A DNA stretch of 64,000 nucleotides, taken from Alphaproteobacteria bacterium. GTDB lineage: Bacteria > Pseudomonadota > Alphaproteobacteria > Rs-D84. Below, piece by piece: positions 1 to 64,000 of this stretch; the first letter of the stretch is position 1, and each line of letters starts with the position of its first letter. Under the pieces are notes generated by a model. The model was not told the DNA's origin and searched no databases. It was given only the letters and a program-made list of their open reading frames with translations. Location: contig JAGBHZ010000002.1 in NCBI GenBank assembly GCA_017935245.1, forward strand, positions 27,735 to 91,734, read 5' to 3'. A program made the translations under genes and the position numbers.

Positions 1-41
1 GTATTCCACAATTGCACTTTGAACTTTGCACTCTGACTTTG

Positions 42-70
42 AAAAAAATCCCGCGGATTGCGGGATTTTT
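42..70. terminator. Intrinsic terminator hairpin after tatD
   Basis: aaaaatcccgc-ggatt-gcgggattttt, overlapping the tatD stop. Confidence 0.7.
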
Positions 71-827
71 AATATCGAATTTTTGGATACAGTCGTTTTG
101 TATTCTCTTCCAATATGTGTTCCAGTTCGGATAAATTTACCCCCTTAACATCGGCCAGGACCCGCGCGGTTTCAACCACCATTGCCGGTTCGCATGATTT
201 GCCACGGTGTGGCACCGGTGCGCAATATGGGGCATCTGTTTCAATAACAATTCGGTCAATTGGAATTTTGGCAAACGTTTCACGAATATCGCCCGAATTT
301 TTAAATGTCAAAATACCACTGGCCGAAAACATGAATCCACGGTCCAGCATCTTTTTTGCCAAATCCCATGAACTGGTATAGCAATGCATTACTCCACGCA
401 CATCCCCGGTTAAAATGTGGGCGGTGTCATCTTCGGCATCGCGCGTGTGGATTGCGACGGGCAGGGCGCATTTTTTTGCAATTGCCAATTGCCGTTCAAA
501 CAATTCAATCTGTTGCATGCGTGTATCCGCATTATAATGATAATCCAGTCCAATTTCGCCAATTCCCACAACGCGTGGATCGCTTAAAATATCATCGGTT
601 AAATAATCATCTGGATTTGCGTTGACGTATTCTGGATGAATGCCAATCGTACAGAATACATTATCATGCCTGTGCGCGATGTTCAGTGCACCGGGAATAT
701 CGTTTGGATCGGCGGTTGGACAAATCATAACGCCAACACCCGCCGCCATTGCGCATGCAATTGCGCGATCTGCGTCCCCATCGGCACAGTGCCGGTCGGT
801 TAAATGACAGTGTGTATCTATAAACAT
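69..827 (-). CDS. tatD: TatD family deoxyribonuclease
   Basis: FIDTHCHL, IGEIGLDY, IHTRDA, VMHCY and IETDAPY metal-binding motifs. Confidence 0.92.
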   Translation of the reverse strand: MFIDTHCHLTDRHCADGDADRAIACAMAAGVGVMICPTADPNDIPGALNIAHRHDNVFCTIGIHPEYVNANPDDYLTDDILSDPRVVGIGEIGLDYHYNADTRMQQIELFERQLAIAKKCALPVAIHTRDAEDDTAHILTGDVRGVMHCYTSSWDLAKKMLDRGFMFSASGILTFKNSGDIRETFAKIPIDRIVIETDAPYCAPVPHRGKSCEPAMVVETARVLADVKGVNLSELEHILEENTKRLYPKIRY

Positions 828-1723
828 TTTTTTATTTCACTTATTATTTTAAAGATTGCAATTTCCGGTTCCAGGTAAATTCGATTTACATCGGCGATTG
901 CATGCGTTGCAACCGGGTACAAATCGGCCAGTCCAAAATGCGCAATAACATCCAACACAATCGGGTATAATTCCGGCGCCCCCGCAATTTTTTTCGCAAT
1001 TATCATCATGTCGCCGGCATTGCTGCGCGGATTTTTTAGCATATCGATTAAATCGTTGTAAATTTCATCCCCGCCGGATGTTTTCAGGTTTGCGATTTTA
1101 CCAAAACTGCCGTTGGCCAATTTTAAGGTCGCCGTATTAACATCTTCATCTGGCATAAATTTCACACACAGTTCCCGCAACTGTGAAATTGTCAGTGGGC
1201 GCATCTTTTCAACGCGTGCGCGCGAACGCACCGTTGGTAATACATTTGATAATTGATGCACCACTAATAAAAACAGTGTCTGGGCCGGCGGTTCTTCCAG
1301 TAATTTTAATATTGCGTTTGATGCCGCGGTATTCAATTCATCGACCGAGTCGATTAAAATCACACGCCATCCACCCGACATCGATGACATTTGCATTTTA
1401 TCAATCATTGCGCGCACGGTATATACTGAAATAACCTTGCCGTCGGGTTTAGATTTGCCATCTTTGTCGATATTACGCGCCAAATCCACGATAAAGAAGT
1501 CTCCGACATTACCATACACCATTTTTGCAATTTTATATGCCAATGTTGCCTTGCCAATACCACGCGGACCTGTCAACATCCATACTGGATGAATTGGGTG
1601 CGTGTCGCGATTATTCCACGCATCCATAAATGTGCGCAGTGTATCCCCATGTCCCACCAATGTGTCGTTATCCATTGGATGCGGAAAATCATATTCCAAA
1701 GATTTCTTTTTTTTTGGTGCCAT
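818..1723 (-). CDS. holB: DNA polymerase III subunit delta-prime
   Basis: Walker A GPRGIGKAT, IIDSVDELN..ASNAILKLLEEPP, LPTVRSR. Confidence 0.85.
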   Translation of the reverse strand: MAPKKKKSLEYDFPHPMDNDTLVGHGDTLRTFMDAWNNRDTHPIHPVWMLTGPRGIGKATLAYKIAKMVYGNVGDFFIVDLARNIDKDGKSKPDGKVISVYTVRAMIDKMQMSSMSGGWRVILIDSVDELNTAASNAILKLLEEPPAQTLFLLVVHQLSNVLPTVRSRARVEKMRPLTISQLRELCVKFMPDEDVNTATLKLANGSFGKIANLKTSGGDEIYNDLIDMLKNPRSNAGDMMIIAKKIAGAPELYPIVLDVIAHFGLADLYPVATHAIADVNRIYLEPEIAIFKIISEIKKCL

Positions 1724-1725
1724 TT

Positions 1726-2901
1726 TTAAATCCCAAACATAACCCGAATGTTCTTAATTACGCGTCCGATAAATTGAATTTTACGAACACGCTCATTCGC
1801 GACCAGTGGTGCCCGCGCAATAACACGTCCGTTCTGTTCCGCGATTAATTCGCCAATTTCGTCGCCCACACCAATTGGTGCCGCCACCGGTTCATTAAAT
1901 CGGGCCAAGACACGCACATCTTTCAGTCCGTCTTTTTTATCAACTGTGATTGCAAATGGTTTGGCGACCGTTGCGGCAACAGAATCAACCTTGCCGTACC
2001 ATACGGGGATATTTGCAACGGTATCGCCGGGCTTGAAAAACACCTTGGTCATTGTGGTTGAAAAACCATGATTCAGTAATTTTTTCATCTCGTTCGCCAA
2101 TGCATCATGGCCTTTGCCGTTGAATCCGTTAATCACCCCCACCAGGCGTCGTCCACCAACCTTTGCACTGGCCACCATGCCATATCCGCCATCACTTGTA
2201 TGTCCCGTTTTCAGGCCATCCGCCCCCGGCATAATAAACAACAGTTTGTTATAATTCATCGTATGTGTCCGCCCCCATTCCCGACACCAATCGGTTTGGT
2301 GTTCTTCAAATTCAAACCGCTTGGTCGCGAACATCGGATACAGGTCTGGGTAATCACCAATCAAATGCACCGCCAATGTGGCCAGTTCCCGGCTGGTCAT
2401 CAAATTGTTCGGATTTGGCAGGCCACTGGCATTTCCGAACGTGGATTGTTCCATACCGATACTGCGCGCCTTTTGTTCCATCAATTGCGTGAATGCATCT
2501 TCGGATCCGGCCAGTTTTTCCGCCACAACCACGGACGCATCGCCCCCTGATAATACAATCAGGCCCAAAATCAAATCACGCACGGTAATCGTTTGACCCG
2601 CGCTAAGGCAAATCTTGCTTGCTGGGTACCATTTTGGGTCGTTATAGTCTGCATTTTCACTGACCGGGAAACGCGTATCCATTGTAATGTTGCCCGCCGC
2701 CAATTCGTCGAACAACACCGCCAACGTCATCAGTTTTATCATCGATGATGGTGGCATCAATGTATCGGCATTTTTTGCGACAATCTCTGCCCCGGAATCA
2801 TAGTCAATTAAAAATGCAGATTTAGCCTTGGTCTTGAATTCTGTGGCATTTGCCACACCACACGCCAACAATAAAAATAGTGTAAATAATTTCTTTTTCA
2901 T
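1726..2901 (-). CDS. dacA: D-alanyl-D-alanine carboxypeptidase (PBP5/6 family, peptidase S11)
   Basis: Signal peptide, PSSMIK (SxxK), SGGD (SxN variant), KTGHT; start taken at MKKKLF. Confidence 0.9.
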   Translation of the reverse strand: MKKKLFTLFLLLACGVANATEFKTKAKSAFLIDYDSGAEIVAKNADTLMPPSSMIKLMTLAVLFDELAAGNITMDTRFPVSENADYNDPKWYPASKICLSAGQTITVRDLILGLIVLSGGDASVVVAEKLAGSEDAFTQLMEQKARSIGMEQSTFGNASGLPNPNNLMTSRELATLAVHLIGDYPDLYPMFATKRFEFEEHQTDWCREWGRTHTMNYNKLLFIMPGADGLKTGHTSDGGYGMVASAKVGGRRLVGVINGFNGKGHDALANEMKKLLNHGFSTTMTKVFFKPGDTVANIPVWYGKVDSVAATVAKPFAITVDKKDGLKDVRVLARFNEPVAAPIGVGDEIGELIAEQNGRVIARAPLVANERVRKIQFIGRVIKNIRVMFGI

Positions 2902-2980
2902 GTTTTGGAGCATAGCAACAATAAAACCGATTTCCAATATAAATTTTTGAAAAAAAATACCCCACGATTGTGGGGCAAGA

Positions 2981-3439
2981 TTATTTCTGTTTTTGCGGGA
3001 CTTTTTGTGCTTTTATGCTGTCACGCAGATACTGGTAACGTGTTTCAATACTGTCCCTTGTATAAGAATCCAAAATATCCTTGTAATCCCGCAGTGTTCT
3101 GGGCAGACCGCATTTAATGTTGGTCGCCTTCAGTTTTTCTTGATAATAACGATGCACTGGGCGTTGCATATATGGTGTGTGCCCATTCGGTGCAACCGCA
3201 CATTCCTGTGCTTTCTTGTATCCTTGCAGTAATTCGTTGTACGTTGCAACGCGCGCATTCAGTGTGGAATCATTCAAAGATTCGACCGCCACACGTTCGT
3301 TTTTCTTGATACTTTCGCCCGGTGTATAAAGGTCGCCATGTTGGTCACGCACTTGTCTTATCGATATGCCCAAAAATAAGATTATCGGAATAATCAAGCC
3401 GCATGATATGGTTAACACGTCTTTCATTTTGTTCGTCAT
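2981..3439 (-). CDS. Hypothetical membrane-anchored protein
   Basis: RBS-like gagga before ATG 3439, one N-terminal hydrophobic segment, no recognised motif. Confidence 0.6.
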   Translation of the reverse strand: MTNKMKDVLTISCGLIIPIILFLGISIRQVRDQHGDLYTPGESIKKNERVAVESLNDSTLNARVATYNELLQGYKKAQECAVAPNGHTPYMQRPVHRYYQEKLKATNIKCGLPRTLRDYKDILDSYTRDSIETRYQYLRDSIKAQKVPQKQK

Positions 3440-3494
3440 ATTTGTGTCCTCTTGTATTGTGTTTGACAAAATATAGTACAAGTGTATAAATTTG

Positions 3495-4724
3495 TCAATA
3501 TTTTTTTCCAATAAAACAATCATCAATAATATCGACCAATTCCACTTCACAGATTGTGCGCGATATGATGGATACGCCATCAATCTTTACACTAATATCG
3601 TGTGGGCATCGTGCGATGTTGTTTTCTTCGACCAAAACCTGAACGGATTGCCGCAATTGTTTTTGCATAAATTGGGTGCGATTTTTACTCGCCGCGTCAT
3701 TTATTATTTTAACGCGTTGCTTGGAAATTGTGCGATTAACCTGGTTTGGCATAGTTGCCGCAACGGTATTAGGGCGGGGCGAATATGGAAACGCGTGAAT
3801 CTTAATCGGTTTTAATTCACGTACCAGATTCAATGTCTCGTTAAACAGTTTTTCGCTTTCCCCCGGAAATCCACAGATTATATCCCAACTAAATGTTATA
3901 TCATCGCCCGCCATCTGGACCCATTTGCGCACCATGTCCGCGGTATGACGGCGCCGCATAGATTTTAAAATTGTGTCCGATCCCGACTGCATTGAAAAGT
4001 GCATATGTGGCATCATACGTGCATCAGATTTAATCAGGTCTATGATTTTTCCCACCTCCGGCACGGCCGGATCCATCGATGACAGACGCAACCGCCGTAT
4101 CCCCGGCACATCCACCAATAGTTTTTTGCACAAATCAGAAATTAAAAATGCCCGTCCATCATACACCCGTGCATATGATGCGATATCAACCCCGGTTAAG
4201 ACTATTTCGCCGAACCCGGCGTCCACCGCCGCGCGCACGTCGCCCAAGATTTCATCATATTCAAATGAAACCGCGCGTCCACGCAACAATCGTGTTACAC
4301 AGTATGTACAATCATGATTGCAACCATTTTGAATTTGAATAAACTTCTTGGATAATTTTTCATCTGTATCGCGGAAATTGTCAATATGTGCGACCCCAAC
4401 AATATTACACGGTGTGCGCGCCATCGCATCCATATACGCATTTATGTTTCGCTTTTGAAAATTATCGACGACCAAAACATTTTGCAACCCGTTAAACAGT
4501 TCTGGATTTCTGGTTGCCGCACATCCGGTAACAAAAATCGGTGTGTTTTTATTTTCGCGTGCGATGCGCCGAACATATTGGCCCGATTGCCGTTCGGCTT
4601 CTCCTGTAACGGCACAGGTATTGACAACAATTGCCGTTTCCAGGATGTTTTTCAGCATGTTTTGAATCTTTTCAGATTCCAGCGCGTTCAATCGACATCC
4701 AAAAGATATTGTCTTAATACTCAT
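3495..4724 (-). CDS. mtaB: tRNA t6A37 methylthiotransferase (radical SAM)
   Basis: SFGCRLNALESE, NTCAVT, IQNGCNHDCTYC (CxxxCxxC), FPYSPRPNT. Confidence 0.85.
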   Translation of the reverse strand: MSIKTISFGCRLNALESEKIQNMLKNILETAIVVNTCAVTGEAERQSGQYVRRIARENKNTPIFVTGCAATRNPELFNGLQNVLVVDNFQKRNINAYMDAMARTPCNIVGVAHIDNFRDTDEKLSKKFIQIQNGCNHDCTYCVTRLLRGRAVSFEYDEILGDVRAAVDAGFGEIVLTGVDIASYARVYDGRAFLISDLCKKLLVDVPGIRRLRLSSMDPAVPEVGKIIDLIKSDARMMPHMHFSMQSGSDTILKSMRRRHTADMVRKWVQMAGDDITFSWDIICGFPGESEKLFNETLNLVRELKPIKIHAFPYSPRPNTVAATMPNQVNRTISKQRVKIINDAASKNRTQFMQKQLRQSVQVLVEENNIARCPHDISVKIDGVSIISRTICEVELVDIIDDCFIGKKY

Positions 4725-4805
4725 TTTTTTATTTTTCTGCTTGCATTTTTAGTATCTATAAGGCATTATAACCAGGCTAAAAATGATTTCAACAAAGGAT
4801 TTAAA

Positions 4806-5198
4806 ATGGCCCGTACAACAAATTCAGATACATTACCATATGTAGAAAGCCGCTATGAACTGGGGATGTTGGCATCTCAACGTGTTCGTGATTTGAACGG
4901 TGGTGCTGAACCGGTTGTGGAAAAGAACAAGGATAAATTGACGGTTGTTGCCCTGCGCGAAATTGCCAGTGGTAAATTGGATGTAAATGCCGTACGTCAT
5001 GAATTTGTACAATCATACAAAGAAGCGCCCGTATTGGCCGATGGCGAAGAATCCCTGGAAATTGGTACCGAAGATCCATTGCTGCGTGAAATTGATGCGG
5101 AATTGGAAAACACATTGTCGGAAGACATGCCGGTATCGGACGCCGTGGATGTAGTGGATGAAGTAATGGAATCCGACACATCGGTTGACGCAGAATAA
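4806..5198 (+). CDS. rpoZ: RNA polymerase omega subunit with acidic C-terminal tail
   Basis: MART...SRYELGMLASQRVRDL...DKLTVVALREIA; true start 4806, the upstream ORF extension overlaps mtaB. Confidence 0.9.
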   Translation: MARTTNSDTLPYVESRYELGMLASQRVRDLNGGAEPVVEKNKDKLTVVALREIASGKLDVNAVRHEFVQSYKEAPVLADGEESLEIGTEDPLLREIDAELENTLSEDMPVSDAVDVVDEVMESDTSVDAE

Positions 5199-5205
5199 AG
5201 AACCC

Positions 5206-5296
5206 GGAGTCGTCGCATAGTTGGTCTAGTGCGCTACATTGGAAATGTAGTATACTCGCAAGGGTATCATGGGTTCGAATCCCATCGACTCCGCCA
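5206..5296 (+). tRNA. tRNA-Ser(GGA)
   Basis: GGAGTCG/CGACTCC acceptor stem, ctaca-ttGGAaa-tgtag anticodon arm, long variable arm, GGTTCGAATCC, encoded CCA. Confidence 0.97.
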
Positions 5297-5483
5297 CAAA
5301 AATCAAACGCCCCATTGTGGGCGTTTTATTTTTGTGCCGAAATCGGGGTTCGAACCCGAAAAAGCCACGACAGTGGCGTGGGTTCGACAATGAGTAGGTT
5401 TTGCAAACATAGTACGGCAAAACCGTCAGGAATGCCCCACAGCCCCGCCACCCGCGGGGCGAGGGAATACATCGACTCCGCCA
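5297..5483 (+). mobile_element. tRNA-Ser-linked mini-element ending in a 14-bp copy of the tRNA 3' end
   Basis: catcgactccgcca at 5283-5296 repeated at 5470-5483; the interval is packed with hairpins and has no credible ORF. Confidence 0.55.
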
Positions 5484-5521
5484 GGAATAAAAAATACCCC
5501 GCATGGGGTGTTTTTTATTCC
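5484..5521 (+). terminator. Intrinsic terminator after the duplicated tRNA end
   Basis: ggaataaaaaatacccc-gcat-ggggtgttttttattcc. Confidence 0.7.
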
Positions 5522-5835
5522 TGATGATGTCGCAGTGTGGACAACGCGTTCGTAATCTGTGATTCCCGTGTTCAGATTGTAATTAATACAGACGTGTGCT
5601 GTTGGGTTTGATAATAATCGATTCGTTGGTTTTGTAAATGTTTTGTACAACCAGTGGTTGAATAAGTGGTTTTTTATATATAATCTGCTATGATTATTTA
5701 AACACTCCCCCCCGGTATTATAACGATTTGTGGGTGATTAAGACATAAATCTTATAAAAATCGCTTGATTTAAAAAAATAAAACACGCATAATTAGAAAA
5801 GTTTTGTTTTTGCTCGTATTTAAAAAGGAAGGGAT

Positions 5836-6093
5836 ATGTTAAAACATTCATCAGTCTGGGCGGCGATAGACAAATTGGCGACTGGTAAAAGTTTATCGCG
5901 ATCTGGACTGGCGCGATTTTGTGGCCTGGATGCAACAACATTTAATCTTAGCAAGCGTTTTGAGCCATCTGGAAAACCACATTGGCCCGCCATGCTTACC
6001 CTTAGCAAGGTTTTAGATGCCACCGGTGTTACGATGACTGAATTTGGTCGTATGTGTGATGAATGTGCCCAGCAAAATAATGACACCAAATAA
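5836..6093 (+). CDS. Stand-alone Cro/CI-like helix-turn-helix protein
   Basis: VWAAIDKLA...LSRSGLARFCGLDATTFNLSKR...WP resembles the N-terminal HTH of alphaproteobacterial CI/S24-type regulators; RBS aaggaaggg. Confidence 0.7.
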   Translation: MLKHSSVWAAIDKLATGKSLSRSGLARFCGLDATTFNLSKRFEPSGKPHWPAMLTLSKVLDATGVTMTEFGRMCDECAQQNNDTK

Positions 6094-6137
6094 AATACTG
6101 TTTCGATTTGCCCAGATTTTGTGATATAATGCGTATC

Positions 6138-6434
6138 ATGAAAGGATATATTTTTGCAATTTTATTGCTGGGGTTGACCGGATGTATGTCTGGGGCGCCC
6201 GAAAATGAATACGTTGATGCCCCGGTTGAATGCGCGGGCGATTGTTCGGGCGTTGCATTTTCAATGCCAAACGGCAACGATTTGAAACTGGAAACGGCGC
6301 ACCATGTTGTGCATGTCACGGCCCAGCCTGGCACACCATATGCATACTATGTATGGACAGGGGACAAGACGTACGACGATGATCCCGACATTGTTGTGGA
6401 AAATGGCGATGCGTATGTTTTAACAAATGAATAA
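6138..6434 (+). CDS. Hypothetical lipoprotein
   Basis: MKGYIFAILLLGLTGC lipobox. Confidence 0.7.
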   Translation: MKGYIFAILLLGLTGCMSGAPENEYVDAPVECAGDCSGVAFSMPNGNDLKLETAHHVVHVTAQPGTPYAYYVWTGDKTYDDDPDIVVENGDAYVLTNE

Positions 6435-6459
6435 AAAAACGCCCATTTGGGCGTTTTTT
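6434..6459. terminator. Bidirectional terminator between convergent genes
   Basis: aaaaaacgccca-tt-tgggcgtttttt. Confidence 0.75.
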
Positions 6460-8536
6460 ATTCGGCCAATGTTCCCACCGACATTGTAATGCGGCGGATA
6501 CCACTGCTGATTGATTTTTCCTTGTTAATTTTTGCCTTTAATATTTCACCGGTGTGATAAACGTGTGTCCCACCACACAGTTCGCATGAAACATCGCCGG
6601 CGGTTATAACCTTGACTGTGTTGCCGTATTTTTCACCGAATAATGCCATTGCGCCTTTTTTAACGGCGTCGTCCATTGACATTTCTTCGTGTTCAACCGG
6701 CATATCTGCGGCAATCCATTTATTAACCAATTCTTCGACCGCCATTTTTTCGTCCGCCGTCATCGCGCGTCCAAACGAGAAGTCAAATCGAACCGAATCC
6801 GGACTGACCTTAGACCCACGTTGTTCGACATCTTCGTTCAAGACGTGGCGTAACGCCGCCTGTAACAAGTGGGTTGCCGTATGTGCACGTGCGGTTTGTT
6901 GACGTGTTGCCGCGTTGATTACGGGCGAAACGACATCCCCAACCGATACATCTGATTTTAAAACACCCTTGTGTATAACAATGTTATCGACGCGTGCGGC
7001 CTCGGCAACGGTCATGACGACATTGTCGCCGCGCTTTAATTCACCACTGTCGCCAACCTGGCCCCCCTGGGTGCCATAGAACGTTGTTTTATCCAGTGCG
7101 ATTTCAACTTCGTCGCCCGCGTTTGCCGATGAAACAAATTCGCCACCGCGCAGAATAGACAACACACGTGATTCCATTTGGGTTGGGGCGTATTTTGCCG
7201 CATCATCGGTTGCCGCCAGATCCGTTTGTGATTCCCAGAATATACGTGTGCCCTTGGTATTGGCGCGTGAACGTTCTTTTTGTTCTGCCATTGATTTTTC
7301 AAATCCCGCAACATCAACATCTATATTTTTATCGCGTAAAATCATTTGGGTTAAATCCAGCGGGAAACCATACGTGTCAAACAGTTTAAATGCCACATCG
7401 CCCGGCAATATATTGTTGTTCAGTTTTGGCAATTCACTTTCCAGCAATTTCATACCGTTTTGCAGCATGTCTGCAAAAGAATTCTCTTCGTTCTGAATAA
7501 TTTCAACAACACGTTGCTGATTCGCGGCCAGTTCTGGATACGCCGCCCCCATTTCTGTAATCAGCGCCGGATACAGTTTTGACAACAATGCCCCCCGATG
7601 CCCCAGTATTTGTCCATGGCGCATTGCGCGACGCAAGATACGACGAATTACATATCCGCGGTCTGTGTTTGATGGGATAACACCGTCTGCGATTGCGAAT
7701 CCAACCGAACGCAGATGGTCTGTGATAACCTTGAAACTGGCGACGTTTTCCGCTGTTTCGGCAACGCCTGTTATGTCAGACACGGCCCGTTTCAGGTTCA
7801 CAAATAAATCCGTATCATAATTATCTGTTTTACCCTGTAAAATCGATGCGAAACGTTCCAGACCGGCCCCCGTATCAACGTTTTGCTTTGGCAGTGGTGT
7901 CAAATTACCATTTGCATCGCGGTCAAATTGCATGAACACGTCGTTCCAAATTTCGACCCAGCGTCCACCGTCTTCGTCGCTTGACCCCGGCATACCGCCC
8001 GGCAAATCCGCCCCCATGTCATAGTGCATTTCTGTGCACGGACCACATGGGCCGGTATCGCCCGCCGACCACCAGTTATCTTTATCCCCCAATCGAATTG
8101 CATCTTTGCCGGTGATTTTTTTCCATATTTCGGTTGCTTCGTCATCACTGTAATGCGTGGTTACAACGATGCGATTTGGATCCAGACCAAAAACGCGTGT
8201 CAACAATTCCCACGACATTTCGATGGCGCCGGCCTTGAAATAATCACCAAACGACCAATTCCCCAGCATTTCAAAGAACGTATGATGACGACCGTCAAAA
8301 CCCACATCTTCCAGGTCATTGTGTTTGCCACCCGCGCGAATGCATTTCTGAACGTCTGCAACACGTGGCGCAAATGCCGGTTCGGTGCCTTGTAAAATAT
8401 TTTTCCATGGGACCATGCCAGCAACTGTAAATAACAGTGTTGGGTCATTCGGTATCAGTGATGCCGACGGCACAATTTTATGTCCACGCGATTCAAAATA
8501 TTGTAAGAAAGACTTTCTTATATCATCATATGTCAT
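6458..8536 (-). CDS. alaS: Alanyl-tRNA synthetase, short form (about 692 aa, no C-Ala domain)
   Basis: DPTLLFTVAGM, HHTFFEMLGNWSFGDYFK, DTGAGLER, editing motifs HTATHLL and CGGTH; ends right after GIRRI; start at MTYDDIR with RBS aaagga. Confidence 0.95.
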   Translation of the reverse strand: MTYDDIRKSFLQYFESRGHKIVPSASLIPNDPTLLFTVAGMVPWKNILQGTEPAFAPRVADVQKCIRAGGKHNDLEDVGFDGRHHTFFEMLGNWSFGDYFKAGAIEMSWELLTRVFGLDPNRIVVTTHYSDDEATEIWKKITGKDAIRLGDKDNWWSAGDTGPCGPCTEMHYDMGADLPGGMPGSSDEDGGRWVEIWNDVFMQFDRDANGNLTPLPKQNVDTGAGLERFASILQGKTDNYDTDLFVNLKRAVSDITGVAETAENVASFKVITDHLRSVGFAIADGVIPSNTDRGYVIRRILRRAMRHGQILGHRGALLSKLYPALITEMGAAYPELAANQQRVVEIIQNEENSFADMLQNGMKLLESELPKLNNNILPGDVAFKLFDTYGFPLDLTQMILRDKNIDVDVAGFEKSMAEQKERSRANTKGTRIFWESQTDLAATDDAAKYAPTQMESRVLSILRGGEFVSSANAGDEVEIALDKTTFYGTQGGQVGDSGELKRGDNVVMTVAEAARVDNIVIHKGVLKSDVSVGDVVSPVINAATRQQTARAHTATHLLQAALRHVLNEDVEQRGSKVSPDSVRFDFSFGRAMTADEKMAVEELVNKWIAADMPVEHEEMSMDDAVKKGAMALFGEKYGNTVKVITAGDVSCELCGGTHVYHTGEILKAKINKEKSISSGIRRITMSVGTLAE

Positions 8537-8593
8537 GTTGTTTTTCCTTTGATTGTCAGGGGGCATTGTATAAATATTGTTACACGGTTTCAA

Positions 8594-9355
8594 TCATATA
8601 TTTTCAAAAAATCCAAGAAATTTATTTACCATGCCCGTGCACTGGTCGGCATTGGCATGTCGCGTTCCATTAATTTTTATCATTATATAGTTTATCTGGT
8701 TCATATATATTGGGCGCATGTTTGGGTATTTTTTACGCATAAATTCAATAAATCCGTTCCACATGATTAAATCAGTTGGAATATGAAACGGGACATCTGT
8801 TATTATATCCAATACATCATCAATAACAGAATCGACAAACGCGGCATATTCAATTAAATATTTTGTTCGGATAAAAGTACCCGCCATACAAACGTTTGGT
8901 GCGACCTGTACCGTATCCACACCATCAACGGTAAAATCCGTTGGGTTTTGCATTACGCGCAACGCATCCAACAATCGTGATTTAATCACAATTGCATTTC
9001 CCATAACGGCAAAGTTATCATCAGATACACATGGCACACGCGTGTTTGAAACAATGTCATCATCATTTGCAAACATGAACCAATCGGCATGTATTTTTGA
9101 TTTCTCAATGTATCTTAGTATTGCAATTCGTGCACGCATGTGCCCGATATTTTCATCTGTGTTTATGATATGCGCGTTGCCACGAAATCCCATGCGACGT
9201 ATGTCGCGATGTCTTAGTTTTCTGCATGGATTGTCGTTAAAAATTACCAGGGTTACATTTTTTGCCACACGTTTTAATCCTGAAATTGATATGTTCAGGA
9301 ATTCATGATTAAACGTCGTCAGCCCGACAACAAGATTGCTTTTATTGCGCCCCAT
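8594..9355 (-). CDS. Divergent GT-A fold (GT2-like) glycosyltransferase-like protein
   Basis: N-terminal VVGLTTFN strand, NIG..ARI and FMFANDDD (DxD-like) motif. Confidence 0.5.
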   Translation of the reverse strand: MGRNKSNLVVGLTTFNHEFLNISISGLKRVAKNVTLVIFNDNPCRKLRHRDIRRMGFRGNAHIINTDENIGHMRARIAILRYIEKSKIHADWFMFANDDDIVSNTRVPCVSDDNFAVMGNAIVIKSRLLDALRVMQNPTDFTVDGVDTVQVAPNVCMAGTFIRTKYLIEYAAFVDSVIDDVLDIITDVPFHIPTDLIMWNGFIEFMRKKYPNMRPIYMNQINYIMIKINGTRHANADQCTGMVNKFLGFFENI

Positions 9356-9436
9356 GCATGGATTCTAAATAAAACTTTCAAAAATTGCAATTTAATACTG
9401 AATTATGATATAATGATGGTTATCAGGGGGAAAAAG

Positions 9437-9916
9437 ATGAAATCGCGACTGGTTATGGCAATTTGTTTATTGACGGGGATAATAATTATGTCGTCGTTTA
9501 ATCTGCAACTGGACCCGGTTGATATAAAAACAATTATCCCAGAATCGATGTCTGCAAACGTTTTATACATTTGCCCCGTGGCCAGTTCGATTTGGGATCC
9601 CATTGCCGCCGGATTTTCTCAGTTTTCACGTGCCTTTAAAATATTGTTTTCGTTTTGTTTGATTGTTGTTCTGTTTATGTGGGGATGGGCATTGTACCAG
9701 AATTTATTAAAGGATAAATTTGACGGCGATAAATATAAACAGCCATGGACCGCGACCAAGTTGATGTTTTGGGGTGTTGTAATAATATTAATGTTAACGA
9801 TGACGCCGAATTATTTTAGAACTGTACGCATAAATGGCGTTAATACAAATTATGTCCTGTGCGAAGCAGGCGAAGCTAATTCCACCGCCGTACGTGCCGA
9901 CATTGTTTCGCACTAA
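9437..9916 (+). CDS. Hypothetical membrane protein
   Basis: About three hydrophobic segments, purine-rich RBS before ATG 9437. Confidence 0.65.
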   Translation: MKSRLVMAICLLTGIIIMSSFNLQLDPVDIKTIIPESMSANVLYICPVASSIWDPIAAGFSQFSRAFKILFSFCLIVVLFMWGWALYQNLLKDKFDGDKYKQPWTATKLMFWGVVIILMLTMTPNYFRTVRINGVNTNYVLCEAGEANSTAVRADIVSH

Positions 9917-9971
9917 TATTTGTACAAATTTGTCAAAAAACCAAAAAAATCATGCTTTTTTAATTATGCGC

Positions 9972-10000
9972 TTGACTTAAAGCGCGGATTTCTCTACGAT
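9972..10000 (+). promoter_or_regulatory. Sigma70-like promoter for hup, implying a leader of about 150 nt
   Basis: TTGACT-17-TACGAT. Confidence 0.55.
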
Positions 10001-10154
10001 TCGGGTAAGCAGGTCAGGCAATGTCCATATAATTCAAGACATTGGTGCGATAGATTTTTTAGAACGCGCACAAAATAAGGCGTTTGGATTCTATTGACAT
10101 TGCCTATGTACTGCGGGACACCTTTGTTATAAAAATCTATGAAAGGAGAAACAT

Positions 10155-10427
10155 ATGAACAAAGCTCAATTGATTGAAGCAATCGCAAACGATGTAGATA
10201 TCACCAAGGCCGCTGCGGCTGCATGTGTTGATGCATTTATCAACAACGTAACAAAAGTTCTGAAAAAGAAAGGCGAAGTTCGCTTGGTTGGTTTCGGTAC
10301 ATTTGCAACTGCAAAGCGCAAGGCAACAACTGGCCGTAATCCTCAGACTGGCGAAGCGATTAAAATCCCAGCTTCTGTTCAGCCTAAATTCAAACCAGGT
10401 AAAGCATTAAAAGAAGCTTTGAACTAA
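10155..10427 (+). CDS. hup: DNA-binding protein HU
   Basis: MNKAQLIEAIA...VRLVGFGTF...GRNPQTGE.IKIPAS..PKFKPGKALKEALN. Confidence 0.97.
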   Translation: MNKAQLIEAIANDVDITKAAAAACVDAFINNVTKVLKKKGEVRLVGFGTFATAKRKATTGRNPQTGEAIKIPASVQPKFKPGKALKEALN

Positions 10428-10446
10428 ATCGGTTTGATTGCTAAAT

Positions 10447-10474
10447 AAAAATCCCCGCAGTTGCGGGGATTTTT
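10447..10474 (+). terminator. hup terminator
   Basis: aaaaatccccgc-agtt-gcggggattttt. Confidence 0.8.
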
Positions 10475-10548
10475 TAGTGGTGAGCCGTAAGTGGTTAGTG
10501 ATTGTGTGCGGCATCCGCCGCACACAATCACTAACCACTAATCACTAA
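10474..10548. repeat. REP/MITE-like 23-bp perfect inverted repeat built from heptamer units
   Basis: agtggttagtgattgtgtgcggc (10490-10512), loop atcc, gccgcacacaatcactaaccact (10517-10539), plus extra ttagtgg/aatcact units. Confidence 0.75.
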
Positions 10549-10573
10549 GATAAACTTTTATTTATCAATGTAT

Positions 10574-10602
10574 TTGCGTTGGATGAAATAATAGATTATA
10601 AT
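10574..10602 (+). promoter_or_regulatory. Sigma70-like promoter of RNA module 1
   Basis: TTGCGT-17-TATAAT. Confidence 0.65.
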
Positions 10603-10609
10603 ATGTGTG

Positions 10610-10695
10610 TTATGACCGATGGTCATAATGGGGTGTCAGAACCCGTGCAATACGCGTTTGGAAACGAAATCCGGCGCGCCAGTGGCGTGTTTTTT
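10610..10695 (+). ncRNA. Putative C4/CI-like antisense RNA, copy 1
   Basis: Hairpins ttatgacc/ggtcataa and atggg-gtgtcagaa-cccgt, terminator-like cgcgcc/ggcgtg + T6; loop tcagaac is complementary to gttctga at 10792-10798. Confidence 0.5.
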
Positions 10696-10700
10696 CGTAT

Positions 10701-10859
10701 ATGAATCCAGACGAAAATCAAAAAACTCCTGATGTATTACGTGTCAGGAGGGTTGCGAATATATTGAATAAGCACACAATTCGTATTGATTGTTCTGAAC
10801 CTCCTGACCACTCGAATTTATTCGGTGGTTTTTTCAAACATGAAAAAAGGGAGATTTAG
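10701..10859 (+). CDS. Putative 52-aa leader ORF spanning the antisense target and switch
   Basis: MNPDENQKTPDVLRVRRVAN...KREI; stop 3 nt before the next ATG; below the ORF-track cutoff, may not be translated. Confidence 0.25.
   Translation: MNPDENQKTPDVLRVRRVANILNKHTIRIDCSEPPDHSNLFGGFFKHEKREI
10726..10834 (+). promoter_or_regulatory. Putative antiterminator/terminator switch, copy 1
   Basis: tcaggagg (10744-10751) pairs with cctcctga (10800-10807) or with ctcctga (10726-10732); the competing hairpin accac-cgaa/ttcg-gtggt is followed by a T tract. Confidence 0.45.
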
Positions 10860-10862
10860 GTT

Positions 10863-11312
10863 ATGAAAAAAATTTTATTTATGGGCATAATCGCAACAAT
10901 ATTATCCGCGCCCACAATCGCCGCACAGATATGCGCACCGCTTATTTCCACTATGAAGCCCTCGTGGGCAAGCGAACTAATAACGACGAGTGATTGGATA
11001 GTATATGACGTCCCGCTAGACGGATTAAAATTTACAAAATCAACAATTAGTGGCGTGGCCATTTGTTCATCGGCAACCCAAACCGTATCGGGAATGTTGC
11101 CCACAATTAGCAGCGAAGCCGAATACCAATCAATTGTTCATTGCTGGGTACGCACAATCAAGCCCGTTGTATCAGAATGGATGCGACACAAAGAATACGA
11201 CAGTGCAATTGAATGTCTGAAAAACTGTTCGAAAGATGCAGTCGCACAAATGAATGGATACACAAACCAAACATTGGTAAACAACATTATCAAAAATGGC
11301 AATCAAATTTAA
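10863..11312 (+). CDS. Secreted Cys-rich hypothetical protein
   Basis: Signal peptide MKKILFMGIIATILSAPTIAA; motifs DW, ISGVAIC, CWVRTIKPVVSEW, CLKNCS shared with the next gene. Confidence 0.75.
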   Translation: MKKILFMGIIATILSAPTIAAQICAPLISTMKPSWASELITTSDWIVYDVPLDGLKFTKSTISGVAICSSATQTVSGMLPTISSEAEYQSIVHCWVRTIKPVVSEWMRHKEYDSAIECLKNCSKDAVAQMNGYTNQTLVNNIIKNGNQI

Positions 11313-11329
11313 AACAAATAGGGATGAAT

Positions 11330-12067
11330 ATGAAAAAAATAAGCATTTTATTATGTATTTTGGCAATGCCGGCATTTGGTGCGGCAAAGCGGTGTGTAAA
11401 ACTGGACCCGGAAACAACCACATGCACGCCAACAAACCCAACATATGGCAATGTTGACTGGACGGCAACGTGCACGACCAAAGACAATGAAACAATTCCA
11501 ATCCTGGGGGTTGCGGCATGCGGGCGGGACGCTGCATCGGATGTTACCGAAATAGCCGGTTGGAAGACGTCTGATAGTATGCATGTATATCATAGTGGTG
11601 AAGAGTCTACAACTGATATACACATTGCCGTTTGTAGGTGTCGGATAATATACCCCGTCGTATCTGCGTGGGTAGAAATATCATTTGGCCAAGACCCCAC
11701 ATATATTCCAGAACCATTGGGATATGGTCCAAACGTATGCCTGTACGGATGTTCGTACGCGTGCGCAAATCGTGGTGGTACGTTTTATGAGGCCCTGCTT
11801 ACATCGGCGGCAAAATCACAAAGCGACACCGAATGCCCCGCCGGGTATATTGGCATCGATGAACCAACCTTCAAAATAGAAGACGCCTGTACCGATGACC
11901 CCGCTACTTCTTATAACATATCTATTAAATACACCCCACTGGGGGACGCAAATTCATGTTTGGATGACAATCCAGGCATAGACTGTGTATTATATGGTGA
12001 AAAAAACACATCGTACCATGATGACAGTGGCACATATGAATTTAATTCAATGTGTGTGATGGAATAA
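11330..12067 (+). CDS. Secreted Cys-rich hypothetical protein (paralog of 10863-11312)
   Basis: Signal peptide MKKISILLCILAMPAFGA; DW, ILGVAAC, CRCRIIYPVVSAW, CLYGCSYAC; C-terminal DDSGTYEFNSMC. Confidence 0.75.
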   Translation: MKKISILLCILAMPAFGAAKRCVKLDPETTTCTPTNPTYGNVDWTATCTTKDNETIPILGVAACGRDAASDVTEIAGWKTSDSMHVYHSGEESTTDIHIAVCRCRIIYPVVSAWVEISFGQDPTYIPEPLGYGPNVCLYGCSYACANRGGTFYEALLTSAAKSQSDTECPAGYIGIDEPTFKIEDACTDDPATSYNISIKYTPLGDANSCLDDNPGIDCVLYGEKNTSYHDDSGTYEFNSMCVME

Positions 12068-12091
12068 AAATCCCCCGTTTGGGGGATTTTT
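12066..12091 (+). terminator. Terminator after the Cys-rich gene pair
   Basis: aaaaatccccc-gttt-gggggattttt. Confidence 0.75.
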
Positions 12092-12142
12092 TTGATTCGC
12101 CCCTTTGTTTAATAAAAAAACACCCTTTCGGGTGTTAAATTC

Positions 12143-12190
12143 TGGTGCGAGCAAAGGGGCTCGAACCCTCGACCTCAACCTTGGCAAGGT
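12143..12190 (-). repeat. att site: duplicated 3' 48 nt of tRNA-Gly
   Basis: tggtgcgagcaaaggggctcgaaccctcgacctcaaccttggcaaggt, identical to 18964-19011; displaced terminator aacaccc/gggtgtt at 12119-12136. Confidence 0.95.
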
Positions 12191-12318
12191 AAATGCAGGC
12201 CGTTTTCTATCTTTTTACTACTTTTGCTCATTTGCTATTTTTACCTTGTTTCCTGCGTATTTTACCTTTACTTTTCGTTTCTGTCAATGTATAATTATAT
12301 CAAAGTTTTACTATTATC

Positions 12319-12341
12319 TTGTTGATATAGTGTTGATAAAA
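12319..12341. repeat. Putative integrase arm-type site (left)
   Basis: ttgttgatatagtgttgataaaa matches 18873-18895 at 22 of 23 positions and contains tandem tgttgat. Confidence 0.6.
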
Positions 12342-12372
12342 TATCAAGATAATAATAATCAAGGGGGACAAT

Positions 12373-13629
12373 ATGCCAGTTGAAAAGTTAACTTTGCCAT
12401 TCCTCAAAAATGTTAAATTGCCTGTTGGCAAACAGGTATTCTATTTTGATGAAAGTATGCCGCGATTTGGTGTGAGTGTCTTTCCGTCAGGCCGCAAGAC
12501 ATTTTTCATAAAATATCAGAACGAATACGGCAAGCCAAAATGGTTAAAAATCGGTCAATTTCCTATTATGACACTTGAACAAGCAAGAGAGGCAGCACGG
12601 GCAGCGTTGGTAAAAGTTGATTTGAACAAAGACCCCGCCAACGAAAAGCAAGGCAAACGCCACGCCAAAACAGTATCAGAATTGTGTGATTTATACCTGG
12701 AAATTGGTGTTGCACATAAAAAGCCGACAACCATAGCAAGCGACAAAGGACGCATAGAAACGCTTATAAAACCACTTATCGGTGCAATTCCTATTGAGGC
12801 ACTGACTCGCACAGATGTAACAACAATGATGACGGACATTATCAAGGGCGAAAAAATTCAAAAACACGAACCAAGTGGCAAACCTCGCGGCATCAGACGC
12901 GTTACTGGTGGCTCGGGTGCAGCAGCCCGAACCATTCAAACCCTTGGGGCAATAATGACTTTTGCCAAGAACCAAGGTTTCATATCAGAAAACCCCGTCC
13001 AAGGTGTAAAAAAACCAAAAGACAAGGTCCGCGATATATTCCTTACTTGGGACGAGGTGCGTGCCCTTGGTCGCATTTTAGCATTGCCACAGATACAGCA
13101 AATATACCCCCACATATGCACAATTATTCCTTTGCTTTTGTTAACGGGGTGTCGCAGAAATGAAATTTTAGAGTTACGGTGGGAATACATAGATTTTGAA
13201 AACCAAGTATTTAGATTTCCAGACACCAAAACTGGCAAACAAAATCGTCCATTTGGTATTGCCGCAAAGAAACTATTACAAAATATCAAAAACCAGACTC
13301 CGCACGCTAACACAGGCTGGGTATTTCCGTCTGTGCGTGGCGATAGCCATATTACAAATCTGTTAAAAACATTCAAAACCATATGTGCCACCAGAGATGA
13401 ACACGGACAAAGAATACTAAACAGGGACGATTTAACCTTGCACGCATTAAGACACACTTTTGCGACATTGGGGTCTGACCTTGGTTATGTTGAAAATACG
13501 ATGTCTGCATTATTGGGGCACCATTTGAGGACAGTAACAAGCCGTTACACACACGCCATTGACAAGAGCCTTATACTTGCGGCCAACGATATATCTTTGG
13601 CATTAGAAAAAGCATTAAACAATAAATAA
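12373..13629 (+). CDS. int: Tyrosine recombinase/integrase with N-terminal arm-binding domain
   Basis: LLTGCRRNEI, TKTG, LHALRHTFAT, LLGH...VTSRYTH; N-terminal FGVSVFPSGRKTFFIKY. Confidence 0.95.
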   Translation: MPVEKLTLPFLKNVKLPVGKQVFYFDESMPRFGVSVFPSGRKTFFIKYQNEYGKPKWLKIGQFPIMTLEQAREAARAALVKVDLNKDPANEKQGKRHAKTVSELCDLYLEIGVAHKKPTTIASDKGRIETLIKPLIGAIPIEALTRTDVTTMMTDIIKGEKIQKHEPSGKPRGIRRVTGGSGAAARTIQTLGAIMTFAKNQGFISENPVQGVKKPKDKVRDIFLTWDEVRALGRILALPQIQQIYPHICTIIPLLLLTGCRRNEILELRWEYIDFENQVFRFPDTKTGKQNRPFGIAAKKLLQNIKNQTPHANTGWVFPSVRGDSHITNLLKTFKTICATRDEHGQRILNRDDLTLHALRHTFATLGSDLGYVENTMSALLGHHLRTVTSRYTHAIDKSLILAANDISLALEKALNNK

Positions 13630-13640
13630 AGGGGGATAAT

Positions 13641-14222
13641 ATGCCACAAAAAAACTTAAAACGGGTGACAATATCAAAAAAGAAAACAACCAAAAACAAT
13701 ATCAAATTCAAACCTGCAAAAATACAGATTGTTGACCATTTTAACAATATGACACCTAAACAAATAGACGAATTTTGGGACAAAGCATTCAAAGTTAATG
13801 AAAAAGAACAAGCATTATTTGACCGCTATAAATTACAAAAACCATCTAGAAAAATACCAAAAGAAGCCCGAATGCTTATTCATAAAATGGCAAAAGAATT
13901 GGGATATTGGAAAGACGAAAATGTAATAGATTTAGTAAGTGGACCTGGTCGCCCAGGCAAGTGGGTAAATATTTTTGGGTGGACTTTTTACAACAGAGTG
14001 CAAGAACAAAAACAACAAACCCCACAACAAACAACCAATGCTTGCATACGAATCGTGAAAAACAAAAAAGAATACCGAAATGATTATGGGGACATACCTG
14101 TAAAAACACTGCAAGCCAGATACAAAGAATTAAAGAAAAAATATGAGCAGTGCAAAGATATTATTGACACACTAAAAGAATACGAACCTGATTTACAAGA
14201 ACTTGCAAAACAAATTCAATAA
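13641..14222 (+). CDS. Hypothetical protein of the element
   Basis: RBS aagggg, Lys-rich 193-aa ORF directly after int. Confidence 0.65.
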   Translation: MPQKNLKRVTISKKKTTKNNIKFKPAKIQIVDHFNNMTPKQIDEFWDKAFKVNEKEQALFDRYKLQKPSRKIPKEARMLIHKMAKELGYWKDENVIDLVSGPGRPGKWVNIFGWTFYNRVQEQKQQTPQQTTNACIRIVKNKKEYRNDYGDIPVKTLQARYKELKKKYEQCKDIIDTLKEYEPDLQELAKQIQ

Positions 14223-14380
14223 AACACCTCTTATATGGGACGAAAACCGTATAGATAATATCCGTGCCTCTTTCTTGAAGGACGGATATTTTTTTGCTTT
14301 ATCCGTCCCAAGAACGAATGAAATGATATGGGTAAAGATTGGCAAGAAAGCGAATCAAAACTATAACAAGAGGTAATGAA

Positions 14381-14602
14381 ATGACAAAATTTTTCACAAA
14401 GAAACAGGCGTCAAATTATATGACGGCCGAATTAGGGTTACCAGTGGCAGAAAAGACACTGTCAAAACTGATAACCATTGGCGGTGGTCCAGAATTTCAC
14501 AAATTCAATAAAAGGGTCGTTTATACCCAAACCGCACTTGATGAATGGGCAAAATCTCGTTTATCAAAACCACACAAAAATTCCAGCGAACAGGAGGCAT
14601 AA
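14381..14602 (+). CDS. AlpA/excisionase-like winged-HTH protein
   Basis: FTKKQASNYM...TLSKLITIGGGPEFHKFNKRVVYTQTALDEW. Confidence 0.75.
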   Translation: MTKFFTKKQASNYMTAELGLPVAEKTLSKLITIGGGPEFHKFNKRVVYTQTALDEWAKSRLSKPHKNSSEQEA

Positions 14603-15781
14603 ATGGCAACAAACGACACAGAAAAATTACCGTTTAAGGAAATTATTCCTTGGAACGAACCTGTTGACGGCACAGAATTGTTAAATAGTATTGAGGCAAT
14701 ATTCACTCGGTATTTATCATTGCCAGACGGTGCAGCCACCACCCAAGCCGTGTGGGTATTGCATACCTATTGCATTGACTTGTTTGAATTTACTCCACGC
14801 CTCTGTCTTGTATCGCCAGAAAAAAGGTGTGGAAAGACAACAAATTTAAGGTTGATTGAAAATCTATCTTACAGACCTGTCAATGTGGCTAGCACCTCAA
14901 CCGCAAGTTTATTTCGTGGCATTGACAAGTGGCACCCCACTATGTGCATTGACGAGGCAGACACATTCATTAACGGTTACGATGAGTTACGAGGCATTAT
15001 TAACGCAGGTTACGAACAAGACGGAAAAGTTAGCAGAACAGAATGTGTCGGCAAAAAATATGATGTTAAGTTGTTTCGTTGCTTTTCCCCTGTTGCGATT
15101 GCTGCCATTGGCTCAATACCAGGAACAATCGCGGACCGTGGTATTACAATTTGTATGCAACGCAAAAAAAGCGATGAACACAAAGACAAATTGCGAATTT
15201 CAAAAATCAAACCCAATTTATATGAAATTCAGCGTAAATGCTTACGCTTTGCAAAAGACAATAAAGGGGCAATAATAAATGCCGACCCAGATATTCCAAA
15301 TGTATTTAACGACAGGGCCGCAGATATTTGGGAAACATTATTCAAAATTGTTTCTGTTGTGTCCCCAGAATGGACGGAACGGCTGCGAATTGCCTCGTTG
15401 CTATTGTATAAATCAAAGATTGCGTCTGACCCACAATCTATAAGGGTTACACTATTGTCAGATATAAGGGACATTTTCAAAGAAAAAAATAACCCTAAAT
15501 ATATTGCCACCGAAAATTTGTTAAACGAACTCAAAGGCATAAAAATATCGCCTTGGGAACATTACAACAACAGAGGGTTAAACGACCATTCTTTGGCAGG
15601 GTTATTATCGTCATTCAATATAATATCGCACCAAATGAGGGCCCCAGACGGTAGAAAATACCGCTATGTGCTGAAAGATTTTCAAGACGCTTTTGAACGG
15701 TATTTGGCACCTCTACAAGATAACGAAAAAGATTGTGCCAGCGTGCCAGATGATACGGACATATTAGACATTCCAGATTAA
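14603..15781 (+). CDS. DUF3631-like replication/primase-associated NTPase of satellites
   Basis: PWNEPVDGTELL, WVLHTY, SPEKRCGKTT (Walker A), IDEADT, IINAGY, DRAADIWETL. Confidence 0.7.
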   Translation: MATNDTEKLPFKEIIPWNEPVDGTELLNSIEAIFTRYLSLPDGAATTQAVWVLHTYCIDLFEFTPRLCLVSPEKRCGKTTNLRLIENLSYRPVNVASTSTASLFRGIDKWHPTMCIDEADTFINGYDELRGIINAGYEQDGKVSRTECVGKKYDVKLFRCFSPVAIAAIGSIPGTIADRGITICMQRKKSDEHKDKLRISKIKPNLYEIQRKCLRFAKDNKGAIINADPDIPNVFNDRAADIWETLFKIVSVVSPEWTERLRIASLLLYKSKIASDPQSIRVTLLSDIRDIFKEKNNPKYIATENLLNELKGIKISPWEHYNNRGLNDHSLAGLLSSFNIISHQMRAPDGRKYRYVLKDFQDAFERYLAPLQDNEKDCASVPDDTDILDIPD

Positions 15782-15810
15782 GCAACTGTAACCAGTGGCA
15801 CAATGGCACA
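15734..15810. repeat. Convergent hexamer iteron pairs, candidate replication origin
   Basis: gtgcca at 15735 and 15743; its reverse complement tggcac at 15796 and 15804; 8-bp spacing in both pairs. Confidence 0.5.
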
Positions 15811-15831
15811 ATAAAAACAGAGGACACAAAA

Positions 15832-16215
15832 ATGGCAAACGAACAAAACTTAAAAGTATTAAGCCCGAACGAAGCACGAGAACTCGGTCGCATTGGAGGA
15901 CAGATGTCAGGAAAAGCACGCAGAGAACGCAAAAAATTGCGTGATATGGTTATGTCTATGGCAAACGGTCCTTTGCCATTTGACAATGATTATAGTCGCA
16001 ACCGATTCATAGAAAAATATCACATAGACAACCCGACAATTATAGACGGAATACTTGCACAGTTGGTTTCATCTGCATTGTATGGTGATATGGCAGCAAT
16101 TAAACTGTTTTTATCTTTAACGGCAGATACACCACAAATACCATTCCCAGCAGGACCATTAACAAAACAAAAATTTAAGGTTTCGTATGAAGCACAAAAA
16201 CAAAACTTTGAATAA
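15832..16215 (+). CDS. Terminase small subunit-like protein
   Basis: MANEQNL...EARELGRIGGQMSGKARRERKKLRD and ALYGDMAAIKL resemble phage TerS-like proteins. Confidence 0.55.
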   Translation: MANEQNLKVLSPNEARELGRIGGQMSGKARRERKKLRDMVMSMANGPLPFDNDYSRNRFIEKYHIDNPTIIDGILAQLVSSALYGDMAAIKLFLSLTADTPQIPFPAGPLTKQKFKVSYEAQKQNFE

Positions 16216-16232
16216 AACCAAAAGGAAACAAA

Positions 16233-16550
16233 ATGAATCAAACACTTTTTTACACACATTTCCCATATTGCATACAGCATTTAGGTGGGGACAGATACAT
16301 AATCTTGAATCGGAATTATAAACCACTTGGGCAAACAAATTTTGAATATGTGGACTATAATAAAGACCCGTCTGTTGTGCGTATGAAAATCACGACGAAA
16401 CAAGCCGAAAAACTATCTTACAAAGGCAAAGTTGAGTCAGACACTATTTGGTTGTATGAAAACACATACAACACATTTAGAAACCCGCAAGAATTTAACA
16501 ATTATGTAACCAGATTAAAATTATTGGCCACATTAACACCAAAAATCTAA
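16233..16550 (+). CDS. Hypothetical protein of the element
   Basis: RBS aagga; FPYCIQ...YIILNRNYKPLG motif recalled from mobile-element hypotheticals, no function assignable. Confidence 0.65.
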   Translation: MNQTLFYTHFPYCIQHLGGDRYIILNRNYKPLGQTNFEYVDYNKDPSVVRMKITTKQAEKLSYKGKVESDTIWLYENTYNTFRNPQEFNNYVTRLKLLATLTPKI

Positions 16551-16593
16551 TGTATGCTCTTTACTTTTTCTAAATAAGCATATAAAATAAGAA

Positions 16594-16815
16594 CTGAATC
16601 CGAGAGATTGGGTTCAGGGCTATTGCAGGCCTTATGTGTTCGGTGCGAAAGCATCGTTAAAAATGATGTTTCGGTGTTTTCCGCACCGTAATATCCCTGG
16701 CTTATGGTCGGGGAGTCGTTGGTTATAAAACAGGGGTAACCCGAAAGCCGCGGAATCATTTAACACATATGATTGCAATCTCCCTGACCGCTCTTTCTTG
16801 GGCGGTTAATTTTTT
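16594..16815 (+). ncRNA. Putative structured ncRNA inside the satellite
   Basis: TTTACT-17-TAAAAT promoter (16560-16588), nested helices 16622-16779, terminator gaccgctc/gggcggtt + T tract. Confidence 0.45.
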
Positions 16816-16833
16816 ATCAAAAAAGGCAAAAAA

Positions 16834-17331
16834 ATGAAAACAACGCGTCATTTAATTTTCTTGATTTTTGGGCTATTTTGTATTCCTGCACAAGCAAATT
16901 ATAATACCACTTGCCAAGGTATAGGCAATTCCGTTTATTGCAACACTTATGATTATGGTGCACCGTCAAACTATGGGGCTAATTGGGGAAATTCATTTTT
17001 ATCTGGGCTTAATGCAGGTATGCAAGCAAGAAAAAACGCCATAGAAACTCAAAACGCATTATTACAACAACAAATATTATTACAACAAGCGCAGCAAATG
17101 GCACGACAACAGCAACCCAAAATTTCATCGTGTAAAATATACAAGATTGTCGGGAAAGAATTTCCTGTTGGTCGTGTTGAACTTGTATTAACAAGAGTTG
17201 CAAGCGACAAATATCAGATTGTTGGCACAGACGCGTATGTTTTAACAAAAGATTGTTTCAGATATATGGAAAAACAACCTGTGATAGCGGATATAAACTA
17301 TTCGCCAAGCGACAGAATTTATTTTGAATAA
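16834..17331 (+). CDS. Secreted cargo protein
   Basis: Signal peptide ending PAQA; CQGIGNSVYCN motif; Gln-rich linker. Confidence 0.7.
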   Translation: MKTTRHLIFLIFGLFCIPAQANYNTTCQGIGNSVYCNTYDYGAPSNYGANWGNSFLSGLNAGMQARKNAIETQNALLQQQILLQQAQQMARQQQPKISSCKIYKIVGKEFPVGRVELVLTRVASDKYQIVGTDAYVLTKDCFRYMEKQPVIADINYSPSDRIYFE

Positions 17332-17348
17332 ACAAAGGGCTTTCTAAT

Positions 17349-17636
17349 ATGACGCGTATATTTTTATGTTTTATTTGTTGTTGTGTTCTGTCTGGGTGCA
17401 ACGAGGCTATGTTGCAGGGTTTAGCGGCAGGGTTAAGCCAATACGGACAAAACACCCAGGCAACAAACTATACATACACCCAGCCCACCACATACCGAGC
17501 ACCAACAACATATAACCGCATTGGGAACACGGTATATTCATCAAATGGGACAATGTATAACCAAATTGGCAATACCGTATATGGCACAGACGGCACTCAA
17601 TGCAGTAAAATTGGAAACACTGTTTATTGTAATTAA
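17349..17636 (+). CDS. Cargo lipoprotein with IGNTVY repeats
   Basis: Lipobox VLSGC; three IGNTVY repeats. Confidence 0.7.
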   Translation: MTRIFLCFICCCVLSGCNEAMLQGLAAGLSQYGQNTQATNYTYTQPTTYRAPTTYNRIGNTVYSSNGTMYNQIGNTVYGTDGTQCSKIGNTVYCN

Positions 17637-17657
17637 CAACTATAAAAAGGAAAAAAA

Positions 17658-18287
17658 ATGAAACAAATATCACTAGCAATAATTCTGTTTTCGTGTTTGG
17701 TCGCAACCAATGCATATGCGTTAAGTAAAAAGAGCCACGAAAAGGTAAATCTGTGTGTAAATATGTTAGGAGTGTCAACCTGTGAAATGGTTGAGGAAAA
17801 AGATGTTTATCAAACAGTTTATAATATGAAATACGACAGTTATTTTGGTTCTAGTTTAGAGTATTTTGATAAAATGGGCCTAGATAGTCATTATTTTGTA
17901 GATGATATGAAAAAATATACAGAATGTTATGCGGAAGCGTTCGCAAAAGAAGTAACGATGAAAGATGTCAATATGATATTTGACGAAACGACACCACCAG
18001 CAGCAAAAAATGCTTTGATAGACAATATTGCTTATAAATATGTAGATAAATGTAAGAAAAAATACGCACCATATATGAATAAAATGGAAGATGTATTACA
18101 GGTATATTTAGAAAAAGTGTGTGGCTCAACAACCCCAAGTAAATCAGTGGCAAAAAAATGCAAGAAACAATATAAAAATGAAGATGATATTATTAAGTGC
18201 CAACAAGAAAACGATGAATGGTATAAATGTCTAAATAAAATTATGACAGATACAGGCGATAAAATTATGAAAAATATGGCAGAGTAA
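17658..18287 (+). CDS. Secreted helical Cys-containing cargo protein
   Basis: Signal peptide MKQISLAIILFSCLVATNAYA; several spaced Cys. Confidence 0.7.
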   Translation: MKQISLAIILFSCLVATNAYALSKKSHEKVNLCVNMLGVSTCEMVEEKDVYQTVYNMKYDSYFGSSLEYFDKMGLDSHYFVDDMKKYTECYAEAFAKEVTMKDVNMIFDETTPPAAKNALIDNIAYKYVDKCKKKYAPYMNKMEDVLQVYLEKVCGSTTPSKSVAKKCKKQYKNEDDIIKCQQENDEWYKCLNKIMTDTGDKIMKNMAE

Positions 18288-18297
18288 GGGGAAAACA

Positions 18298-18522
18298 ATG
18301 AAAAAAATGATAATATTATGTCTTGGGTTGGGTTTGTTAGTTATTGGAACGGCAGACGCGGCATATACTCGCGGTCATATGCGTCGTAATGGCACATATG
18401 TATCAGGCTATCATCATACAACAGCAGACAAAACAAGAATAAATAACTATTCAACTCGCGGTAATTACAACCCTTATACAGGCAAAACAGGCACAAAACC
18501 ACTAACTAAATACGGGTATTAA
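18298..18522 (+). CDS. Small secreted cargo protein
   Basis: Signal peptide; NGTYVSGY...NNYSTRGNYNPYTGKTGT, a motif of a widespread small hypothetical family. Confidence 0.7.
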   Translation: MKKMIILCLGLGLLVIGTADAAYTRGHMRRNGTYVSGYHHTTADKTRINNYSTRGNYNPYTGKTGTKPLTKYGY

Positions 18523-18523
18523 A

Positions 18524-18661
18524 ATGGGAATCGGCACATTAACTCTTCTTTTTGTGATTCTTAAACTCTGTGGAGCCATATATTGGTCTTGGTTGTGGGT
18601 GTTGTCCCCACTATGGATTGGAGGTTTGCTTGCTTTGATTATAATGGGCAGCGAAAATTAA
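18524..18661 (+). CDS. 45-aa membrane protein (phage-type)
   Basis: MGIGTLTLLFVILKLCGAIYWSWLWVLSPLWIGG; not in the ORF track; the LKL.G...WSW.WV.SPLW pattern is common in phage small membrane proteins. Confidence 0.6.
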   Translation: MGIGTLTLLFVILKLCGAIYWSWLWVLSPLWIGGLLALIIMGSEN

Positions 18662-18872
18662 AACAATTTAATGGCAAGTTTTCGTTATATTCGTCATTTA
18701 CAATTTTTACACGAGTCAAAACACCATACCCACAATTATCAGACCCCGTGCCACCCCTCCCCAGGGGTCTTTTTTAACCAATATACGACACCAGAGGACA
18801 CACCATCGCAAATCAAAAACTCCGATTCTGTTCGCTTTGTTTTTCTATATTATTCCAACTTTTTCATACGAT

Positions 18873-18895
18873 TTGTTGATATACTGTTGATAAAA
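18873..18895. repeat. Putative integrase arm-type site (right)
   Basis: ttgttgatatactgttgataaaa matches 12319-12341 at 22 of 23 positions. Confidence 0.6.
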
Positions 18896-18898
18896 AAG

Positions 18899-18922
18899 AA
18901 AGACGGTAATTCTAACCGTCTT
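18899..18922 (-). terminator. Terminator supplied by the element downstream of tRNA-Gly
   Basis: aagacggt-aattcta-accgtctt with a T tract on the minus strand. Confidence 0.55.
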
Positions 18923-18963
18923 TATGTTTCTGTGTAAGTATTTGATTCTACTTACAAAAACTT

Positions 18964-19040
18964 TGGTGCGAGCAAAGGGGCTCGAACCCTCGACCTCAAC
19001 CTTGGCAAGGTTGCGCTCTAGCCAACTGAGCTACGCTCGC
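18964..19040 (-). tRNA. tRNA-Gly(GCC), integration target
   Basis: Reverse complement GCGAGCGTAGCTCAGTTGGCTAGAGCGCAACCTTGCCAAGGTTGAGGTCGAGGGTTCGAGCCCCTTTGCTCGCACCA. Confidence 0.97.
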
Positions 19041-19355
19041 ATTGCGTCGTATATATTGACATATATTTTTTCACATTGCAAGTACTTTTTTAAATTTTTA
19101 TTGCCCCGTATATAGTCTGGGCAATTTTGTTAACTTTGGCCCATGAAATACAAGAATTTATTTAAATATTCCTTTACTTTTGGTATTTTATTATTAATAA
19201 TAATGTCCAACACTAACAAATCGGTCATACAGGGCAGATAAAATATGTTAAATATAAAAAAACGTTTTAATTGAATGTGCGACCATCAGATTTAACGACG
19301 GGCGCACTTTCCATGCGTCCGTTTTTTATAAACAAAAACCAAGGGAAAACAAAAA

Positions 19356-20831
19356 ATGTCAGAAAATACAACGAATACATCGATTTCAACAAATGAATTG
19401 ACGGCACGTTTACAAAAGGCTGAAAATATCCGTGCCCGGGGCGGTGTTGTATGGAAAGACGAATTTGACCGCACACATACAATCGAATCCGCACGTGATT
19501 TGGCGGATGGTACCGCGGTGCGCCTGGCGGGGCGTGTAACGGCGCTGCGTTGGTTGGGCAAATTAATGTTTGGTCGTATTTATGACATTAATGGTGAAAT
19601 TCAGTTTTCTATGTCCCGCGAAGAATTAGGCGAAGAAAATTACAAATTTATGAAGGCAAACGTTGACTTGGGTGATTTTGTTGGCCTGACGGGTGAATTG
19701 TATCACACAACGGCGGGCGAATTAACGGTTCGGGTGTCGAAATATGAAATCCTGGCCAAGGCCCTGCGTCCATTGCCGGAAAAGTATCACGGCCTGACCG
19801 ATATGGAAACCAGATATCGCCAGCGTTATTTGGACATCATTTCAAACCCAGATGCACGCAATGCCTTGCTGGGGCGGTTCAAGATGACACAATATTGGCG
19901 TGATTATATGAACCGTAATGGTTTCTTGGAAATTGAAACACCGGTATTACAGAATATCGCATCCGGTGCGGCCGCGCGTCCATTTACCACACACCACAAT
20001 GCACTGGATGCAGATTTTCAGTTGCGTATTTCGCCTGAATTATTCTTGAAACAGGCAATCGGCGCCGGTTTTGACCGCGTGTACGAGGTTGCCAAAGATT
20101 TCCGCAACGAAGGTATGGATGCCACCCACCTGCAAGAATTTACAATGGTTGAATGGTATGCGGCATATTGGGATTACAAAGACAATATTAAATTCACATG
20201 GGATTTGGTCCAAGAATTGATTATGAAATGTCGTGGCACACTGCAAATTGAATACCAGGGCACCCCATTGGATTTCAGTAAATATGAAATGATTGACTAT
20301 ACGGCGAAAATGAACGAATTTTTTGGCTGTGATATCTTGGATTTTGATGATGTCGATGCCCTGCGCCAGAAGTTGGTGGATAACGGTATGTTCCCGATGG
20401 CGGAATTAGAAGATTTAAAATCTATCCCGACATTGGTTGATTATGTATATAAACGCAAAATCCGTAACGATATTATAAATCCAACGGTTTTGTATAATTA
20501 TCCGGCGTATATGGTGCCATTGGCGCGTCGCAATGACGCGGACGAACGTCGCATCGATATGTATCAATTGTTGGTATGTGGCGCCGAAATATGCAAGGGG
20601 TATTCAGAATTAGTCAATCCAATTCAACAATTGGCCGCATTCGAAGAACAGGCCCGTAATATTTCTAACGGCGACGAAGAAGCCTTTAATCCCGACAACG
20701 ACTTTGTTCGTGCAATGGAACACGGGTTCCCACCGATTTCCGGTGTTGGTATGGGGGTTGACCGCTTGGCCAGTATTATATTTGACCAACCAACCCTGCG
20801 CGATATTGTGTTATTCCCAATGATGAAATAG
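19356..20831 (+). CDS. lysS: Lysyl-tRNA synthetase, class II
   Basis: OB-fold anticodon domain, KALRPLPEKYHGL, YRQRYLD, LRISPEL, FRNEG, GMGVDRL. Confidence 0.95.
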   Translation: MSENTTNTSISTNELTARLQKAENIRARGGVVWKDEFDRTHTIESARDLADGTAVRLAGRVTALRWLGKLMFGRIYDINGEIQFSMSREELGEENYKFMKANVDLGDFVGLTGELYHTTAGELTVRVSKYEILAKALRPLPEKYHGLTDMETRYRQRYLDIISNPDARNALLGRFKMTQYWRDYMNRNGFLEIETPVLQNIASGAAARPFTTHHNALDADFQLRISPELFLKQAIGAGFDRVYEVAKDFRNEGMDATHLQEFTMVEWYAAYWDYKDNIKFTWDLVQELIMKCRGTLQIEYQGTPLDFSKYEMIDYTAKMNEFFGCDILDFDDVDALRQKLVDNGMFPMAELEDLKSIPTLVDYVYKRKIRNDIINPTVLYNYPAYMVPLARRNDADERRIDMYQLLVCGAEICKGYSELVNPIQQLAAFEEQARNISNGDEEAFNPDNDFVRAMEHGFPPISGVGMGVDRLASIIFDQPTLRDIVLFPMMK

Positions 20832-20840
20832 GGGGGCATC

Positions 20841-22241
20841 ATGAACGATACACAACCCGATGGTAATGCACAATCGCTTACCCTGGAACGGGACAGAAAG
20901 AATTTATCAATAATTGACAGGGCCCTTGAATCTGGTCGCATTAATGACGAAGCCGCCGAATACCTGCGCACATTGTATAGCGACAGCATGATTTTATTTC
21001 GCGAGGTTTTTCATGTCCTGGGCAAATCATTTGGTGCGCCAAAAACCGCCGTTATGCAGTATGACTATGCCACGGATTCGGTTGTGGATGAACCAATCAA
21101 GATATCTGATATTAATCCATTGTCGCCATATTTGGTTCAACATCGTCTGGATGCAGATCCCATGCGTAATCAATTTTTTGCCATTTTACCCGGGCATAAA
21201 ATTGAATTATCGGTATCGTCAATTGTAACGGTTATTGTTGCCGCCCAGAAACGAATTGAACGTGCGCTGGATAAAATTACCGGCAAATATTATCGTGATT
21301 ATGTAAACGATGTTGCGCGTGCGGCGTATCGCGTGTTAATTGCCGATGGTCGTGACGCATCCGCCCGTGCAATTTCGGACAAAATTCACGCGGTGTTTAA
21401 TGAAAAATATATCAGTAATGCATCAGAAACTGTTTTGTCGATTATTGGTCGTGGGCATGAAAAAATCGCGGTTGAAATGGTACGTGCCCTGGATAAAATT
21501 GAGAAGCCACATCACAGATTACAAGATGTTTGGCGTGTAAAATGTCTGTTTGACTTAATCCCCCAGGCACGAACATTTATTGAACGCCTGTATTCGGCGA
21601 TGCCCGAACGCATAATTTCCAGTCGGGATAAATTTTATGACATGGCCAACCCGCGTAATTATCGTGATGCCAAGATTATATTAAATATTGGACATGGCAG
21701 TACCATTGTTCCAATGGAAATCATATGCCAGGTTCGTACATTTTTTGAATTCGAAAGCAAGACGCATATTGCATATGAAACGGCACGTAAATCAAAAAAT
21801 GCAAAATCGGACAATATCGAAGCTAAATTGGCAACATATATGGAAAATGGGGTCAAAGCATACAATCAAATGATATGCCAGTGTCTAGAAGACTTATTTG
21901 ATCGTATCGGCTGGAATATTTTATATGCCCAAGATAATGGGAATTCGATGTTCGAAGGATTCCCGCACGAATGCAAACTGTATTATCCGCAAAAAATTCT
22001 GGATAATATAAACGAGAAACTAGATGACGCCATCGAGAACGAGGTCTTTCGTGTTGAAAATGCACCGGCTAAACTAACGCCGCATCAGCAATCCAAGATT
22101 TTCCATTTTATGGCGCGCTTTGTTTTGGTATCGGCAATGCCATATATGCAACATGATTGGGCCATGTCGCCCAAAACCCAGGCGGGCAAATTATTTAACT
22201 TTGTCATGACCGAGGTCCAGCGTTACTACAAGAAATCATAG
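20841..22241 (+). CDS. Hypothetical protein with a divergent RelA/SpoT-like nucleotidyltransferase core
   Basis: Ordered motifs RALDK, LQDVWRVK, NYRDAK, MEIICQVRT, THIAYE. Confidence 0.5.
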   Translation: MNDTQPDGNAQSLTLERDRKNLSIIDRALESGRINDEAAEYLRTLYSDSMILFREVFHVLGKSFGAPKTAVMQYDYATDSVVDEPIKISDINPLSPYLVQHRLDADPMRNQFFAILPGHKIELSVSSIVTVIVAAQKRIERALDKITGKYYRDYVNDVARAAYRVLIADGRDASARAISDKIHAVFNEKYISNASETVLSIIGRGHEKIAVEMVRALDKIEKPHHRLQDVWRVKCLFDLIPQARTFIERLYSAMPERIISSRDKFYDMANPRNYRDAKIILNIGHGSTIVPMEIICQVRTFFEFESKTHIAYETARKSKNAKSDNIEAKLATYMENGVKAYNQMICQCLEDLFDRIGWNILYAQDNGNSMFEGFPHECKLYYPQKILDNINEKLDDAIENEVFRVENAPAKLTPHQQSKIFHFMARFVLVSAMPYMQHDWAMSPKTQAGKLFNFVMTEVQRYYKKS

Positions 22242-22243
22242 AA

Positions 22244-22267
22244 AAAAATCCCCACACGGGGATTTTT
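22244..22267. terminator. Bidirectional terminator
   Basis: aaaaatcccc-acac-ggggattttt between convergent genes. Confidence 0.75.
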
Positions 22268-23073
22268 TATTTTTGATTTTGGTTTGATTGATTGCGGGAT
22301 TGAATGTTGTGCACATCAAACCATGTTTTTAAAACCTGGGCCAATTGCACCATCATATTGCCAAAATCTGGATGGCCGGCCAACCGTTCCCATAAAATTG
22401 GGAATTTACTGGGGTCTTTGTGAACACTGTATTCATCCAACATTTGTCGTGTTGAATTAGATAGCAACATGCGCATCCCCAGTGTAACAATTGTTGGGGC
22501 AATGTCCAGGTGCCGGTTAATTCGTTCCATTGCCGGGATATATTCGTTAATACTAAAAGAAGCGTCATTATTACGACGAAACAATTCATGAATTTCGTTG
22601 ATTGGCATTTTTTGTTGAACGTCTATGCGGTTTTTAGGCCCCAGGGCATTGTACATATTATACACATAGCGCCCAAAATCAGCCGAAAAATTATCTGAAC
22701 TGGTCCAATCTGTGTGTATGAAACGTCCATTAATCTTTATGCTTTTGCCAACATGGGTAGCAACAACCTTGTCCATTGTTCCCATGGCATACGTGTCAAT
22801 CCAACCATGTTTTGCCAACGCATTCCATAATTTATCCATATATTTCAATGGCGTAAAGCTTTCGCGTCTGTAACGAATGCCAATATTACTTATCCACATG
22901 AACATAACCAGTGATGCCACCGCATCATTCAGTACGGCATCCAACGCATCTGGTTTTTTTGTAAAAATATCATCCAGTGCCAACATGTATTCATGCACAG
23001 AATGCGCAAAAACATCCGTAATGATACGGTCTGGTCTGATATTTTCAAAACTTAACACTTTTTTATTATCCAT
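22267..23073 (-). CDS. Hypothetical protein
   Basis: About 268-aa ORF filling the gap between 20841-22241 and rnj; no motif recognised. Confidence 0.7.
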   Translation of the reverse strand: MDNKKVLSFENIRPDRIITDVFAHSVHEYMLALDDIFTKKPDALDAVLNDAVASLVMFMWISNIGIRYRRESFTPLKYMDKLWNALAKHGWIDTYAMGTMDKVVATHVGKSIKINGRFIHTDWTSSDNFSADFGRYVYNMYNALGPKNRIDVQQKMPINEIHELFRRNNDASFSINEYIPAMERINRHLDIAPTIVTLGMRMLLSNSTRQMLDEYSVHKDPSKFPILWERLAGHPDFGNMMVQLAQVLKTWFDVHNIQSRNQSNQNQK

Positions 23074-23244
23074 TTGTGTCCCCCAAATCATACATAAATA
23101 TAGTGCAAAATATTATTTTGTCAACATTAATCTAAATATTCTTGCAAATTTACAAATATGGTAGTATCATCACTGGGTTGATTATAAATGAACAACAAAA
23201 ATCCCATGTCTTTATTAATCAAAATAAAATACCATGGGTATGGC

Positions 23245-23311
23245 GCACGGCCGTTGGATTCACTACGAATAAAGTTTTTTCTTTATTGGCAATGAATTTT
23301 TATGGCCGTGC
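23245..23311 (+). promoter_or_regulatory. Long hairpin in the rnj leader
   Basis: gcacggccgt/atggccgtgc, attca/tgaat and aataaag/ctttatt nested helices. Confidence 0.5.
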
Positions 23312-23345
23312 ATAACACTAACACGTAAAAAAGGATAATTTATAA

Positions 23346-25145
23346 ATGGTAAAAGTACGTGAAAAAAAATCTGCGCCAGTGAAAAAGGGCGCAAAACCAA
23401 AGACACCGGAAAAGATTTCTGGTATGAATAAACATGAAAACGATAACAATGACGATAAGATATATTTTATGGCCCTGGGTGGCTTGGAACACATCGGCCA
23501 GAATATGTATGTATATAAATATCGCGGTAAATATCTGGTTGTTGATTGCGGTATGGGATTCCTGGACGAAGAAATCGGCGCCGGTGATGTTCAGTACTGT
23601 GATACAACATGGTTGGAAAAACGCCGCAAAGACGTTGTTGGTTTTGTCGTAACCCATGGCCACGAAGATCATATTGGGGCATTAAAATACATTTGGCCAA
23701 AATTTAGAAAGCCAATCTATTGTACGCGTTTCCCGGCGGAAATTTTGCGCCGCACATTTCGTGGTATTGAAATGGACTTTAACGAAAAAACAGATATTGT
23801 TGAATTTGATCATAATGGTGCGACGCTGGACCTGGCGCCATTTACGGTTGAAACATTTCATGTAACACACAGTATTCCCGAAGCGCAAATGTTAATCATT
23901 TCAACCGATGCGGGTAAAATTCTGCATACGGGGGACTGGACATTTAACGATGATATTCCAATCGAAGCCCCAACAGATTTTGCGCGTTTGCGTGAAATTG
24001 GGTCTGATCCAAAACTGTTGGCGTGCATGTGCGATTCAACCAATGCCTCGCGCCAGACCAAACAAACAACTGAAACCCAGGTTCGTGAAACATTAACCGA
24101 GATTATGAAAAATGCGCCGGGTCGTGTAATTGTAACCGGATATTCACGCAGTCTGGCCCGCATCAAAATGTTTGCTGAGGCCGCCCGTGCCGCCGGCCGT
24201 GTTGCCGCAATCAAAGAACGCACAAATCCAAATCCGGTTCCATATGTTGGATTACCAGAATTTCGTGAAATCGGGATGGATTTAGGATATCTAAATCGGG
24301 ACGAGATTTATACCCACGCCGAAATCAAAGATTTGCCCGCCGAAAAACAGGCAATCTTTATGACCGGGTCCCAGGGTGAAAAATTTGCGATGTTAACGCG
24401 TCTGTGCCGTGGCCAGGTTAAAGAAATGAAATTAATGCCGACCGATACAGTGTTGTTCAGTTCGATTATCATCCCCGGCCGTGAACAAGATGTTTCGTTC
24501 TTGTACAACAAATTGGCGCGTATGGGTATAAAAACACACACGATTTTCGATACAGACAACCTGCACGCCAGTGGCCATGCCGGTCGTCCTGAATTGGAAA
24601 AATTCTATGACATGGTCCACCCCCAGGTATCTGTTCCGATGCATGGTGATTACATTAACGAAATGTTAAATGGTAAAATGGCGATGGAACGTGGTGGTGC
24701 GAAACATATGATGGTTGTGCACAACGGCGAAATGGTCGCATTCAGTGATGGTGCCGAACCATACGTTGCCGAAACAATCGAAACATCCTATGTCGTGATG
24801 GAGGGTGAAACCGAACGCAGTGCCGACGACCAGGTTTATAAAAACCGTCGTAAAATTGCGTCAAACGGTGCCGTGTTTGTAACATTACCGGTTGACAAGC
24901 GTGGCTTCCTAAAAGGCGTCCCCGAGGTTTCCAGTGCCGGTATCTTTGAATCTGACACAACTGGATTTATGAAACGCCAGATTCAGATTGAAATTACCAA
25001 GGCGATTGATTCCCTGACCAAGGCCGAACGCAAAGATCGCGACAACCTGGTCCGTGCGGTCCAGGCGGCATCAAACCGTGTTGTTCGTGCGTCCCTGGGG
25101 GCGGATAAAAAGCCACAATACAGTGTGCACTTTATCCAAAAATAA
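23346..25145 (+). CDS. rnj: Ribonuclease J
   Basis: ALGGLEHIGQNM, THGHEDHIG, HSIPE, HTGDW, TGSQGE, HASGHA, PMHGD. Confidence 0.95.
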   Translation: MVKVREKKSAPVKKGAKPKTPEKISGMNKHENDNNDDKIYFMALGGLEHIGQNMYVYKYRGKYLVVDCGMGFLDEEIGAGDVQYCDTTWLEKRRKDVVGFVVTHGHEDHIGALKYIWPKFRKPIYCTRFPAEILRRTFRGIEMDFNEKTDIVEFDHNGATLDLAPFTVETFHVTHSIPEAQMLIISTDAGKILHTGDWTFNDDIPIEAPTDFARLREIGSDPKLLACMCDSTNASRQTKQTTETQVRETLTEIMKNAPGRVIVTGYSRSLARIKMFAEAARAAGRVAAIKERTNPNPVPYVGLPEFREIGMDLGYLNRDEIYTHAEIKDLPAEKQAIFMTGSQGEKFAMLTRLCRGQVKEMKLMPTDTVLFSSIIIPGREQDVSFLYNKLARMGIKTHTIFDTDNLHASGHAGRPELEKFYDMVHPQVSVPMHGDYINEMLNGKMAMERGGAKHMMVVHNGEMVAFSDGAEPYVAETIETSYVVMEGETERSADDQVYKNRRKIASNGAVFVTLPVDKRGFLKGVPEVSSAGIFESDTTGFMKRQIQIEITKAIDSLTKAERKDRDNLVRAVQAASNRVVRASLGADKKPQYSVHFIQK

Positions 25146-25161
25146 AATATATTAATCAAAA

Positions 25162-25187
25162 AAAATCCCGCCACACGGCGGGATTTT
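25162..25187. terminator. Bidirectional terminator between rnj and ackA
   Basis: aaaatcccgcc-acac-ggcgggatttt. Confidence 0.75.
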
Positions 25188-25196
25188 AAATACTGA

Positions 25197-26438
25197 TTAT
25201 TTTATAAACGAATAATCCATTTCCAAATGATTTGGATTATATGTACCGTTCATAATTGCCAACGTATCTTCGACAATTACCAGTTCTTCGTTTGTCGCAA
25301 TCATAAGGATTTTTACGCGACTGTCGTCTGTGCTGATTACGGCCTGGTCAACACCCTTGCGCGCCAGGGCCGCCGCGTTCTTTTCTTTGTCCAGTTTGAT
25401 TCCCAATTCTTCCAAACCGGTGCAGAATTTTTCGCGCAGATAATCATCATTTTCGCCAACGCCGGCGGTAAATACCAATGCATCAACATGCCCCAATTCG
25501 GCCATATATGCACCAATGTATTTTTTTACATTGTGCACTTCCATATCAATGGCCAACCGGCACAGGTCGTTTTCATCTTTGTTACCTTCGACATCGCGAC
25601 GATCGGCAAAGCATTCTGTAATACCCATCAGGCCTGAATCTTTGTTCAGATGTTTTTGCATTTGGTCGGCGCTCAACCCCAGACGGTTCATTACATACAA
25701 TACAACACCTGGGTCTAAATCGCCTGGACGTGTACCCATTGTTAAACCCGACAATGGCGTCATTCCCAATGATGTATCAACGCATACGCCGTTACGGATT
25801 GCCGTGGCCGATGCGCCCGAACCAATATGTAATGTAATCAGGTTGCATTGATCTGCGGGTTTGCCCAACATTGCGGCCGCGCGTTTTGAAACGTACAGGT
25901 GGCTTGTCCCATGGAATCCATATCGACGAACGCCCAATTCGCGATACCATGCACTGGGCACTGCATACCGATAGGCATAATCCGGCATAGTCTGATGGAA
26001 TGCGGTATCAAACACGGCAACCTGGGTTGCGTTTGGCAATAATTGTTTTGCGGTTACGATACCCATTAACGCCGATGGGTTATGCAGTGGCGCAATCGCC
26101 GACAATTCATCGATTGTACGAATAACTTCGTCATTAATTTCAACCGACGATGCAAATTTATCACCACCCATAACAACGCGATGTCCAACACCCTTGATTT
26201 CGTTCAGGTCAATTGACGCTTCGCGCAGCATAAACAGAACAACGTTCAACGCTTCGTCATGATTTTTCATTGACGTTTCTTTTTTCTGTTTTGTGCCATC
26301 TGGATATTTTTGCGTTACAAAAGAATCCGCCAGCCCAATTTTTTCGACGTTTCCGCCAACAATGGCCTGTTTAGAATCCGCGTCAAAAACCTGGTATTTT
26401 AAAGATGAAGAACCACAGTTCAATGCAAGTATATACAT
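25197..26438 (-). CDS. ackA: Acetate kinase
   Basis: LNCGSSSLKYQ, APLHNP, FDTAFHQT, RRYGFHGTSH, TAGVGEN, TNEEL. Confidence 0.95.
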   Translation of the reverse strand: MYILALNCGSSSLKYQVFDADSKQAIVGGNVEKIGLADSFVTQKYPDGTKQKKETSMKNHDEALNVVLFMLREASIDLNEIKGVGHRVVMGGDKFASSVEINDEVIRTIDELSAIAPLHNPSALMGIVTAKQLLPNATQVAVFDTAFHQTMPDYAYRYAVPSAWYRELGVRRYGFHGTSHLYVSKRAAAMLGKPADQCNLITLHIGSGASATAIRNGVCVDTSLGMTPLSGLTMGTRPGDLDPGVVLYVMNRLGLSADQMQKHLNKDSGLMGITECFADRRDVEGNKDENDLCRLAIDMEVHNVKKYIGAYMAELGHVDALVFTAGVGENDDYLREKFCTGLEELGIKLDKEKNAAALARKGVDQAVISTDDSRVKILMIATNEELVIVEDTLAIMNGTYNPNHLEMDYSFIK

Positions 26439-26492
26439 TTTGTCCCCTTTGCTTATTTAACGGGCACAGCATAGCAAACGTTTTTAATGTTT

Positions 26493-27071
26493 TCAACAGT
26501 AAACATAGAACTTTATTTTCCAATTTTCTGGCACGATATTTGTTGCAATACCGGTTGTTTTATTGCAAACCCAAAATGCATTATTTGCAACGTATATTCG
26601 TACGTGCAGACCGTTTTCATCAATCCATGCGTTTGGCCGTGGATTGGCATATGCACCAATACCAAATGCCGATACCACATCACCAATTGCATATCCGGCA
26701 TCTGGTGATTGGCAAACACATACTGTGTTGACAACAAAGGGAATCTGCGTAATTGTTCCAAACACATATTCAATGGCCGATGTATTGATGTTTATATCTA
26801 TGTCGCGTGATTCATATTTTGAAATTGCCGATGGTGCAAATCGGGCAATTGTTTCCGCCCAGAATTCATCAGACACCGTTGTGATGTCAAAATCTTCGCC
26901 GGTACCGTTGGGTATTTGATCGGCCCGCGCCAGCATCACCCCCCCCAGTGTTTCACCATCGTGCACGCGCAGTGTTTTTGCGTCCATATCCATGGTAACT
27001 TCGCCCGGCATTCCGGTAAAATTATTGTGTTCGGCACCACTGCCACGTCTTAGTTGTATTATTTTACTCAT
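26493..27071 (-). CDS. Orphan protein with a phage tail-fibre (Mtd N-terminal-like) domain
   Basis: IQLRRGS...FTGMPGEVTMDMDAKTLRVHDGETLGG; start at MSKII with RBS aagga. Confidence 0.6.
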   Translation of the reverse strand: MSKIIQLRRGSGAEHNNFTGMPGEVTMDMDAKTLRVHDGETLGGVMLARADQIPNGTGEDFDITTVSDEFWAETIARFAPSAISKYESRDIDININTSAIEYVFGTITQIPFVVNTVCVCQSPDAGYAIGDVVSAFGIGAYANPRPNAWIDENGLHVRIYVANNAFWVCNKTTGIATNIVPENWKIKFYVYC

Positions 27072-27246
27072 ATTGTTTCCTTTTGTTCTTTTTTTAGCCA
27101 AAAAAATCCCCGCCATTATATGGCCCAGGGCACAAAAAAACACCGCCATGTTCGGCGGTGCTAATGCAACCATTATATCACAAATCGCCACAAAAATCAA
27201 GCCGCAATGGATGATTTTGGACTATCGGGTAATTTCCACGATTTGT

Positions 27247-29067
27247 TTACGCGACGCGTCCAATATTATTCTGTCGTAAAAATTCCAAGAATCTTTCTTG
27301 CTGTGTTGTTGGGTCGTCAATAGAATACGTCTCACCTGCGGCTGTGGTAATGCTGGCTGTGCCTGGTGTGCCCGCATTGTCTGCTGACTTTTGTTTTTCT
27401 TTATGTGATACCAGGATATTGTAATCCTTGCTTTGATCTGATGAATTAAAGAAATCCCACCATGCGTACAATTCTTCCATTGTTTTCTTTTTATCTGGGT
27501 CGGTATATTCGACACTGTCGGTTGTTCGTTTGTCCAGTCTTCCTGTGCCGCGCCCAAACTTAACACCGTTTGTTTTAATCGCGTTCTTTGCCAGATTCCC
27601 CAGTTCAAACACACCCATTGTCATTGTTTTTATTAATTTATCGGTTGCCTTGGTAAAAGCCTGAACCATTTCGCCACCATTTTTATTTATAGACAAAGAA
27701 TTGTCTGAAAATATTGTGAAATCTGTTTTTTTCAGGTTTGCCCGCACCGAAGATGTTGTCATCGTATATCGCATCACAGACAGTATTTCTAACGCAACCT
27801 TTGCCTCTTCTTTTTTGTCGTCATGAACGGCCGCCTTTACAATTTCTTGAACTAATTGTCGCATTTGATTGCCATTTGATAATGCTTCTTTAAAAAATGT
27901 TTTGTCAGAAACCTTGCCCAGTGTTTTTATTACCCAATCTAATTGTTTTTGAACTGGGTTTGGCAAATCTGCTTTGACAGCCCCCAGTGTATTATATAAC
28001 TTTTCCATACCACTTGTTGGGTCAATTTTTTTCTTGATAAGTTGTTCAACAATATATCGCGCGTTCGTAGAATAAATATGTCGTTTGTGTTTTTGCTCTA
28101 ACTTCCCAAGTGTGTCTTCATATTTCTTTTTCAGATTATCCTTTGCGCGTTTGAACAGAGTTTTTCTGTCTTCGTACAAAGGATTTAATTTGTGATCGCC
28201 ATCATTATAATTTGTTTCGCTTAATCCCTTGTTAATCCATGTGGTAATATCGCCGTCTGTATCTTTGGCCAGAACTTTGTCCCGCAATTTTTCATTGGCA
28301 ATCAATTTACCAAACAGGTCTTCTTTACCATCCTTAAGTTGATCCAGTTGTACCGGTGTCGGATCTTCTGGTGTTGTTATTTCCTGGTATATATCAGATA
28401 TTTGGTCTGGATTCTGCAAACCCACAGGTGGTGTCCCAGGCAGTGGGGAAGAACTGTTATAATAATGGTTGGATACTTTCAGTAAAAAATTTTCAAAAAT
28501 CGCCAATGCTTTGGCATTGGTTGTGTATGAACCGCCATTTAGTGCATTTGCCAATTTTTCCAGGTCTGATTCTTTGATTCCCAGGGCAAAAAATAACTGT
28601 GATTTGTTTGTTGTGATATAATTTGCAATATCGGCAACCGGATAAATTGTGGGAACTGGTTTTGATACATATTGTTCTATTGCCTTACCAGCACCGTAAA
28701 AGGTGTTCAGAAATTTTTTCGTTGGATCGTTTTCGCGTAAATCCTTGTCTGCATTAACATCGCGCAAAATTACGACCAGTTTCAGGTATAAATCCTGCAA
28801 ATCTGTCGAGGTCGGTGCTGGCCCCGTTGCGACATCTGTACCCGTATATGTATATGTCTCTGGGGTTGGTGGTGTTGTGGTTGGGTCTGCTGGTGTGATT
28901 GCGTCAATTTCTGGTGTTGGGGCTGTGGGGTCCCATTTTTTTTGTTTACCTGTTGCGACCCCCTTTTTTTTCAAATCGGCCAATCTTGCACGTTGGGCAT
29001 CATCCATATTTCGCAGGTTTAACTGCTTTGCTAAATCTATAATAAATTTTTCGTTATCAAAAGCCAT
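27247..29067 (-). CDS. Large hypothetical protein with a Thr/Pro-rich N-terminal linker
   Basis: About 606-aa ORF, Lys-rich and helical, no motif recognised. Confidence 0.7.
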   Translation of the reverse strand: MAFDNEKFIIDLAKQLNLRNMDDAQRARLADLKKKGVATGKQKKWDPTAPTPEIDAITPADPTTTPPTPETYTYTGTDVATGPAPTSTDLQDLYLKLVVILRDVNADKDLRENDPTKKFLNTFYGAGKAIEQYVSKPVPTIYPVADIANYITTNKSQLFFALGIKESDLEKLANALNGGSYTTNAKALAIFENFLLKVSNHYYNSSSPLPGTPPVGLQNPDQISDIYQEITTPEDPTPVQLDQLKDGKEDLFGKLIANEKLRDKVLAKDTDGDITTWINKGLSETNYNDGDHKLNPLYEDRKTLFKRAKDNLKKKYEDTLGKLEQKHKRHIYSTNARYIVEQLIKKKIDPTSGMEKLYNTLGAVKADLPNPVQKQLDWVIKTLGKVSDKTFFKEALSNGNQMRQLVQEIVKAAVHDDKKEEAKVALEILSVMRYTMTTSSVRANLKKTDFTIFSDNSLSINKNGGEMVQAFTKATDKLIKTMTMGVFELGNLAKNAIKTNGVKFGRGTGRLDKRTTDSVEYTDPDKKKTMEELYAWWDFFNSSDQSKDYNILVSHKEKQKSADNAGTPGTASITTAAGETYSIDDPTTQQERFLEFLRQNNIGRVA

Positions 29068-29187
29068 CGGTGCACCCTTTATTCTTATCCCACGTATTAT
29101 AGTGCAAAACCGCCTAAAATTCAACCTTTTGCGTTTGTTTTTTAAAAGTGGTATAATTCACAAAATATACATGGGGGGATTTAGTTT

Positions 29188-30351
29188 ATGCGACGGCTAT
29201 TATTGGGAATATATGGATTTGCTTTTTTAAACAAGTTTTTACTGTTAACGCCGGTTTATACAATTTTTATGCAGCAAAATGGTCTGACGGATTTTCAATT
29301 GTCCACAATGTTTATCGTGTCGTCCCTTGGGACAATCCTGGGCCAGGTTCCAATTACAAACATCACAAATCGTCTGGGGCAACGTTGGTCAATGATGATT
29401 GGACAGATATTAAAGACGGTTGCGATATTGTTGTGGCTGGTTATGCCGAATTATGCGGGATTTTTTATTGGTATGTTTATGTGGGGTATCCAGGCCGGGT
29501 TTCGTGGTGTCGCATTCGAAGGTTTGGTTTATGATTCTGTGGCGGCATATGGTGGCCGGGCGGATTATTCGCGGATTTTGGGGCGAAAATCCACCTATGA
29601 ATCGATTGGGGTTGCGCTTTCTGCGTTTGGGTCATTATTGATGTTTATGGGATATACGTGGGTTACATGGGCGTCGGTGGTTGCGATATTGTTGTCAATG
29701 GTGTGCTTGTTGATTATACCATATAATCCAACGGTGTCTGGGCGCACAACCGCGACGGTTCACATGATTAAATTGTTAAAAACAGGCGTCAAGATTTGTT
29801 TGCGTACCCCATGTTTAATGTCTGTTATGATGATGACTTTATTGGTCATAAATATTCCGTTTTTGGATGATTTTCTAAGCCCCATTGGCTTGCAGATTGG
29901 CGTTCCAACAGAATATGTTGGGCTTATGTCGCTGTTCTTGCTGGGGTGTGCCACCCTGGGCCAGCGTTTTGCATACAAGTTTTCAAAAATATCAGATACT
30001 TTTTTATACGTCTTGATTGGATTTGTTGGTGTTGCATTTGTTTTGTTTGGAATTGAATATAATGTCAATGCGTTATGGTTGATGGGTATTGCGTATATGT
30101 TATTTTACGGGATATATACATTATTGTATTCGCGGTTTCAGCATATTATTCCATCGCGCAATCGTTCAATTGTCTTATCGCTTTATACCACGATAAACTA
30201 TATTTTATATATGATTGTGTGTGATATTGTTGGGTTGGGGGCAACCCTGGGCAGTTGGCGTTACAGTATCTTTATTCTTGGTGGATTGATGGTGGTGTTG
30301 GGTGGATATGCATTGTTGTTTATGCGAAATCGATGTGTTGCCCCCAGATAA
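29188..30351 (+). CDS. MFS transporter
   Basis: About 12 hydrophobic segments; paralog of the next gene. Confidence 0.85.
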   Translation: MRRLLLGIYGFAFLNKFLLLTPVYTIFMQQNGLTDFQLSTMFIVSSLGTILGQVPITNITNRLGQRWSMMIGQILKTVAILLWLVMPNYAGFFIGMFMWGIQAGFRGVAFEGLVYDSVAAYGGRADYSRILGRKSTYESIGVALSAFGSLLMFMGYTWVTWASVVAILLSMVCLLIIPYNPTVSGRTTATVHMIKLLKTGVKICLRTPCLMSVMMMTLLVINIPFLDDFLSPIGLQIGVPTEYVGLMSLFLLGCATLGQRFAYKFSKISDTFLYVLIGFVGVAFVLFGIEYNVNALWLMGIAYMLFYGIYTLLYSRFQHIIPSRNRSIVLSLYTTINYILYMIVCDIVGLGATLGSWRYSIFILGGLMVVLGGYALLFMRNRCVAPR

Positions 30352-30414
30352 TATTTTAGGCTAGGTTTTTTTTCAAAAAAAGACTATAATCCCATAAAAG
30401 TATGGGAATAGGTT

Positions 30415-31656
30415 ATGAAAAAGAAATCGTCTTTGCGCCGTTTTTTAGCCAATATTTATGCATATATATTTTTTAATAAATTGTTATTATTAACCCCTGT
30501 TTATGCGGTTTTTATGCAAGAACACGGTATGTCGGACATGGCATTGTCGGCATTGTTTATCATTTTGTCTGTCGGTACATTTATGTGCCAAATCCCAGTA
30601 ACCTGGATAACAAACAAACTGGGACAGAAAAACGCCATAAATCTGGGCCAGGTATTAAAGGCCTTTGCATTTGCCCTATGGTTAATCTGGCCAACGTTTT
30701 GGGGATTTGCAATTGGCATGTTTTTATGGGGTGTCCAGTGCGCATTTTTCAATGTTGCATTCGAAGGGATGCTCTATGATGAATTGCGTGCACGTCGCCA
30801 TCATGACATCTATGCGCGTGTGTTGGGGATGCGATACAATGTTTCGGCGGTTGCGGCGGCATTGTCGGCATTTGGTTCGTTGTTGATGTTTGTTGGATAC
30901 GAATGGATAACAATTGCATCATTGATTTCTGTTGCGATTTCCATGATATGTATTAATCGTATTGAATTGCGTGCCCGCCCCAAAACGGCGCCACGACGTG
31001 TACGTAAAACAAATTTTATGAAACTGTTCCGTACCGGTACCCGCATTTGCATCCAGACACCATGCATATTTTTAATGTTAACATTGACATTGTTGGTCAG
31101 TAATATTTGCTATCTAGATGATTATCTTAGCCCGATTGGGGTTGAAATTGGTCTGCCAATTGTATATGTCGGATTGGTTCAGTTTTTTGCCCTGGGGTGC
31201 AGTGTTTTGGGTCAAACATTTGCGCATCGTTTCAAGTCTGTACCAGATTGGATTTTGTATTCTACGATATGTTTGGCGGGTGGTTTATATATGGTATTTG
31301 CAATGTCGTATAATGTGGCGGGGTTATGGGCGCTGGGGGCGGCGTACGCGTTGTTCGCGGCAATATTCATCCTGTTGTATTCCCGTTTCCAGGATTTCTT
31401 GCCGTCATCATACCGTTCTGTAATTTTATCACTGTACAGTATTGGCGATAACTTGATTTATGTGGTTACATGCCTGCTTATTGGCCTGGGGGGGACAATG
31501 GGCAGTTGGCGTTACAGTATTTTTATACTTGGCGCGATAATTGTTTTGATTGGTTTGTGGGCGTTAATGTTTATCAAGAACAGATGTGCGAACCAGTATA
31601 ACCCAAACATGCGTATTTTAAAGACAACACACCCCACCGGCAACGATATTGTTTGA
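30415..31656 (+). CDS. MFS transporter
   Basis: Shared NK.LLLTPVY, FEG..YD, DD.LSPIG, LLYSRFQ and GSWRYSIFILG with the previous gene. Confidence 0.85.
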   Translation: MKKKSSLRRFLANIYAYIFFNKLLLLTPVYAVFMQEHGMSDMALSALFIILSVGTFMCQIPVTWITNKLGQKNAINLGQVLKAFAFALWLIWPTFWGFAIGMFLWGVQCAFFNVAFEGMLYDELRARRHHDIYARVLGMRYNVSAVAAALSAFGSLLMFVGYEWITIASLISVAISMICINRIELRARPKTAPRRVRKTNFMKLFRTGTRICIQTPCIFLMLTLTLLVSNICYLDDYLSPIGVEIGLPIVYVGLVQFFALGCSVLGQTFAHRFKSVPDWILYSTICLAGGLYMVFAMSYNVAGLWALGAAYALFAAIFILLYSRFQDFLPSSYRSVILSLYSIGDNLIYVVTCLLIGLGGTMGSWRYSIFILGAIIVLIGLWALMFIKNRCANQYNPNMRILKTTHPTGNDIV

Positions 31657-31702
31657 ATTCGTTCCTGTGTATATTATTTTGCAAAAATTATAAAATGCGG
31701 AT

Positions 31703-32377
31703 ATGAAAATCAATATCCGCAATTTTTTGTTAAAGTCTTTGCCATATTTAATGTCTATTGCCGGTGGTATAATATTGTACACGGGGGCGATTGATAATGC
31801 GCCAAATGATAATCTGCGGGATTTGATAATAAATGTTTCTGCGTCGTTATTGTCAATACCGCTGGTATTTTTGCTGTACGATTATACCAATTCGCGTGTT
31901 TCCAACCAGATGAAGAAGTCAATCGCCAACAGCATGTCTGACAAATTAAACGACGTACTGGTAAATACAATATTGATGTTGCGCGATGCAATGGGTGTGC
32001 GTAATAAATTGGATACAGAAAACCTGAACCGCATGTTGGTTTGGCGTGTTCCAGAAATATCCCGCCGATTGAATATAACGCCCCGTTTTCTGGATAAATT
32101 GCATACGTGCCACAATGATTTGGATACATTGCTTTTTCGTAACAGTCAAACGAATACATTAACCCCAGACCAGACACAAATTTTATCATCAATGGCGCGA
32201 AATATGGCACATTTGATAAATGAAAGCAAATTTCATAAAAATCGCAGGGTTTCTGCCAAATACATTGAAAATATAATGTCGCAAATACTGGATTGGTTGG
32301 ACGCAGACAGTGTTGCGGCCCTGAACCTTGCCAAACATTTATCGCCCGATGTATCAGAAAAAAATAATAAAAAATGA
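31703..32377 (+). CDS. Hypothetical membrane protein
   Basis: Two N-terminal transmembrane segments followed by a soluble domain. Confidence 0.7.
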   Translation: MKINIRNFLLKSLPYLMSIAGGIILYTGAIDNAPNDNLRDLIINVSASLLSIPLVFLLYDYTNSRVSNQMKKSIANSMSDKLNDVLVNTILMLRDAMGVRNKLDTENLNRMLVWRVPEISRRLNITPRFLDKLHTCHNDLDTLLFRNSQTNTLTPDQTQILSSMARNMAHLINESKFHKNRRVSAKYIENIMSQILDWLDADSVAALNLAKHLSPDVSEKNNKK

Positions 32378-32470
32378 TAATTTTTCTTGATTTTTATTTT
32401 TATATGTGCCAAAATTGCCCCCGTACCTTGGAAACAGAACCCTGTGTTCTCCCTCTCCAGGTCCGGTTTT

Positions 32471-32546
32471 GGGGCTATATCTCAGTTGGTAGAGCAAATG
32501 ACTTTTAATCATTGGGTCCAGGGTTCGAGTCCCTGTGGCCCCACCA
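32471..32546 (+). tRNA. tRNA-Lys(TTT)
   Basis: GGGGCTA/TGGCCCC, aatga-ctTTTaa-tcatt, GGTTCGAGTCC, CCA; D-stem has a T10-C25 mismatch. Confidence 0.93.
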
Positions 32547-32574
32547 GGAAAAAAAAACACCGCATGGTGGTTTT

Positions 32575-33288
32575 TTATTTTTGTTTTTGGATTAAATCTT
32601 TTAAAAACGTATCAACCGGTACCGGTGCGGCGGGTGTGGGGCCCATTTGTCCGTTATAGTGGCTGGTTGGGTTTTTATCATACGGCTTGCGCGTGCCGGT
32701 GAATTCTTTGAAATAAATTTGACCGATGCGCATATATGGATAAACGACCGTTGGATACAATACGTGTATTTCCAGTGTCCATTGCCCACAGAACCCATCG
32801 TCGCCACGTCCCGCGGTATGATGATTCAGAATAAAGTTACGTCCAATACTGGATTTTCCATCAATTTCTGGGAACAGATTGCGTGTTTCTGTGTATTCCA
32901 CCGTTGACCCCAGGTACCCCACATCCGGCGATAAAATCAGTCCTGTTTCTGGAATTTTAATATCAATTGTTTCATGGTGTGCCGGATTGGTTGGATCAAT
33001 TAGGTATCGTGGGTTACGAATATCATATTCATTTGGGTTTGAGCGATATGTTTCATATCGGGTTGAAAATTCGAACCAGTCGCGCATTTTATGCAGACTT
33101 GGGTCGCCCTTGTATTCGATTGCGGGCCGCATCCCAAATGGAATTGTGTGCTTATATACTTTCAGGGTATCTGCCAAATGCAAATCATAGCTGTTTGACC
33201 CCAGGCATCTGTCATCAAACGGTTGAATTACAATGTCGGGATTTTCACCCACCATACGTTTTTTTATTTCCGGTCCGGTCAACAGCAT
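32575..33288 (-). CDS. dcd: dCTP deaminase
   Basis: GSNSYDLHL, IDGKSSIGR, TAGRGDDGFCGQWTLEI, RIGQIYF, Y.GQ.GPT. Confidence 0.88.
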   Translation of the reverse strand: MLLTGPEIKKRMVGENPDIVIQPFDDRCLGSNSYDLHLADTLKVYKHTIPFGMRPAIEYKGDPSLHKMRDWFEFSTRYETYRSNPNEYDIRNPRYLIDPTNPAHHETIDIKIPETGLILSPDVGYLGSTVEYTETRNLFPEIDGKSSIGRNFILNHHTAGRGDDGFCGQWTLEIHVLYPTVVYPYMRIGQIYFKEFTGTRKPYDKNPTSHYNGQMGPTPAAPVPVDTFLKDLIQKQK

Positions 33289-33402
33289 TTTATCAGATCC
33301 TTTGTTTGTTGTTTTCCCGCCCACGATTTTATTATGCGCAAAACGCACCACCAAATGCAAGATTTTTATTCACTTTTGATTTTGGTGTGGTATTGTTTGC
33401 GC

Positions 33403-34299
33403 ATGACTAAGAAAACATATTCTGGCTTTGTTGCCATTATCGGCCCAACGAACGCGGGCAAAAGTACATTATTAAATCAAATCATGGGGCGCAAGGTATC
33501 CATTGTCTCGCACAAGGTGCAAACCACGCGAACACGCCTGCGTGCGGTGAAAATGGTGGGTGATAAACAGTTGGTATTTGTTGATACCCCCGGCGTGTTC
33601 AAGCCGTCGCGCAGATTGGATCGCGCAATGGTCGCCGCCGCCATGGATGCGGTGGCCGATGCCGATGCGGTGTTGCTGCTGGTTGATGCGCAAAAGGGTT
33701 TAACCGAAACAATTCGCGCACTGGCGGAAAAAATCAAGGATCGTCCAAACATCTTTGTCGCCTTGAACAAGGTTGACGCAATCCCAAAACTGGAATTATT
33801 GCCAATGGTTGCCGAATTAAACGAAATGGCGCCGTGGCGTGAAATATTTATGATTTCGGCACTGAAAAATGACGGTGTTGAAAAAATGCTGAACGCACTG
33901 GCATCTGTTATGCCCGAAGGGCCGTATTTATTTGATACGGTTGATGCGCCCGATGTGCCGGATGAATTATATTTGTCGGAATTGACCCGTGAAAAGATTT
34001 ATAAATATATTCACCAAGAATTACCGTACCACATCAATGTTGTAACCGAACGCGTTGATGTTGATACCGATGGTGTCTTGGACATATATCAAAAAATTGC
34101 GGTTCAAAATGACGCGCACAAGAAGATTGTTGTAGGTAAGGGGGGTGAACAATTAAAACGCATTGGCACCGCCGCCCGTCATGATATCCAGGACCAGTGG
34201 GATGTAAATGCGCGATTGCACCTGTTTGTGCGTGTTGAACCCGACTGGGAAGAGCGCGCCGAAAACTACATCGACCAGGGATTGGAATTCAAGAAATAA
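33403..34299 (+). CDS. era: GTPase Era
   Basis: GPTNAGKSTLLN, KVQTTR, DTPG, NKVD, KH domain VVGKGGEQLKRIG. Confidence 0.95.
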   Translation: MTKKTYSGFVAIIGPTNAGKSTLLNQIMGRKVSIVSHKVQTTRTRLRAVKMVGDKQLVFVDTPGVFKPSRRLDRAMVAAAMDAVADADAVLLLVDAQKGLTETIRALAEKIKDRPNIFVALNKVDAIPKLELLPMVAELNEMAPWREIFMISALKNDGVEKMLNALASVMPEGPYLFDTVDAPDVPDELYLSELTREKIYKYIHQELPYHINVVTERVDVDTDGVLDIYQKIAVQNDAHKKIVVGKGGEQLKRIGTAARHDIQDQWDVNARLHLFVRVEPDWEERAENYIDQGLEFKK

Positions 34300-34310
34300 A
34301 AGGATAAAAG

Positions 34311-34664
34311 ATGAAGTTGTATAAAAAAGTTTTATTAACATTATCTGGTGCTGGGATGTTGACCGCATGTACATCAGACACATCCTATCAAGGCATTGTG
34401 ATTGAAAAAAAAGAAAGTCATATTTTTCTTGATGCGAACAATGACGGACTTGCCGACCAAATGTTTCAAGGTTTGCAATATGGTTCCGTACATAGAGCTA
34501 TGTACAAGTATATTATTCCGGGCGATACCGTCGTATGGAAACCTGGCAATGCGTGGAATGGTCCGTATCATCCAGATGATATAAAAACAGTTAACGGCCT
34601 GACCAAGAAAGAAATATTCAGATTGGTTGAAATGAGACAAGCGCACAATGGGAAAATTCGTTAA
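34311..34664 (+). CDS. Hypothetical lipoprotein
   Basis: Lipobox MLTAC; inserted between era and queA. Confidence 0.65.
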   Translation: MKLYKKVLLTLSGAGMLTACTSDTSYQGIVIEKKESHIFLDANNDGLADQMFQGLQYGSVHRAMYKYIIPGDTVVWKPGNAWNGPYHPDDIKTVNGLTKKEIFRLVEMRQAHNGKIR

Positions 34665-35715
34665 ATGTTAACATTATCTGATTTTGATTTTGAATTACCA
34701 TCTGAATTAATTGCGTCGCACCCCCTGGCGCAACGCGATGCATCACGCATGTTGGTGGTTGGTGCCGATGGCGGCATCGCGGATAAACATATCCGTGATT
34801 TTCTGGACTTTTTACGTCCGGGCGATGTTGTTGTTATGAATAATTCGCGTGTTATTCCCGCGCGCTTTATGGCGGACGGCAAACACGAAATTACATTGCA
34901 TACCGCGGTGAACGATAAAACGTGGTGGGGCCTGTGCAAGAAATATACAAAAATTAAAAAAGGCTCTGTTTTAACCCTGGACGATGGAACAACGGTTCGC
35001 GTGGTTGATAATGATGCCGAAAGTGGCCTGAAATTAAAATTCTTATGCGATGATGTGTTTGCGGTACTGGACCGGGTGGGTAAATTACCCCTGCCACCGT
35101 ATATGAAGCGCGAAATGGAAGAATCTGACCGTGAACGATATCAAACGGTGTATTCTAAGCATTTGGGGTCGTTGGCGGCGCCGACGGCGGGCCTGCATTT
35201 TACAGATGAATTGTTGGATGAAATTCGCGCCCGTGGTGCGAAAATCGTTCATGTTACATTGCATGTTGGGGCGGGCACCTGGATGCCGGTCAAGACAGAA
35301 AATTTATCCGAACACAAAATGCACAGTGAATGGGCGTTTATCAGTGAACCGCACGCCCGCATGATTAACCGTGCCAAGCGTGTAATTGCGGTGGGAACGA
35401 CATCTATGCGCGTGCTGGAATCTGCGGCGGCCGAATATGTCCGTCGTGTGGCACGAAATCCGAATTTGAATCCAAAACATCGCGTATGTCCATTTGGCCA
35501 GAATACGGATATATTTATCACACCGGGCTATAAATTCCGTGCGGTTGATGTATTGCTGACAAACTTTCATTTACCGAAATCGACATTGTTTATGTTGGTG
35601 TCTGCGTTTTCTGGGCTGCCAGAAATGCGCGCGGCATATAAACACGCCGTTGATGAAAAATACAGATTTTTCAGTTACGGCGACTGCTGTTTGTTATTTA
35701 AGAAGGATATAAGTG

Positions 35716-35741
<26 letters not shown>
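34665..35741 (+). CDS. queA: S-adenosylmethionine:tRNA ribosyltransferase-isomerase
   Basis: LSDFDFELP, LPLPPY, YQTVY, AAPTAGLHF, TNFHLPKSTL, YRFFSYGD. Confidence 0.95.
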
Positions 35742-38448
<2,707 letters not shown>

Positions 38449-38502
38449 AACACTTGCGATATATTGCATTGGGCAATATCATTGTTTACAAAGGGGGAAC
38501 AC

Positions 38503-39492
38503 ATGGCACGTACAAAAAAACAAGTCGCGGTAATTGATATGGGGGGCGCAAAAACCGTAAAAAAGAAACAATCTGTTATCACATGGACAAAACGTACATT
38601 TGCAATTATAACGGTTATTTGGTTTGCGTTGGTTGCCTGGTTCCCATTACATGTTAAAAACACATATTCCCAGCCGATTAAGAAGTCGATTGTTGTATCA
38701 ATGTTCTTTGACCTGCAACGGGGGATTGTAAAACAGTATGAAGCGTTACTGGACAGCGTTGCAGATTCGATTAATCTGGAAAAACCGATTGCGGCGGCAA
38801 TCAATGGTGTAAAAATGGTCGATAACACCGTTGACAAGGTAACAGATGCCACCGATAAAGCCAAAAATGCCACCGCAGACGTGTCTGAAAAAACATCTGG
38901 GGTAAAAAAATTAACGGGCCTGGCCAATAAATTCGGAATCAAAACAGACGGCGTTGACAAAGCCGTCGCCGAAGTAGACAAGGGCGTAGAAAAAGCGAAC
39001 GATGCAATCGCGTCGGTTGATAAAACCGCACAATTGGTAAATGAAAAATTGGATAAAATTCAGGGCGATTTAACCCGTGTTGCCCAAACGGAAATCGACA
39101 AAGCATTGGACACGGCGGTAAAATCTGCGCTGGATAAAAACAGTGGTGGTTTGGGCACAACATTGCTGACCAATTATGGGATTGAACACGTATATGCATG
39201 GCGCCCATCGTCGTGGGGTGTGGCAACCAAGATTTATGATGATTTATCAAAATCTGACGTGGATACCATAACCGTAATCACCCGCACGGTTGATACATAC
39301 TTTGGCTATGTTGCGTGGGGATTGGTAATTGCGGCATGGGCGGTTGGATTGTACCTGTGGTTCTTGGTATCTAAAAAGGTAAAATCAATTTTGAAACCAT
39401 TTAATGTCTGTCCGCGCTGTGGCCATACGTATGCGGATAAACGTACGGCACTGGGCCTGTTAAAGGTTTTTCAGCCATGGACATGGTTTTAA
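38503..39492 (+). CDS. Hypothetical membrane protein with a coiled-coil repeat region and C-terminal CxxC
   Basis: Transmembrane segment, VDK/A repeats, second transmembrane segment, CPRCG. Confidence 0.7.
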   Translation: MARTKKQVAVIDMGGAKTVKKKQSVITWTKRTFAIITVIWFALVAWFPLHVKNTYSQPIKKSIVVSMFFDLQRGIVKQYEALLDSVADSINLEKPIAAAINGVKMVDNTVDKVTDATDKAKNATADVSEKTSGVKKLTGLANKFGIKTDGVDKAVAEVDKGVEKANDAIASVDKTAQLVNEKLDKIQGDLTRVAQTEIDKALDTAVKSALDKNSGGLGTTLLTNYGIEHVYAWRPSSWGVATKIYDDLSKSDVDTITVITRTVDTYFGYVAWGLVIAAWAVGLYLWFLVSKKVKSILKPFNVCPRCGHTYADKRTALGLLKVFQPWTWF

Positions 39493-39505
39493 TTGTGGGG
39501 GCCAT

Positions 39506-39748
39506 ATGTCGTCTGATAAGGTCAGAATAACCCAGGAAGCATTTGATGATGCCATTCGTGTAAAATTGCGTGGAACCGCCGCCACGGTTGTGGTGCTGTT
39601 GCTGTTAACGATTGCGATGAATACATGCTCCACAGAAATGCAAACGCGCACTAATACAGAATTAAACAAACAACAACTGGAAATTGCCAAAAAGCAATAT
39701 CAGTTGGATTCCATGCGTTTTGAGTATATGAAATCGCATCAAAAATAA
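39506..39748 (+). CDS. Small hypothetical membrane or lipoprotein-like protein
   Basis: One hydrophobic segment, MNTC, coiled-coil tail. Confidence 0.55.
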   Translation: MSSDKVRITQEAFDDAIRVKLRGTAATVVVLLLLTIAMNTCSTEMQTRTNTELNKQQLEIAKKQYQLDSMRFEYMKSHQK

Positions 39749-39756
39749 TTGCCGTT

Positions 39757-40398
39757 TCAAAGGCTGTAATAACACGTATTTGAAAGCGTAAAATCACCCG
39801 TTGCATCTTTATGGTTTCCCGCCCTTAAAAAACATTGTGTAATTGATGTTATGGATGTGTCCGAGACCGTTGTTGCGCCATCAACCCCCGTGGCAACGGC
39901 ACACGATGTGCATGTGTCACCATCACCAAAGTATCCATTTACACATCTGTATTCATAAGAATAATTGCATTGGTAGAACGTTAGATCACATGTCCCGACA
40001 GACCGGCGCTGTTTCCCTGGCTCATTCGATACGTTTTCCCAGGTACCAGTGCCACATTCAATATATTGATTACAACCGTAACAAAAATCCTTCCAAGTTT
40101 CATTGGATAAAACAGCCTTCTTTATCTCCAATAGCCTCTCTGGCGTTGGTTCTATGCCATTACCATAATAGGTGTACCATGCTTGCATAATTGCATTACG
40201 TAGTGCATTACAGCGTGATAATTGGGTGGTATCTAGTTCGGTCCCGTTTTCTTCCGCAAATTCGGCACATGTTCCGTTATATCTCACAAAATAGTCTGCG
40301 GCATCCATACACCACAGCATGCTTACCGCATATGCATTTCCTATGGCACAAAATGCACCCATCACAAAAATTCCAATACGAAATAAATTATGTTTCAT
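39757..40398 (-). CDS. Secreted Cys-rich protein
   Basis: Signal peptide; EGF/furin-like YRCVNGYFGDGDTCTSC; C-terminal CFL.AG..KDATGDFTLSNTCYY. Confidence 0.75.
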   Translation of the reverse strand: MKHNLFRIGIFVMGAFCAIGNAYAVSMLWCMDAADYFVRYNGTCAEFAEENGTELDTTQLSRCNALRNAIMQAWYTYYGNGIEPTPERLLEIKKAVLSNETWKDFCYGCNQYIECGTGTWENVSNEPGKQRRSVGTCDLTFYQCNYSYEYRCVNGYFGDGDTCTSCAVATGVDGATTVSDTSITSITQCFLRAGNHKDATGDFTLSNTCYYSL

Positions 40399-40467
40399 AA
40401 TTATTCTCCCCTTTGACCGCAATCCCTACACAGGAAAACGGTCCTTTTTTTTCGACACAAAATCACA

Positions 40468-40551
40468 TTGACGCGTGGCGGTTTTTAAGATAAAATAAGG
40501 GACAGCAAGGTAAGAAAACAAACCACCGTTTTAATTCGGCGGTATTTTTTT
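40468..40551 (+). ncRNA. Candidate sRNA of about 50 nt (promoter plus terminator, no ORF)
   Basis: TTGACG-17-TAAAAT (40468-40496), then accaccg/cggcggt hairpin + T7. Confidence 0.3.
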
Positions 40552-40661
40552 GAATTAATTCATTGTTTTTAGTTTTATTCTATCTTATTTTAGCATAATT
40601 TTTTTCCATTGGTTATAAAGATAAATAAAAGTTTAGTGGGGGGCTAAAAAGTTACAGGATG

Positions 40662-40687
40662 ACAGAGTTTTTTGCAAAAAACTCTGT
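40662..40687. repeat. Perfect 26-bp palindrome
   Basis: acagagttttttgcaaaaaactctgt. Confidence 0.7.
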
Positions 40688-40714
40688 TTAAAAATACTTA
40701 TCTTTAAAAAAAGA

Positions 40715-40732
40715 GGCATCCACGTGGATGCC
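40715..40732 (-). terminator. secG terminator
   Basis: ggcatcc-acgt-ggatgcc with a T tract on the minus strand. Confidence 0.65.
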
Positions 40733-40752
40733 CCCATGTTTTTCATAATAAA

Positions 40753-41088
40753 TTATTTTGCGGTCGGTGTTTCTGCTGGGGTTTGTACCGGTGCAACGGG
40801 CGTGTCGCCTTGTTCAATTATTTCCTGGCGCAGGTGGCTTTGCTGGGTTGCCATGTCGGTTTTTGATGCAACCAATGCCAACGCCGCGCATAAAATAAAG
40901 AATAATGTCGCCAACCATGCGGTCGCCCGGGTCAAGAAATTACCCGCGGCCGCACCCGTTAATGCGCCACCAAACATTGAAGCCGCCGCCGAACCCGACA
41001 TGCCGGATCCTTCTGATTTCTGTAACAATATCAAACCAATCATAAACACGGCAACGATAATTAAAAAAATCAGTAAAATCGAAAACAT
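40753..41088 (-). CDS. secG: Preprotein translocase subunit SecG
   Basis: ILLQKSEGSG...FGG....NFLTRATAWLATLF. Confidence 0.9.
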   Translation of the reverse strand: MFSILLIFLIIVAVFMIGLILLQKSEGSGMSGSAAASMFGGALTGAAAGNFLTRATAWLATLFFILCAALALVASKTDMATQQSHLRQEIIEQGDTPVAPVQTPAETPTAK

Positions 41089-41135
41089 TTTTATTCCTTT
41101 GTTCTTTTGTTGTGTTGATTCTAGTCATCAAATCC

Positions 41136-41768
41136 TTAAATTGCAAGGATTTTCAACAATTCTTCTGCGGCCATGATACTGGCGGCTTTTTTTGATGCCC
41201 CACTGCCAGACGCGGTTTTGCCCATGGCACTGACGCGGACATTAAATACCGGACAATGTGATGCCCCCGTCGGTTCCAGGTATTGATACACCGGCAACGC
41301 ACCATTATCATTTTTTTGGACATATTCTTGTAATTTAGTTTTTGGGTCTTTTGGTGCAACGATATTTTCGCGTGCCAATTCTGTCCACAGTTCAATTATA
41401 ACCGCCCGTGCGGCGCGCCAACCGCTGTCTATGAAAATCGCCCCCAAGACCGCTTCCATCGCGTCGGCCAAAATATGTTGCAGACGTCCACCCGTCAAAT
41501 GTCCATGTCGAATATGCCGCCCCAGGCCCAATCGTGCCGCAACATTTGCTAATGTCTTGGCCGAAACCAATAACGCATGCCGCCGCGCCAGGTCGCCTTC
41601 GGATTCATTGGGGAACATTTTGTAAAGCATTTCTGCCACCGTCAACCCCAGCACACGATCACCAACAAATTCCAGGCGTTCATTATTATGTTGTGCATCT
41701 GCGCCGCTTTGTGTTAATGCTAAGTCCAATAAACTTTGGTCTTTGAAATTATAATGTAATTTTTCCAT
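41136..41768 (-). CDS. rnc: Ribonuclease III
   Basis: NNERLEFVGDRVLGL, ADAMEAVLGAIFID, dsRBD PKTKLQE. Confidence 0.95.
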   Translation of the reverse strand: MEKLHYNFKDQSLLDLALTQSGADAQHNNERLEFVGDRVLGLTVAEMLYKMFPNESEGDLARRHALLVSAKTLANVAARLGLGRHIRHGHLTGGRLQHILADAMEAVLGAIFIDSGWRAARAVIIELWTELARENIVAPKDPKTKLQEYVQKNDNGALPVYQYLEPTGASHCPVFNVRVSAMGKTASGSGASKKAASIMAAEELLKILAI

Positions 41769-41786
41769 TTTTGTATATTCCTGTGG

Positions 41787-42740
41787 TTAATCAATGCCCA
41801 TACCAATTCGATTCCATCTCATTTTATTGCCCCATGACCATATGGCCAACATTGGCGCAAAGTAATTATGAGAATACCATGTGAACCATACCCGCCCCAG
41901 CACATTATCACGTGGCACGAATCCAACGTGCAGACGGCTGTCCCCGCTGTTGTCGCGGTTGTCCCCCATAAAGAACAAACGATTTTCAGGAACCGTGAAT
42001 ACCGGCGTATTATCGACATATGGTTCATCGTCGGTTGTTTCGATAATGCTGTGCTTTACACCGTTTGGCATTGTTTCTGTGTATTCTGTCATGATAAATA
42101 TGCCACATGGCATCTGGGATGGCTTCCAGTTGCCTTCGGATTGTGGTAACGCATCCGCGCCCGGCCCATCATAGAAATTTACAATACGCTTGTACTGATT
42201 GCTGCACATTGGACTGTATTGAATTGTATAGTTAAATTCGGCCGGTTTGTTATCAATAAATATCTTGTTTCCATCGATTTCAAATGTTCCATTTTGATAT
42301 TTGCCGCGTTTGGGTTCCTTGGGCAGAACCGCCCAAACATATGGGCGCGGATTATCACGTTCAACCTGGGCACCATTAATGTACAGGCGTCCATTTATCA
42401 TCTGGATTTTATCACCGGGCTTTCCGACCAGGCGTTTTACGTAATCCTGACTCTCGTCAACGGGGTTGCGAAACACAATAACGTCGCCGATTTCCGGCTC
42501 GGTCGCCCAGAAACGACCGTTCCATAATTTCCATGACCCAAATGGGAACGAATATCGCGAATACCCATACGACCATTTTGTAACAAATATATGGTCGCCC
42601 ACATGCAACGTCGGAATCATCGAACCCGACGGGATGTTAAAGGGTTCCAGCAACAAACTGCGAAAAACGATTGCGATTAACGCCCCATAAAATATAGTGT
42701 TAAACCATTCACGTGCGACATTTTTGTTTTTTGCGGGCAT
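41787..42740 (-). CDS. lepB: Signal peptidase I
   Basis: IPSGSMIPTL, YVKRLVG, MGDNRDNSGDSR. Confidence 0.93.
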   Translation of the reverse strand: MPAKNKNVAREWFNTIFYGALIAIVFRSLLLEPFNIPSGSMIPTLHVGDHIFVTKWSYGYSRYSFPFGSWKLWNGRFWATEPEIGDVIVFRNPVDESQDYVKRLVGKPGDKIQMINGRLYINGAQVERDNPRPYVWAVLPKEPKRGKYQNGTFEIDGNKIFIDNKPAEFNYTIQYSPMCSNQYKRIVNFYDGPGADALPQSEGNWKPSQMPCGIFIMTEYTETMPNGVKHSIIETTDDEPYVDNTPVFTVPENRLFFMGDNRDNSGDSRLHVGFVPRDNVLGRVWFTWYSHNYFAPMLAIWSWGNKMRWNRIGMGID

Positions 42741-42812
42741 AATCTTAATCCTTTCTTAATGTGGGTATTTTAGACCTTGAAATCACGTAACGCAAGTTAT
42801 AATATGACATGC

Positions 42813-44344
42813 ATGATATCTTTGAATTCAATTATTTTTAATGGCATGGACGCCACCCCCATTGATGTCCAGGTGCAATTGGCATCTGGCCTGTCTAAGC
42901 CAGAATTTAATATTATTGGTCTGGCCGATCGCGCGGTCAAAGAATCCGCAGAACGAATCCGTAATGTTTTGTCGGCGTTGAATTTATCATTACCGCCCAA
43001 GCGGTTGACGGTGAACCTGTCGCCGGCGGACGTGGAAAAAAGCGGTTCGCATTTTGATCTGCCGATTTTGTGTGGAATTTTGTGTGCAATCGGTGTTTTG
43101 CCGGATGAAAAATTATCAAAGTATTTAATATTGGGCGAAGTTGGCCTGGACGGTGCAATCGTAAAAACAGATGCGGTTCTGCCGGCTGGCGTTTGGGCAA
43201 AAAATAACGGACTGGGGTTGATATGCCCCGCCGCCCAGGGTGGTGAAGCGGCCCTTTCGGGACATGGCGACATATTGGCGGCAAATCATGTAATTGATTT
43301 GATTAATCATTTAATGGTACGGTTTCGTTGGTGTCGCAATGTGCCGACAACAACACACAAACCGATACGGTTTCGCACCATATAGATATGTCCGACGTTC
43401 ATGGCCAGGCCGCCGCAAAACGCGCACTGGAAATTGCGGCCGCGGGTGGACATGCAATGTTGATGGTTGGTCCCCCGGGATCGGGAAAAACAATGCTGGC
43501 ATCGCGATTGCCAACGATTATGCCCGAAATGACCGCCGAAGAAATTCTGGAAACGTCAATTATATATTCTATTGCGGGACAATTGGATAACAAATCTTTG
43601 ATTTCAACGCGCCCATTTCGCAGCGTTCATCATACGTCCAGTCCGGTCGCCCTGGCCGGGGGCAGTTCTGATGCCCGTCCCGGTGAAATTTCATTGGCAC
43701 ATAACGGTGTTTTGTTTTTAGATGAATTGCCCGAATTTAATCGTGCAACACTGGAAATCCTGCGCCAGCCAATGGAAAGCGGCAAGATTTTAATTTCTCG
43801 CGCCCGTCGTAATGCCACATATCCGGCCCGATTCCAATTAATTGCCGCCATGAATCCATGTCCATGTGGACATTTGGGAAATGCGGCGATGTCTTGTTCG
43901 CGTGCACCGCGTTGTGCCGAAGCGTACCAGAACAAGATTTCTGGACCGTTATTGGATCGAATTGATTTGCATGTTGATGTCGATGCGGTTAATCCGTGGG
44001 AAATGAATCGCGATGATGGCACGCCCCGCGAAACCAGTAATGAAATCCGCGCACGTGTTGTTGCTGCGCGAAATCGTCAAATCGCCCGCCAGGGACATGT
44101 TAACGCAACACTGGATGGACCGGAACTGGAACGGTTTGCCGCATTAAACGATGAATTGACCGCGTTTTTAAATACAGCGGCGGAACAAATGGGAATGTCT
44201 GCACGTGGATACAATCGTATCAAGCGTTTGGCACGTACAATTGCGGACTTGCGCGGGGCAGGGGACATTGAAATGTCTGACCTGGCCGAGGCTCTATCAT
44301 ACCGCCCCATAAATCGCGGCAAATATGGTGTTAACAATAAATAA
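42813..44344 (+). pseudogene. comM: ComM/YifB Mg-chelatase-like AAA+ ATPase, split by a -1 frameshift near 43311-43315
   Basis: 5' part: GLADRAVKES.ERIR, VNLSPAD, FDLPI. 3' part: DVHGQ, GPPGSGKTMLA, RPFRSVHH, GEISLAH.GVLFLDELPEF, AMNPCPCG. Restoring one A gives HLNGTVSL. Confidence 0.85.
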
Positions 44345-44386
44345 AATATTGGTGCAAAAAAGCACCATATTTTTTTGACAAAACTA

Positions 44387-44414
44387 TTGACAAAATGTAT
44401 TTTTGGACTATAAT
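44387..44414 (+). promoter_or_regulatory. Consensus sigma70 promoter
   Basis: TTGACA-16-TATAAT upstream of 44450. Confidence 0.65.
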
Positions 44415-44449
44415 CATAGCAAGATAAATTAATACCAAAGGGGTTATAG

Positions 44450-45214
44450 ATGCCAAAAAAACAACAAATTAAGCGCGCAACCAGTCGCGTTCAGCAAAAA
44501 AAGACCGCCACCAAGTCGGCACGTCGCAATAAGTTTTGGTCGCGCACATGGAATATTATTTGTGCGCCATTTCGTGCGATTGCACGCGCATGTAAATGGG
44601 TTTGGAAATGGCTGTGCGGTATAAATGTCATTGGAATTGTTAATTTGACATTATTGATTGCTATAATCGTTTTGTTTTCATTGTTAATTATTGATTTTAC
44701 AAAATGTGGTCGTGATTCTGTTGTCTATGTTCGCGATGACGTAACCCAGGTATCTGTTTTACCATCTGAAAGCACACCGAAACGCAATGTTGTTGCCCGT
44801 CCGGTAAAGCCAGTAACAAACACATTACCAATGGTGCGCAATCCAAAAACACGCGAAGTTATTAATGAACCAATTGTTGTTGCGCCATCCAAGCCATGTC
44901 CACATCTGGTTAATCAAATTGCACATGTAAAACCAGAAAACAAAATCATGGGCGACGTTGTTATTGATACACGTCGTGCGGCATCTGTGATTGAACATAA
45001 TACCCGGGTCCAGGGTAACCTGTACCTGCAAAACATGCGTAAATATACATTGCCATGTGGTGTTCGTGTCGAAGGGAACCTGTTCCTGCGCGATGTAAAT
45101 TTATTACAGTTTTGCGGTGAATTTACCGTAACGGGAAACATCTATGTTAACCCACGTTCGTCGTTTGGTCCAATCCCGGCCAATGCGCGTGTGGGCGGAT
45201 ATGTTATCCTATAA
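44450..45214 (+). CDS. Membrane-anchored hypothetical protein with C-terminal beta-solenoid-like repeats
   Basis: Basic N-terminus, transmembrane segment, repeats VQGNLYL / VEGNLFL / VTGNIYV / VGGYVIL. Confidence 0.7.
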   Translation: MPKKQQIKRATSRVQQKKTATKSARRNKFWSRTWNIICAPFRAIARACKWVWKWLCGINVIGIVNLTLLIAIIVLFSLLIIDFTKCGRDSVVYVRDDVTQVSVLPSESTPKRNVVARPVKPVTNTLPMVRNPKTREVINEPIVVAPSKPCPHLVNQIAHVKPENKIMGDVVIDTRRAASVIEHNTRVQGNLYLQNMRKYTLPCGVRVEGNLFLRDVNLLQFCGEFTVTGNIYVNPRSSFGPIPANARVGGYVIL

Positions 45215-45341
45215 AAAGTTTTTTTTCATGTTTTCTCCCCTTGTGAAAAAAGAAAGGTCCGCGATTTATTCGCGGTCTTTTTTTCATGGCGTCATATTTT
45301 CAGATGTGATATAATCCACATGTACAAACAAAGGGATAAAA

Positions 45342-45569
45342 ATGAAATCTTTTGAAAAATTAATGAATGTTTTGGCCAGTAATTTGGGCTATACCGTTGT
45401 ATTGGTTGCGGCAATTGTGTTGTTTGCAATCTTTTCAGACGGCTTAATTTCTGGATTGATTACGGCGATTTCTGCATTGCTGGCATATACGTGCATTGTT
45501 GCAATCGCGCGCGAATATCGCAAGGTTCCATCAAAACCGGCCCCAAAATCAAAATCTAAAAAGAAATAA
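45342..45569 (+). CDS. Small membrane protein
   Basis: Two hydrophobic segments, basic tail, RBS aaggga. Confidence 0.7.
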   Translation: MKSFEKLMNVLASNLGYTVVLVAAIVLFAIFSDGLISGLITAISALLAYTCIVAIAREYRKVPSKPAPKSKSKKK

Positions 45570-45593
45570 AAGAAACCGCCAATTGGCGGTTTT

Positions 45594-46262
45594 TTATTTC
45601 AGTCCAAACTTATATGCCGCCCCGATATAAAATTCGGTTGCGTCAATATCTGTGGTGGCGTATGTGTTGCCGTTTGTGCGGTGGTCGGCATCGCCATATT
45701 TTTGGTATTTTACCCCCAGGTTCAAATCAACCCGTTCATTTAATGCAAAATTAACCCCAATCATCGCCGCATACGACAAATCAAATGTAGTGTCGGTTGC
45801 ATGTGGCATGCGTCCCCCAATTTCCGACCATATTGTTGAAAAACCAACCCCAATACCGGCATATGGTTCAACCGCGCCACCATATGTGCGGAACAAATAA
45901 ACGTTCACCATATTTGACCAAATGTCAAAGTTCATGTCGATTTCGCGCCGTGTGTCATCGGTCCCGGTGTACGCGGTTTCAAATTCGATTTTCAAGAAGT
46001 CCGTTAATCGGTTCCCAATGTACAACCCCAACCCAACATTGTCATTTTTCAGTGTTGTATCTGCGCCATCACGCACATCAAAGCCAAACGCAATACGTTC
46101 GTTTTTATGCAGACGCGCCCCAATATAATTATCGCGCGCCACGGCGGGGGTATCATATACCTGGTATTCAGTGTCCGGGGACACATATTCTTGATAGTAA
46201 AAATCATTTGCAAATGCGGGAATTGAAATTAAAAACGATAACCCCAGTATAATTTTTTTCAT
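45594..46262 (-). CDS. Outer-membrane beta-barrel protein (opacity/porin-like)
   Basis: Signal peptide MKKII...PAFA; PYAGIGVG, GVNFAL, LNLGVKYQ, YIGAAYKF. Confidence 0.8.
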   Translation of the reverse strand: MKKIILGLSFLISIPAFANDFYYQEYVSPDTEYQVYDTPAVARDNYIGARLHKNERIAFGFDVRDGADTTLKNDNVGLGLYIGNRLTDFLKIEFETAYTGTDDTRREIDMNFDIWSNMVNVYLFRTYGGAVEPYAGIGVGFSTIWSEIGGRMPHATDTTFDLSYAAMIGVNFALNERVDLNLGVKYQKYGDADHRTNGNTYATTDIDATEFYIGAAYKFGLK

Positions 46263-46332
46263 ATATTTCTTTCCTTTTTTGTATGCAAGGATTATAGTTA
46301 CAAAGTACACAGAAAGGCAAGGGAATTTAATC

Positions 46333-48105
46333 GTGGCAAAAAACGCAACCAATAATCGTAAATCTGATACGCCCACACCAACGCTGCGTCGGCGCATTTT
46401 TGCGTGGGTATTTAATTTGTGTTTGATGTGTGGTTTGGTGGTTGTGGGCTATGTTGCGTATATTTATATGCGTATGCCATCGTTGGATGCGATTTTGCAT
46501 GAAACGCGACCGGCGGCATTGGTGTTTCTGGATAAAAATGGAAATGAAATTCGTGCGTCTGGGCGCATAATGGGCACACCTGTATCGGTTGAAACATTAC
46601 CCCCCCACGTATGGCAGGCGATAATTGCCATCGAAGACAAGCGGTTCTTTGAACATGGTCCAATTGATATACGTGGGATAAGCCGCGCGGTGATATCAAA
46701 TCTGGCGTCGGGTCGTATTGCGGCGGGCGGTTCAACAATTACCCAGCAAACTGCCAAGAATATATTTCTAAGTCGGGATAAAAAAATCTCGCGCAAGGTG
46801 CAAGAACTAATATTATCATACTGGCTTGAAAACAGATTTGATAAAAACCAGGTACTGGATTTATACATGAACCGCGTATCACTGGTTGGTGGGATGCGTG
46901 GTATCGATGCGGCGTCGCGCATAATGTTTCAAACGCCGGCGACAAAACTTAGCATTGCCCAGGCTGCCCAAATTGCCGCAATGTTAAAGGCCCCCACAAC
47001 ATACAGTCCACTAAAAAATCCGGAAAAAAATATCAAGCGTGCCCGTGTTGTTTTACAGGAAATGGTTCGCCAGGGATATATCACATTGAACCAGGCGCGT
47101 ATCGCGGCCCAGCAATTGGCCCCCGCAACCCCCGCGGCGGATACAAACCTGTATCGGTACTGGACCGATTTTGTAATTGACGAAGTAAAATCCAGAATTG
47201 GTACATTTGAATCTGATTTGTATGTGCATACCACCATGGATATGCATGCCCAGGAACGTGTTGCCGCAACATTATCACAGAAAACATCCCCATACCAGGG
47301 GGCCGTTGTTGCCATTACACACGATGGCGCAATTCGCGCAATGTCCGGCGGTACCGATTACCAGACCAGTCAATTTAATCGTGCCACCGCCCCCCGTCAA
47401 CCCGGCAGCAGTTTTAAGCCCGTTGTATATTTAGTTGCGTTGGAAAATGGCCTGGGGCCCGACAGTTATGTGAACGATTCACCATTTGCAATTGGCGATT
47501 ATAATCCCCGAAATTACAACGAACGCTACTATGGTGATATTACATTGGCCACCGCATTTGCAAAAAGTGTGAATTCCGTGCCATTAAAACTAACCGAAAT
47601 GTATGGGATTGATTCCGTGCTGTCGATGGCCGGGCGTTTGGGCGTTGGAACGCGCCTGCGTCGTGAATATTCAACCGTGCTTGGCGCGTCGGAAATGAGT
47701 TTGTTAGATTTAACCAACATATACGCGGTTATTTGGAATAATGGTAATTCGGTGCGCCCATATTCGATTACGAAAATTACAGACGAATCAGGTAATATTC
47801 TTTATGAACGCAATCCATCGGAACCAATTAATGTACTGCAACCCCAAACGGTTGAATATATGACCCAGATGTTGTCGGATGTGATTGCACCGGGTGGTAC
47901 GGGCGGTCGTGCGCGTGCGCCGGGCGTATTGGGTGGCAAAACCGGCACCAGTAATGAAAATCGCGATGCATGGTTTGTTGGTGCGACCGATGATCTGGTT
48001 ATTGGGGTATGGATGGGCAACGATGATTTTAGCCCAATGGATTCTAAAATAACCGGTGGCACAATTCCCGCCGAAATATTCAAAGAAATTGTTACAATGC
48101 AATAA
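46333..48105 (+). CDS. Class A penicillin-binding protein (PBP1A family)
   Basis: IEDKRFFEH, GGSTITQQTAKN, RKVQE, RQPGSSFKP, SVN, GKTGT; GTG start inferred. Confidence 0.92.
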   Translation: MAKNATNNRKSDTPTPTLRRRIFAWVFNLCLMCGLVVVGYVAYIYMRMPSLDAILHETRPAALVFLDKNGNEIRASGRIMGTPVSVETLPPHVWQAIIAIEDKRFFEHGPIDIRGISRAVISNLASGRIAAGGSTITQQTAKNIFLSRDKKISRKVQELILSYWLENRFDKNQVLDLYMNRVSLVGGMRGIDAASRIMFQTPATKLSIAQAAQIAAMLKAPTTYSPLKNPEKNIKRARVVLQEMVRQGYITLNQARIAAQQLAPATPAADTNLYRYWTDFVIDEVKSRIGTFESDLYVHTTMDMHAQERVAATLSQKTSPYQGAVVAITHDGAIRAMSGGTDYQTSQFNRATAPRQPGSSFKPVVYLVALENGLGPDSYVNDSPFAIGDYNPRNYNERYYGDITLATAFAKSVNSVPLKLTEMYGIDSVLSMAGRLGVGTRLRREYSTVLGASEMSLLDLTNIYAVIWNNGNSVRPYSITKITDESGNILYERNPSEPINVLQPQTVEYMTQMLSDVIAPGGTGGRARAPGVLGGKTGTSNENRDAWFVGATDDLVIGVWMGNDDFSPMDSKITGGTIPAEIFKEIVTMQ

Positions 48106-48125
48106 AGTAATCAAAAGGCATCATT

Positions 48126-49934
48126 ATGTCGCGCAAACAAAGTCAAAAATCGAAACTGTCCGCCCAGAATCTGGCGTTGCCAAAATCATTGTGGAAATTT
48201 TATTTCAAATATGCCGTACCCGGTTCCTGGGGGGCATTGATTGCATGGGCGGTATTCTTCTTTATCGTGTCGATGGATGGCGTTTTGTTCCCGAATTTTC
48301 AGCGTTGGTTTGTTGCGTTGTTTGAAAATCCGGTACCAAATGGCATGACATTCATGGGGCACGCCATGTCAACGGTTATGTTGATTGTTGCGCTGCTGCT
48401 GCTGATAGATATCAGTGCGCTGGCACGTGATGTTTTTCGGGCTCGCTGGGCGCCATTGGTGTCAAATCGAATATGGACCCAGTTAAGTGATTATGTCCAC
48501 GATCAATCAATATCGTTCTGGACGGGACGTATGGCCGGCAAGGTGCACACACAAATTCTATATGTAACCAAGGGCTTCGAAGCGATTGTTGATTTTTGGC
48601 GCATTGTATGCCTGTTTGCGGTTGTTGCACTGAATATGGGGTTGATTTTTTCAATTAACACCTATGTTGCAATTATGTTTGCAATTGTCTTTGTGTTTCG
48701 TGCCATATACAGTTGGGTTATGGTCAAACCAATGAACAAGGCCGCCAAGGATTACAGCAGTGCCAACAGTGATGTTTCCGGTAAAAGTGTGGACAGTATT
48801 TCAAATTTTTCGGTTGTAAAACTGTTTGCGGGAACGGCGCGCGAACGTGCATATCTGGAACCATCGCGCCAGCGGGCCATTAAATCGCACAAGTACAAGT
48901 TCTATGTTCAACGCTGGTTCTGGGGATTTCCAATGATTTTATGGGATGTCTGCTATGGTATTACGTTGTTGTTATGTGCGTGGCTTTATACCCAGGGCAA
49001 AATAACTGTTGCAGAAATAGTATTCACAAATTCTGTATTCTTTACCGTTATGGGCACAATTGGTCAAATTGTAAATCAAATCCCAAATATCACAGATACA
49101 TTGGGGGCGGCATCGCGTGCGTACGAAGAATTATCTGTGCCGATGGATGTTGTTGACATGCCAAATGCAGCCCAGTTGCATGTTACATGTGGTGATATTG
49201 AATTTCGTAATGTGTCATTTAAGTACAAACGCAAATGGGTTTTACGCAATTTTAACCTGCACATTAAATGTGGTGAACGCGTTGGTTTGGTTGGTGCGTC
49301 GGGTGCCGGGAAAACGACATTGGTCAACCTGTTGATGCGTTTTTATGATCCAAATGCTGGCGAGATTTTAATTGATGGTCAGAACATAAAAAACGTTACA
49401 CAAAATTCATTACGAAACAGTATTGCCTTTATCCCCCAGGAACCAACGATGTTTAATCGAACGCTGCGCGAGAATATTGAATATGGCAAGCCGGGCGCAA
49501 CAATGTCCGAAATCCGGCGCGCATCAAAGCGTGCTGCGGCACATGATTTCATAATGGATACGGACAAAAAATATGATTCCATGGTTGGCGATCGTGGGAT
49601 TAAATTGTCTGGCGGTCAACGCCAGCGTGTTGCAATCGCGCGTGCATTTTTAAAAGATGCACCAATACTTGTCCTGGATGAAGCGACATCCGCCCTTGAT
49701 TCCCAGACCGAGGTTGCAATTCAAAAATCATTTGATGAATTGGCCAGTGGTCGCACGACACTGGCAATTGCACATCGATTAAGTACGCTGCGCAACATGA
49801 ATAAAATTGTTGTTATGAAGAACGGGCGTATTATTGAGTACGGCCATCACGACGAATTATTGCGCAGGCGTGGCGAATATGCGCGCTTGTGGAAAATGCA
49901 GTCGGGTGGTTTTTTGCAAGAAGACAATCAGTAA
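48126..49934 (+). CDS. ABC transporter, fused permease and ATPase (exporter)
   Basis: Six transmembrane segments, GASGAGKTT, LSGGQRQR, LVLDEATSALD, AHRLST. Confidence 0.92.
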   Translation: MSRKQSQKSKLSAQNLALPKSLWKFYFKYAVPGSWGALIAWAVFFFIVSMDGVLFPNFQRWFVALFENPVPNGMTFMGHAMSTVMLIVALLLLIDISALARDVFRARWAPLVSNRIWTQLSDYVHDQSISFWTGRMAGKVHTQILYVTKGFEAIVDFWRIVCLFAVVALNMGLIFSINTYVAIMFAIVFVFRAIYSWVMVKPMNKAAKDYSSANSDVSGKSVDSISNFSVVKLFAGTARERAYLEPSRQRAIKSHKYKFYVQRWFWGFPMILWDVCYGITLLLCAWLYTQGKITVAEIVFTNSVFFTVMGTIGQIVNQIPNITDTLGAASRAYEELSVPMDVVDMPNAAQLHVTCGDIEFRNVSFKYKRKWVLRNFNLHIKCGERVGLVGASGAGKTTLVNLLMRFYDPNAGEILIDGQNIKNVTQNSLRNSIAFIPQEPTMFNRTLRENIEYGKPGATMSEIRRASKRAAAHDFIMDTDKKYDSMVGDRGIKLSGGQRQRVAIARAFLKDAPILVLDEATSALDSQTEVAIQKSFDELASGRTTLAIAHRLSTLRNMNKIVVMKNGRIIEYGHHDELLRRRGEYARLWKMQSGGFLQEDNQ

Positions 49935-49980
49935 TAAAATCTATTTTTATCGTAACGCAATTTATGATATAATAATACGC

Positions 49981-50964
49981 ATGAGAAAGAGAAACTTAAT
50001 ACTTTTGCCTGTTTTATCATGCCTGATGTCGGTGCCGGCAATGGCGGGTTGGCAATATGATGGTGAATATGTCGGCGATGGCTGGTATATGGATGATGGT
50101 GCGCGCTTTGTTATATCTGTTCGCGGTGGCGCGGCGGCGGGATTTGGCGCGATTAAAAACGACGTTGGGGAACTAAGTACATTTTATTATATTAACGATG
50201 AAAACAATCTGATATCGGAATCGGTGTGTTTTTCATTTGGCGGCGAAAATGGTTGTCTGGACGCGGGGTATAAACTGGCGGGGTATGGCAATATTGCTGA
50301 TTTGCCCCCGACCAAGGATTTTGAATCGTTCGCATTTGCCGCCGGGGCCAGTATTGGTTGGACATTACCCGGCCGCCCCCAGTGGCGATTTGAAGCCGGC
50401 TGGGATCATATAATGAAAAGCGATTATAACGCAACGCCAATGTATTCTGGGGTTCTGCAATTGTCTGGGGGCGTGTTGTCGGATATGGTTGCGGATGCGG
50501 GATCGGTACAATCAACGGTTCAAACCGATGTCATTAGTGCAATGGCATACTATGATTTCTTTGACGGTTTGCAAAAACCATTGGGGACAATGATACCGTA
50601 TGTTGGTTTGGGGATTGGTTATGCCGACACAACCACAACAATGAAATTAACCGACACCTATGGCAATCTGTCGGGTGATAATTCAATGGATAATTATGGT
50701 GTGATTTCCGAAGACGACCCATACAAATTGGTGGATTTTTATAAATCAGAATACAGCAATTCTAATATTGCGGGTATTATTGCGGCGGGATTTTCATATG
50801 GTCTGACGGATCGTATATATATGGATATGGGGGCGCGTCTGACATATATTCCAAAGATTAAGTGGGTTTTAACAAACGAAGATGATACCCAACACCGTGA
50901 TTGGATTCGTGGAGAAAACCTGATTTATATCAATATGATGCTGGGGTTGCGTTTTGAATTTTAA
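49981..50964 (+). CDS. Outer-membrane beta-barrel protein
   Basis: Signal peptide ending PAMA; PYVGLGIGY, MDMGARLTY, C-terminal LGLRFEF. Confidence 0.8.
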   Translation: MRKRNLILLPVLSCLMSVPAMAGWQYDGEYVGDGWYMDDGARFVISVRGGAAAGFGAIKNDVGELSTFYYINDENNLISESVCFSFGGENGCLDAGYKLAGYGNIADLPPTKDFESFAFAAGASIGWTLPGRPQWRFEAGWDHIMKSDYNATPMYSGVLQLSGGVLSDMVADAGSVQSTVQTDVISAMAYYDFFDGLQKPLGTMIPYVGLGIGYADTTTTMKLTDTYGNLSGDNSMDNYGVISEDDPYKLVDFYKSEYSNSNIAGIIAAGFSYGLTDRIYMDMGARLTYIPKIKWVLTNEDDTQHRDWIRGENLIYINMMLGLRFEF

Positions 50965-51688
50965 GCCAATAATTTTGCCGTTGTGTTTTCTGATGGCGGC
51001 ATGCACCACAATGATTGTGGGACCATATGATTTTACATATGTGCCGGTTGATGCTGGTACGTTTGAAATTGCAACATGGCAACATCTGACCAATGCATCG
51101 GACCCCGTGCATATTTATATCGAAGGCGACGGATACGCATTTGACCGACATGGGCGTCCAACACGAAACCCAACACCACGCACACATTTTATGCGAAATC
51201 TGGCATCGCGTGATGACGCAACAAATGTAATCTATATGGCGCGCCCATGCCAGTATATTCGTGGTCCAAATTGCGATGTATCCGATTGGACAAATGGGCG
51301 TTTTTCAAACGATGTTATAAAGTCTATGTACACGGCGGTAAAAACCGTGGCCAAGGGGCGCCCAATTGTTTTTATCGGCTATTCGGGTGGTGGTTTTGTT
51401 TCGGGGGCATTGATTAAAAAATATCCAGATTTAAATGTAAAAAAATGGGTTACCGTTGCCGGTGTGTTAAACCATGCCGATTGGACAGAATATTTTGATG
51501 ACGCCCCATTAAATAAATCAATAACCATGAACGGATTGCCGCACATAGATCAGTTGCATTATATCGCCGATGGGGATACCGTTGTACCAAACCATTTGTC
51601 GCGCAAATGGGCCCATCCATCGGATATCGTTGTTGTTCCAAATGCGCGGCATGATTCTTTTCCGGGGCTGGAACCAGATTTAAATTAA
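50954..51688 (+). CDS. Alpha/beta-hydrolase lipoprotein
   Basis: Lipobox MAAC, IYIEGDG, GYSGGG nucleophile elbow, D..V, H. Confidence 0.8.
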   Translation: MNFKPIILPLCFLMAACTTMIVGPYDFTYVPVDAGTFEIATWQHLTNASDPVHIYIEGDGYAFDRHGRPTRNPTPRTHFMRNLASRDDATNVIYMARPCQYIRGPNCDVSDWTNGRFSNDVIKSMYTAVKTVAKGRPIVFIGYSGGGFVSGALIKKYPDLNVKKWVTVAGVLNHADWTEYFDDAPLNKSITMNGLPHIDQLHYIADGDTVVPNHLSRKWAHPSDIVVVPNARHDSFPGLEPDLN

Positions 51689-51732
51689 TAATTTTATAGA
51701 AAACAAAAAAAATATCGATTATAATGCATGTA

Positions 51733-51796
51733 TGGTGATGGCTTGTCGCCACGGGTGTCGAAATCCCGTAGCTAACGTCTGACAAAGCCCAGACGT
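51733..51796 (+). ncRNA. Putative C4/CI-like antisense RNA, copy 2
   Basis: TATAAT at 51720-51725; hairpins ggtga/tcgcc, acggg-tgtcgaaat-cccgt, acgtctg/cagacgt; loop tcgaaat is complementary to atttcga at 51882-51888. Confidence 0.5.
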
Positions 51797-51821
51797 AAAA
51801 CATGTGCCCTACAACCAATAT

Positions 51822-51924
51822 CGGTTGGAGGGCGGGTGGAATAAGGATAAAATCCAAATACACCGCACTATTTAGCTATAGATTTCGAACCTCCAACCGC
51901 CTATATTTAACAGGGTGGTTTTTT
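51822..51924 (+). promoter_or_regulatory. Putative antiterminator/terminator switch, copy 2
   Basis: cggttggagg (51822-51831) pairs with cctccaaccg (51890-51899), competing with the aaccgcc/gggtggtt hairpin + T tract. Confidence 0.45.
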
Positions 51925-51988
51925 ATAATCATTATTATTGCCCCCCATAACATATCTTATCTCCAAAAACAAAACGGGGGGGCAACTT

Positions 51989-52762
51989 TTAAATTGAAAA
52001 AACTAAAACACGTTCTGTGCCACTTAAATCATTTTCAGCACGTTCAAATTTCCATCCGGCATTATGAAAAATTTCGCGAACGCGTTTTCCCATGCCAATA
52101 CCGATTTCCAGGTATATTTTACCGCGTGGTACAATTATATCGCGTGCATTTATTGCAATCGCCTGGTACGCGGCATATCCGTCGCTGGCGGCGTACAGTG
52201 CCATTTTTGGATCGAACGACGCCCCGGTATCCACACGTGTATCCCCACGGGCAATATATGGTGGATTTGAAACAATTATGTCAAATGGCGAATTAAATCG
52301 CATTTTTTTTGCAAAAGACATCCGCTTTATGATGACTTTATTTTCCAGATTATGCTTTTTTATGTTTCTGCGTGCCACGCGTATTGCGCCGCGTGAAATA
52401 TCGATTGCGGTGCCATGTGCGCCATGAATATTTTTAATCAGACTGACTATTACGCATCCGGTTCCAGTTCCGATGTCCAGAATTCTTGGATTTTTTATTC
52501 CCGCCCCACAATCTGAAATTACGGCCGAAACCAGTGTTTCTGTATCTGGGCGTGGATCCAATGTATGTTTGTTTGTATAAAACTGTAACCCAAAGAACCA
52601 TTTTTTTCCGATAATTTTTGCCACCGGCACGCCACGACGCAGCATGCGCGCATAAGACCAAACGCGAAATCGCGATAATATCGGATTGTTTTCAGTAATA
52701 ATTCGTGCCGCGCGTACACCGCCCGCCTGGGCCAAGATTGTGAATGCTTGATTTGTTGTCAT
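51989..52762 (-). CDS. prmC: Release factor glutamine methyltransferase
   Basis: PRPDTETLV, LDIGTGTGC, IVSNPPYI. Confidence 0.92.
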   Translation of the reverse strand: MTTNQAFTILAQAGGVRAARIITENNPILSRFRVWSYARMLRRGVPVAKIIGKKWFFGLQFYTNKHTLDPRPDTETLVSAVISDCGAGIKNPRILDIGTGTGCVIVSLIKNIHGAHGTAIDISRGAIRVARRNIKKHNLENKVIIKRMSFAKKMRFNSPFDIIVSNPPYIARGDTRVDTGASFDPKMALYAASDGYAAYQAIAINARDIIVPRGKIYLEIGIGMGKRVREIFHNAGWKFERAENDLSGTERVLVFSI

Positions 52763-52783
52763 AAAATGATTATAATCGCTGTT

Positions 52784-54043
52784 ATGAAAAAAGCAAAAGA
52801 TATTCTAAATCCTGTCAATTTGACCCGTATGGTGGTTGCATTGGCAATATTGTTAACATTAATTGCAATTTTTTTGGTGGTAACGCGTCGCGCACCGGCA
52901 TTGGATTCACGCCGTGCATCGGATACATGTACATCGGTTGTGGTGGTTGCGTCCGGCGACACATTGTCCAAGTTATTATTAGAGCAGGGCTTAACCCACA
53001 ACGACGTTGATGCAATTGCCAAAACGTTAAAGAAAGATGCCGGCATTTCCACCCTGCGTGCGGACAGTGATAAAATCGAATTTACACGTCAAACCGATAA
53101 CGCCCCTGTTTCCAAGATTGTGGTTATTCCATCTCCCTGGAAACAGGTTGAATTAACCTGTGATGAAGCCGGTGCATGGAATTGCAAAACGGTTGATATT
53201 GAACGCGATACGCGCGCGGTATATCGTGCGGGCGAAATCCTGGACGGGGACAGTTTTTATCTGGCGGGTAATCGTGCGGGTATTCCGGCGGGTATATTGG
53301 CCGATGTTTATGATTTATTGGCGTTTGAAATGGACTTTGAACGTGATGTCCGTGCCGGCCAGAAATTCTGGGTTGTGTACGAAGAAAACTTTTCAGACGG
53401 CAAAAAGATTGATAACGGTCGCGTATTGGCGGTGTCGTTTGATGCATTACGCGGAAATGTAAAGATGTATCGTTATCGCAAATCTGATGGAACGACTGGA
53501 TATTATGATGCCGATGGTAATGGTGCGATAAAATCGTTAAAGCGTACCCCCATCAATAATGCCAAGGTTACCAGCAGTTTTTCAAACAAGCGCAAGCATC
53601 CCGTACTGGGGTACACCCGCGCGCACAAGGGGGTAGATTTCCGTGCGTCAACCGGCACACCGATTCCGGCCGCCGGTGCGGGGCGTGTAATTGCGCGTGG
53701 CTATAATCGTGGGCATGGTAATTATATTAAATTGCGTCATAATGGTTCTTATGAAACGTTGTATGCGCATTTATCCAGGTTTGTCAAAAATGTAAAGGTT
53801 GGCACCAACGTCCGCCAGGGGCAAACAATTGGATATGTTGGTTCAACGGGCATGTCCACGGGTCCACATTTGCATTATGAAATAATCAAAGATGGCAAAC
53901 ACGTAAATCCAATGACTGTGAAATTACCAGCAATCAGTAACCTGGATAAAAAAGAAAAGAAAAATTTCACAGAATATCGTAAATTGATGGATGATGCGAT
54001 TGAAGAATTAAAAAAGAATCAAAATCTGTTTATTCAGTTATAA
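52784..54043 (+). CDS. M23 family murein endopeptidase (MepM/Csd1-like)
   Basis: HPVLGYTRAHKGVDF, YETLYAHL, STGPHLHYE. Confidence 0.9.
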   Translation: MKKAKDILNPVNLTRMVVALAILLTLIAIFLVVTRRAPALDSRRASDTCTSVVVVASGDTLSKLLLEQGLTHNDVDAIAKTLKKDAGISTLRADSDKIEFTRQTDNAPVSKIVVIPSPWKQVELTCDEAGAWNCKTVDIERDTRAVYRAGEILDGDSFYLAGNRAGIPAGILADVYDLLAFEMDFERDVRAGQKFWVVYEENFSDGKKIDNGRVLAVSFDALRGNVKMYRYRKSDGTTGYYDADGNGAIKSLKRTPINNAKVTSSFSNKRKHPVLGYTRAHKGVDFRASTGTPIPAAGAGRVIARGYNRGHGNYIKLRHNGSYETLYAHLSRFVKNVKVGTNVRQGQTIGYVGSTGMSTGPHLHYEIIKDGKHVNPMTVKLPAISNLDKKEKKNFTEYRKLMDDAIEELKKNQNLFIQL

Positions 54044-54063
54044 AATATCCCGCAATTTGCGGG

Positions 54064-54975
54064 TTATTTTTTTGCGCGTGGATGTGCATGGGTGTATATG
54101 TTGGAAATCTCACTCATATTAACCTTGGTATATAATTGTGTTGCCGCCAACGAAGAATGCCCCAATAATTCTTGCAAATTGCGCAAATCTGCCCCACCCG
54201 CCAACAGGGCCGTTGCAAACGTATGTCGCAATGCGTGCGGTGTAACATAGTCGGGTAATTGCATATAGTTGCGCAGTTTTTCAACAACTTTCTCGGCCAT
54301 GCGTGGCGACATGGGCAATCCACGCACACTGCGAAACAGTGGGGAATCGGCCCCTTTGTCAAACGGATGCGCGGCAATATATTTTTCGATTGCGTCCCAT
54401 ACCGCGGGCAGCACCGGGACAATGCGTTCTTTTTTTCCTTTGCCATAAATGTGCAAAATATCGGGTCGCCCCGTAACATCTTGTATGGTCAACGCCAGTG
54501 CTTCTGATATTCGCAGCCCACACCCAAACAGCAACATCACCAACGCCCAATCACGCGATGCAATCCATGGGTTCGTGTTATTGGTTTCACGAATTGCGTC
54601 ATGCATATTTTCCACATCGCCCGCATCAATTGCCTTGGATAATTTTCGCGGTATTTTTGGGGCCGAAATCAATTCAATTGCATCGTTCTTGATTTCGTAT
54701 TTACGACCGATAAATTTATAGAACCCACGCAGCGATGATAATGCCCGTGCCGTTGATTTCGCCGCCAGTCCCCGGCGTTGCCGATTGGCCATGTATGATC
54801 GAAAGCATATTGTGTCCGCCCGCCCCAGTGATTCAATCGTTACATCACCACCGTTAAATTCCCCCAGGAATTCAACAAAATCTTGTACGTCGGTCTGGTA
54901 CGCCGCGGCCGTATGTGGCGAATAGTTTTTTACCGCCCCCAGGTATTCAATAAATTCGATAATAATATCGTTCAT
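54064..54975 (-). CDS. xerC: Tyrosine recombinase XerC
   Basis: YSPHTAAAY..D, GCGLRISE, GKGKKER, TPHALRHTFAT, LQELLGHSSLAATQLYT. Confidence 0.85.
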   Translation of the reverse strand: MNDIIIEFIEYLGAVKNYSPHTAAAYQTDVQDFVEFLGEFNGGDVTIESLGRADTICFRSYMANRQRRGLAAKSTARALSSLRGFYKFIGRKYEIKNDAIELISAPKIPRKLSKAIDAGDVENMHDAIRETNNTNPWIASRDWALVMLLFGCGLRISEALALTIQDVTGRPDILHIYGKGKKERIVPVLPAVWDAIEKYIAAHPFDKGADSPLFRSVRGLPMSPRMAEKVVEKLRNYMQLPDYVTPHALRHTFATALLAGGADLRNLQELLGHSSLAATQLYTKVNMSEISNIYTHAHPRAKK

Positions 54976-54983
54976 TTTTAGCT

Positions 54984-55715
54984 TTATCTAATTTCAAATA
55001 CCGCGGAAACGGTAACTGAAACATCTGTATCGCGTGAAACAATTGTCCCAGTGGCATCCATTGCGGCTGCAACTTCCAGTTTTGCGCTTCGCATCAGGTT
55101 TGACGTCGGATATGCGACATTGCCATTTTGTGCCCCATACGACACCGCCAGCATTTTGCCCGCCCGTTTACCATCGCCCATTGCCAACGCGTCGGCGCGC
55201 ATACGTGCGTTTTCAACCGCGCGTGCCATACAATCTTCGATAACCGGTTTCAGTGTTTCTGGGCTGGTGTACATGCGCAGATTTTCAGAATATACATTTG
55301 TCTGGCCCGCAAACTGGGTCAGTATTTTTTCAATTGTTTCGATGTTATTTGCCGATACTTCGACGGAAATTGTTGTTTCAATCCCCAGTACAACTGATTT
55401 TTGTTCATCGCGATTCCACTCGGTCTTTTCATACGAATTAAATTGCGTGGTTTGCATTTGAACATCTTGGGTTTTCAAGAATTCGGTTATTTCTGCGACC
55501 TTGGCGGTTGCCATTTTCATTGATGTGGCGGCCGATTTATCCAGTGTTGTAATCCGCAGTGTAATGGCGGTTTTATCACGTGGCGCCGTCGCCAGGCATT
55601 CGCCACTTGTTGCAATGGTACGTGGTTCGCTTTTACGTTCCAGCGCCCCAAATATCAGGCTAAGTACCGCCGCCGTTCCAATAACTGTACCAATCCAAAT
55701 TAATGATTTTCTCAT
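54984..55715 (-). CDS. SIMPL domain (DUF541) protein
   Basis: N-terminal anchor, RAVENARMRADALA, V.V.VSAVFEI. Confidence 0.75.
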   Translation of the reverse strand: MRKSLIWIGTVIGTAAVLSLIFGALERKSEPRTIATSGECLATAPRDKTAITLRITTLDKSAATSMKMATAKVAEITEFLKTQDVQMQTTQFNSYEKTEWNRDEQKSVVLGIETTISVEVSANNIETIEKILTQFAGQTNVYSENLRMYTSPETLKPVIEDCMARAVENARMRADALAMGDGKRAGKMLAVSYGAQNGNVAYPTSNLMRSAKLEVAAAMDATGTIVSRDTDVSVTVSAVFEIR

Positions 55716-55734
55716 ATTCTCTCTCCTTTTGTTT

Positions 55735-56733
55735 TTAGCCCAACATGGCTTTTTTTACGTCTTTCATTGTGTCGCGTGCAACCGCACGTGCGCGTTCTGC
55801 CCCCCGGGCCAGTATAGATTCTATTTCCGCCGGGTTTGCCATTAACCGTTCATATTCATTGCGTGGTCCCGCCAACACAGAATTAATTTTTTCAAACAGT
55901 ATTGTCTTTGCCGTACCATAGCCCATACCACCGGCACGGAACATTTCGGCAAATTCTGCGATTTCTGTGTCGGTTGCAAAGTGTTTATACAGTTGATAAA
56001 TGGTGGACGTATCTGGGTCTTTTGCCTCTTCTGGTGTTTTTGAATCTGTGATGATACGCATAATTTTTTTCTTTAATTCTTTTTCTGGTGCAAATAATGC
56101 AATTGTGTTGTCATAAGACTTACTCATTTTGCGTCCATCCAGTCCTGGTATTAATCCCGTCTCTGAACCAATGACTGGTTCTGGTAACTTGAACGTATTG
56201 CCGTATATATGGTTAAAATATCCGGCAATATCACGTGCAAATTCGACGTGCTGTTTCTGGTCTGCGCCCACTGGCACGATATCAGATTTATACAATAAAA
56301 TATCCGCCGTCATCAATATCGGATATGTGTACAACCCCATATTAACCCCTGCATCCGTATCCAGTCCCGCGGCAATATTTTTATCCATTGCCGCCTTGTA
56401 CGAATGTGCGCGATTCATCAGGCCCTTTGGTGTAACATTGCTAAGCAGCGTGTTTAATTGATAAATTTCATCAATATCCGATTGACGGAACAACACCGCG
56501 TTATTCGTGTCCAGTCCCAACGCAATCATCATTGCTGCAATTTCATATGTGTGTTGTTTTATTTGCGCGGCATCCTGAATAGAATTCAGTGCATGTAAAT
56601 CCGCAATAAACATAAAAGTCTTGTGTTCGCGTGCGCGTTCAATCAGTGGCTTTAACGCGCCAATATAATTACCCAAATGTGGCATACCGGTTGGTTTGAT
56701 GCCTGTTAATACGATTTTATCTGTGTTTGACAT
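55735..56733 (-). CDS. trpS: Tryptophanyl-tRNA synthetase
   Basis: TGIKPTG.PHLGNYIG, YPILMTADIL, VPVGADQKQH, KMSKS. Confidence 0.96.
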   Translation of the reverse strand: MSNTDKIVLTGIKPTGMPHLGNYIGALKPLIERAREHKTFMFIADLHALNSIQDAAQIKQHTYEIAAMMIALGLDTNNAVLFRQSDIDEIYQLNTLLSNVTPKGLMNRAHSYKAAMDKNIAAGLDTDAGVNMGLYTYPILMTADILLYKSDIVPVGADQKQHVEFARDIAGYFNHIYGNTFKLPEPVIGSETGLIPGLDGRKMSKSYDNTIALFAPEKELKKKIMRIITDSKTPEEAKDPDTSTIYQLYKHFATDTEIAEFAEMFRAGGMGYGTAKTILFEKINSVLAGPRNEYERLMANPAEIESILARGAERARAVARDTMKDVKKAMLG

Positions 56734-56913
56734 AATAATTTACCTTTTCTTGTTTTTGATTGTAATGAATTTATTATTGAAATGAAAGCCCAAATTTCGC
56801 GGGCAGGGTGCAAAAAAACCTTAGGCGGCAATGCGCCAACTAAACACATTTGAAAAGATAATTTTATCTAAACTCATAACATGCATCGTATCAGGTATTT
56901 GATAAAAATCAAG

Positions 56914-57558
56914 TTAACCTTTAAAAAACGGATTGTTTTGTTTTTGCCAACCGATTGTTGTATTCATACCATGTCCATGAATAACAACGGTTGTATCTGG
57001 TAAATTCATATCAACAATCTTTGCAATTGACCCGAACAATATTTTTTCGTCGCCCCCGGGCAAATCGGTCCGCCCGTATGAATCCTGGAACAGGGTATCG
57101 CCCACAATAAAAATGCCGTCGTCCGGCAAGATATATCCCATGCCCCCACGGGTGTGTCCTGGCAAATGAACAATCTGCATTTTTGTATCGCCCAGAATTG
57201 TGTGTTCGCCGGGCTTTATATCAACCGGCGCCTGGTCTTGTGCGGATAATTTTGGCAATTTAAAATAATCCAGCAATCCATTGCCCCACTCAATCAAATC
57301 CATATCCAAATGCGACATGTGCCAGTCGATTCCAAATCGCTTTGCAATTTCGGCGGCGGCGGATATATGATCGGGATGGCCATGGGTCGCATATACCGCA
57401 ACCGGTTTTACCCCACGTGCGGCAAAATATTTTTCCCATGCGTCTGCATGTCCCCACGGATCAAAAACAAGACATTTATCCCCACCAAAAATCACCACAG
57501 AATTTGTATTCTGTGGCGACATTTGAACCAATTCGAATTTATTTTTTTGTTTTTGCAT
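56914..57558 (-). CDS. Metallo-beta-lactamase fold hydrolase (glyoxalase II-like)
   Basis: THGHPDHIS, PGHTRG, GDTLF, GRTDLPGG, HGHG. Confidence 0.88.
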   Translation of the reverse strand: MQKQKNKFELVQMSPQNTNSVVIFGGDKCLVFDPWGHADAWEKYFAARGVKPVAVYATHGHPDHISAAAEIAKRFGIDWHMSHLDMDLIEWGNGLLDYFKLPKLSAQDQAPVDIKPGEHTILGDTKMQIVHLPGHTRGGMGYILPDDGIFIVGDTLFQDSYGRTDLPGGDEKILFGSIAKIVDMNLPDTTVVIHGHGMNTTIGWQKQNNPFFKG

Positions 57559-59455
57559 TTGCTTTTTTATTTGTTTTTCGTGGTTCTGATTTTTTTGCCC
57601 CGAAAACAATTTCACGAATTTCTTCGCCCGTTAATGTTTCACGGTTCAATAATTCGTTGGCTAACTTTTCAACGGTTTTCTTGTTCTTGGTCAGCAACCC
57701 TTTTGCATCCTTGTGTGCGGTGTCTAACCATGAACGAATTTCCGCATCGACCAGTTCGGCTGTTTTTTCTGAAGCATTTTCCAGCGCCCCACGTGTTCCA
57801 ATTGTTGACACCTGGTTAATCGCCGCCAGCCCCAGTTTTTCAGACAACCCCGCGGTTGTAATTGAATACCGTGCCAGACGTGTTGCCATTGCGATATCGC
57901 TTTCGGCGCCGGTGGTAATCTTGTCTGGGCCAAAGAACAATTCTTCGGCGCTGCGCCCCGCCAGTGCAATCGACAGATTCGCCCGCACTTCTTCGCGTGT
58001 CATTGACACCTTGTCATCAATCGGCAGGTGTTGAACCATCCCCAATGCGCGACCACGTGGAATAATTGTCGCCTTGTGAATTGGATCTGTGATATCTGCG
58101 TACATCATACTAACAAATGCGTGCCCCGCTTCGTGATATGCGGTTAATTTAATGTCTTCTGGGCGCATTTTACGCAGTTTTCGTGGTCCCATAATAATTT
58201 TATCGCGTGCTTCGTCAATATCGATGGCCGATATTTCTTTGCGATTGTTGCGCACTGCATGCAATGCGGCTTCGTTCAACAGGTTTTCTAAATCTGCCCC
58301 CGAAAAACCGGTTGTTCCACGTGCCACATCCCCCAGATTAACATCTGAACCCATTTTTACACGCCCTGAATATAAATTCAGAATTTCACGACGTCCCGCC
58401 ATATCGGGTAATTCAATGTGAACCTGGCGGTCAAAACGTCCTGGTCGCAACAGGGCCGAATCCAGCATATCTGGTCGATTTGTTGCACCAATAACGATGA
58501 TACCAGTATTGTTTGCAAAACCATCCATTTCAATTAATAATTGATTCAGTGTTTGTTCACGGTCCTGGTCATTAAAAGAATGTGCGCTGCGTCGTTGCCC
58601 AATTGCATCGATTTCATCGATAAACAGTATGCATGGCGCATTACGCTTTGCCATTTCGAACATTTCTTTGATTTTCGCAACCCCCAGGCCTACGATAATC
58701 CCCGAAAAATCGGACCCCGATGTTGCAAAGAACGGAACATTTGCTTCGCCGGCGATTGCACGTGCCAATAATGTTTTACCGGTGCCTGGTTCACCTGACA
58801 GCAAAACACCACGTGGCACACGTGCACCAACGCTTTGGTATTTATCTTTGTTTTTCAAGAAATCGACAACTTCGCTTAATTCTTGTTTTTCAGAATCAAT
58901 TCCGGCAACATCCTTGAATGTTGTCCCCGGTTTGCCAGTGGTAATTTTTGTTGGGTTTTGATTGACCAAACTGCGTCCGATTCCGCCCGCCGGGCCACCA
59001 CGAATTCCGCGGAATATCCACCATATAAAGAACAAACCAATAATAATTGGGAACCATGTACCCAATATATCAACCAAACCACGCGATGTATCAATGGAAA
59101 CATTTGCCCCAGATTCAGAAATCTTGGTCAACAATTCTGGGTCATATGTAATTGTTGCAGTGTATTTTGTACCATCCTTTAATGTGCCACGTGCGTCGTT
59201 TCCACGAATTTCCATTGTTTCAATATCATCTGCGCGCCGCAAAACATCGGAAAAGTTTAATTGCAAAGGCCTTGATGCATTTGTTGCCCCCGGCATACTA
59301 ATACTTGGTGCGCCCCCAACCAAAAATGCGCGCCCAATCATCATCACAAACAGTAATCCAAACAGTCCCAAAAACCACCCAGAATTATCGCGACGATTTT
59401 TTCTGCTTCCAATATTATTAATTTGATTTGGTGTTTTGTTTTTTATTTTTCTCAT
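57539..59455 (-). CDS. ftsH: ATP-dependent zinc metalloprotease FtsH
   Basis: GEPGTGKTLLA, FIDEIDA, ATNRPD, RPGRFDR, HEAGH. Confidence 0.96.
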   Translation of the reverse strand: MRKIKNKTPNQINNIGSRKNRRDNSGWFLGLFGLLFVMMIGRAFLVGGAPSISMPGATNASRPLQLNFSDVLRRADDIETMEIRGNDARGTLKDGTKYTATITYDPELLTKISESGANVSIDTSRGLVDILGTWFPIIIGLFFIWWIFRGIRGGPAGGIGRSLVNQNPTKITTGKPGTTFKDVAGIDSEKQELSEVVDFLKNKDKYQSVGARVPRGVLLSGEPGTGKTLLARAIAGEANVPFFATSGSDFSGIIVGLGVAKIKEMFEMAKRNAPCILFIDEIDAIGQRRSAHSFNDQDREQTLNQLLIEMDGFANNTGIIVIGATNRPDMLDSALLRPGRFDRQVHIELPDMAGRREILNLYSGRVKMGSDVNLGDVARGTTGFSGADLENLLNEAALHAVRNNRKEISAIDIDEARDKIIMGPRKLRKMRPEDIKLTAYHEAGHAFVSMMYADITDPIHKATIIPRGRALGMVQHLPIDDKVSMTREEVRANLSIALAGRSAEELFFGPDKITTGAESDIAMATRLARYSITTAGLSEKLGLAAINQVSTIGTRGALENASEKTAELVDAEIRSWLDTAHKDAKGLLTKNKKTVEKLANELLNRETLTGEEIREIVFGAKKSEPRKTNKKANAKTKK

Positions 59456-60407
59456 TTCGCTTCCTAAATGTTGTTTTTGCCCCTTCGGGTACGATTAAAA
59501 TTTTATCCCCGCGGCGTCGAACCGTACAGTGCCCCAGGGTAAATTTACAATCATGCGATAGATTATCTAGTGCGCGCGCCAATGATTTCAAGCGTGGCTG
59601 ATAATCATCCCCCCCAATTTTTTGAATTAACGTACCAATAAACTTTAATCTAATATCGGGGGCCTGGTCAAATAGAAAAGAGTCAGCAAACATTGCCCCC
59701 CCACGACACGCCACCATTTCAACCATCTTATCAATGTCTGATGTGATTGCATCACGAACCCGCCCCAGGTTTTCAATCGCCAATAAAATCCGACCATCAT
59801 CGATGCCCAGTTTTTCAGCCAACATGTGTCGATTTTTACGAATGCGCACACGTGTGTATTGTTCATCACTGTTCATTTCATCAACAAAATATTTGATATT
59901 ATTTTCATCACAGTATTTTTGTAATTCCCTGCGATATACATTTAACAGTGGGCGCACAATTTTAATCCCGTCGCGCATACTTTCGCATGCCATTGCCGCC
60001 ATCCCGTACAGGCCACTTCCGCGTCCCAGATTCATTAGAAATGTTTCAATTTGGTCATCCGCCTGGTGGGCCAGCATAAGTGTTTCTACACCATTTTCAT
60101 GACACCAATCGGTCATAAATTTATATCGTGCGGCACGTGCGGCGGCTTCAATCCCTGATTTTGGTTTGTTATCGGTCCAAAAGAAAATTTTACACGGAAT
60201 ATTTAGTTTGTTACACAGTTCTTTCACATACTTCGTTTCCGTGTCGGCCGCCGCACGCAATCCATGATTTACATGTAGCGCGGTTATATTCAGTCCACAT
60301 TTTGCCAACCATACCAACAAACACACAGAATCCACACCCCCACTGACCGCGACGGCAATTGGTTCATTGGAATACTTTCGCACAAAATTAACAAAGTTTT
60401 CGTTCAT
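59418..60407 (-). CDS. tilS: tRNA(Ile)-lysidine synthetase (short form)
   Basis: AVSGGVDS, HVNHGLR, ARAARY, AHQADDQIET, RPLL. Confidence 0.93.
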   Translation of the reverse strand: MNENFVNFVRKYSNEPIAVAVSGGVDSVCLLVWLAKCGLNITALHVNHGLRAAADTETKYVKELCNKLNIPCKIFFWTDNKPKSGIEAAARAARYKFMTDWCHENGVETLMLAHQADDQIETFLMNLGRGSGLYGMAAMACESMRDGIKIVRPLLNVYRRELQKYCDENNIKYFVDEMNSDEQYTRVRIRKNRHMLAEKLGIDDGRILLAIENLGRVRDAITSDIDKMVEMVACRGGAMFADSFLFDQAPDIRLKFIGTLIQKIGGDDYQPRLKSLARALDNLSHDCKFTLGHCTVRRRGDKILIVPEGAKTTFRKRNEKNKKQNTKSN

Positions 60408-60456
60408 TGTTTTGGTATTTTATGCTATAATTTTTGAAAATAAAGGAAAAAAGGGA

Positions 60457-61008
60457 ATGGGAAAATTTTTAAAGACGGTTGCAGTTTATTGTGGTCATCA
60501 ATTTGGTAACAATCCTGAATTTAATCGTGCGGCGATTGTGCTGGGGACACAGTTGGCCAAAAACAATATTCAAATGGTATTTGGTGGTGGCGATGTTGGG
60601 TTGATGGGTGCGGTATCAACGGCGGCCCTGCGGGCGGGCGGCCATGTTATTGGTGTTTCAACCGATGATGTCGTTGCACGCCAAGAACCCGCCCACGATG
60701 AAATTGATGTTGAAATTGTTGATGGCGTTAACGAACGTAAACAGCGTATGTTTGAATTGTCGGATGGTTTTATCATCATGCCGGGTGGTATTGGAACACT
60801 GAACGAATTGACCGACATCATGACGATGCAGCAAATTGGTGAAACCAAGAAACCATTGTTCTTTTTAAACATAGAAAACTTTTGGGAACCATTTGGCAAT
60901 TTGGTCAAACATATGATAAATTGCGGATTTATCGAAAGTTTGGACGATTATAATATGCATAATGCAAATTCGGTTGATGAATTGATGAAATTGGTCCTGG
61001 ATAATTAA
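60457..61008 (+). CDS. LOG family nucleotide phosphoribohydrolase (TIGR00730-like)
   Basis: VAVYCG, FGGGDVGLMG, ERKQRM, PGGIGTLNEL. Confidence 0.88.
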   Translation: MGKFLKTVAVYCGHQFGNNPEFNRAAIVLGTQLAKNNIQMVFGGGDVGLMGAVSTAALRAGGHVIGVSTDDVVARQEPAHDEIDVEIVDGVNERKQRMFELSDGFIIMPGGIGTLNELTDIMTMQQIGETKKPLFFLNIENFWEPFGNLVKHMINCGFIESLDDYNMHNANSVDELMKLVLDN

Positions 61009-61029
61009 AAATCCCCCATTTGGGGGATT
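61007..61029. terminator. Bidirectional terminator
   Basis: aaaaatccccca-tt-tgggggatt between convergent genes. Confidence 0.65.
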
Positions 61030-61030
61030 C

Positions 61031-63427
61031 TTATTTTTTTACTACAAAGTTCACTAACTTTTTCGGTACAACAATTGTTTTAATAATCGTTGCCCCGTCT
61101 AGTTTAGCACCCAATGCATTTTTTGCCATTTCAATCAATGCATCTTCGGTCGCGTCTGTCGGTGCAACAAATTCTGTGCCACGTTTTCCGTTAATGGACG
61201 CAACAATTGTCATTTCTGACTCAATCAGTTTTGATGCATCATATTCCGGCCATGGGTTTAGTGCCAACATTTCGTCGTGTCCCAACTGTTCCCACATTTC
61301 TTCGGTTAAATGTGGTGCAAATGGATTTAACACACGAACCAGTGTTTCATACGCCGCCCGTGGCATACCACCCGAAAACGCATTGATATATTCCATCATC
61401 GCAGAAATTGCCGTATTGAATTTCATATTTTCAATGCGTTCGGTTACATCTGCGATTAATTTGTGCATTAAACGTTCTTGGGACCCGGTCAATGGTGCGT
61501 CTGTCAAATTATTCGCCATGTTTTCCACACGCTTCAAGAAACGCTCCACCCCGCGCAATGTGTCTTCGGACCAGTTTGCACTTTGTTCCCATGGCCCCAG
61601 ATATAAAATTGCCAATCTGCATGCGTCGGCGCCACTGCGTTCAACGACATCCGAACTAGGGACGGTATTGCCACGTGATTTTGACATTTTTGATCCATCT
61701 GCCGCCATAATCAGGCCGTTGCTGGTACGTTTTTTATACGGTTCAATTCCCGGAACAAACCCCAGGTCTGCCAAAGCCTTGTACCAGAAACGCGAATACA
61801 GCAAATGGCGCGTCGTATGTTCCATACCACCATTATAGTGGTCAACCGGCATCCATTTGTCCAGTTGTTCTCGCGAACAGAACATATTGTCATTTTTCGA
61901 ATCCAGGTATCGCATAAAATACCATGACGATCCCGCCCATTGTGGCATCGTATCGGTTTCACGTTTTGCCGGCGCGCCACAGTGTGGACATGTCGTATTT
62001 ACTCAATCGGTTGCACGCGCCAGGGGCCCTTCGCCATCATCGGTTGGTTTATAGTCTGCCATATACGGCTGCATCAGTGGTAATTCAGATTCATCAATCG
62101 GCACCCATCCGCATTTTTCACAATATACCAATGGGATTGGTTCGCCCCAATACATCTGGCGTGAAAAACCCCAGTCTTTTAATTTGTACTTTTTTGTGCC
62201 ACGTGCGAATCCATGTTCTGTGCCATATTTAGTTGCGGCCGCAATGGCATCTTCTTTGCCCATGCCGTCCAAGAAGGATGAATTTATATGCGCGCCATCA
62301 CCTTCCCAGACTTTATCGGGTTCACCCCCCGCCAGAACCGGGATGATTTCCAATCCGAATTTCTTAGCAAAGTCCCAATCGCGTCCATCATGTGCCGGCA
62401 CTGCCATAATTGCGCCAAAACCATAGTCCGCCAATACATAGTCGGATATAAAGATGGGGATGTCTTTTCCATTAAATGGATTTGTTGCCATAACGCCATC
62501 TAAACGTACGCCCGTTTTATCTTTTGTAACATCGGTACGTTCAAATTCTGATTTTGCACGTGCGGCGGCAATGTATTCATTTACCGCATCCACATTTTTG
62601 ATTTTACCGTCTTCTAACCATTTTTTTACCAGCGCATGTTCCGGGGCAATTACACAGAATGTAACACCAAAAATAGTGTCAATACGTGTCGTATAAACGG
62701 TCATCTTGTCTGCGCCAACCATAAAATCGACATCCGCCCCATATGAACGACCAATCCAGTTAATTTGTTCTGTTTTTACGCGTTCTGGATAATCTACATG
62801 CACCAAATCATCAATCAGGCGATCTGCGTACTTTGTAATGGCCAGATTCCATTGCAATTTCATTTTCTTTTCAACCGGCCCATGACAGCGTTCGCAACAA
62901 CCGTCTTCTAATTCTTCGTTCGTCAGGTTTGTTTTGCAATTCGGACACCAATTCATCGGTAATTCAGATTTATACGCCAATCCCGCCTTAAAGAACTGAA
63001 TAAACATCCATTGGGTCCATTTAATAAATTCTGGATCAGATGTTGAAACCTTAGACTCTGGATCAAACGACAGGCCCATTATCGAAATATCGCGTTCAAA
63101 AATTTTAATCAGTTCTGCGACAGATTCACTGGGATGCTTGCCAATTTTGGTCGCATAGTTTTCAGATGAAATTCCCATTGAATCATACCCGATTGGGAAC
63201 AATACATCGTATCCACGATTGCGACGAAAACGCGCCATAACATCCATCCCCGTATATGGCAACATATGACCAACATGCAGCCCCGAACCCGATGGAAATG
63301 GAAATTCAATCAGGTTATAGTATTTGGGTTTTTTACCATCATTTTTTGGAACAAATACACGTGCATCTGCCCATTTTTTTTGCCATTTTGCTTCACGGTC
63401 GTGAATCTTTTTCATGTCTTCTGCCAT
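61031..63427 (-). CDS. leuS: Leucyl-tRNA synthetase interrupted by one in-frame TGA (62003-62005)
   Basis: FPFPSGSGLHVGH, WGFSRQMYWGEPIP, RETDTMPQWAGSSWY, KMSKS; the two ORFs are in the same frame, joined by D-(TGA)-VNTTCPHCG. Confidence 0.92.
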
Positions 63428-63448
63428 TTTTTTTAGTCCTATGTCTTT

Positions 63449-64000
63449 TTATTTTAATTTTTTTGTCCAGTCATTATCTGGGAAATTTATTTTCAGCATT
63501 TGCGCATATCCATTTGCCTGTTCTGGCAAACCAATCGCGGTATAGCATTCGGTTAATCTGTACATTGCCTCTGCGGTCATAACGGTTTCCTGGGCGGTTG
63601 ATACAACCGATTGCAATCGTGAAATTGCGCTGGGCCAATTTTCGCGCGCCATATCATTGCGTGCCGAATACATAACCTTGCCTGCGATATAATTTTTTAG
63701 GATAATAATCTTGTTTTCTGCATTTTTTGCATACGGACTGCGTGGGAAACGATTGACCAGGTTTTGAAATTCTGCCAATGCATATGCCGACATACCCGGT
63801 TCGCGACGTACATCACTTACCTGGCGATAATAACACATGCCACGCAAATACATCATATATGCAACGTCCCTGTGCCCGGGGTGGAATCGCATATACCGAT
63901 CGATTGCCAATATCGCCCCGGCAAAATCATCATCCATATAGTATGAATATGCACTCATTACCAATCCATCGGCCGCCCATGGGCTGGACGGATACTGTGA
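63449..64000 (-). CDS. bamD: Outer membrane protein assembly factor BamD (5' end outside the window)
   Basis: TPR-like YQYPSSPWAADG, AIDRYMRFHP...AYMMYLRG, LVNRFP.S.YA, AISRLQ.VV. Confidence 0.85.
   Translation of the reverse strand, partial: SQYPSSPWAADGLVMSAYSYYMDDDFAGAILAIDRYMRFHPGHRDVAYMMYLRGMCYYRQVSDVRREPGMSAYALAEFQNLVNRFPRSPYAKNAENKIIILKNYIAGKVMYSARNDMARENWPSAISRLQSVVSTAQETVMTAEAMYRLTECYTAIGLPEQANGYAQMLKINFPDNDWTKKLK

Follow-up and report, generated by a model that had tools for sequence, protein, structure and literature searches.

Two members of a putative leader RNA family with the layout of phage immunity cassettes in a genome-reduced gut alphaproteobacterial lineage

Sequence and structure comparison confirms that two RNA modules in the window (the whole stretch of 64,000 nucleotides that was analyzed) belong to a previously uncatalogued family of leader RNAs, ~200 bases long, in gut Alphaproteobacteria with tiny genomes. 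The original prediction had described the two, at 10574–10834 and 51697–51924, as one recurring architecture akin to the phage C4/CI antisense switches, and every sequence feature that it listed is present (Table 1). It overlooked a second box pair (b), the strand that we call A, the internal terminator of copy 1, and the lack of a gene downstream of copy 2. We consider it probable, with moderate confidence, that the module is a self-pairing transcription attenuator, off by default and built like, or descended from, a P1-type immunity RNA cassette.

Both copies stand out clearly from the rest of the window. An nhmmer search returned exactly two matches, copies 1 and 2 (E = 1.6e-33 and 9e-23); the pattern of the 3′ part occurs twice, compared with no occurrence in 100 shuffles; and the bipartite box pair of each copy is found once per sense, in its own copy alone, with 0 expected. 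Simple promoter and terminator scanning was of little use except for confirming the internal terminator of copy 1: the copy 1 promoter was not listed by the consensus scan because its −35 element matches the consensus at only 3/6 positions, and both final terminators were missed because their stems are bulged and their loops long.

Table 1. Positions of the module parts and neighboring genes in the window
Feature	Position	Strand	Details
Copy 1 promoter	10574–10602	+	−35 TTGCGT 10574–10579, 17-nt spacer, −10 TATAAT 10597–10602
Copy 1 hairpin P1	10610–10628	+	8 bp, 3-nt loop; opens the a1b1/IsrK-like 5′ element
Copy 1 hairpin P2	10629–10646	+	9-nt loop with a1-type box TCAGAAC, 10636–10642
Copy 1 b1-type box CAATACG	10648–10654	+	Complement is CGTATTG, 10782–10788
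Copy 1 hairpin P3	10655–10713	+	Outer stem CGTTTGG/CCAGACG; IsrK-like; predicted fold
Copy 1 internal intrinsic terminator	10673–10696	+	Inside P3; terminator scan
Copy 1 strand A (CTCCTGA)	10726–10732	+	Can pair with strand B; predicted fold
Copy 1 C4/sRNA-Xcc1-like 3′ domain	10743–10811	+	Covariance model R1, 72.4 bits; covariation; plan as in Rfam C4 in P1
Copy 1 closing helix	10743–10751 with 10800–10808	+	Strand B (GGAGG strand) with strand C
Copy 1 3′ domain interior		+	Hairpin P5; hairpin P6 with box b CGTATTG, 10782–10788; tail CAC
Copy 1 junction box a GTTCTGA	10792–10798	+	Followed by A-CCTCC
Copy 1 intrinsic terminator	10806–10834	+	GACCAC...GGTGGT plus T6; 5′ strand overlaps strand C
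Copy 1 GGTGGTTTTTT	ends 10834	+	Read directly in the sequence
Copy 1 52-aa ORF	10701–10859	+	Stops 3 nt before ATG 10863
Copy 1 first downstream gene	10863–11312	+	149 aa, signal peptide, no Pfam family
Copy 1 second downstream gene	11330–12067	+	245-aa Cys-rich secreted protein, AxxKCVxL...CWC family
Copy 1 operon terminator	~12066–12096		After the second downstream gene
Copy 2 promoter	51697–51725	+	TAGAAA, 17-nt spacer, TATAAT 51720–51725; 10/12 consensus positions
Copy 2 5′ element	51733–51775	+	P1 51733–51751, P2 51751–51769; covariance model R2, 31.7 bits
Copy 2 a1-type box TCGAAAT	51758–51764	+	In P2 loop
Copy 2 b1-type box TAGCTAA	51769–51775	+	Complement is TTAGCTA, 51872–51878
Copy 2 hairpin P3	51776–51796	+	ACGTCTG...CAGACGT; without internal terminator
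Copy 2 strand A CCCTACAACC	51807–51816	+	Complement of strand B with one mismatch; predicted fold
Copy 2 C4/sRNA-Xcc1-like 3′ domain	51823–51901	+	Covariance model R1, 47.7 bits
Copy 2 3′ domain interior			Strand B 51823–51831; P5 with nested hairpin; P6 with box b, 51872–51878; tail GCC
Copy 2 box a ATTTCGA	51882–51888	+	
Copy 2 strand C CCTCCAACC	51890–51898	+	
Copy 2 terminator	51895–51924	+	AACCGCC...GGTGGTT plus T-run ending 51924; overlaps strand C
prmC-like gene after copy 2	51989–52762	−	Convergent

Scanning relatives and recording the downstream genes, as the original prediction had proposed, yielded at least 62 nonidentical modules at 65 loci in metagenome-assembled genomes (MAGs) of Candidatus Enterousia and related gut Alphaproteobacteria. 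A TATAAT-like −10 element lies at a fixed distance of 33 to 34 nt before the a1-type box in 41 of the 62. Genes with signal peptides, many of them Cys-rich, directly follow the module in ~85% of these homologues, and in most modules the signal-peptide ORF starts 5 to 65 nt past the terminator, a distance that leaves no space for a separate promoter, so that the downstream genes must depend on read-through. Copy 1 conforms to this arrangement, with two downstream proteins for which a Pfam search gave no match. No same-strand gene follows copy 2, and a few other homologues also lack one; hence, pure leader function cannot hold for every copy.

In some homologues the next gene encodes an XRE-type regulator or a DNA methyltransferase, and one locus (L111) is an array of at least five copies or fragments interleaved with XRE-like genes. 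Taken together with an integrase island 1.3 kb from copy 1 and with the related sRNA-Xcc1 loci in viral contigs, these neighborhoods could mean that the modules have not been domesticated and still belong, as remnants or working parts, to a mobile element or the immunity region of a prophage that carries the secreted proteins as cargo. We regard this as very improbable. Two att repeats of 54 nt (12137–12190 and 18958–19011, at tRNA-Gly) delimit the island and leave copy 1 outside it; the genes preceding copy 1 are an HU-like gene and alaS, and copy 2 sits between a hydrolase gene and prmC. The terminator-fused type was not found in 2.9 million IMG/VR contigs searched by pattern and covariance model, the pattern search giving eight chance matches, none of which fits R1 (a covariance model built solely from Enterousia-type 3′ domains). 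Moreover, the genomes of these bacteria are smaller than 1 Mb with ~90% coding density (PMC12306168) and still hold several copies. The suggestion that a phage-type module has been domesticated to control secreted proteins is partly supported: the module sits on ordinary chromosome outside the island, and most homologues precede signal-peptide genes, but copy 2, with no downstream gene, does not fit it.

Every helix of the family covaries. In the alignment of 58 5′-element sequences, 7/7 modeled pairs of P1 are changed on both sides and P2 covaries too; the 5′ element as a whole is 87% paired, with a covariation score of 0.698 versus 0.227 when shuffled, and the 3′ domain is 91.8% paired, with a score of 0.229 versus 0.114. 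RNAalifold recovers P1, P2, B:C, P5, P6, and the terminator. The closing helix B:C has 9 to 12 bp, and divergent members carry compensatory changes even at the TC/GA and GGAGG/CCUCC positions. Complementarity between strands A and B extends over 6 to 10 nt in 62/62 modules, A varying together with B and C. The loops, in contrast to these freely covarying stems, are near-invariant (GGGGUGUC in P2 and GAAUAUAUUGAAUAAG in P5), as is the (A)CCAC tail past the closing helix, as in C4.

Box pairing shows the same signature. The complementarity between the P2 loop and the downstream 7-mer, on which the original prediction turned, is complete (7/7 Watson-Crick pairs) in 55 of the 57 homologues that were anchored independently of it, and 11 different pair types occur, so that the loop and its target do covary; noncognate combinations match in only 25 of 4,026 cases. 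Of the two exceptions, one reflects a misregister of the anchor. Adjoining this box a pair is the second pair, b, which is hypervariable; its longest run of Watson-Crick pairs is 7 nt (median) between cognate boxes versus 4 nt between noncognate ones. Box sequences differ between paralogues within one genome, a finding that fits the idea, put forward from the two copies, that modules with different boxes could act as orthogonal switches.

The proposed alternative between the GGAGG/CCUCC helix and the terminator is real. When free, the terminator hairpin has a median energy of −9.4 kcal/mol, compared with −1.9 kcal/mol when strand C is held in B:C (−10.5 versus −5.3 kcal/mol in copy 1 and −9.2 versus −0.6 kcal/mol in copy 2), and it reaches −6 kcal/mol or lower in 62/62 modules free versus 3/62 with C held. 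The long-range state, in which the 5′ element pairs with the downstream domain, is supported by covariation and is the predicted minimum-free-energy fold in 59/62 modules, lying 12.6 kcal/mol below the state with B:C enforced; such two-state energetics are incomplete, since ViennaRNA does not score pseudoknots and B:C might persist alongside the long-range pairing in one, just as the closed C4 fold pairs with its target. An earlier view that the long-range duplex and B:C exclude each other sterically was withdrawn since the C4 closing helix persists while the boxes pair with the target, and the case for exclusion reduces to a predicted GGGG:CCUC extension and the energetics.

For a transcription attenuator, which we favor, the parts could work together as follows. 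Each copy would produce, from its own sigma-70-type promoter, a leader RNA of ~195 to 230 nt in which the 5′ element (P1, P2 with a1, b1, and sometimes an IsrK-type terminator) would be the counterpart of c4-a1b1/IsrK, and the 3′ three-way junction (B:C, box b in the P6 loop, junction box a, and the CCAC tail) that of C4. In the default OFF state, long-range pairing would join the 5′ element to box b, box a, and the strand C CCUC, and strands A and B would pair with each other; the terminator would then form, and transcription would stop before the secreted-protein gene. If the 5′ element were instead kept in the local hairpin P2, or held by something else, B:C would close the C4-like domain, the terminator would lose ~8 kcal/mol, and the polymerase would read through. 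The trigger might be a trans-acting RNA from the same locus, either a short 5′ isoform, in copies like copy 1, or a processed C4-like RNA; here we follow the precedent of IsrK, whose short isoform flips the long transcript. We infer in this scheme that termination is the regulated step, that the state with B:C closed is the ON state, and that the trigger is a same-locus RNA.

Two elements of the original prediction fare less well here. A trans-acting 5′ RNA of 65 to 85 nt cannot be the general mechanism because only 10/62 modules, copy 1 included, contain the internal terminator with which a short 5′ RNA could be made. The 52-aa ORF exists in copy 1 and ends 3 nt before the next gene, as described, but it is not conserved: only 12/62 modules have an ATG-initiated ORF of ≥40 aa that spans the 3′ domain. 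Leader-peptide attenuation through this ORF was rejected on that count and for the absence of a Shine-Dalgarno sequence before ATG 10701.

That 52/62 modules lack the internal terminator required for a short trans isoform also speaks for a purely cis-acting attenuator, either riboswitch-like or protein controlled, in which the long-range a/b pairing would be one feature of a single compact fold and a small molecule or RNA-binding protein, bound at the invariant loops of P2 and P5, would choose between the terminator and B:C with no RNA in trans. Near-invariant loops on freely covarying stems, the classical overlap of terminator and antiterminator, and downstream genes of one functional class (secreted proteins), as expected of a shared signal, would all agree with such a device. 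However, the 3′ domain is homologous to base-pairing phage RNAs whose loops are conserved in the phages too, and no known riboswitch class was among the Rfam matches for the window, for either copy, or for eight homologous loci. In addition, the boxes differ between paralogues of one genome, a variation for which a common ligand pocket has no need. We therefore think a ligand- or protein-controlled switch unlikely.

Alternatively, the module could be a free-standing small RNA gene, one whose transcription always terminates to give a stable C4-like RNA (perhaps after RNase P trimming) with targets elsewhere; its location before secreted-protein genes would then be of secondary importance. Copy 2, with its own promoter and terminator and a convergent flanking gene, agrees with this reading. 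There are parallels: sRNA-Xcc1 is an experimentally mapped small RNA of 88 nt (PMC2996969), STnc1160 is a stable processed RNA from the domain downstream of IsrK (PMC4825925), and the CCAC tail of the 3′ domain hardly varies, as in C4. Still, the 64-kb window contains no second bipartite-box site for either copy, a search for a2/b2 targets past the terminators of 60 modules gave no complementarity runs above the control level, and most modules lie so close to a start codon that, as noted above, the genes must rely on read-through. We give this reading little credence.

If the favored attenuator holds, a phage-type cassette has been rebuilt as a terminator-controlling leader and has multiplied before chromosomal secreted-protein genes in the genome-reduced, uncultured order Rs-D84, in which very little noncoding DNA is kept. 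The textbook phage-immunity RNAs C4, CI, and IsrK have, to our knowledge, been reported solely in phages, prophages, and islands within Gammaproteobacteria and related bacteria, and the modules would clearly exemplify the domestication of a phage regulatory RNA for host gene control. They form a well-supported structured RNA family of more than 60 members with covariation in all helices, outside Rfam 15, and the natural diversity of their box pairs could serve as a source of orthogonal RNA parts. More speculatively, and in our view quite unlikely, each secreted-protein locus might be marked by an RNA "address" in which a unique b box is combined with one of roughly twelve a boxes. RNA made at a locus, whether a short 5′ isoform or a processed C4-like RNA, would then act back solely on nascent transcripts from there, giving independent, possibly bistable, on/off expression. 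Were this true, it would be an RNA counterpart of phase variation for a set of surface-located or secreted Cys-rich proteins, derived from a domesticated phage heteroimmunity device.

Among known RNAs, the closest relative of the 3′ domain appears to be sRNA-Xcc1. None of the tested modules reaches the gathering score of this Rfam family (RF02221, 53 bits): copy 2 matches below threshold (35.3 bits, E = 1e-4), copy 1 gives no match at E ≤ 10, and one of ~17 homologous modules from the eight loci gives a subthreshold match of 43 bits in an Rfam search at E ≤ 1. In the other direction, R1 finds 41 phage sRNA-Xcc1 cores, each along its whole length (E = 2e-10 to 2e-3), and four of five weak R2 matches fall exactly upstream of such cores on the same strand. 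Shared features include a ~9-bp closing helix whose 5′ strand is of the GGAGG type, an AAUA...AAUAA loop on the first hairpin, box b in the loop of the second hairpin, a three-way junction, a junction box a of the form UUxGA before the 3′ closing strand, and then a CCAC/ACCC tail; upstream, a hairpin loop complements box a, and the complement of box b comes next. By these comparisons, the 3′ domain is homologous to sRNA-Xcc1, though as a distant relative. The modules differ in having no a2/b2 on the ribosome binding site of the next gene, an intrinsic terminator fused to the closing helix, a secreted-protein gene in place of a phage or symE-type gene, and an AT-rich alphaproteobacterial host.

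The phage loci also bear on sRNA-Xcc1 itself, which occurs in prophages and integron cassettes and has been described in the literature as a virulence-linked, trans-acting small RNA with no known targets. The loci that we examined sit in viral contigs. Among 33 unique loci, boxes of at least 6 nt were found for a1 in 33, b1 in 32, a2 in 28, and b2 in 29, the b2 box falling on the Shine-Dalgarno sequence; the six cores tested with Rfam all scored 63 to 86 bits. Judged by this layout, sRNA-Xcc1 is a C4-type RNA with a1b1 and a2b2 boxes; therefore, its real targets are probably adjacent genes. The bridge/seek RNAs of IS110/IS1111 elements were considered because sRNA-Xcc1 is integron associated, and they were rejected, as no transposase lies near the copies and the phage loci have the C4 layout.

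With C4 proper, the likeness is one of architecture. At gathering thresholds (45 bits for C4, RF01695; 46.7 for c4-a1b1, RF03163; 50 for isrK, RF01394), Rfam reports only three tRNAs in the whole window and no family on any tested module, in line with the claim that the RNA was unannotated. The search that had been suggested as a check, with C4, c4-2, and c4-a1b1 (and with isrK), found nothing in either copy even at E ≤ 10, and C4, c4-a1b1, and isrK gave no match at E ≤ 1 in the ~17 modules of the eight loci. The same tool on phage P1 itself gives c4 at 68.8 bits, c4-a1b1 at 51 bits, and isrK at 35 bits, whereas R1 does not detect the c4 of P1 and R2 has no significant match there. Because neither Rfam nor R1 makes the connection directly, the link to C4 proper draws on the architecture and on sRNA-Xcc1 as an intermediate.

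The immI regions of P1 and P7 have a promoter, a 7-bp hairpin, a 4- to 5-bp hairpin with a1 in a loop of 8 to 9 nt, b1 3 to 7 nt farther on, a terminator-containing hairpin, and a three-way-junction RNA with b′ in the second inner hairpin loop, a′ in the junction, and a CCACC tail, all of which have their like in the modules; the P1 record is annotated in the order a1, b1, c4, a2, b2, and icd. The a1-type box of copy 1 has the position and geometry that a1 has in P1, where it occupies the second hairpin of the Rfam c4-a1b1 element, and P1 has the same arrangement as copy 1 P3 with its internal terminator, a part covered by the Rfam isrK model. The resemblance to C4 first proposed thus survives in the cassette architecture and the sRNA-Xcc1 relation, but with the roles reversed, since the two-hairpin 5′ element corresponds to a1b1/IsrK and the 3′ domain is the C4-like RNA, and with no a2/b2 target. 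In P1, C4 blocks the translation of icd, and Rho-dependent polarity on ant follows. Mature C4 has ~77 nt, with a 5′ end produced by RNase P and the ACC tail at its 3′ end; the modules show the corresponding conserved (A)CCAC tail. The modules have neither a2/b2 nor icd/ant, their output would be intrinsic termination, and the family is chromosomal and multicopy.

IsrK, in the Salmonella Gifsy-1 prophage, is a two-hairpin 5′ RNA with its own terminator, past which read-through is possible (PMC4825925). Within the long transcript, a central part of the 5′ element forms a long-range helix with ~30 nt lying ~130 nt downstream, which gives the inactive structure A; this alternates with structure B, which has a local hairpin. 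The short isoform works in trans, flipping its long counterpart out of the inactive helix (PMC4825925). The modules share with IsrK/STnc1160 the two-hairpin 5′ element; their predicted long-range helix and the covarying local hairpin P2 might alternate in a like manner. The small ORF of copy 1 spans the downstream domain and ends at the next gene, like orf45. They differ in that the output of IsrK is the translation of orf45/anrP and not termination, that the small ORF is not conserved among them, and that most of them have no internal terminator.

In satellite phage P4, the CI RNA (seqB), processed from an untranslated leader, pairs with complementary sequences of the same unit and controls premature transcription termination, not translation; these sites flank CI on both sides (seqA and seqC), and CI terminates transcription in trans. 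Compared with P4 by description only, the modules differ in carrying just the upstream complement, and they resemble it in the predicted pairing within the same transcription unit and in having transcription termination as the probable output.

The sequence features on which the original prediction was built are present at both stretches when their positions are read directly (see the table), and copy 2 has the same parts as copy 1 with different sequences. Overlooked until now were a second box pair in each copy, a strand A that lies 5' of the GGAGG strand (strand B) and is a second possible pairing partner for it, an intrinsic terminator inside copy 1, and the context of copy 2, which has only a convergent prmC-like gene on its 3' side. 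The 3' signature of this leader RNA module has two matches in the window versus none in 100 shuffles, a profile built from homologues matches only copies 1 and 2 in the 64 kb, and a search within the window found the box pair of each copy confined to that copy. The module is non-random and represents a genuine finding. The 52-aa ORF of copy 1, which had been counted among its features, is probably fortuitous, because a comparable ORF occurs in only 12 of 62 modules.

Positions of module elements and of the neighboring integrative island in the window, and of two example sRNA-Xcc1 loci on viral contigs
Feature	Position	Strand	Remark
Copy 1 -35, TTGCGT	10574-79	+	read in sequence
Copy 1 -10, TATAAT	10597-10602	+	read in sequence
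Copy 1 hairpin P1	10610-28	+	
Copy 1 hairpin P2	10629-46	+	9-nt loop
Copy 1 TCAGAAC	10636-42	+	in P2 loop and just beyond
Copy 1 second box pair, CAATACG/CGTATTG	10648-54 / 10782-88	+	complementary
Copy 1 internal intrinsic terminator	10673-96	+	
Copy 1 GTCAGGAGG	10743-51	+	
Copy 1 GTTCTGA	10792-98	+	then A-CCTCCTGAC at 10800-08
Copy 1 hairpin with end GGTGGTTTTTT	ends 10834	+	
Copy 2 TATAAT	51720-25	+	
Copy 2 TCGAAAT	51758-64	+	
Copy 2 second box pair, TAGCTAA/TTAGCTA	51769-75 / 51872-78	+	complementary
Copy 2 GGTTGGAGG	51823-31	+	
Copy 2 ATTTCGA	51882-88	+	
Copy 2 CCTCCAACC	51890-98	+	
Copy 2 T-run	ends 51924	+	
Island att direct repeats	12137-12190 and 18958-19011		54 nt, 96% identical
Island P4-type integrase	12373-13629		Phage_integrase + Arm-DNA-bind_3
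Island AlpA-like small ORF	14339-14602		
Island DUF3631 protein	14603-15781		
sRNA-Xcc1 locus, L120	6185-6272	-	example
sRNA-Xcc1 locus, L139	2450-2534	+	example

Two other elements adjoin the copies. A mismatch-free inverted repeat of about 23 bp (AGTGGTTAGTGATTGTGTGCGGC / GCCGCACACAATCACTAACCACT, 4-nt loop; 10480-10529) sits between the copy 1 promoter and the terminator of an HU-like gene and has weak, chance-level Rfam matches to SymR and Rev13; a similar stretch, gtaagtggtaagtgattagtg, stands 5' of the module in collected locus L019, and the repeat may be a dispersed one. A long GC-clamped hairpin (TTGCCCCCC ... GGGGGGCAA; 51938-51987) that separates the terminator of copy 2 from the end of the convergent prmC-like gene is probably the terminator of that gene; its weak abiF match in Rfam is at chance level.

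When one genome of each bacterial species was scanned for an exact pattern, at least 119 stretches matched; among the 119 listed, 65 carry the module, and these yielded 62 non-identical full-length copies. The sources of these 65 are MAGs of Candidatus Enterousia or of unnamed gut Alphaproteobacteria, "Rickettsiales," or proteobacterium, the exceptions being two contigs of about 2 kb that were binned elsewhere. A contig can carry several copies: among the matches listed, one 262-kb contig has four strict-pattern copies and one 8-kb stretch has three. In L111 (2368-4160), five or more module copies or fragments are arrayed within 1.9 kb, with two XRE-type helix-turn-helix ORFs interspersed and some 3' domains lacking a 5' element; this array recalls the five tandem copies of the Rfam family sRNA-Xcc1 reported from a Xylella genomic island (PMC12189769). 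DNA identity between the window and the module-bearing MAGs is 70 to 75% over housekeeping genes, which places the window in their lineage, the order Rs-D84. The alanyl-tRNA synthetase ORF of the window (6458-8593, minus strand) is only 711 aa long, the E. coli enzyme having roughly 875 aa, and its shortness would fit genome reduction. Genomes of the order Rs-D84 are mostly smaller than 1 Mb (PMC12306168). The same search pattern also picked up another conserved intergenic element, about 150 nt long, in 8 Marinobacter genomes (L021, L040, L064, L074, L090, L105, L106, and L119; ...GGTTCGAGTATACTTCGCGCCCTGGCTTTTCAAGG...GAACCTCCTCCGGATGCC...GGTGGTGGTTTTTAACGTT). This element gave no nhmmer match to the module and is unrelated to it; it may be a further structured, terminator-bearing RNA.

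RNAalifold, applied to the 62 copies, returned P1, P2, the closing helix B:C (GGAGG/CCUCC), the inner hairpins P5 and P6, and the terminator. In the 5' element, 87% of cells are paired, covariation is 0.698 versus 0.227 when shuffled, and P1 has both-side changes at all seven pairs; in the 3' domain, 91.8% of cells are paired, with covariation of 0.229 versus 0.114 when shuffled and 0.03 to 0.06 in slid controls. The proposed loop/target complementarity is indeed kept among homologues as the sequences change: in 57 modules anchored independently of complementarity, box a, in the 3' junction, is Watson-Crick complementary at 7/7 positions in 55, with 11 pair types, and 25 of 4026 non-cognate combinations match (one of the two failures is an anchor misregister, the other real). 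Box b, in the P6 loop, is near-unique to each copy, with a longest Watson-Crick run of 7 nt (cognate median; range, 4 to 10) versus 4 nt for non-cognate pairs, and its placement is fixed: its complement b' starts 3 to 7 nt past a', and b ends 2 to 4 nt 5' of a. Divergent members carry compensatory changes even in the box TC/GA and the closing-helix GGAGG/CCUCC, which are constant elsewhere. Pairing is perfect over 8 to 12 nt in B:C and 6 to 10 nt in A:B, and strands A, B, and C covary.

Downstream of the modules, no a2/b2 boxes, the downstream target boxes of phage immunity cassettes, were found above control level. Instead, strand C continues into the 5' arm of a hairpin that has 5 to 7 T behind it. 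The median energy of this terminator hairpin is -9.4 kcal/mol with strand C free and -1.9 kcal/mol with all of strand C in B:C; a value of -6 kcal/mol or lower is reached in 62/62 modules when C is free and in 3/62 when it is held. Most modules precede an ORF with a signal-peptide N-terminus that starts 5 to 65 nt past the T-run, and a crude test assigned signal peptides to 41 of 59 downstream ORFs. The downstream proteins have a median Cys content of 6.2%, 18 of them forming one Cys-rich family; the two in the window matched no Pfam family. In a few cases the gene behind the module encodes an XRE-type regulator or a methyltransferase; in a few others, copy 2 included, no gene follows. A search of IMG/VR turned up no terminator-fused modules, and copy 1 lies outside the neighboring 6.8-kb integrative island (12137-19011), whose att repeat corresponds to the 3' portion of tRNA-Gly(GCC) (18964-19040, minus strand). 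A family of small secreted proteins (about 140 to 250 aa) with an N-terminal AxxKCVxLxxxTxC motif, a C-terminal CWC(K/R)M...W...C...C motif, and no Pfam match is encoded in the window (10863-12067) and by the genes downstream of the modules in L011, L027, L028, L035, L046, L051, L073, L079, and L116; a larger relative has Ephrin_rec_like Cys-rich repeats, and other genes predicted to be module controlled carry a DIAS(T/V)xYVD motif 3' of the signal peptide.

In the full-length MFE fold of 59 of 62 modules, the 5' element makes long-range pairs with boxes b and a, this pairing is lengthened by P2 GGGG on strand C CCUC, A:B is paired, and the terminator is formed; enforced long-range pairing is 12.6 +/- 3.6 kcal/mol more stable than enforced B:C. 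In the alternative state, P2 and P6 would be local hairpins and the C4-like domain would be closed by B:C, leaving little of the terminator stem. The module is therefore most likely a transcription attenuator that terminates by default. A precedent comes from experiments on the IsrK locus: in the inactive structure A, the middle of IsrK lies in a long-range helix with about 30 nt located about 130 nt downstream, alternating with a local hairpin in structure B; the long transcript is switched in trans by the short isoform of IsrK, and processing of the downstream domain yields a stable RNA (PMC4825925). By analogy, read-through could occur when an RNA from the same locus holds the 5' element and 3' domain apart, the candidates being a short 5' isoform, possible in copy 1 and 9 other modules, and a processed 3' domain. 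As the boxes of C4 pair with their target while its fold remains closed, a pseudoknotted state beyond the scoring of the folding program may also exist. The effect could also have the opposite direction; in P4 it is the RNA that brings about termination.

Rfam gave no match for the module at gathering thresholds, and C4, c4-a1b1, and isrK gave none in copy 1 or copy 2 at relaxed thresholds. The 3' domain of copy 2 matched sRNA-Xcc1 at 35.3 bits (E = 1e-4), as did 1 of about 17 homologues at 43 bits, both against a threshold of 53; by Rfam criteria, the module is not a family member. Reference sRNA-Xcc1 loci were found on IMG/VR viral contigs with a pattern from the Rfam consensus (L120 to L171), and all six scored with Rfam reached 63 to 86 bits. 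On their 5' side, a promoter leads to a hairpin with a loop complementary to the sRNA junction, and this a1-type hairpin is followed by the complement of the second hairpin loop and then an intrinsic terminator; on their 3' side, both boxes are repeated, and the second one falls on the Shine-Dalgarno sequence of the gene that follows. Among 33 unique loci, a1 (at least 6 nt) is present in 33, b1 in 32, a2 in 28, and b2 in 29. Given these upstream and downstream boxes, sRNA-Xcc1, treated in published studies as a virulence sRNA that acts in trans on unknown targets, is a C4-type cis-encoded antisense RNA; in Rfam it belongs to no clan, and C4 and c4-a1b1 are both in CL00128. A covariance model built solely from 60 Enterousia-type 3' domains gave full-length matches to 41 phage sRNA-Xcc1 cores (E = 2e-10 to 2e-3) and did not find P1 c4. 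The 5'-element model gave weak matches only (E = 0.08 to 0.7), but 4/5 of them fall precisely 5' of an sRNA-Xcc1 core and in its orientation; the loop GGUGUCGAAACC, typical of modules, is present in one of these four.

The layout of the sRNA-Xcc1 loci is that annotated in the P1 record (a1, b1, c4, a2, b2, icd), and the P1 geometry delineated by Rfam models is the geometry in the window. In P1, c4-a1b1 consists of two directly adjacent hairpins, the first of 7 bp and the second of 4 bp with a1 in an 8-nt loop, and b1 follows 7 nt later; isrK comprises these two hairpins plus a terminator. In C4, a closing helix encloses two hairpins, the second with b' in its loop; a' occupies the junction, and the tail is CCACC. 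The original analogy with C4 is essentially right, but with the roles reversed and Rfam scores below those for membership. We file the module as a C4/IsrK/sRNA-Xcc1-type self-pairing RNA cassette that no longer has an external target, has acquired a fused terminator, and has spread to sites ahead of secreted-protein genes in genome-reduced gut Alphaproteobacteria.

Follow-up and report, generated by a model that had tools for sequence, protein, structure and literature searches.

Candidatus Enterousia, a gut alphaproteobacterium that has not been cultured, carries an island of 6,821 bp (start-to-start spacing of the att copies) in its tRNA-Gly(GCC) gene, within the 64-kb stretch of DNA that was analyzed, hereafter called the window. 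The intact tRNA gene is located on the minus strand at positions 18964 to 19040, as identified by ARAGORN and Rfam (Rfam tRNA score, 65.9 bits), and a displaced copy of its 3′ 48 nt, the distal att copy (attL side), is found on the same strand at positions 12143 to 12190. A repeat search returned direct repeats at 12137 to 12190 and 18958 to 19011, with exact identity over the 48 nt from 12143 to 12190 and from 18964 to 19011, the latter being the proximal att copy. The identity block covers tRNA positions 30 to 77; it begins in the 5′ strand of the anticodon stem and includes the CCA end. The 10 accepted ORFs are all on the plus strand, the integrase gene adjoins the partial tRNA copy, and the intact tRNA is at the opposite end of the island. 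The GC content is 0.36 to 0.40 in the island and 0.42 to 0.45 in the flanks. A previous interpretation made from the DNA alone (the sequence-only reading) had described the exact 48-nt duplication, the single orientation of the genes and the integrase at the end distal to the intact tRNA, and our analysis bore this description out.

The same reading had proposed looking for an empty attB site. In six relatives, the terminator GAATTTAACACCCGAAAGGGTGTTTTTT directly follows the 3′ end of tRNA-Gly, while in the window this terminator is found at positions 12097 to 12142, immediately to the left of the distal repeat. The uninterrupted tRNA-terminator junction in the relatives provides independent proof of insertion. 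Island proteins are encoded at none of 80 related lysS loci. In a sister locus (L085), the intact tRNA holds the two compensatory T-stem variants of the element and the distal copy is of the host type, which gives the direction of the exchange: the element replaces the 3′ part of the tRNA. The anticodon-loop class of tRNA-targeting tyrosine-integrase islands, reportedly described by Williams in 2002, has an identity block that begins in the anticodon stem-loop and extends to the 3′ end, and islands of this class replace the 3′ part of the tRNA. The block positions 30 to 77 and the L085 variants place our island in that class. Site-specific recombination put the island into the 3′ part of tRNA-Gly(GCC), and the element provides both the new 3′ half of the tRNA and a terminator. 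A promoter/terminator scan located this island-borne terminator, which serves the tRNA, at positions 18899 to 18923.

The left attP arm, together with the region upstream of int, spans positions 12191 to 12372 (plus strand) and contains an arm-type site, GTTGATATAGTGTTGATA, at 12321 to 12338. The right arm, from 18678 to 18963 (plus strand), comprises a 96-nt segment (18678 to 18773), a second arm-type site (18875 to 18892) and the terminator mentioned above. The arm motif GTTGATAnnnnGTTGATA occurs exactly twice in the 64 kb, at these two positions, against a chance expectation of 0.04, in agreement with the matching arm sites noted earlier; the sites on both arms have the form GTTGATAn4GTTGATA. 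The motif is kept in a tRNA-Val island with a different core (L088), where the 96-nt segment is 92% conserved.

The integrase gene (positions 12373 to 13629, plus strand) codes for a tyrosine integrase of 418 residues with an N-terminal arm-DNA-binding domain, as indicated by Pfam and PHROG matches to PF00589 (Phage_integrase, 1.8e-18), PF13356 (Arm-DNA-bind_3, 9e-15) and phrog_1 (2.7e-61). It is uninterrupted, as had been claimed: comparison with a circular contig from another metagenome (L218, see below) revealed 34 synonymous and 1 non-synonymous codon changes. The following gene, orf193 (13641 to 14222, plus strand), matched no family or structure in Pfam, PHROG, NCBIfam, PADLOC and PDB searches. 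It occupies a variable slot between int and the excisionase gene, in which sister islands have unrelated genes of 131, 203 or 285 codons, and it shows 7 synonymous and 9 non-synonymous changes relative to L218. The next gene (14378 to 14602, plus strand) codes for a 74-residue winged-HTH protein of the excisionase or recombination directionality factor type (AlpA class), with an E value of 5.2e-6 against RdfS (PDB 8dgl); the mechanically called ORF begins at a TTG codon at position 14339. Matches to HTH_17 (E value of 0.0028, below the Pfam cut-off) and to phrog_66, “excisionase and transcriptional regulator” (0.0023), were obtained, the Phage_AlpA model gave no match, and the counterparts of this protein in sister islands carry PF12728. 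The protein has the same fold class as AlpA-type regulators, in line with the AlpA-like HTH proposed previously, and it has a putative regulatory role.

The rep gene (14603 to 15781, plus strand) codes for a 392-residue P-loop NTPase with a DUF3631 domain (PF12307, E value of 2.2e-38). DUF3631 is the family of RepAM, the replication initiator of the integrative plasmid pMEA300 (PMC3218068). The Walker A residues G77-K78 and Walker B residues D117-E118 are invariant. The predicted structure (pLDDT 87) resembles replicative hexameric helicases, with Foldseek matches to MCM, NrS-1, D5, ASFV PrimPol and SaPI PriRep1 helicases at E values of about 1e-6 to 1e-5. The DUF3631-like NTPase with a replication function suggested in the sequence-only reading is therefore supported by family membership and by the structural model. 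Rep has no primase domain, to which many DUF3631 homologs are fused, and its sole match in phage databases is annotated “Rv2655c.” The gene differs from that of L218 by 27 synonymous and 8 non-synonymous changes, and shorter gene calls of 279 and 316 codons are found in some natural copies. Five TGGCAC/GTGCCA hexamers are clustered at the 3′ end of rep and in the rep-terS spacer (15705 to 15809); elsewhere in the window, there are at most two per 120 bp (simulated P of about 0.0005). This cluster may represent ori iterons or a pac site. The element probably copies itself.

The 127-residue protein encoded at positions 15832 to 16215 (plus strand) belongs to phrog_2412 (1e-9), a family related to DUF5681. 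Its homologs are directly followed by TerL in Streptococcus pyogenes phage 315.4 and in L093 and L094. In 77 of 80 IMG/VR loci, an ORF of 394 to 743 codons lies directly downstream of the homolog (46 of these ORFs match Terminase_3 and 32 match Terminase_6N), and two gut alphaproteobacterial prophages (L198 and L200) have the order TerS-like protein, TerL, portal, protease and major head protein. This position, immediately ahead of TerL in 77 of the 80 contigs, argues by synteny that this family provides the small terminase, as had been suggested for the 15832 gene. No named TerS model of Pfam or NCBIfam matched the protein. Its predicted structure (pLDDT 79) had no match among solved TerS structures and weak matches to predicted viral proteins, so that the TerS assignment rests on gene position. 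The conserved part of the family is a short basic N-terminal motif that also scores against KGG/DUF5681 models, and the similarity to phage proteins in the TerS position spans 76 to 88% of the 127 residues. The terS gene shows 13 synonymous and 7 non-synonymous changes relative to L218. Of all genes in the islands, it is the one that most constantly accompanies the replication gene, also when the latter has been swapped, and the identical TerS is found in at least three chromosomal contexts. The codon changes in int, rep and terS indicate purifying selection. The core gene orf105 (16233 to 16550, plus strand), which has 18 homologs, all unnamed, always adjoins terS in close sister islands (L086 to L088, L095, L096 and L214 to L218).

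The remainder of the island consists of a structured RNA leader and cargo genes, all on the plus strand. The leader of about 215 nt (16595 to 16808) is preceded by its own promoter-like site (16560 to 16588) and ends with an intrinsic terminator (16785 to 16808), both identified in the promoter/terminator scan, and it matched no Rfam family. In the alignment of its 17 homologous copies, 95.7% of the cells are paired, compared with 42 to 55% in slid controls, and 19 pairs covary, compared with 12.1 in shuffled alignments, none of 500 of which reached 19. The cargo (16834 to 18661) comprises five small exported or membrane proteins, namely, three with signal peptides (16834 to 17331, 17658 to 18287 and 18298 to 18522, the last matching phrog_29674 at 5e-15), one with the lipobox LSGC (17349 to 17636) and a 45-residue membrane peptide (18524 to 18661). 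PADLOC returned no match to the cargo; sister islands hold restriction-modification, GmrSD or KAP NTPase genes in this slot. As previously stated, there are no capsid or tail genes: Pfam and PHROG profile searches gave no matches to capsid, portal, tail, lysis or TerL proteins in the island.

The sequence-only reading had considered the element still mobile and had proposed to look for circular attP sites, which were present in three assemblies. L218 has a 119-nt terminal overlap that closes it into a 6,821-bp circular unit, 98.99% identical without gaps to positions 12191 to 19011 of the window, and it matches the predicted attP at 647 of 648 positions. Contigs from two other assemblies (L095 and L096), with overlaps of 141 and 55 nt, both yield 5,956-bp circles of a sister element with an uninterrupted attP. 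In the circular contigs, left arm, core and right arm are contiguous. As all three overlaps are longer than the 48-bp core, circle closure cannot be explained by the repeat alone. These contigs show either precise excision of the island or its presence as head-to-tail copies. The junction of a circle would be the same as that of a tandem integrated pair, and an integrative plasmid would be just as likely to give a circle. The names of the three circular contigs are of a type common for whole-community assemblies.

The same core is found at tRNA-Gly, tRNA-Val and tRNA-Ser sites, and some family members have an AAA_25 protein in place of the replication gene. Four runs contain the island without the flanks of the window. 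Island and flanks have the same depth, about 6x, in the four runs that contain most of the island, so that these runs give no sign of amplification. The 48-bp core is too long to be spanned by Logan contigs (k = 31). The proposed search of viromes for packaged copies was negative, as no island copy was present in IMG/VR, nor was any found in INPHARED phage records or JGI metagenome contigs. No helper phage was identified, and the 64-kb window contains neither TerL nor a second integrase.

The island of Candidatus Enterousia is probably a phage satellite of the PICI/VEIME kind that is intact and active and has a minimalist gene set. Since it has a phage small-terminase gene and no virion genes, it most likely spreads inside helper-phage capsids; we infer helper dependence and packaging from the TerS homolog. 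Excision would be performed by the integrase acting on the GTTGATAn4GTTGATA arm sites with the 74-residue directionality factor of the RdfS/AlpA type, which may also activate the operon that follows. At an origin, for which the TGGCAC cluster at the 3′ end of rep is a candidate, the P-loop protein of the RepAM/DUF3631 family would act as a self-loading initiator-helicase, and because the element has no primase, priming would be borrowed from the host or the helper. The TerS homolog would bind a pac site of the island and recruit the large terminase of the helper. Head-to-tail multimers of the 6.8-kb unit could then be packaged by the headful mechanism into full-size helper capsids, at roughly five or six copies per head of 35 to 40 kb, so that no redirection of capsid size would be needed. 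Concatemer packaging has precedent for satellites of less than 7 kb (PMC9618062, PMC10803314). The slot after terS and orf105 would accommodate exchangeable cargo, here small exported proteins behind the structured RNA leader, and the restriction and other defense genes of sister elements would pay the host for carriage.

Could the island instead be a plasmid-like element that integrates and replicates autonomously, as the actinomycete elements pMEA300 and pSAM2 do, but that is devoid of transfer genes and exists alternately in its tRNA site and as a free circle? In that case, the TerS-like protein would be a DNA-binding regulator or a partition factor, and the element would spread passively by vesicles, generalized transduction or natural transformation. 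The kinship of the DUF3631 protein with the initiator of pMEA300 favors such an element, as do the circles that appear to stem from bulk metagenome assemblies, the lack of a virome copy in IMG/VR, the short basic motif shared with KGG/DUF5681 and the lack of a TerS match among solved structures. However, the similarity to proteins in the TerS position extends beyond that motif, over 76 to 88% of the protein; terS stays with the replication gene even when the latter is swapped; searches revealed no gene for partition, a toxin-antitoxin system or transfer; and the order int, regulator, rep, terS and cargo is that of TerS-bearing satellites. A plasmid-like element is unlikely in our view.

Even less probable, to the point of being very unlikely, is an integrative mobilizable element that relies on the conjugation machinery of an ICE or plasmid in the same cell. 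It would fit the small size, the tRNA insertion and the combination of int with an RdfS-like factor, RdfS itself coming from an alphaproteobacterial ICE, and the defense cargo of sister islands is also common on IMEs. In more than 10 family members, however, there is no relaxase, coupling protein, FtsK-like Tra or recognizable oriT, and a phage packaging gene is present instead of transfer genes. That the locus is an inactive prophage remnant or generic genomic island is hardly credible: the shortened rep gene calls in some copies and the chromosome-like depth in four runs would agree with decay, but the precise attP in three circular assemblies, above all the L218 circle, largely refutes it. 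All ORFs are intact in that circle, purifying selection acts on int, rep and terS, the compact architecture is kept at three different tRNA targets, and there are no relics of structural genes.

Beyond the satellite reading that we prefer, the data can be joined in a wider model, which we offer as a tentative possibility. The islands would form an undescribed satellite family of gut Alphaproteobacteria with a core of int, the RdfS-like factor, an exchangeable self-loading helicase, the phrog_2412 TerS and orf105, and they would live as part-time replicating episomes that travel as concatemers. In this model, the RNA at positions 16595 to 16808 would represent a new class of riboswitch-like leader that gates the cargo, with a long-range closing helix competing with the terminator. 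On satellites and on the chromosome alike, this RNA always precedes unrelated genes for envelope proteins, at a distance of 20 to 25 nt.

Candidatus Enterousia and related bacteria, which are common in ruminant, horse and poultry guts, have not been cultured, and we know of nothing described about their phages and mobile elements. The island represents a compact and apparently complete minimum for a TerS-type satellite, with int, directionality factor, helicase-initiator and TerS in about 4 kb, and a matching circle has already been observed in a natural sample. The synteny data provide a functional label for phrog_2412, a widespread phage family related to DUF5681 and listed as of “unknown function,” and Rep links the RepAM/DUF3631 initiators of actinomycete integrative plasmids to satellite replication. 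The natural cargo slot, which swaps defense systems and envelope proteins among strains, bears on phage-host dynamics in the rumen and hindgut, and the structured leader RNA associated with the island is a separate lead for RNA biology.

The core components of PICIs are an integrase, a regulator homologous to alpA, merR or stl, a primase-replicase, a gene for capsid morphogenesis or packaging interference, and a small terminase subunit, and tail, holin, portal and head-tail connector genes are “forbidden” components (PMC10085698). The island has the integrase (PF00589, PF13356 and phrog_1), the replicase/helicase part of the primase-replicase and, by conserved gene position upstream of TerL, the small terminase. 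No gene for capsid morphogenesis or packaging interference was detected with Pfam, PHROG, NCBIfam and PADLOC, a component that is missing from SaPI-type PICIs as well, and none of the forbidden genes is found among the 11 island ORFs. The label “PICI-like” of the sequence-only reading is thus right, whereas calling the island a PICI falls short of the full definition. Compared by gene content and order, TerS-bearing PICIs such as SaPI1 and SaPIbov1 (SatelliteFinder “Type B”; PMC10085698) share with it the order of integrase, small putative regulator/excisionase, initiator-helicase, terS and accessory genes, the lack of tail, holin and portal genes, a specific att site, the helicase fold of PriRep1 as judged from the Rep model, and the presumed redirection of the helper TerL by the satellite TerS. 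In contrast with them, the island is about half as large (6.8 kb versus roughly 10 to 18 kb), has no primase, capsid-morphogenesis gene, Ppi/Rpp-type interference gene or Stl-type repressor, uses a Rep of the RepAM/DUF3631 family and a TerS of the unannotated family phrog_2412, has all its genes in one direction, and resides in a gut alphaproteobacterium.

Other elements share single modules with the island. The AICE pMEA300, through its RepAM module, and mycobacterial elements of the phiRv1/phiRv2 type, which SatelliteFinder scored as Type B PICIs, have the DUF3631 initiator family in common with it. However, these are elements of Actinobacteria; AICEs transfer by means of an FtsK-like Tra, whereas no match to FtsK/SpoIIIE-type Tra (PF01580) was obtained in the island or its sisters, and the phiRv elements carry capsid, protease and terminase genes. 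P4-like satellites, which carry a replicative primase-helicase and commonly have defense hotspots, resemble the island by tRNA insertion, integrase and putative AlpA-class regulator, but P4 lacks terS and relies on cos packaging into capsids of reduced size, and the P4-like markers Sid, Psu, Delta, Epsilon and alpha primase-helicase had no PHROG or Pfam matches in the island. The cfPICI markers (own capsid, portal, head-tail adaptor/connector and TerL) are likewise absent from it. The PICMIs of Vibrionaceae (Barcia-Cruz et al. 2024, PMC10803314) are similar in their minimalist gene set, absence of capsid remodeling, defense/cargo slot and concatemer/headful packaging, the latter presumed for the island. 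They have int, AlpA and primase genes but no terS homolog, integrate next to fis and use virulent helpers (PMC10803314), whereas the island has terS, a helicase-type Rep and a tRNA target, which places it outside the PICMI definition.

VEIMEs, marine virion-encapsidated integrative mobile elements of <5 to 16.8 kb (Eppley et al. 2022, PMC9618062), have genes for tyrosine integrases, AlpA-type regulators, primase/helicases and TerS homologs. Their hosts include Alphaproteobacteria, and their DNA is enclosed as concatemers in capsids of full size. As these small satellites are known from marine alphaproteobacterial virions (PMC9618062), the argument that satellites are poorly described in this lineage is weaker than the sequence-only reading had it. 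The island, likened to them by description, resembles VEIMEs in size, gene content, alphaproteobacterial host and the concatemer packaging that would apply to it. In contrast, VEIMEs were defined by sequencing from virions and belong to marine plankton, whereas the habitat of the island is the ruminant or equine gut. In our reading, this gut alphaproteobacterial lineage harbors a new variant of PICI/VEIME-type phage satellites, minimalist and equipped with TerS.

The intact tRNA-Gly(GCC) gene at the right end of the island lies at 18964-19040 on the minus strand (Rfam tRNA, 65.9 bits), and the 48 nucleotides at 12143-12190 exactly repeat its 3′ part (tRNA positions 30 to 77), which begins in the anticodon stem, on its 5′ strand, and finishes with CCA. 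The spacing between the two copies is 6,821 bp, and the GC content is 0.36 to 0.40 within the island versus 0.42 to 0.45 in the flanks. A short motif, GTTGATAnnnnGTTGATA, is found just inside each end (12321-12338 and 18875-18892), these being its only two occurrences in 64 kb compared with 0.04 expected by chance, and all accepted island ORFs are on the plus strand. The description given in the sequence-only reading, of a 48-bp att duplication, arm sites and genes on one strand, was accurate in every particular.

In six related loci (L039, L049, L051, L067, L068 and L076), an identical tRNA-Gly 3′ end abuts the terminator GAATTTAACACCCGAAAGGGTGTTTTTT, which in the window is located at 12097-12142, immediately left of the distal repeat. 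This junction is the empty site, the attB joint passing from the tRNA into GAATTTAACACCC. In the occupied site, a terminator for tRNA-Gly is carried by the island itself (18899-18923). In L085, an integrated sister island, the two compensatory T-stem changes of the element are found in the intact tRNA and the host sequence in the distal copy, showing that strand exchange occurs on the anticodon side and that the element supplies the 3′ part of the tRNA.

The right-hand neighbor gene, at 19356-20831, codes for a class II aminoacyl-tRNA synthetase. Its relatives at 80 loci, with 82 to 95% amino acid identity, all come from gut metagenome-assembled genomes (MAGs) of ruminants, horses and other animals, labeled Candidatus Enterousia or unclassified Alphaproteobacteria, and no island protein, the integrase included, is encoded at any of the 80 loci. 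The tRNA-Gly locus is a rearrangement hotspot. The tRNA and about 60 bp upstream of it (18964-19100) are inverted relative to the closest relatives, L002 to L008, in which the tRNA points towards the synthetase gene; the orientation seen in the window is common to L006, L034, L049, L051, L059, L067, L069, L071 and L076, and L085 and L215 have this tRNA and island next to entirely different genes. Downstream of tRNA-Gly, relatives (L006, L010, L012, L039, L051, L053, L064, L067, L068, L071 and others) harbor one to three tandem units of approximately 100 nucleotides, each made of GCAAAGGGGCGAG...TTGCGAGGCGAGG...GAAGTACTTTGCTCGCACCA followed by a terminator hairpin, and each closing with the 14 nucleotides that also close the 3′ end of the tRNA. 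The window retains just the first few bases of a unit (CAAAGGGGCGA; remnant at about 12060-12100). These units could be relics of earlier integration events or a mimic of the tRNA 3′ end. Outside the island, the interval that separates the HU gene from the following ORF (10645-10800) is hypervariable and of high depth, with many alternative letters and a 143-nucleotide skip in three runs.

An exact look-up of the TerS sequence retrieved L218, a contig of 6,940 bp from another assembly (ERZ27291662, k119). Its ends overlap by 119 nucleotides, leaving a unique length of 6,821 bp, exactly that of the island unit. It is 98.99% identical to 12191-19011 without gaps, all its ORFs are intact, and it matches the predicted attP (300 nucleotides of right arm, the 48-nucleotide core and 300 nucleotides of left arm) at 647 of 648 positions. 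Two contigs from two other assemblies, L095 and L096, overlap at their ends by 141 and 55 nucleotides and both reduce to 5,956 bp. They hold an uninterrupted attP around a sister element with cargo unlike that of the window, whose products are 99% (int), 98% (rep), 94% (terS) and 98% (orf105) identical to those of the island. As all overlaps are longer than the 48-bp core, the three circles (assemblies ERZ27291662, ERZ27297719 and ERZ28633369, which, judging from the contig names, appear to be whole-community assemblies) were not closed by the repeat alone; molecules joining the right arm to the left arm must exist. A chromosomal head-to-tail pair, which is possible, would yield the same junction, but would itself need a circular intermediate. 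The synonymous and nonsynonymous codon changes number 34 and 1 for int, 27 and 8 for rep, and 13 and 7 for terS. The circular contig with its predicted attP supports the earlier proposal that the element is still mobile. In the four best runs, the depth of the island in Logan contigs equals that of its flanks, with no sign of amplification; the Logan contigs of eight runs contained neither an attP nor an attB joint, a result that carries no information, as contigs built with k=31 break at the 48-bp core.

The first gene (12373-13629, plus strand) codes for a tyrosine integrase bearing an arm-DNA-binding domain at its N terminus (PF00589, 1.8e-18; PF13356, 9e-15; phrog_1, 2.7e-61). It is followed by orf193 (13641-14222, plus strand), which has no named relatives; Pfam and NCBIfam named nothing in orf193, orf105 or the cargo genes after it. 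The orf193 slot is occupied in sister islands by unrelated genes of 131, 203 or 285 residues. Relative to the circular copy, orf193 shows 7 synonymous and 9 nonsynonymous codon changes, unlike the neighboring genes; it is a candidate for a fast-evolving gene with a sensor, immunity or anti-phage role. A small helix-turn-helix (HTH) protein is encoded at 14378-14602 on the plus strand, the mechanically called ORF starting at a TTG at 14339. Its scores against HTH_17 and against phrog_66, the "excisionase and transcriptional regulator" family, are weak (E of about 0.003). However weak those scores, its match to the solved structure of RdfS, a recombination directionality factor from a Mesorhizobium ICE (E of 5.2e-6), and the presence of PF12728 in its counterparts in sister islands identify it by homology as a predicted excisionase of the AlpA/Xis winged-helix class.

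The next gene (14603-15781, plus strand) codes for a DUF3631 protein (E of 2.2e-38), the family of RepAM, which initiates replication of the integrative plasmid pMEA300 (PMC3218068). Its homologs number more than 3,000, and many of them contain a fused primase domain and bear the name "putative DNA primase/helicase"; the island protein has no primase domain. Its Walker A (G77 K78) and Walker B (D117 E118) residues are invariant in an alignment of 26 sequences. The AlphaFold model (pLDDT of 87) matches replicative hexameric helicases with E values of 1e-6 to 1e-5 and TM scores of 0.3 to 0.4, namely MCM subunits, the C-terminal helicase of NrS-1, vaccinia D5, ASFV PrimPol, AAV Rep40 and SaPI PriRep1. 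The replicative role that had been proposed for this protein, and whose lack would have made the island a generic integrative element, is therefore upheld by its RepAM kinship and helicase-like model. The interior of rep (14842-15175) has two to three times the depth of the rest of the island in runs X1 to X4, and an identical loose end at 15052 (AATTAACAGAAACAACAAAAGCAGGCGCTC) is common to all four, which suggests that another element in these communities has the 3′ part of rep, beginning at 15052, in common with the island. In two otherwise near-identical integrated copies, rep is called at 279 and 316 residues instead of 392 (L214, 9111-9950; L219, 4100-5050), which could reflect natural decay of some copies or assembly and frameshift errors.

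The TerS-like protein (at 15832) matched no named family model and no solved structure. A profile search of the PDB was empty, the AlphaFold model (pLDDT of 79) matched none of the solved TerS proteins, and among predicted viral structures it retrieved uncharacterized phage proteins and one "terminase small subunit" (E of 0.05). Its sole family match was phrog_2412 (1e-9), listed as "unknown function," and DUF5681 is touched by 13 of its 26 aligned relatives. We therefore examined gene position. The homolog encoded by Streptococcus pyogenes phage 315.4, which is 33% identical across 97 residues, is immediately upstream of the large terminase and portal genes, and in two metagenomic phages the homolog overlaps or directly precedes terminase and head genes. 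An ORF of 394 to 743 residues (one being cut off at a contig end) starts within a few bases downstream of the relative in 77 of 80 IMG/VR contigs; 46 of these 77 ORFs match Terminase_3 and 32 match Terminase_6N. In prophages of gut alphaproteobacterial MAGs (L198 and L200), the order is TerS-like, TerL, portal, protease and major head protein, the L200 protein being 41% identical to that of the island over 86 residues. The N terminus, MANEQNL...EARELGRxGGxxSGxxRR, is invariant across islands and phages. This synteny is good evidence of ancestry, identifying the phrog_2412/DUF5681-related family as TerS by gene position and the island protein, which had been called TerS-like from the start, as a full-length member; for continued packaging of DNA by the protein it is indirect evidence. 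Examples of the relatives lie at L093 4726-5178, L082 4001-4474 and L198 10001-10348. A widespread phage family listed as of "unknown function" sits in the small-terminase position, an annotation gap that could be closed.

Between orf105 and the cargo lies a structured RNA of approximately 215 nucleotides (16595-16808, plus strand), with a promoter-like site and an intrinsic terminator. It had no match in Rfam. We found 17 other copies, in islands and at chromosomal sites (including L085 7287-7499, L088 10777-10993, L098 864-1082, L069 8277-8496, L081 8060-8266, L035 14091-14311, two copies in L185, L186 to L188, and L196). In an alignment of 13 sequences including that of the window, 95.7% of cells pair, compared with 42 to 55% in slid controls, and 19 pairs are changed on both sides versus 12.1 in shuffles (0 of 500 reach 19). 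The long-range closing helix overlaps the terminator's left arm, a riboswitch-like arrangement, and the RNA almost always ends 20 to 25 nucleotides upstream of the start codon of a gene coding for an unrelated membrane or secreted protein. These features suggest a new kind of regulatory leader. A 70-residue ORF on the minus strand (16547-16759) was dropped in favor of the structured RNA because of the compensatory changes. In run X5, the depth of the RNA is about five times that of the island, indicating many copies in the community.

Cargo differs from island to island. That of the window consists of five small, predicted exported or membrane proteins, and PADLOC detected no known defense gene in the island. 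The sister island L089 carries type I restriction-modification, a KAP NTPase and a GmrSD type IV restriction enzyme (643-7532 and 10417-13995), and L100 a KAP NTPase and an NgoFVII-like endonuclease (4252-7128); these genes occupy the cargo and int-proximal slots. A 96-nucleotide segment at 18678-18773, which has a short GC hairpin and a T-run at its end, shows 92% identity to its counterpart in L088, the tRNA-Val island, next to unrelated cargo, and is also retained in L085, L095, L096 and L098. It is a candidate cis site of the backbone (pac, ori or 3′ UTR element). An 88-residue ORF at 18671-18937, which overlaps the arm sites and terminator, was not accepted.

The family core, composed of int, a variable gene, the excisionase gene, rep and terS, often followed by orf105 (18 homologs, all unnamed), recurs in about 12 Enterousia-like assemblies, with tRNA-Gly(GCC), tRNA-Val(CAC) and tRNA-Ser(GCT) as targets. 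Throughout the family, the int-distal end holds the tRNA. In the tRNA-Val(CAC) island, the repeat measures 49 bp and the unit 6,833 bp, and the arm motif is retained despite the different core. In L088 and L182, an AAA_25 protein takes the place of the replication gene. A TerS protein identical to that of the island was seen in at least three different chromosomal settings, and in four runs the island is present and the window flanks are absent (at 90% likeness).

We consider it probable, though well short of certain, that the island is a phage satellite. The gene set, the synteny of TerS and the circle all speak for this interpretation, which the sequence-only reading had put forward; the helper phage and virome copies that it called for were not found. 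The 64-kb window contains no TerL, second integrase or second island. A DNA search of 50,697 phage records with the whole island matched the tRNA and nothing else, IMG/VR yielded no close relative of Rep, and a TerS profile search of IMG/VR returned phage-type relatives only, with 27 to 41% full-length identity and higher values solely over the N-terminal motif. The island is absent from IMG/VR, the phage records and JGI contigs. Exact patterns of attP and of the core/left-arm junction gave zero matches each in JGI metagenomes, IMG/VR and GTDB representatives; as the latter junction was also missed, the zero for attP is uninformative. These results and a depth equal to that of the flanks leave some room for an integrative replicon whose TerS-like protein would serve another role, since a free circle is equally expected of an integrative plasmid of the RepAM kind. 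We regard this alternative as rather unlikely, and give little weight to conjugative mobilization or decay.

Among known satellites, phage-inducible chromosomal islands (PICIs) have five listed core components (PMC10085698). The island has the integrase and, by gene position, TerS. Its HTH and DUF3631 proteins may be counterparts in kind, though not by the profiles of that family itself, of the regulator and the replicase, and it lacks a primase. It also lacks the capsid-morphogenesis component, which SaPIs lack too, and the virion genes that PICIs must not have. By analogy, the island would function as TerS-type PICIs do and is half as large. It is unlike PICMIs, which have no terS and adjoin fis, and it differs from both P4-like elements and cfPICIs. 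The systems that it most resembles in size, gene set and class of host are the marine VEIMEs, concatemers of which are packaged in full-size capsids (PMC9618062), a mode of packaging that the island would probably share.

Follow-up and report, generated by a model that had tools for sequence, protein, structure and literature searches.

The window, that is, the whole 64,000-nt stretch of DNA analysed here, contains an integrated island in which a gap of 283 bp (16551-16833) is free of open reading frames, as a first-pass annotation of the sequence had stated. Does this gap hold an RNA, and what would such an RNA do at the border between the core genes of the island and its cargo? The host is an AT-rich alphaproteobacterium near Candidatus Enterousia, an uncultured gut bacterium with a reduced genome. 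The best genome match of the 105-aa protein encoded next to the gap is a Ca. Enterousia MAG (92% identity), and DNA runs with the locus come from sheep, bovine and other gut metagenomes. The island spans 6.8 kb (12143-19011) and is marked by an integrase and by flanking repeats of 48 bp; these are perfect direct repeats at its two ends (12143-12190 and 18964-19011) and correspond to the 3' portion of tRNA-Gly(GCC). Every gene of the island lies on the + strand: a tyrosine integrase (12373-13629), a 193-aa ORF (13641-14222), an AlpA-like HTH protein (14339-14602), a DUF3631 protein (14603-15781) belonging to the island core operon, a phrog_2412 protein (15832-16215) and the 105-aa ORF (16233-16550), which lies directly 5' of the gap and is a facultative neighbour of the RNA described below. 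Beyond the gap lies the cargo (16834-18522), four small ORFs whose products begin with signal peptides or resemble lipoproteins at the N-terminus; the first of these ORFs (16834-17331) encodes a 165-aa protein with a signal peptide.

Structure, homologues and transcription of the RNA

Positions 16595-16815 of the + strand encode a structured non-coding RNA of about 222 nt, equipped with a promoter and a terminator of its own. The first-pass annotation had proposed a discrete RNA of this kind, of about 220 nt, within an integrated element, and the fold, the covariation and the transcription signals support the proposal. For the + strand, the folding energy (-89.3 kcal/mol, z = -5.89) is not reached by any of 200 shuffled sequences. 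The minus strand folds more weakly (-67 kcal/mol), and numerous G-U pairs are compatible with the + strand alone. The GC content of the RNA region is 0.42-0.45 against 0.33-0.37 in the flanks, a moderate difference in the direction originally claimed.

A sigma-70-type promoter is located at 16560-16588, with TTTACT at -35 (16560-65), a spacer of 17 nt and TAAAAT at -10 (16583-88). The site is present as it had been annotated, but its 9/12 match taken alone is no better than chance, promoter-like sites numbering 27 against 24.7 expected. The -10 element is kept about 7 nt 5' of the 5' hairpin in 10/10 copies of the RNA. Both the -35 and the -10 are kept across the island homologues, and the homologue L002 and both paralogues in the window have TATAAT at an equal distance. 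Transcription probably starts at about 16594-16596, at the foot of the 5' hairpin. An intrinsic terminator followed by a U-run is predicted at 16785-16808, in the place originally assigned to it, and is the sole predicted + strand terminator between the island core genes and the cargo.

Homologues were gathered through the neighbouring 105-aa protein, and a first, full-length covariance model (R1) was built from three sequences, whose alignment already contains 22 compensatory pairs out of 73. Model R1 found two further copies in the window, both intergenic, which brings the number to three in 64 kb. One paralogue (51727-51933, +; 31.8 bits, z = -5.4) has the same architecture from P1 to the terminator, with a TATAAT and a terminator to itself; having no + strand ORF downstream, it is an orphan copy, and no RNA runs are listed for it. 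The second (10604-10840, +; 23.6 bits, z = -4.7) lies between an HU gene and a pair of genes whose products are secreted and Cys-rich. In both, a TATAAT about 7 nt 5' of the 5' hairpin precedes the P1 hairpin, GGG, stacked long-range helices, three inner arms, GAAC-CUCC and a terminator. The final alignment of ten sequences combines these two chromosomal paralogues with the eight distinct island copies recovered with R1 (that of the window, L001, L013, L014, L002, L044, L048 and L050). Standard pairs make up 96.4% of its paired cells, and 39 of the 73 pairs are compensatory, with a change on both sides, in a sample whose diversity is thin: seven of the eight island copies are mutually close, and the two paralogues add to them. 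None of 500 shuffles reaches the observed level, and pairing falls to 35-50% when the partners are slid by 1-3 columns.

The RNA opens with the hairpin P1 (16595-16616), UGAAUCCGA-GAGA-UUGGGUUCA, in which 8/9 pairs (helix 1) have changed on both sides; it is the ctgaatc/ggttcag hairpin of the first-pass annotation. The 5' strands of three long-range helices follow at 16617-16640, namely P2 (GGG, 16617-19), P3 (UUGCAG, 16623-28) and P4 (CUUAUGUGUU, 16631-40), and their 3' strands lie within 16754-16789 in the reverse order (P4 16762-71, P3 16773-78, P2 16782-84). The helices previously drawn as attgca/tgcaat and tatgtgtt/aacacata (16633-40/16762-69, coordinates that are right) are P3 and P4, with 3/6 and 9/10 compensatory pairs in the ten-sequence alignment. 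The arm H1 (16641-16688) is of variable length. Its closing stem CGGUG/CACCG is conserved and is the only part kept in L002 and the paralogues, while its inner pairing, which includes the GAAA hairpin drawn earlier, is ambiguous; the separate hairpins cggtgc-gaaa-gcatcg and cggtg/caccg of the first reading are not borne out in that form and compete with this single longer arm. In the hairpin H2 (16690-16715; helix 7, 6/9 pairs compensatory), a 5' arm that we call X5 (AAUAUCCCUGGCU, 16690-16702) pairs with a 3' arm, X' (GGUCGGGGAG, 16706-15). The arm H3 (16716-16753) has an internal loop AUAAAACA and a tip GGGG-UAA-CCC followed by GAA. It co-varies (helix 8), is the portion of the RNA closest to sRNA-Xcc1, and retains in the consensus, as gggg-taa-ccc, the tip annotated as gggg-taa-cccc. 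Another annotated pairing, aatgat/atcatt, exists, but only UGAU/AUCA is conserved and nothing co-varies, so that a pseudoknot here is possible at most. The segments AAUCAU/AUGAUU (16754-59/16769-74) can alternatively form the hairpin known in sRNA-Xcc1 as H4. Near the 3' end lies Xd (CUCCCUGACC, 16780-89), which also pairs with X'; X' is thus the strand common to two folds, pairing with X5 in fold A and with Xd in fold B. The intrinsic terminator, GACCGCUC-UUUCUU-GGGCGGUU followed by AAUUUUUU (16786-16815; helix 10), shares 4 nt of its 5' arm with Xd.

Contigs of 162-259 nt in four ruminant metatranscriptome assemblies lie over 16618-16827 or its variants, and the flanking coding sequences have a depth of 0 in the same assemblies. 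The contigs, which are assembled sequences rather than mapped transcript ends, show that the RNA is transcribed and suggest that it is abundant; one of them extends 12 nt beyond the U-run and carries little weight either way. Variants are numerous in the DNA metagenomes of these habitats; they share the H1-H3 core and diverge at the P3 and P4 strands, and metagenome assemblies break where these strands lie. A BLAST search of phage and plasmid records with the RNA found no match, and a scan of viral contigs for exact patterns of the H2/H3 core returned 0 matches.

It is exceedingly improbable that the region acts as something other than such an RNA, be it a DNA element (an origin or a protein-binding site) or a small coding gene on either strand, or that it is a self-cleaving ribozyme. 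Its location downstream of the DUF3631 gene of the core operon and the presence of minus-strand ORFs of 70 and 48 aa would agree with a DNA element or a gene. Among close homologues, however, no ORF is conserved in frame on either strand, and a coding gene was rejected on this ground; the compensatory changes with their many G-U pairs fit the + strand only; a promoter and a terminator flank the region, which is transcribed; and it contains neither iterons nor tandem repeats. The ribozyme-like RNA considered at first pass finds no ribozyme family match in the Rfam scans.

Cargo genes and the 105-aa protein

In nine of the ten copies, an ORF with a Shine-Dalgarno sequence starts on the same strand 12-31 nt past the terminator. 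In the window, the first cargo ORF (16834) starts 18 nt past the U-run, so close that there is no room for a promoter of its own. The first ORFs differ among islands at this equal position: where the window has the 165-aa secreted protein, L001 encodes a lipoprotein of 263 aa, L013 and L014 a membrane protein of 96 aa, and L002 a Cys-rich protein of 383 aa. The first-pass annotation had missed both this placement directly before the cargo genes and the alternative, terminator-disrupting fold discussed below. The islands L038-L043 have the same core, including a 105-aa protein of 88% identity, and end right after the gene for that protein, with neither cargo nor RNA. The RNA therefore travels with the cargo and not with the protein.

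This distribution bears on the suggestion that the RNA is a dedicated partner of the 105-aa protein, which would be an antiterminator or a regulator binding the RNA, or the other half of a toxin-antitoxin or defence pair. We regard such a partnership as unlikely. Wherever an Enterousia-type island has the RNA, the gene for the protein lies next to it, and to this extent the adjacency noted earlier is real; a dedicated pairing is opposed by L038-L043, which have the protein and no RNA, and by the two paralogous RNAs and all the phage sRNA-Xcc1 elements, none of which is accompanied by the protein. The protein belongs to a small family of 18 clusters with an invariant PYCI...LNRNYKP motif and has no match in Pfam, the PHROG function categories, PADLOC or NCBIfam. 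Its AlphaFold model is confident (pLDDT 88.7) and matched no solved structure, only two uncharacterised phage proteins. The protein bears no toxin, defence or RNA-binding signature, which argues against the toxin-antitoxin or anti-phage pair envisaged at first, and the proteins neighbouring the RNA lend no support to a defence or toxin role. Unlike the type III antitoxin ToxI, whose tandem repeats lie beside an endoribonuclease toxin, the RNA has no tandem repeats, and its neighbour matches nothing in PADLOC, Pfam or among solved folds; an antitoxin of the tandem-repeat kind was rejected for the former reason.

More distant relatives of the protein were collected from about 30 loci in cyanobacteria, Opitutia, Saccharibacteria and viral contigs. 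Only two of these contain a related RNA: L002, where it lies 1.3 kb downstream of the homologue, and L032, a GC-rich contig in which a full-length homologue of 113 aa lies 180 nt 5' of a canonical sRNA-Xcc1. About 25 others have no detectable RNA, a further point against a dedicated partner. The recurrence of the protein family with an RNA of the sRNA-Xcc1 type over such a distance suggests more than chance. As RNA and protein each also occur alone, any link between them is facultative.

Relation to sRNA-Xcc1 and two competing folds

A scan of the window with Rfam at gathering thresholds, a check likewise suggested at first pass, identified three tRNAs only and no family at threshold for the RNA; scans of the whole gap and of its 5' half by E-value gave nothing credible. 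Below threshold, sRNA-Xcc1 (RF02221; gathering cut-off 53 bits) aligns with the 3' half of the RNA (16707-16796; 31.4 bits, E = 2.8e-4) and with that of the orphan paralogue (51823-51906; 35.3 bits). The earlier remark that the RNA matches no named family is amended accordingly. In the opposite direction, the top matches of model R1 in the E. coli O157 prophage locus L037 and in the Stx-type phages L055 and L056 are their sRNA-Xcc1 elements (13-17 bits). On the strength of the sub-threshold and reciprocal matches, we treat the RNA as a distant, extended relative of sRNA-Xcc1 and not as a member by the Rfam criterion. It is best described as an extended two-state variant of the wider sRNA-Xcc1 kind.

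sRNA-Xcc1 is found in integron cassettes, transposons, plasmids, prophages (including Stx phages) and genomic islands. The integron cassette most widespread in Xanthomonas has it 5' of symE (bioRxiv 10.1101/2025.06.18.660453), and APSE phages have it 5' of an ORF6N gene (bioRxiv 10.1101/2020.03.17.996009). The cited literature offers no established mechanism for it. The RNA of the window shares with this family its carriage by mobile elements directly 5' of a same-strand ORF, and its occurrence in several copies per genome: Xylella has seven, five of which form a cluster within a genomic island (PMC12189769), and the 64-kb window has three. The structural likeness extends to a closing helix of 9-10 bp, here X':Xd, around two inner hairpins, the second of them (H4) a candidate here. 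Both RNAs have an AUA-AA-A internal loop and a GC tip of 3-4 bp followed by GAA; the first inner arm of sRNA-Xcc1 has the loop AUACAAUA, the tip CCC-GAAA-GGG and GAA, and H3 of the window RNA has AUAAAACA, GGGG-UAA-CCC and GAA. A joiner of the UUUCGAAC type lies 5' of Xd and reads AUUUCGAACCUCC in the paralogue and GUUUCGAACCUCC in L032. The second inner hairpin, H4, can form here in fold B through AAUCAU/AUGAUU, a pairing that does not co-vary; the strands that would make up its loop and 3' side belong in fold A to P4 and P3, which do co-vary.

The RNA differs from sRNA-Xcc1 in that its only conserved promoter lies about 115 nt 5' of X'. The transcript therefore has an extra 5' domain, consisting of P1, the P2-P4 strands, H1 and X5, and this domain competes with the sRNA-Xcc1 fold. 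Here a U-run terminator overlaps Xd, the genes that follow are for secreted or membrane cargo rather than for an antirepressor or SymE, and the host is an uncultured gut alphaproteobacterium with a reduced genome. A hairpin past Xd, GACCGC...GCGGUUA, is common to the window RNA and E. coli and falls outside the 87-nt Rfam model; RF02221 thus covers part of the conserved unit, excluding this hairpin and the upstream pairing partner. The RNA of about 222 nt may be processed into a species of sRNA-Xcc1 size (about 88 nt).

X5 and Xd form a direct repeat, and in every copy the pairing X':Xd (-19 to -22 kcal/mol) is stronger than X5:X' (-14 to -17 kcal/mol). In the window RNA, X':Xd comprises 10 bp at -20.6 kcal/mol. 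Across the three paralogue types, this helix is 96% paired with 3/10 compensatory pairs, against 40-62% in slid controls. X' differs by type (GGUCGGGGAG, GGUUGGAGG and GUCAGGAGG), and both of its partners have changed to match, so that the three-part complementarity of X5, X' and Xd co-varies in the two chromosomal paralogues. Two further helices draw on Xd: its CCC (16782-84) is the 3' strand of P2, and its last four bases, GACC (16786-89), begin the terminator stem. Since Xd is shared in this way, folds A and B are mutually exclusive. For the full-length RNA, the calculated advantage of fold A over a forced fold B is 9-21 kcal/mol; for transcripts truncated 5' of the 3' arm of the terminator, it is 3.5-13 kcal/mol. 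Given that fold A wins energetically, a switch to fold B needs an active trigger.

The reading that we favour, at about an even chance, is that of a cis-acting attenuator leader whose two folds gate the cargo and which also accumulates as a small RNA. A leader of about 222 nt would be made from its own constitutive-looking promoter and by read-through from the island core operon, and would end at the intrinsic terminator 18 nt 5' of the first cargo gene. In the thermodynamically preferred fold A, P1 would be followed by the stacked helices P2-P4 closing a four-way junction with the arms H1-H3; the terminator would form, transcription would stop, and a compact, stable small RNA would be released. 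In fold B, X' (GGUCGGGGAG) would drop X5 and pair with Xd (CUCCCUGACC), the near-duplicate of X5 downstream, rebuilding the helix that defines sRNA-Xcc1. P2 would lose its 3' strand and the terminator stem 4 nt to this pairing; the junction would thereby open, the terminator would weaken, and RNA polymerase might then run on into the cargo genes. Against this reading, Xd takes up only these 4 nt of the terminator stem, and the 'terminator' of L002 has no U-run. The trigger might be a protein (the 105-aa product, for instance), a different RNA, or the kinetics of folding. We infer from the complementarity and the energies that fold B forms in vivo upon such a trigger and causes read-through. 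With a leader of two folds at this position, the element would divide the conserved core from the variable cargo and gate cargo transcription.

The RNA might instead be a stand-alone small RNA acting in trans, as published for sRNA-Xcc1, in which case its terminator merely ends the RNA and the downstream genes are incidental; it could pair with mRNAs through, for example, its CUCCC/CCUCC anti-Shine-Dalgarno-like stretches or its loops. We see this as possible, though on balance doubtful. In Xanthomonas campestris, sRNA-Xcc1 is a Northern-verified small RNA of 88 nt described as trans-acting (PMC2996969), and in EHEC it is abundant with low ribosome occupancy (PMC5331693). The orphan paralogue at 51727, which has no ORF downstream, and the short, discrete metatranscriptome contigs point the same way. 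Yet a same-strand ORF with no room for a promoter adjoins nine of the ten copies and every one of the five canonical loci examined, and the anti-Shine-Dalgarno-like stretches are paired in both folds. A function in trans would, besides, be compatible with a role in cis.

The conserved unpaired nucleotides of the multi-helix junction, together with an expression platform of competing terminator and anti-terminator pairings, also invite comparison with small-molecule riboswitches. The four-way junction would then be an aptamer whose ligand stabilises fold A (OFF) or fold B (ON). The likeness to terminator-type riboswitches lies in the exclusive terminator/anti-terminator pairing coupled to a conserved junction; the difference lies in the cargo genes, which vary among islands and form no consistent functional class. 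The genes downstream are heterogeneous, encoding small secreted or membrane proteins here and antirepressors or SymE in relatives (bioRxiv 10.1101/2025.06.18.660453), with no metabolic theme; the family is confined to mobile elements; and the RNA has no Rfam riboswitch match. A riboswitch is for these reasons quite improbable.

Phage elements and other regulatory RNAs

An alignment of the present RNA sequences with the phage sRNA-Xcc1 cores by MAFFT and RNAalifold was of unusable quality, and a descriptor scan took its place. The published coordinates of the EDL933 copy correspond in the current record to a hok/sok locus; the copy itself is at 7628-7708 of L037. In all five canonical loci examined, a same-strand ORF lies 40-65 nt downstream, the distance being 40-50 nt in the phage and prophage records: an antirepressor gene in Aaphi23, the Stx2 phage F039 and the EDL933 prophage, a gene annotated as 'antitermination' in phage P13803 (L056), and a 72-aa ORF in L032. 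The canonical loci also have a small module with a U-run terminator 5' of sRNA-Xcc1, and a segment 85-115 nt 5' of X' pairs with the H4/J2 part of the element. In P13803, GGUG-CUCAAAAC...GCAAGUAG pairs with CUACUUGC-GGUUUUGAG-CGCC at -36.8 kcal/mol (z = -4.5), and colinear pairings resembling P2, P3 and P4 occur with weaker statistics in Aaphi23 and L032. The related Stx-type loci L055 and L037 show compensatory changes relative to each other, UUCAAAG:CUUUGAA against CAAAUAAG:CUUAUUUG. The pairing of the upstream phage RNA with X' is marginal (p = 0.03-0.3).

This arrangement recalls the immunity RNAs of phages. In the immI region of P1, the C4 strand a'b' lies between the near-duplicates a1b1 and a2b2, 5' of icd-ant, and in C4 RNAs of the P1 type specificity shifts through compensatory substitutions. 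The likeness of the RNA described here to C4 (P1/P7 immI) and IsrK is one of logic only: X5, X' and Xd follow each other in the order of a1b1, a'b' and a2b2, 5' of a gene. Neither Rfam C4 (RF01695) nor isrK (RF01394) matches 16400-16950 or 16590-16722 at E <= 10. C4 and IsrK belong to antirepressor operons and are processed by RNase P, whereas the genes downstream of the present RNA encode secreted or membrane proteins. The output of C4 is the occlusion of a ribosome-binding site followed by Rho termination; here it would be intrinsic termination or anti-termination. Phage leaders such as lambda 6S/tR' and StxS are similar in placing a structured leader between a constitutive promoter and an intrinsic terminator, directly 5' of the gated genes, and in that the terminated product accumulates as a small RNA. 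They differ in that the present locus has no Q-type antiterminator or qut site nearby, its switch appearing instead to be built into the RNA by way of competing helices.

These comparisons allow a broader reading, which we advance tentatively and hold to be rather doubtful as a whole. The catalogued sRNA-Xcc1 would correspond to no more than the 3' module of a regulatory unit, much larger and older, that mobile elements carry; in this unit, the upstream strand and H4/J2/Xd would constitute a cis antisense-target pair following the logic of P1 c4. In the Enterousia islands, the whole unit would be fused into the RNA of 222 nt, the variable long-range helices P3 and P4 would determine specificity, with each island or paralogue thereby controlling its own cargo privately, and the 105-aa family might flip the switch.

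For sRNA-Xcc1, a known and mechanistically unexplained family, the locus offers a testable mechanism: a two-state leader with an alternative helix overlapping the terminator, at the boundary between core and cargo. If correct, this mechanism would explain why sRNA-Xcc1 elements always lie just 5' of antirepressor, symE or cargo genes, and would link them functionally to immunity RNAs of the C4/IsrK type. It would also provide a handle on how small integrative islands control their accessory genes in uncultured gut bacteria with reduced genomes.

Island boundaries, cargo and minimal versions

The integrase island that carries the structured, probable leader RNA (16595-16815, plus strand) is bounded by perfect 48-bp att direct repeats (12143-12190 and 18964-19011), which correspond to the 3' part of tRNA-Gly. 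A second repeat of 23 bp, TTGTTGATATA(G/C)TGTTGATAAAA, lies just inside either island end (12319-12341 and 18873-18895) and may be an arm site of the integrase. The cargo ORFs downstream of the RNA (16834-18522) encode small, secreted or lipoprotein-like products that contain Gln-rich stretches as well as repeated IGNTVY motifs; no family was matched by these proteins. Islands that are otherwise alike carry differing cargo. Minimal island versions in contigs from bovine and other gut metagenomes (L038-L043) run from the integrase to a 107-aa gene, a homologue of the 105-aa gene upstream of the RNA, and stop directly after it, with neither RNA nor cargo.

Chromosomal paralogues of the RNA

Two chromosomal paralogues lie on the plus strand of the window, and both have a promoter and a terminator of their own. 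The copy at 51727-51933 is an orphan; the copy at 10604-10840, positioned just left of the island's attL, is followed by two secreted Cys-rich protein genes. The nearby region just 3' of the HU gene (10443-10561) gave several Rfam matches below threshold: Leu_leader, at 44 bits where the cut-off is 50; on the minus strand, Phe_leader and istR; and miRNA-like hits on both strands. The region probably represents a long palindromic terminator hairpin.

Canonical sRNA-Xcc1 and its surroundings

Canonical sRNA-Xcc1, a distant relative of the RNA's 3' half, is preceded in phages by a small U-run-terminated module and by a strand pairing with its H4/J2 region (L056, 2404-2566; L054, 2386-2588; L055 and the E. 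coli O157 prophage L037, minus strand, 7594-7790). This pairing shows co-variation between two Stx-type loci. Because phage sRNA-Xcc1 has both the upstream module and the pairing strand, the unit seems to be larger than the Rfam model, which would capture only part of it. On the GC-rich metagenome contig L032, the 105-aa protein has a full-length homologue (2247-2588) encoded 180 nt upstream of canonical sRNA-Xcc1 (2766-2840); beyond the sRNA come an ORF of 72 aa and a T5orf172-like gene.

The RNA in gut communities

Contig breaks recur at the edges (16637-16641 and 16758) of the conserved H1-H3 core, which comprises the inner arms, in both metagenome and metatranscriptome contigs. In the sampled communities the RNA thus behaves like a dispersed repeat whose flanks vary.
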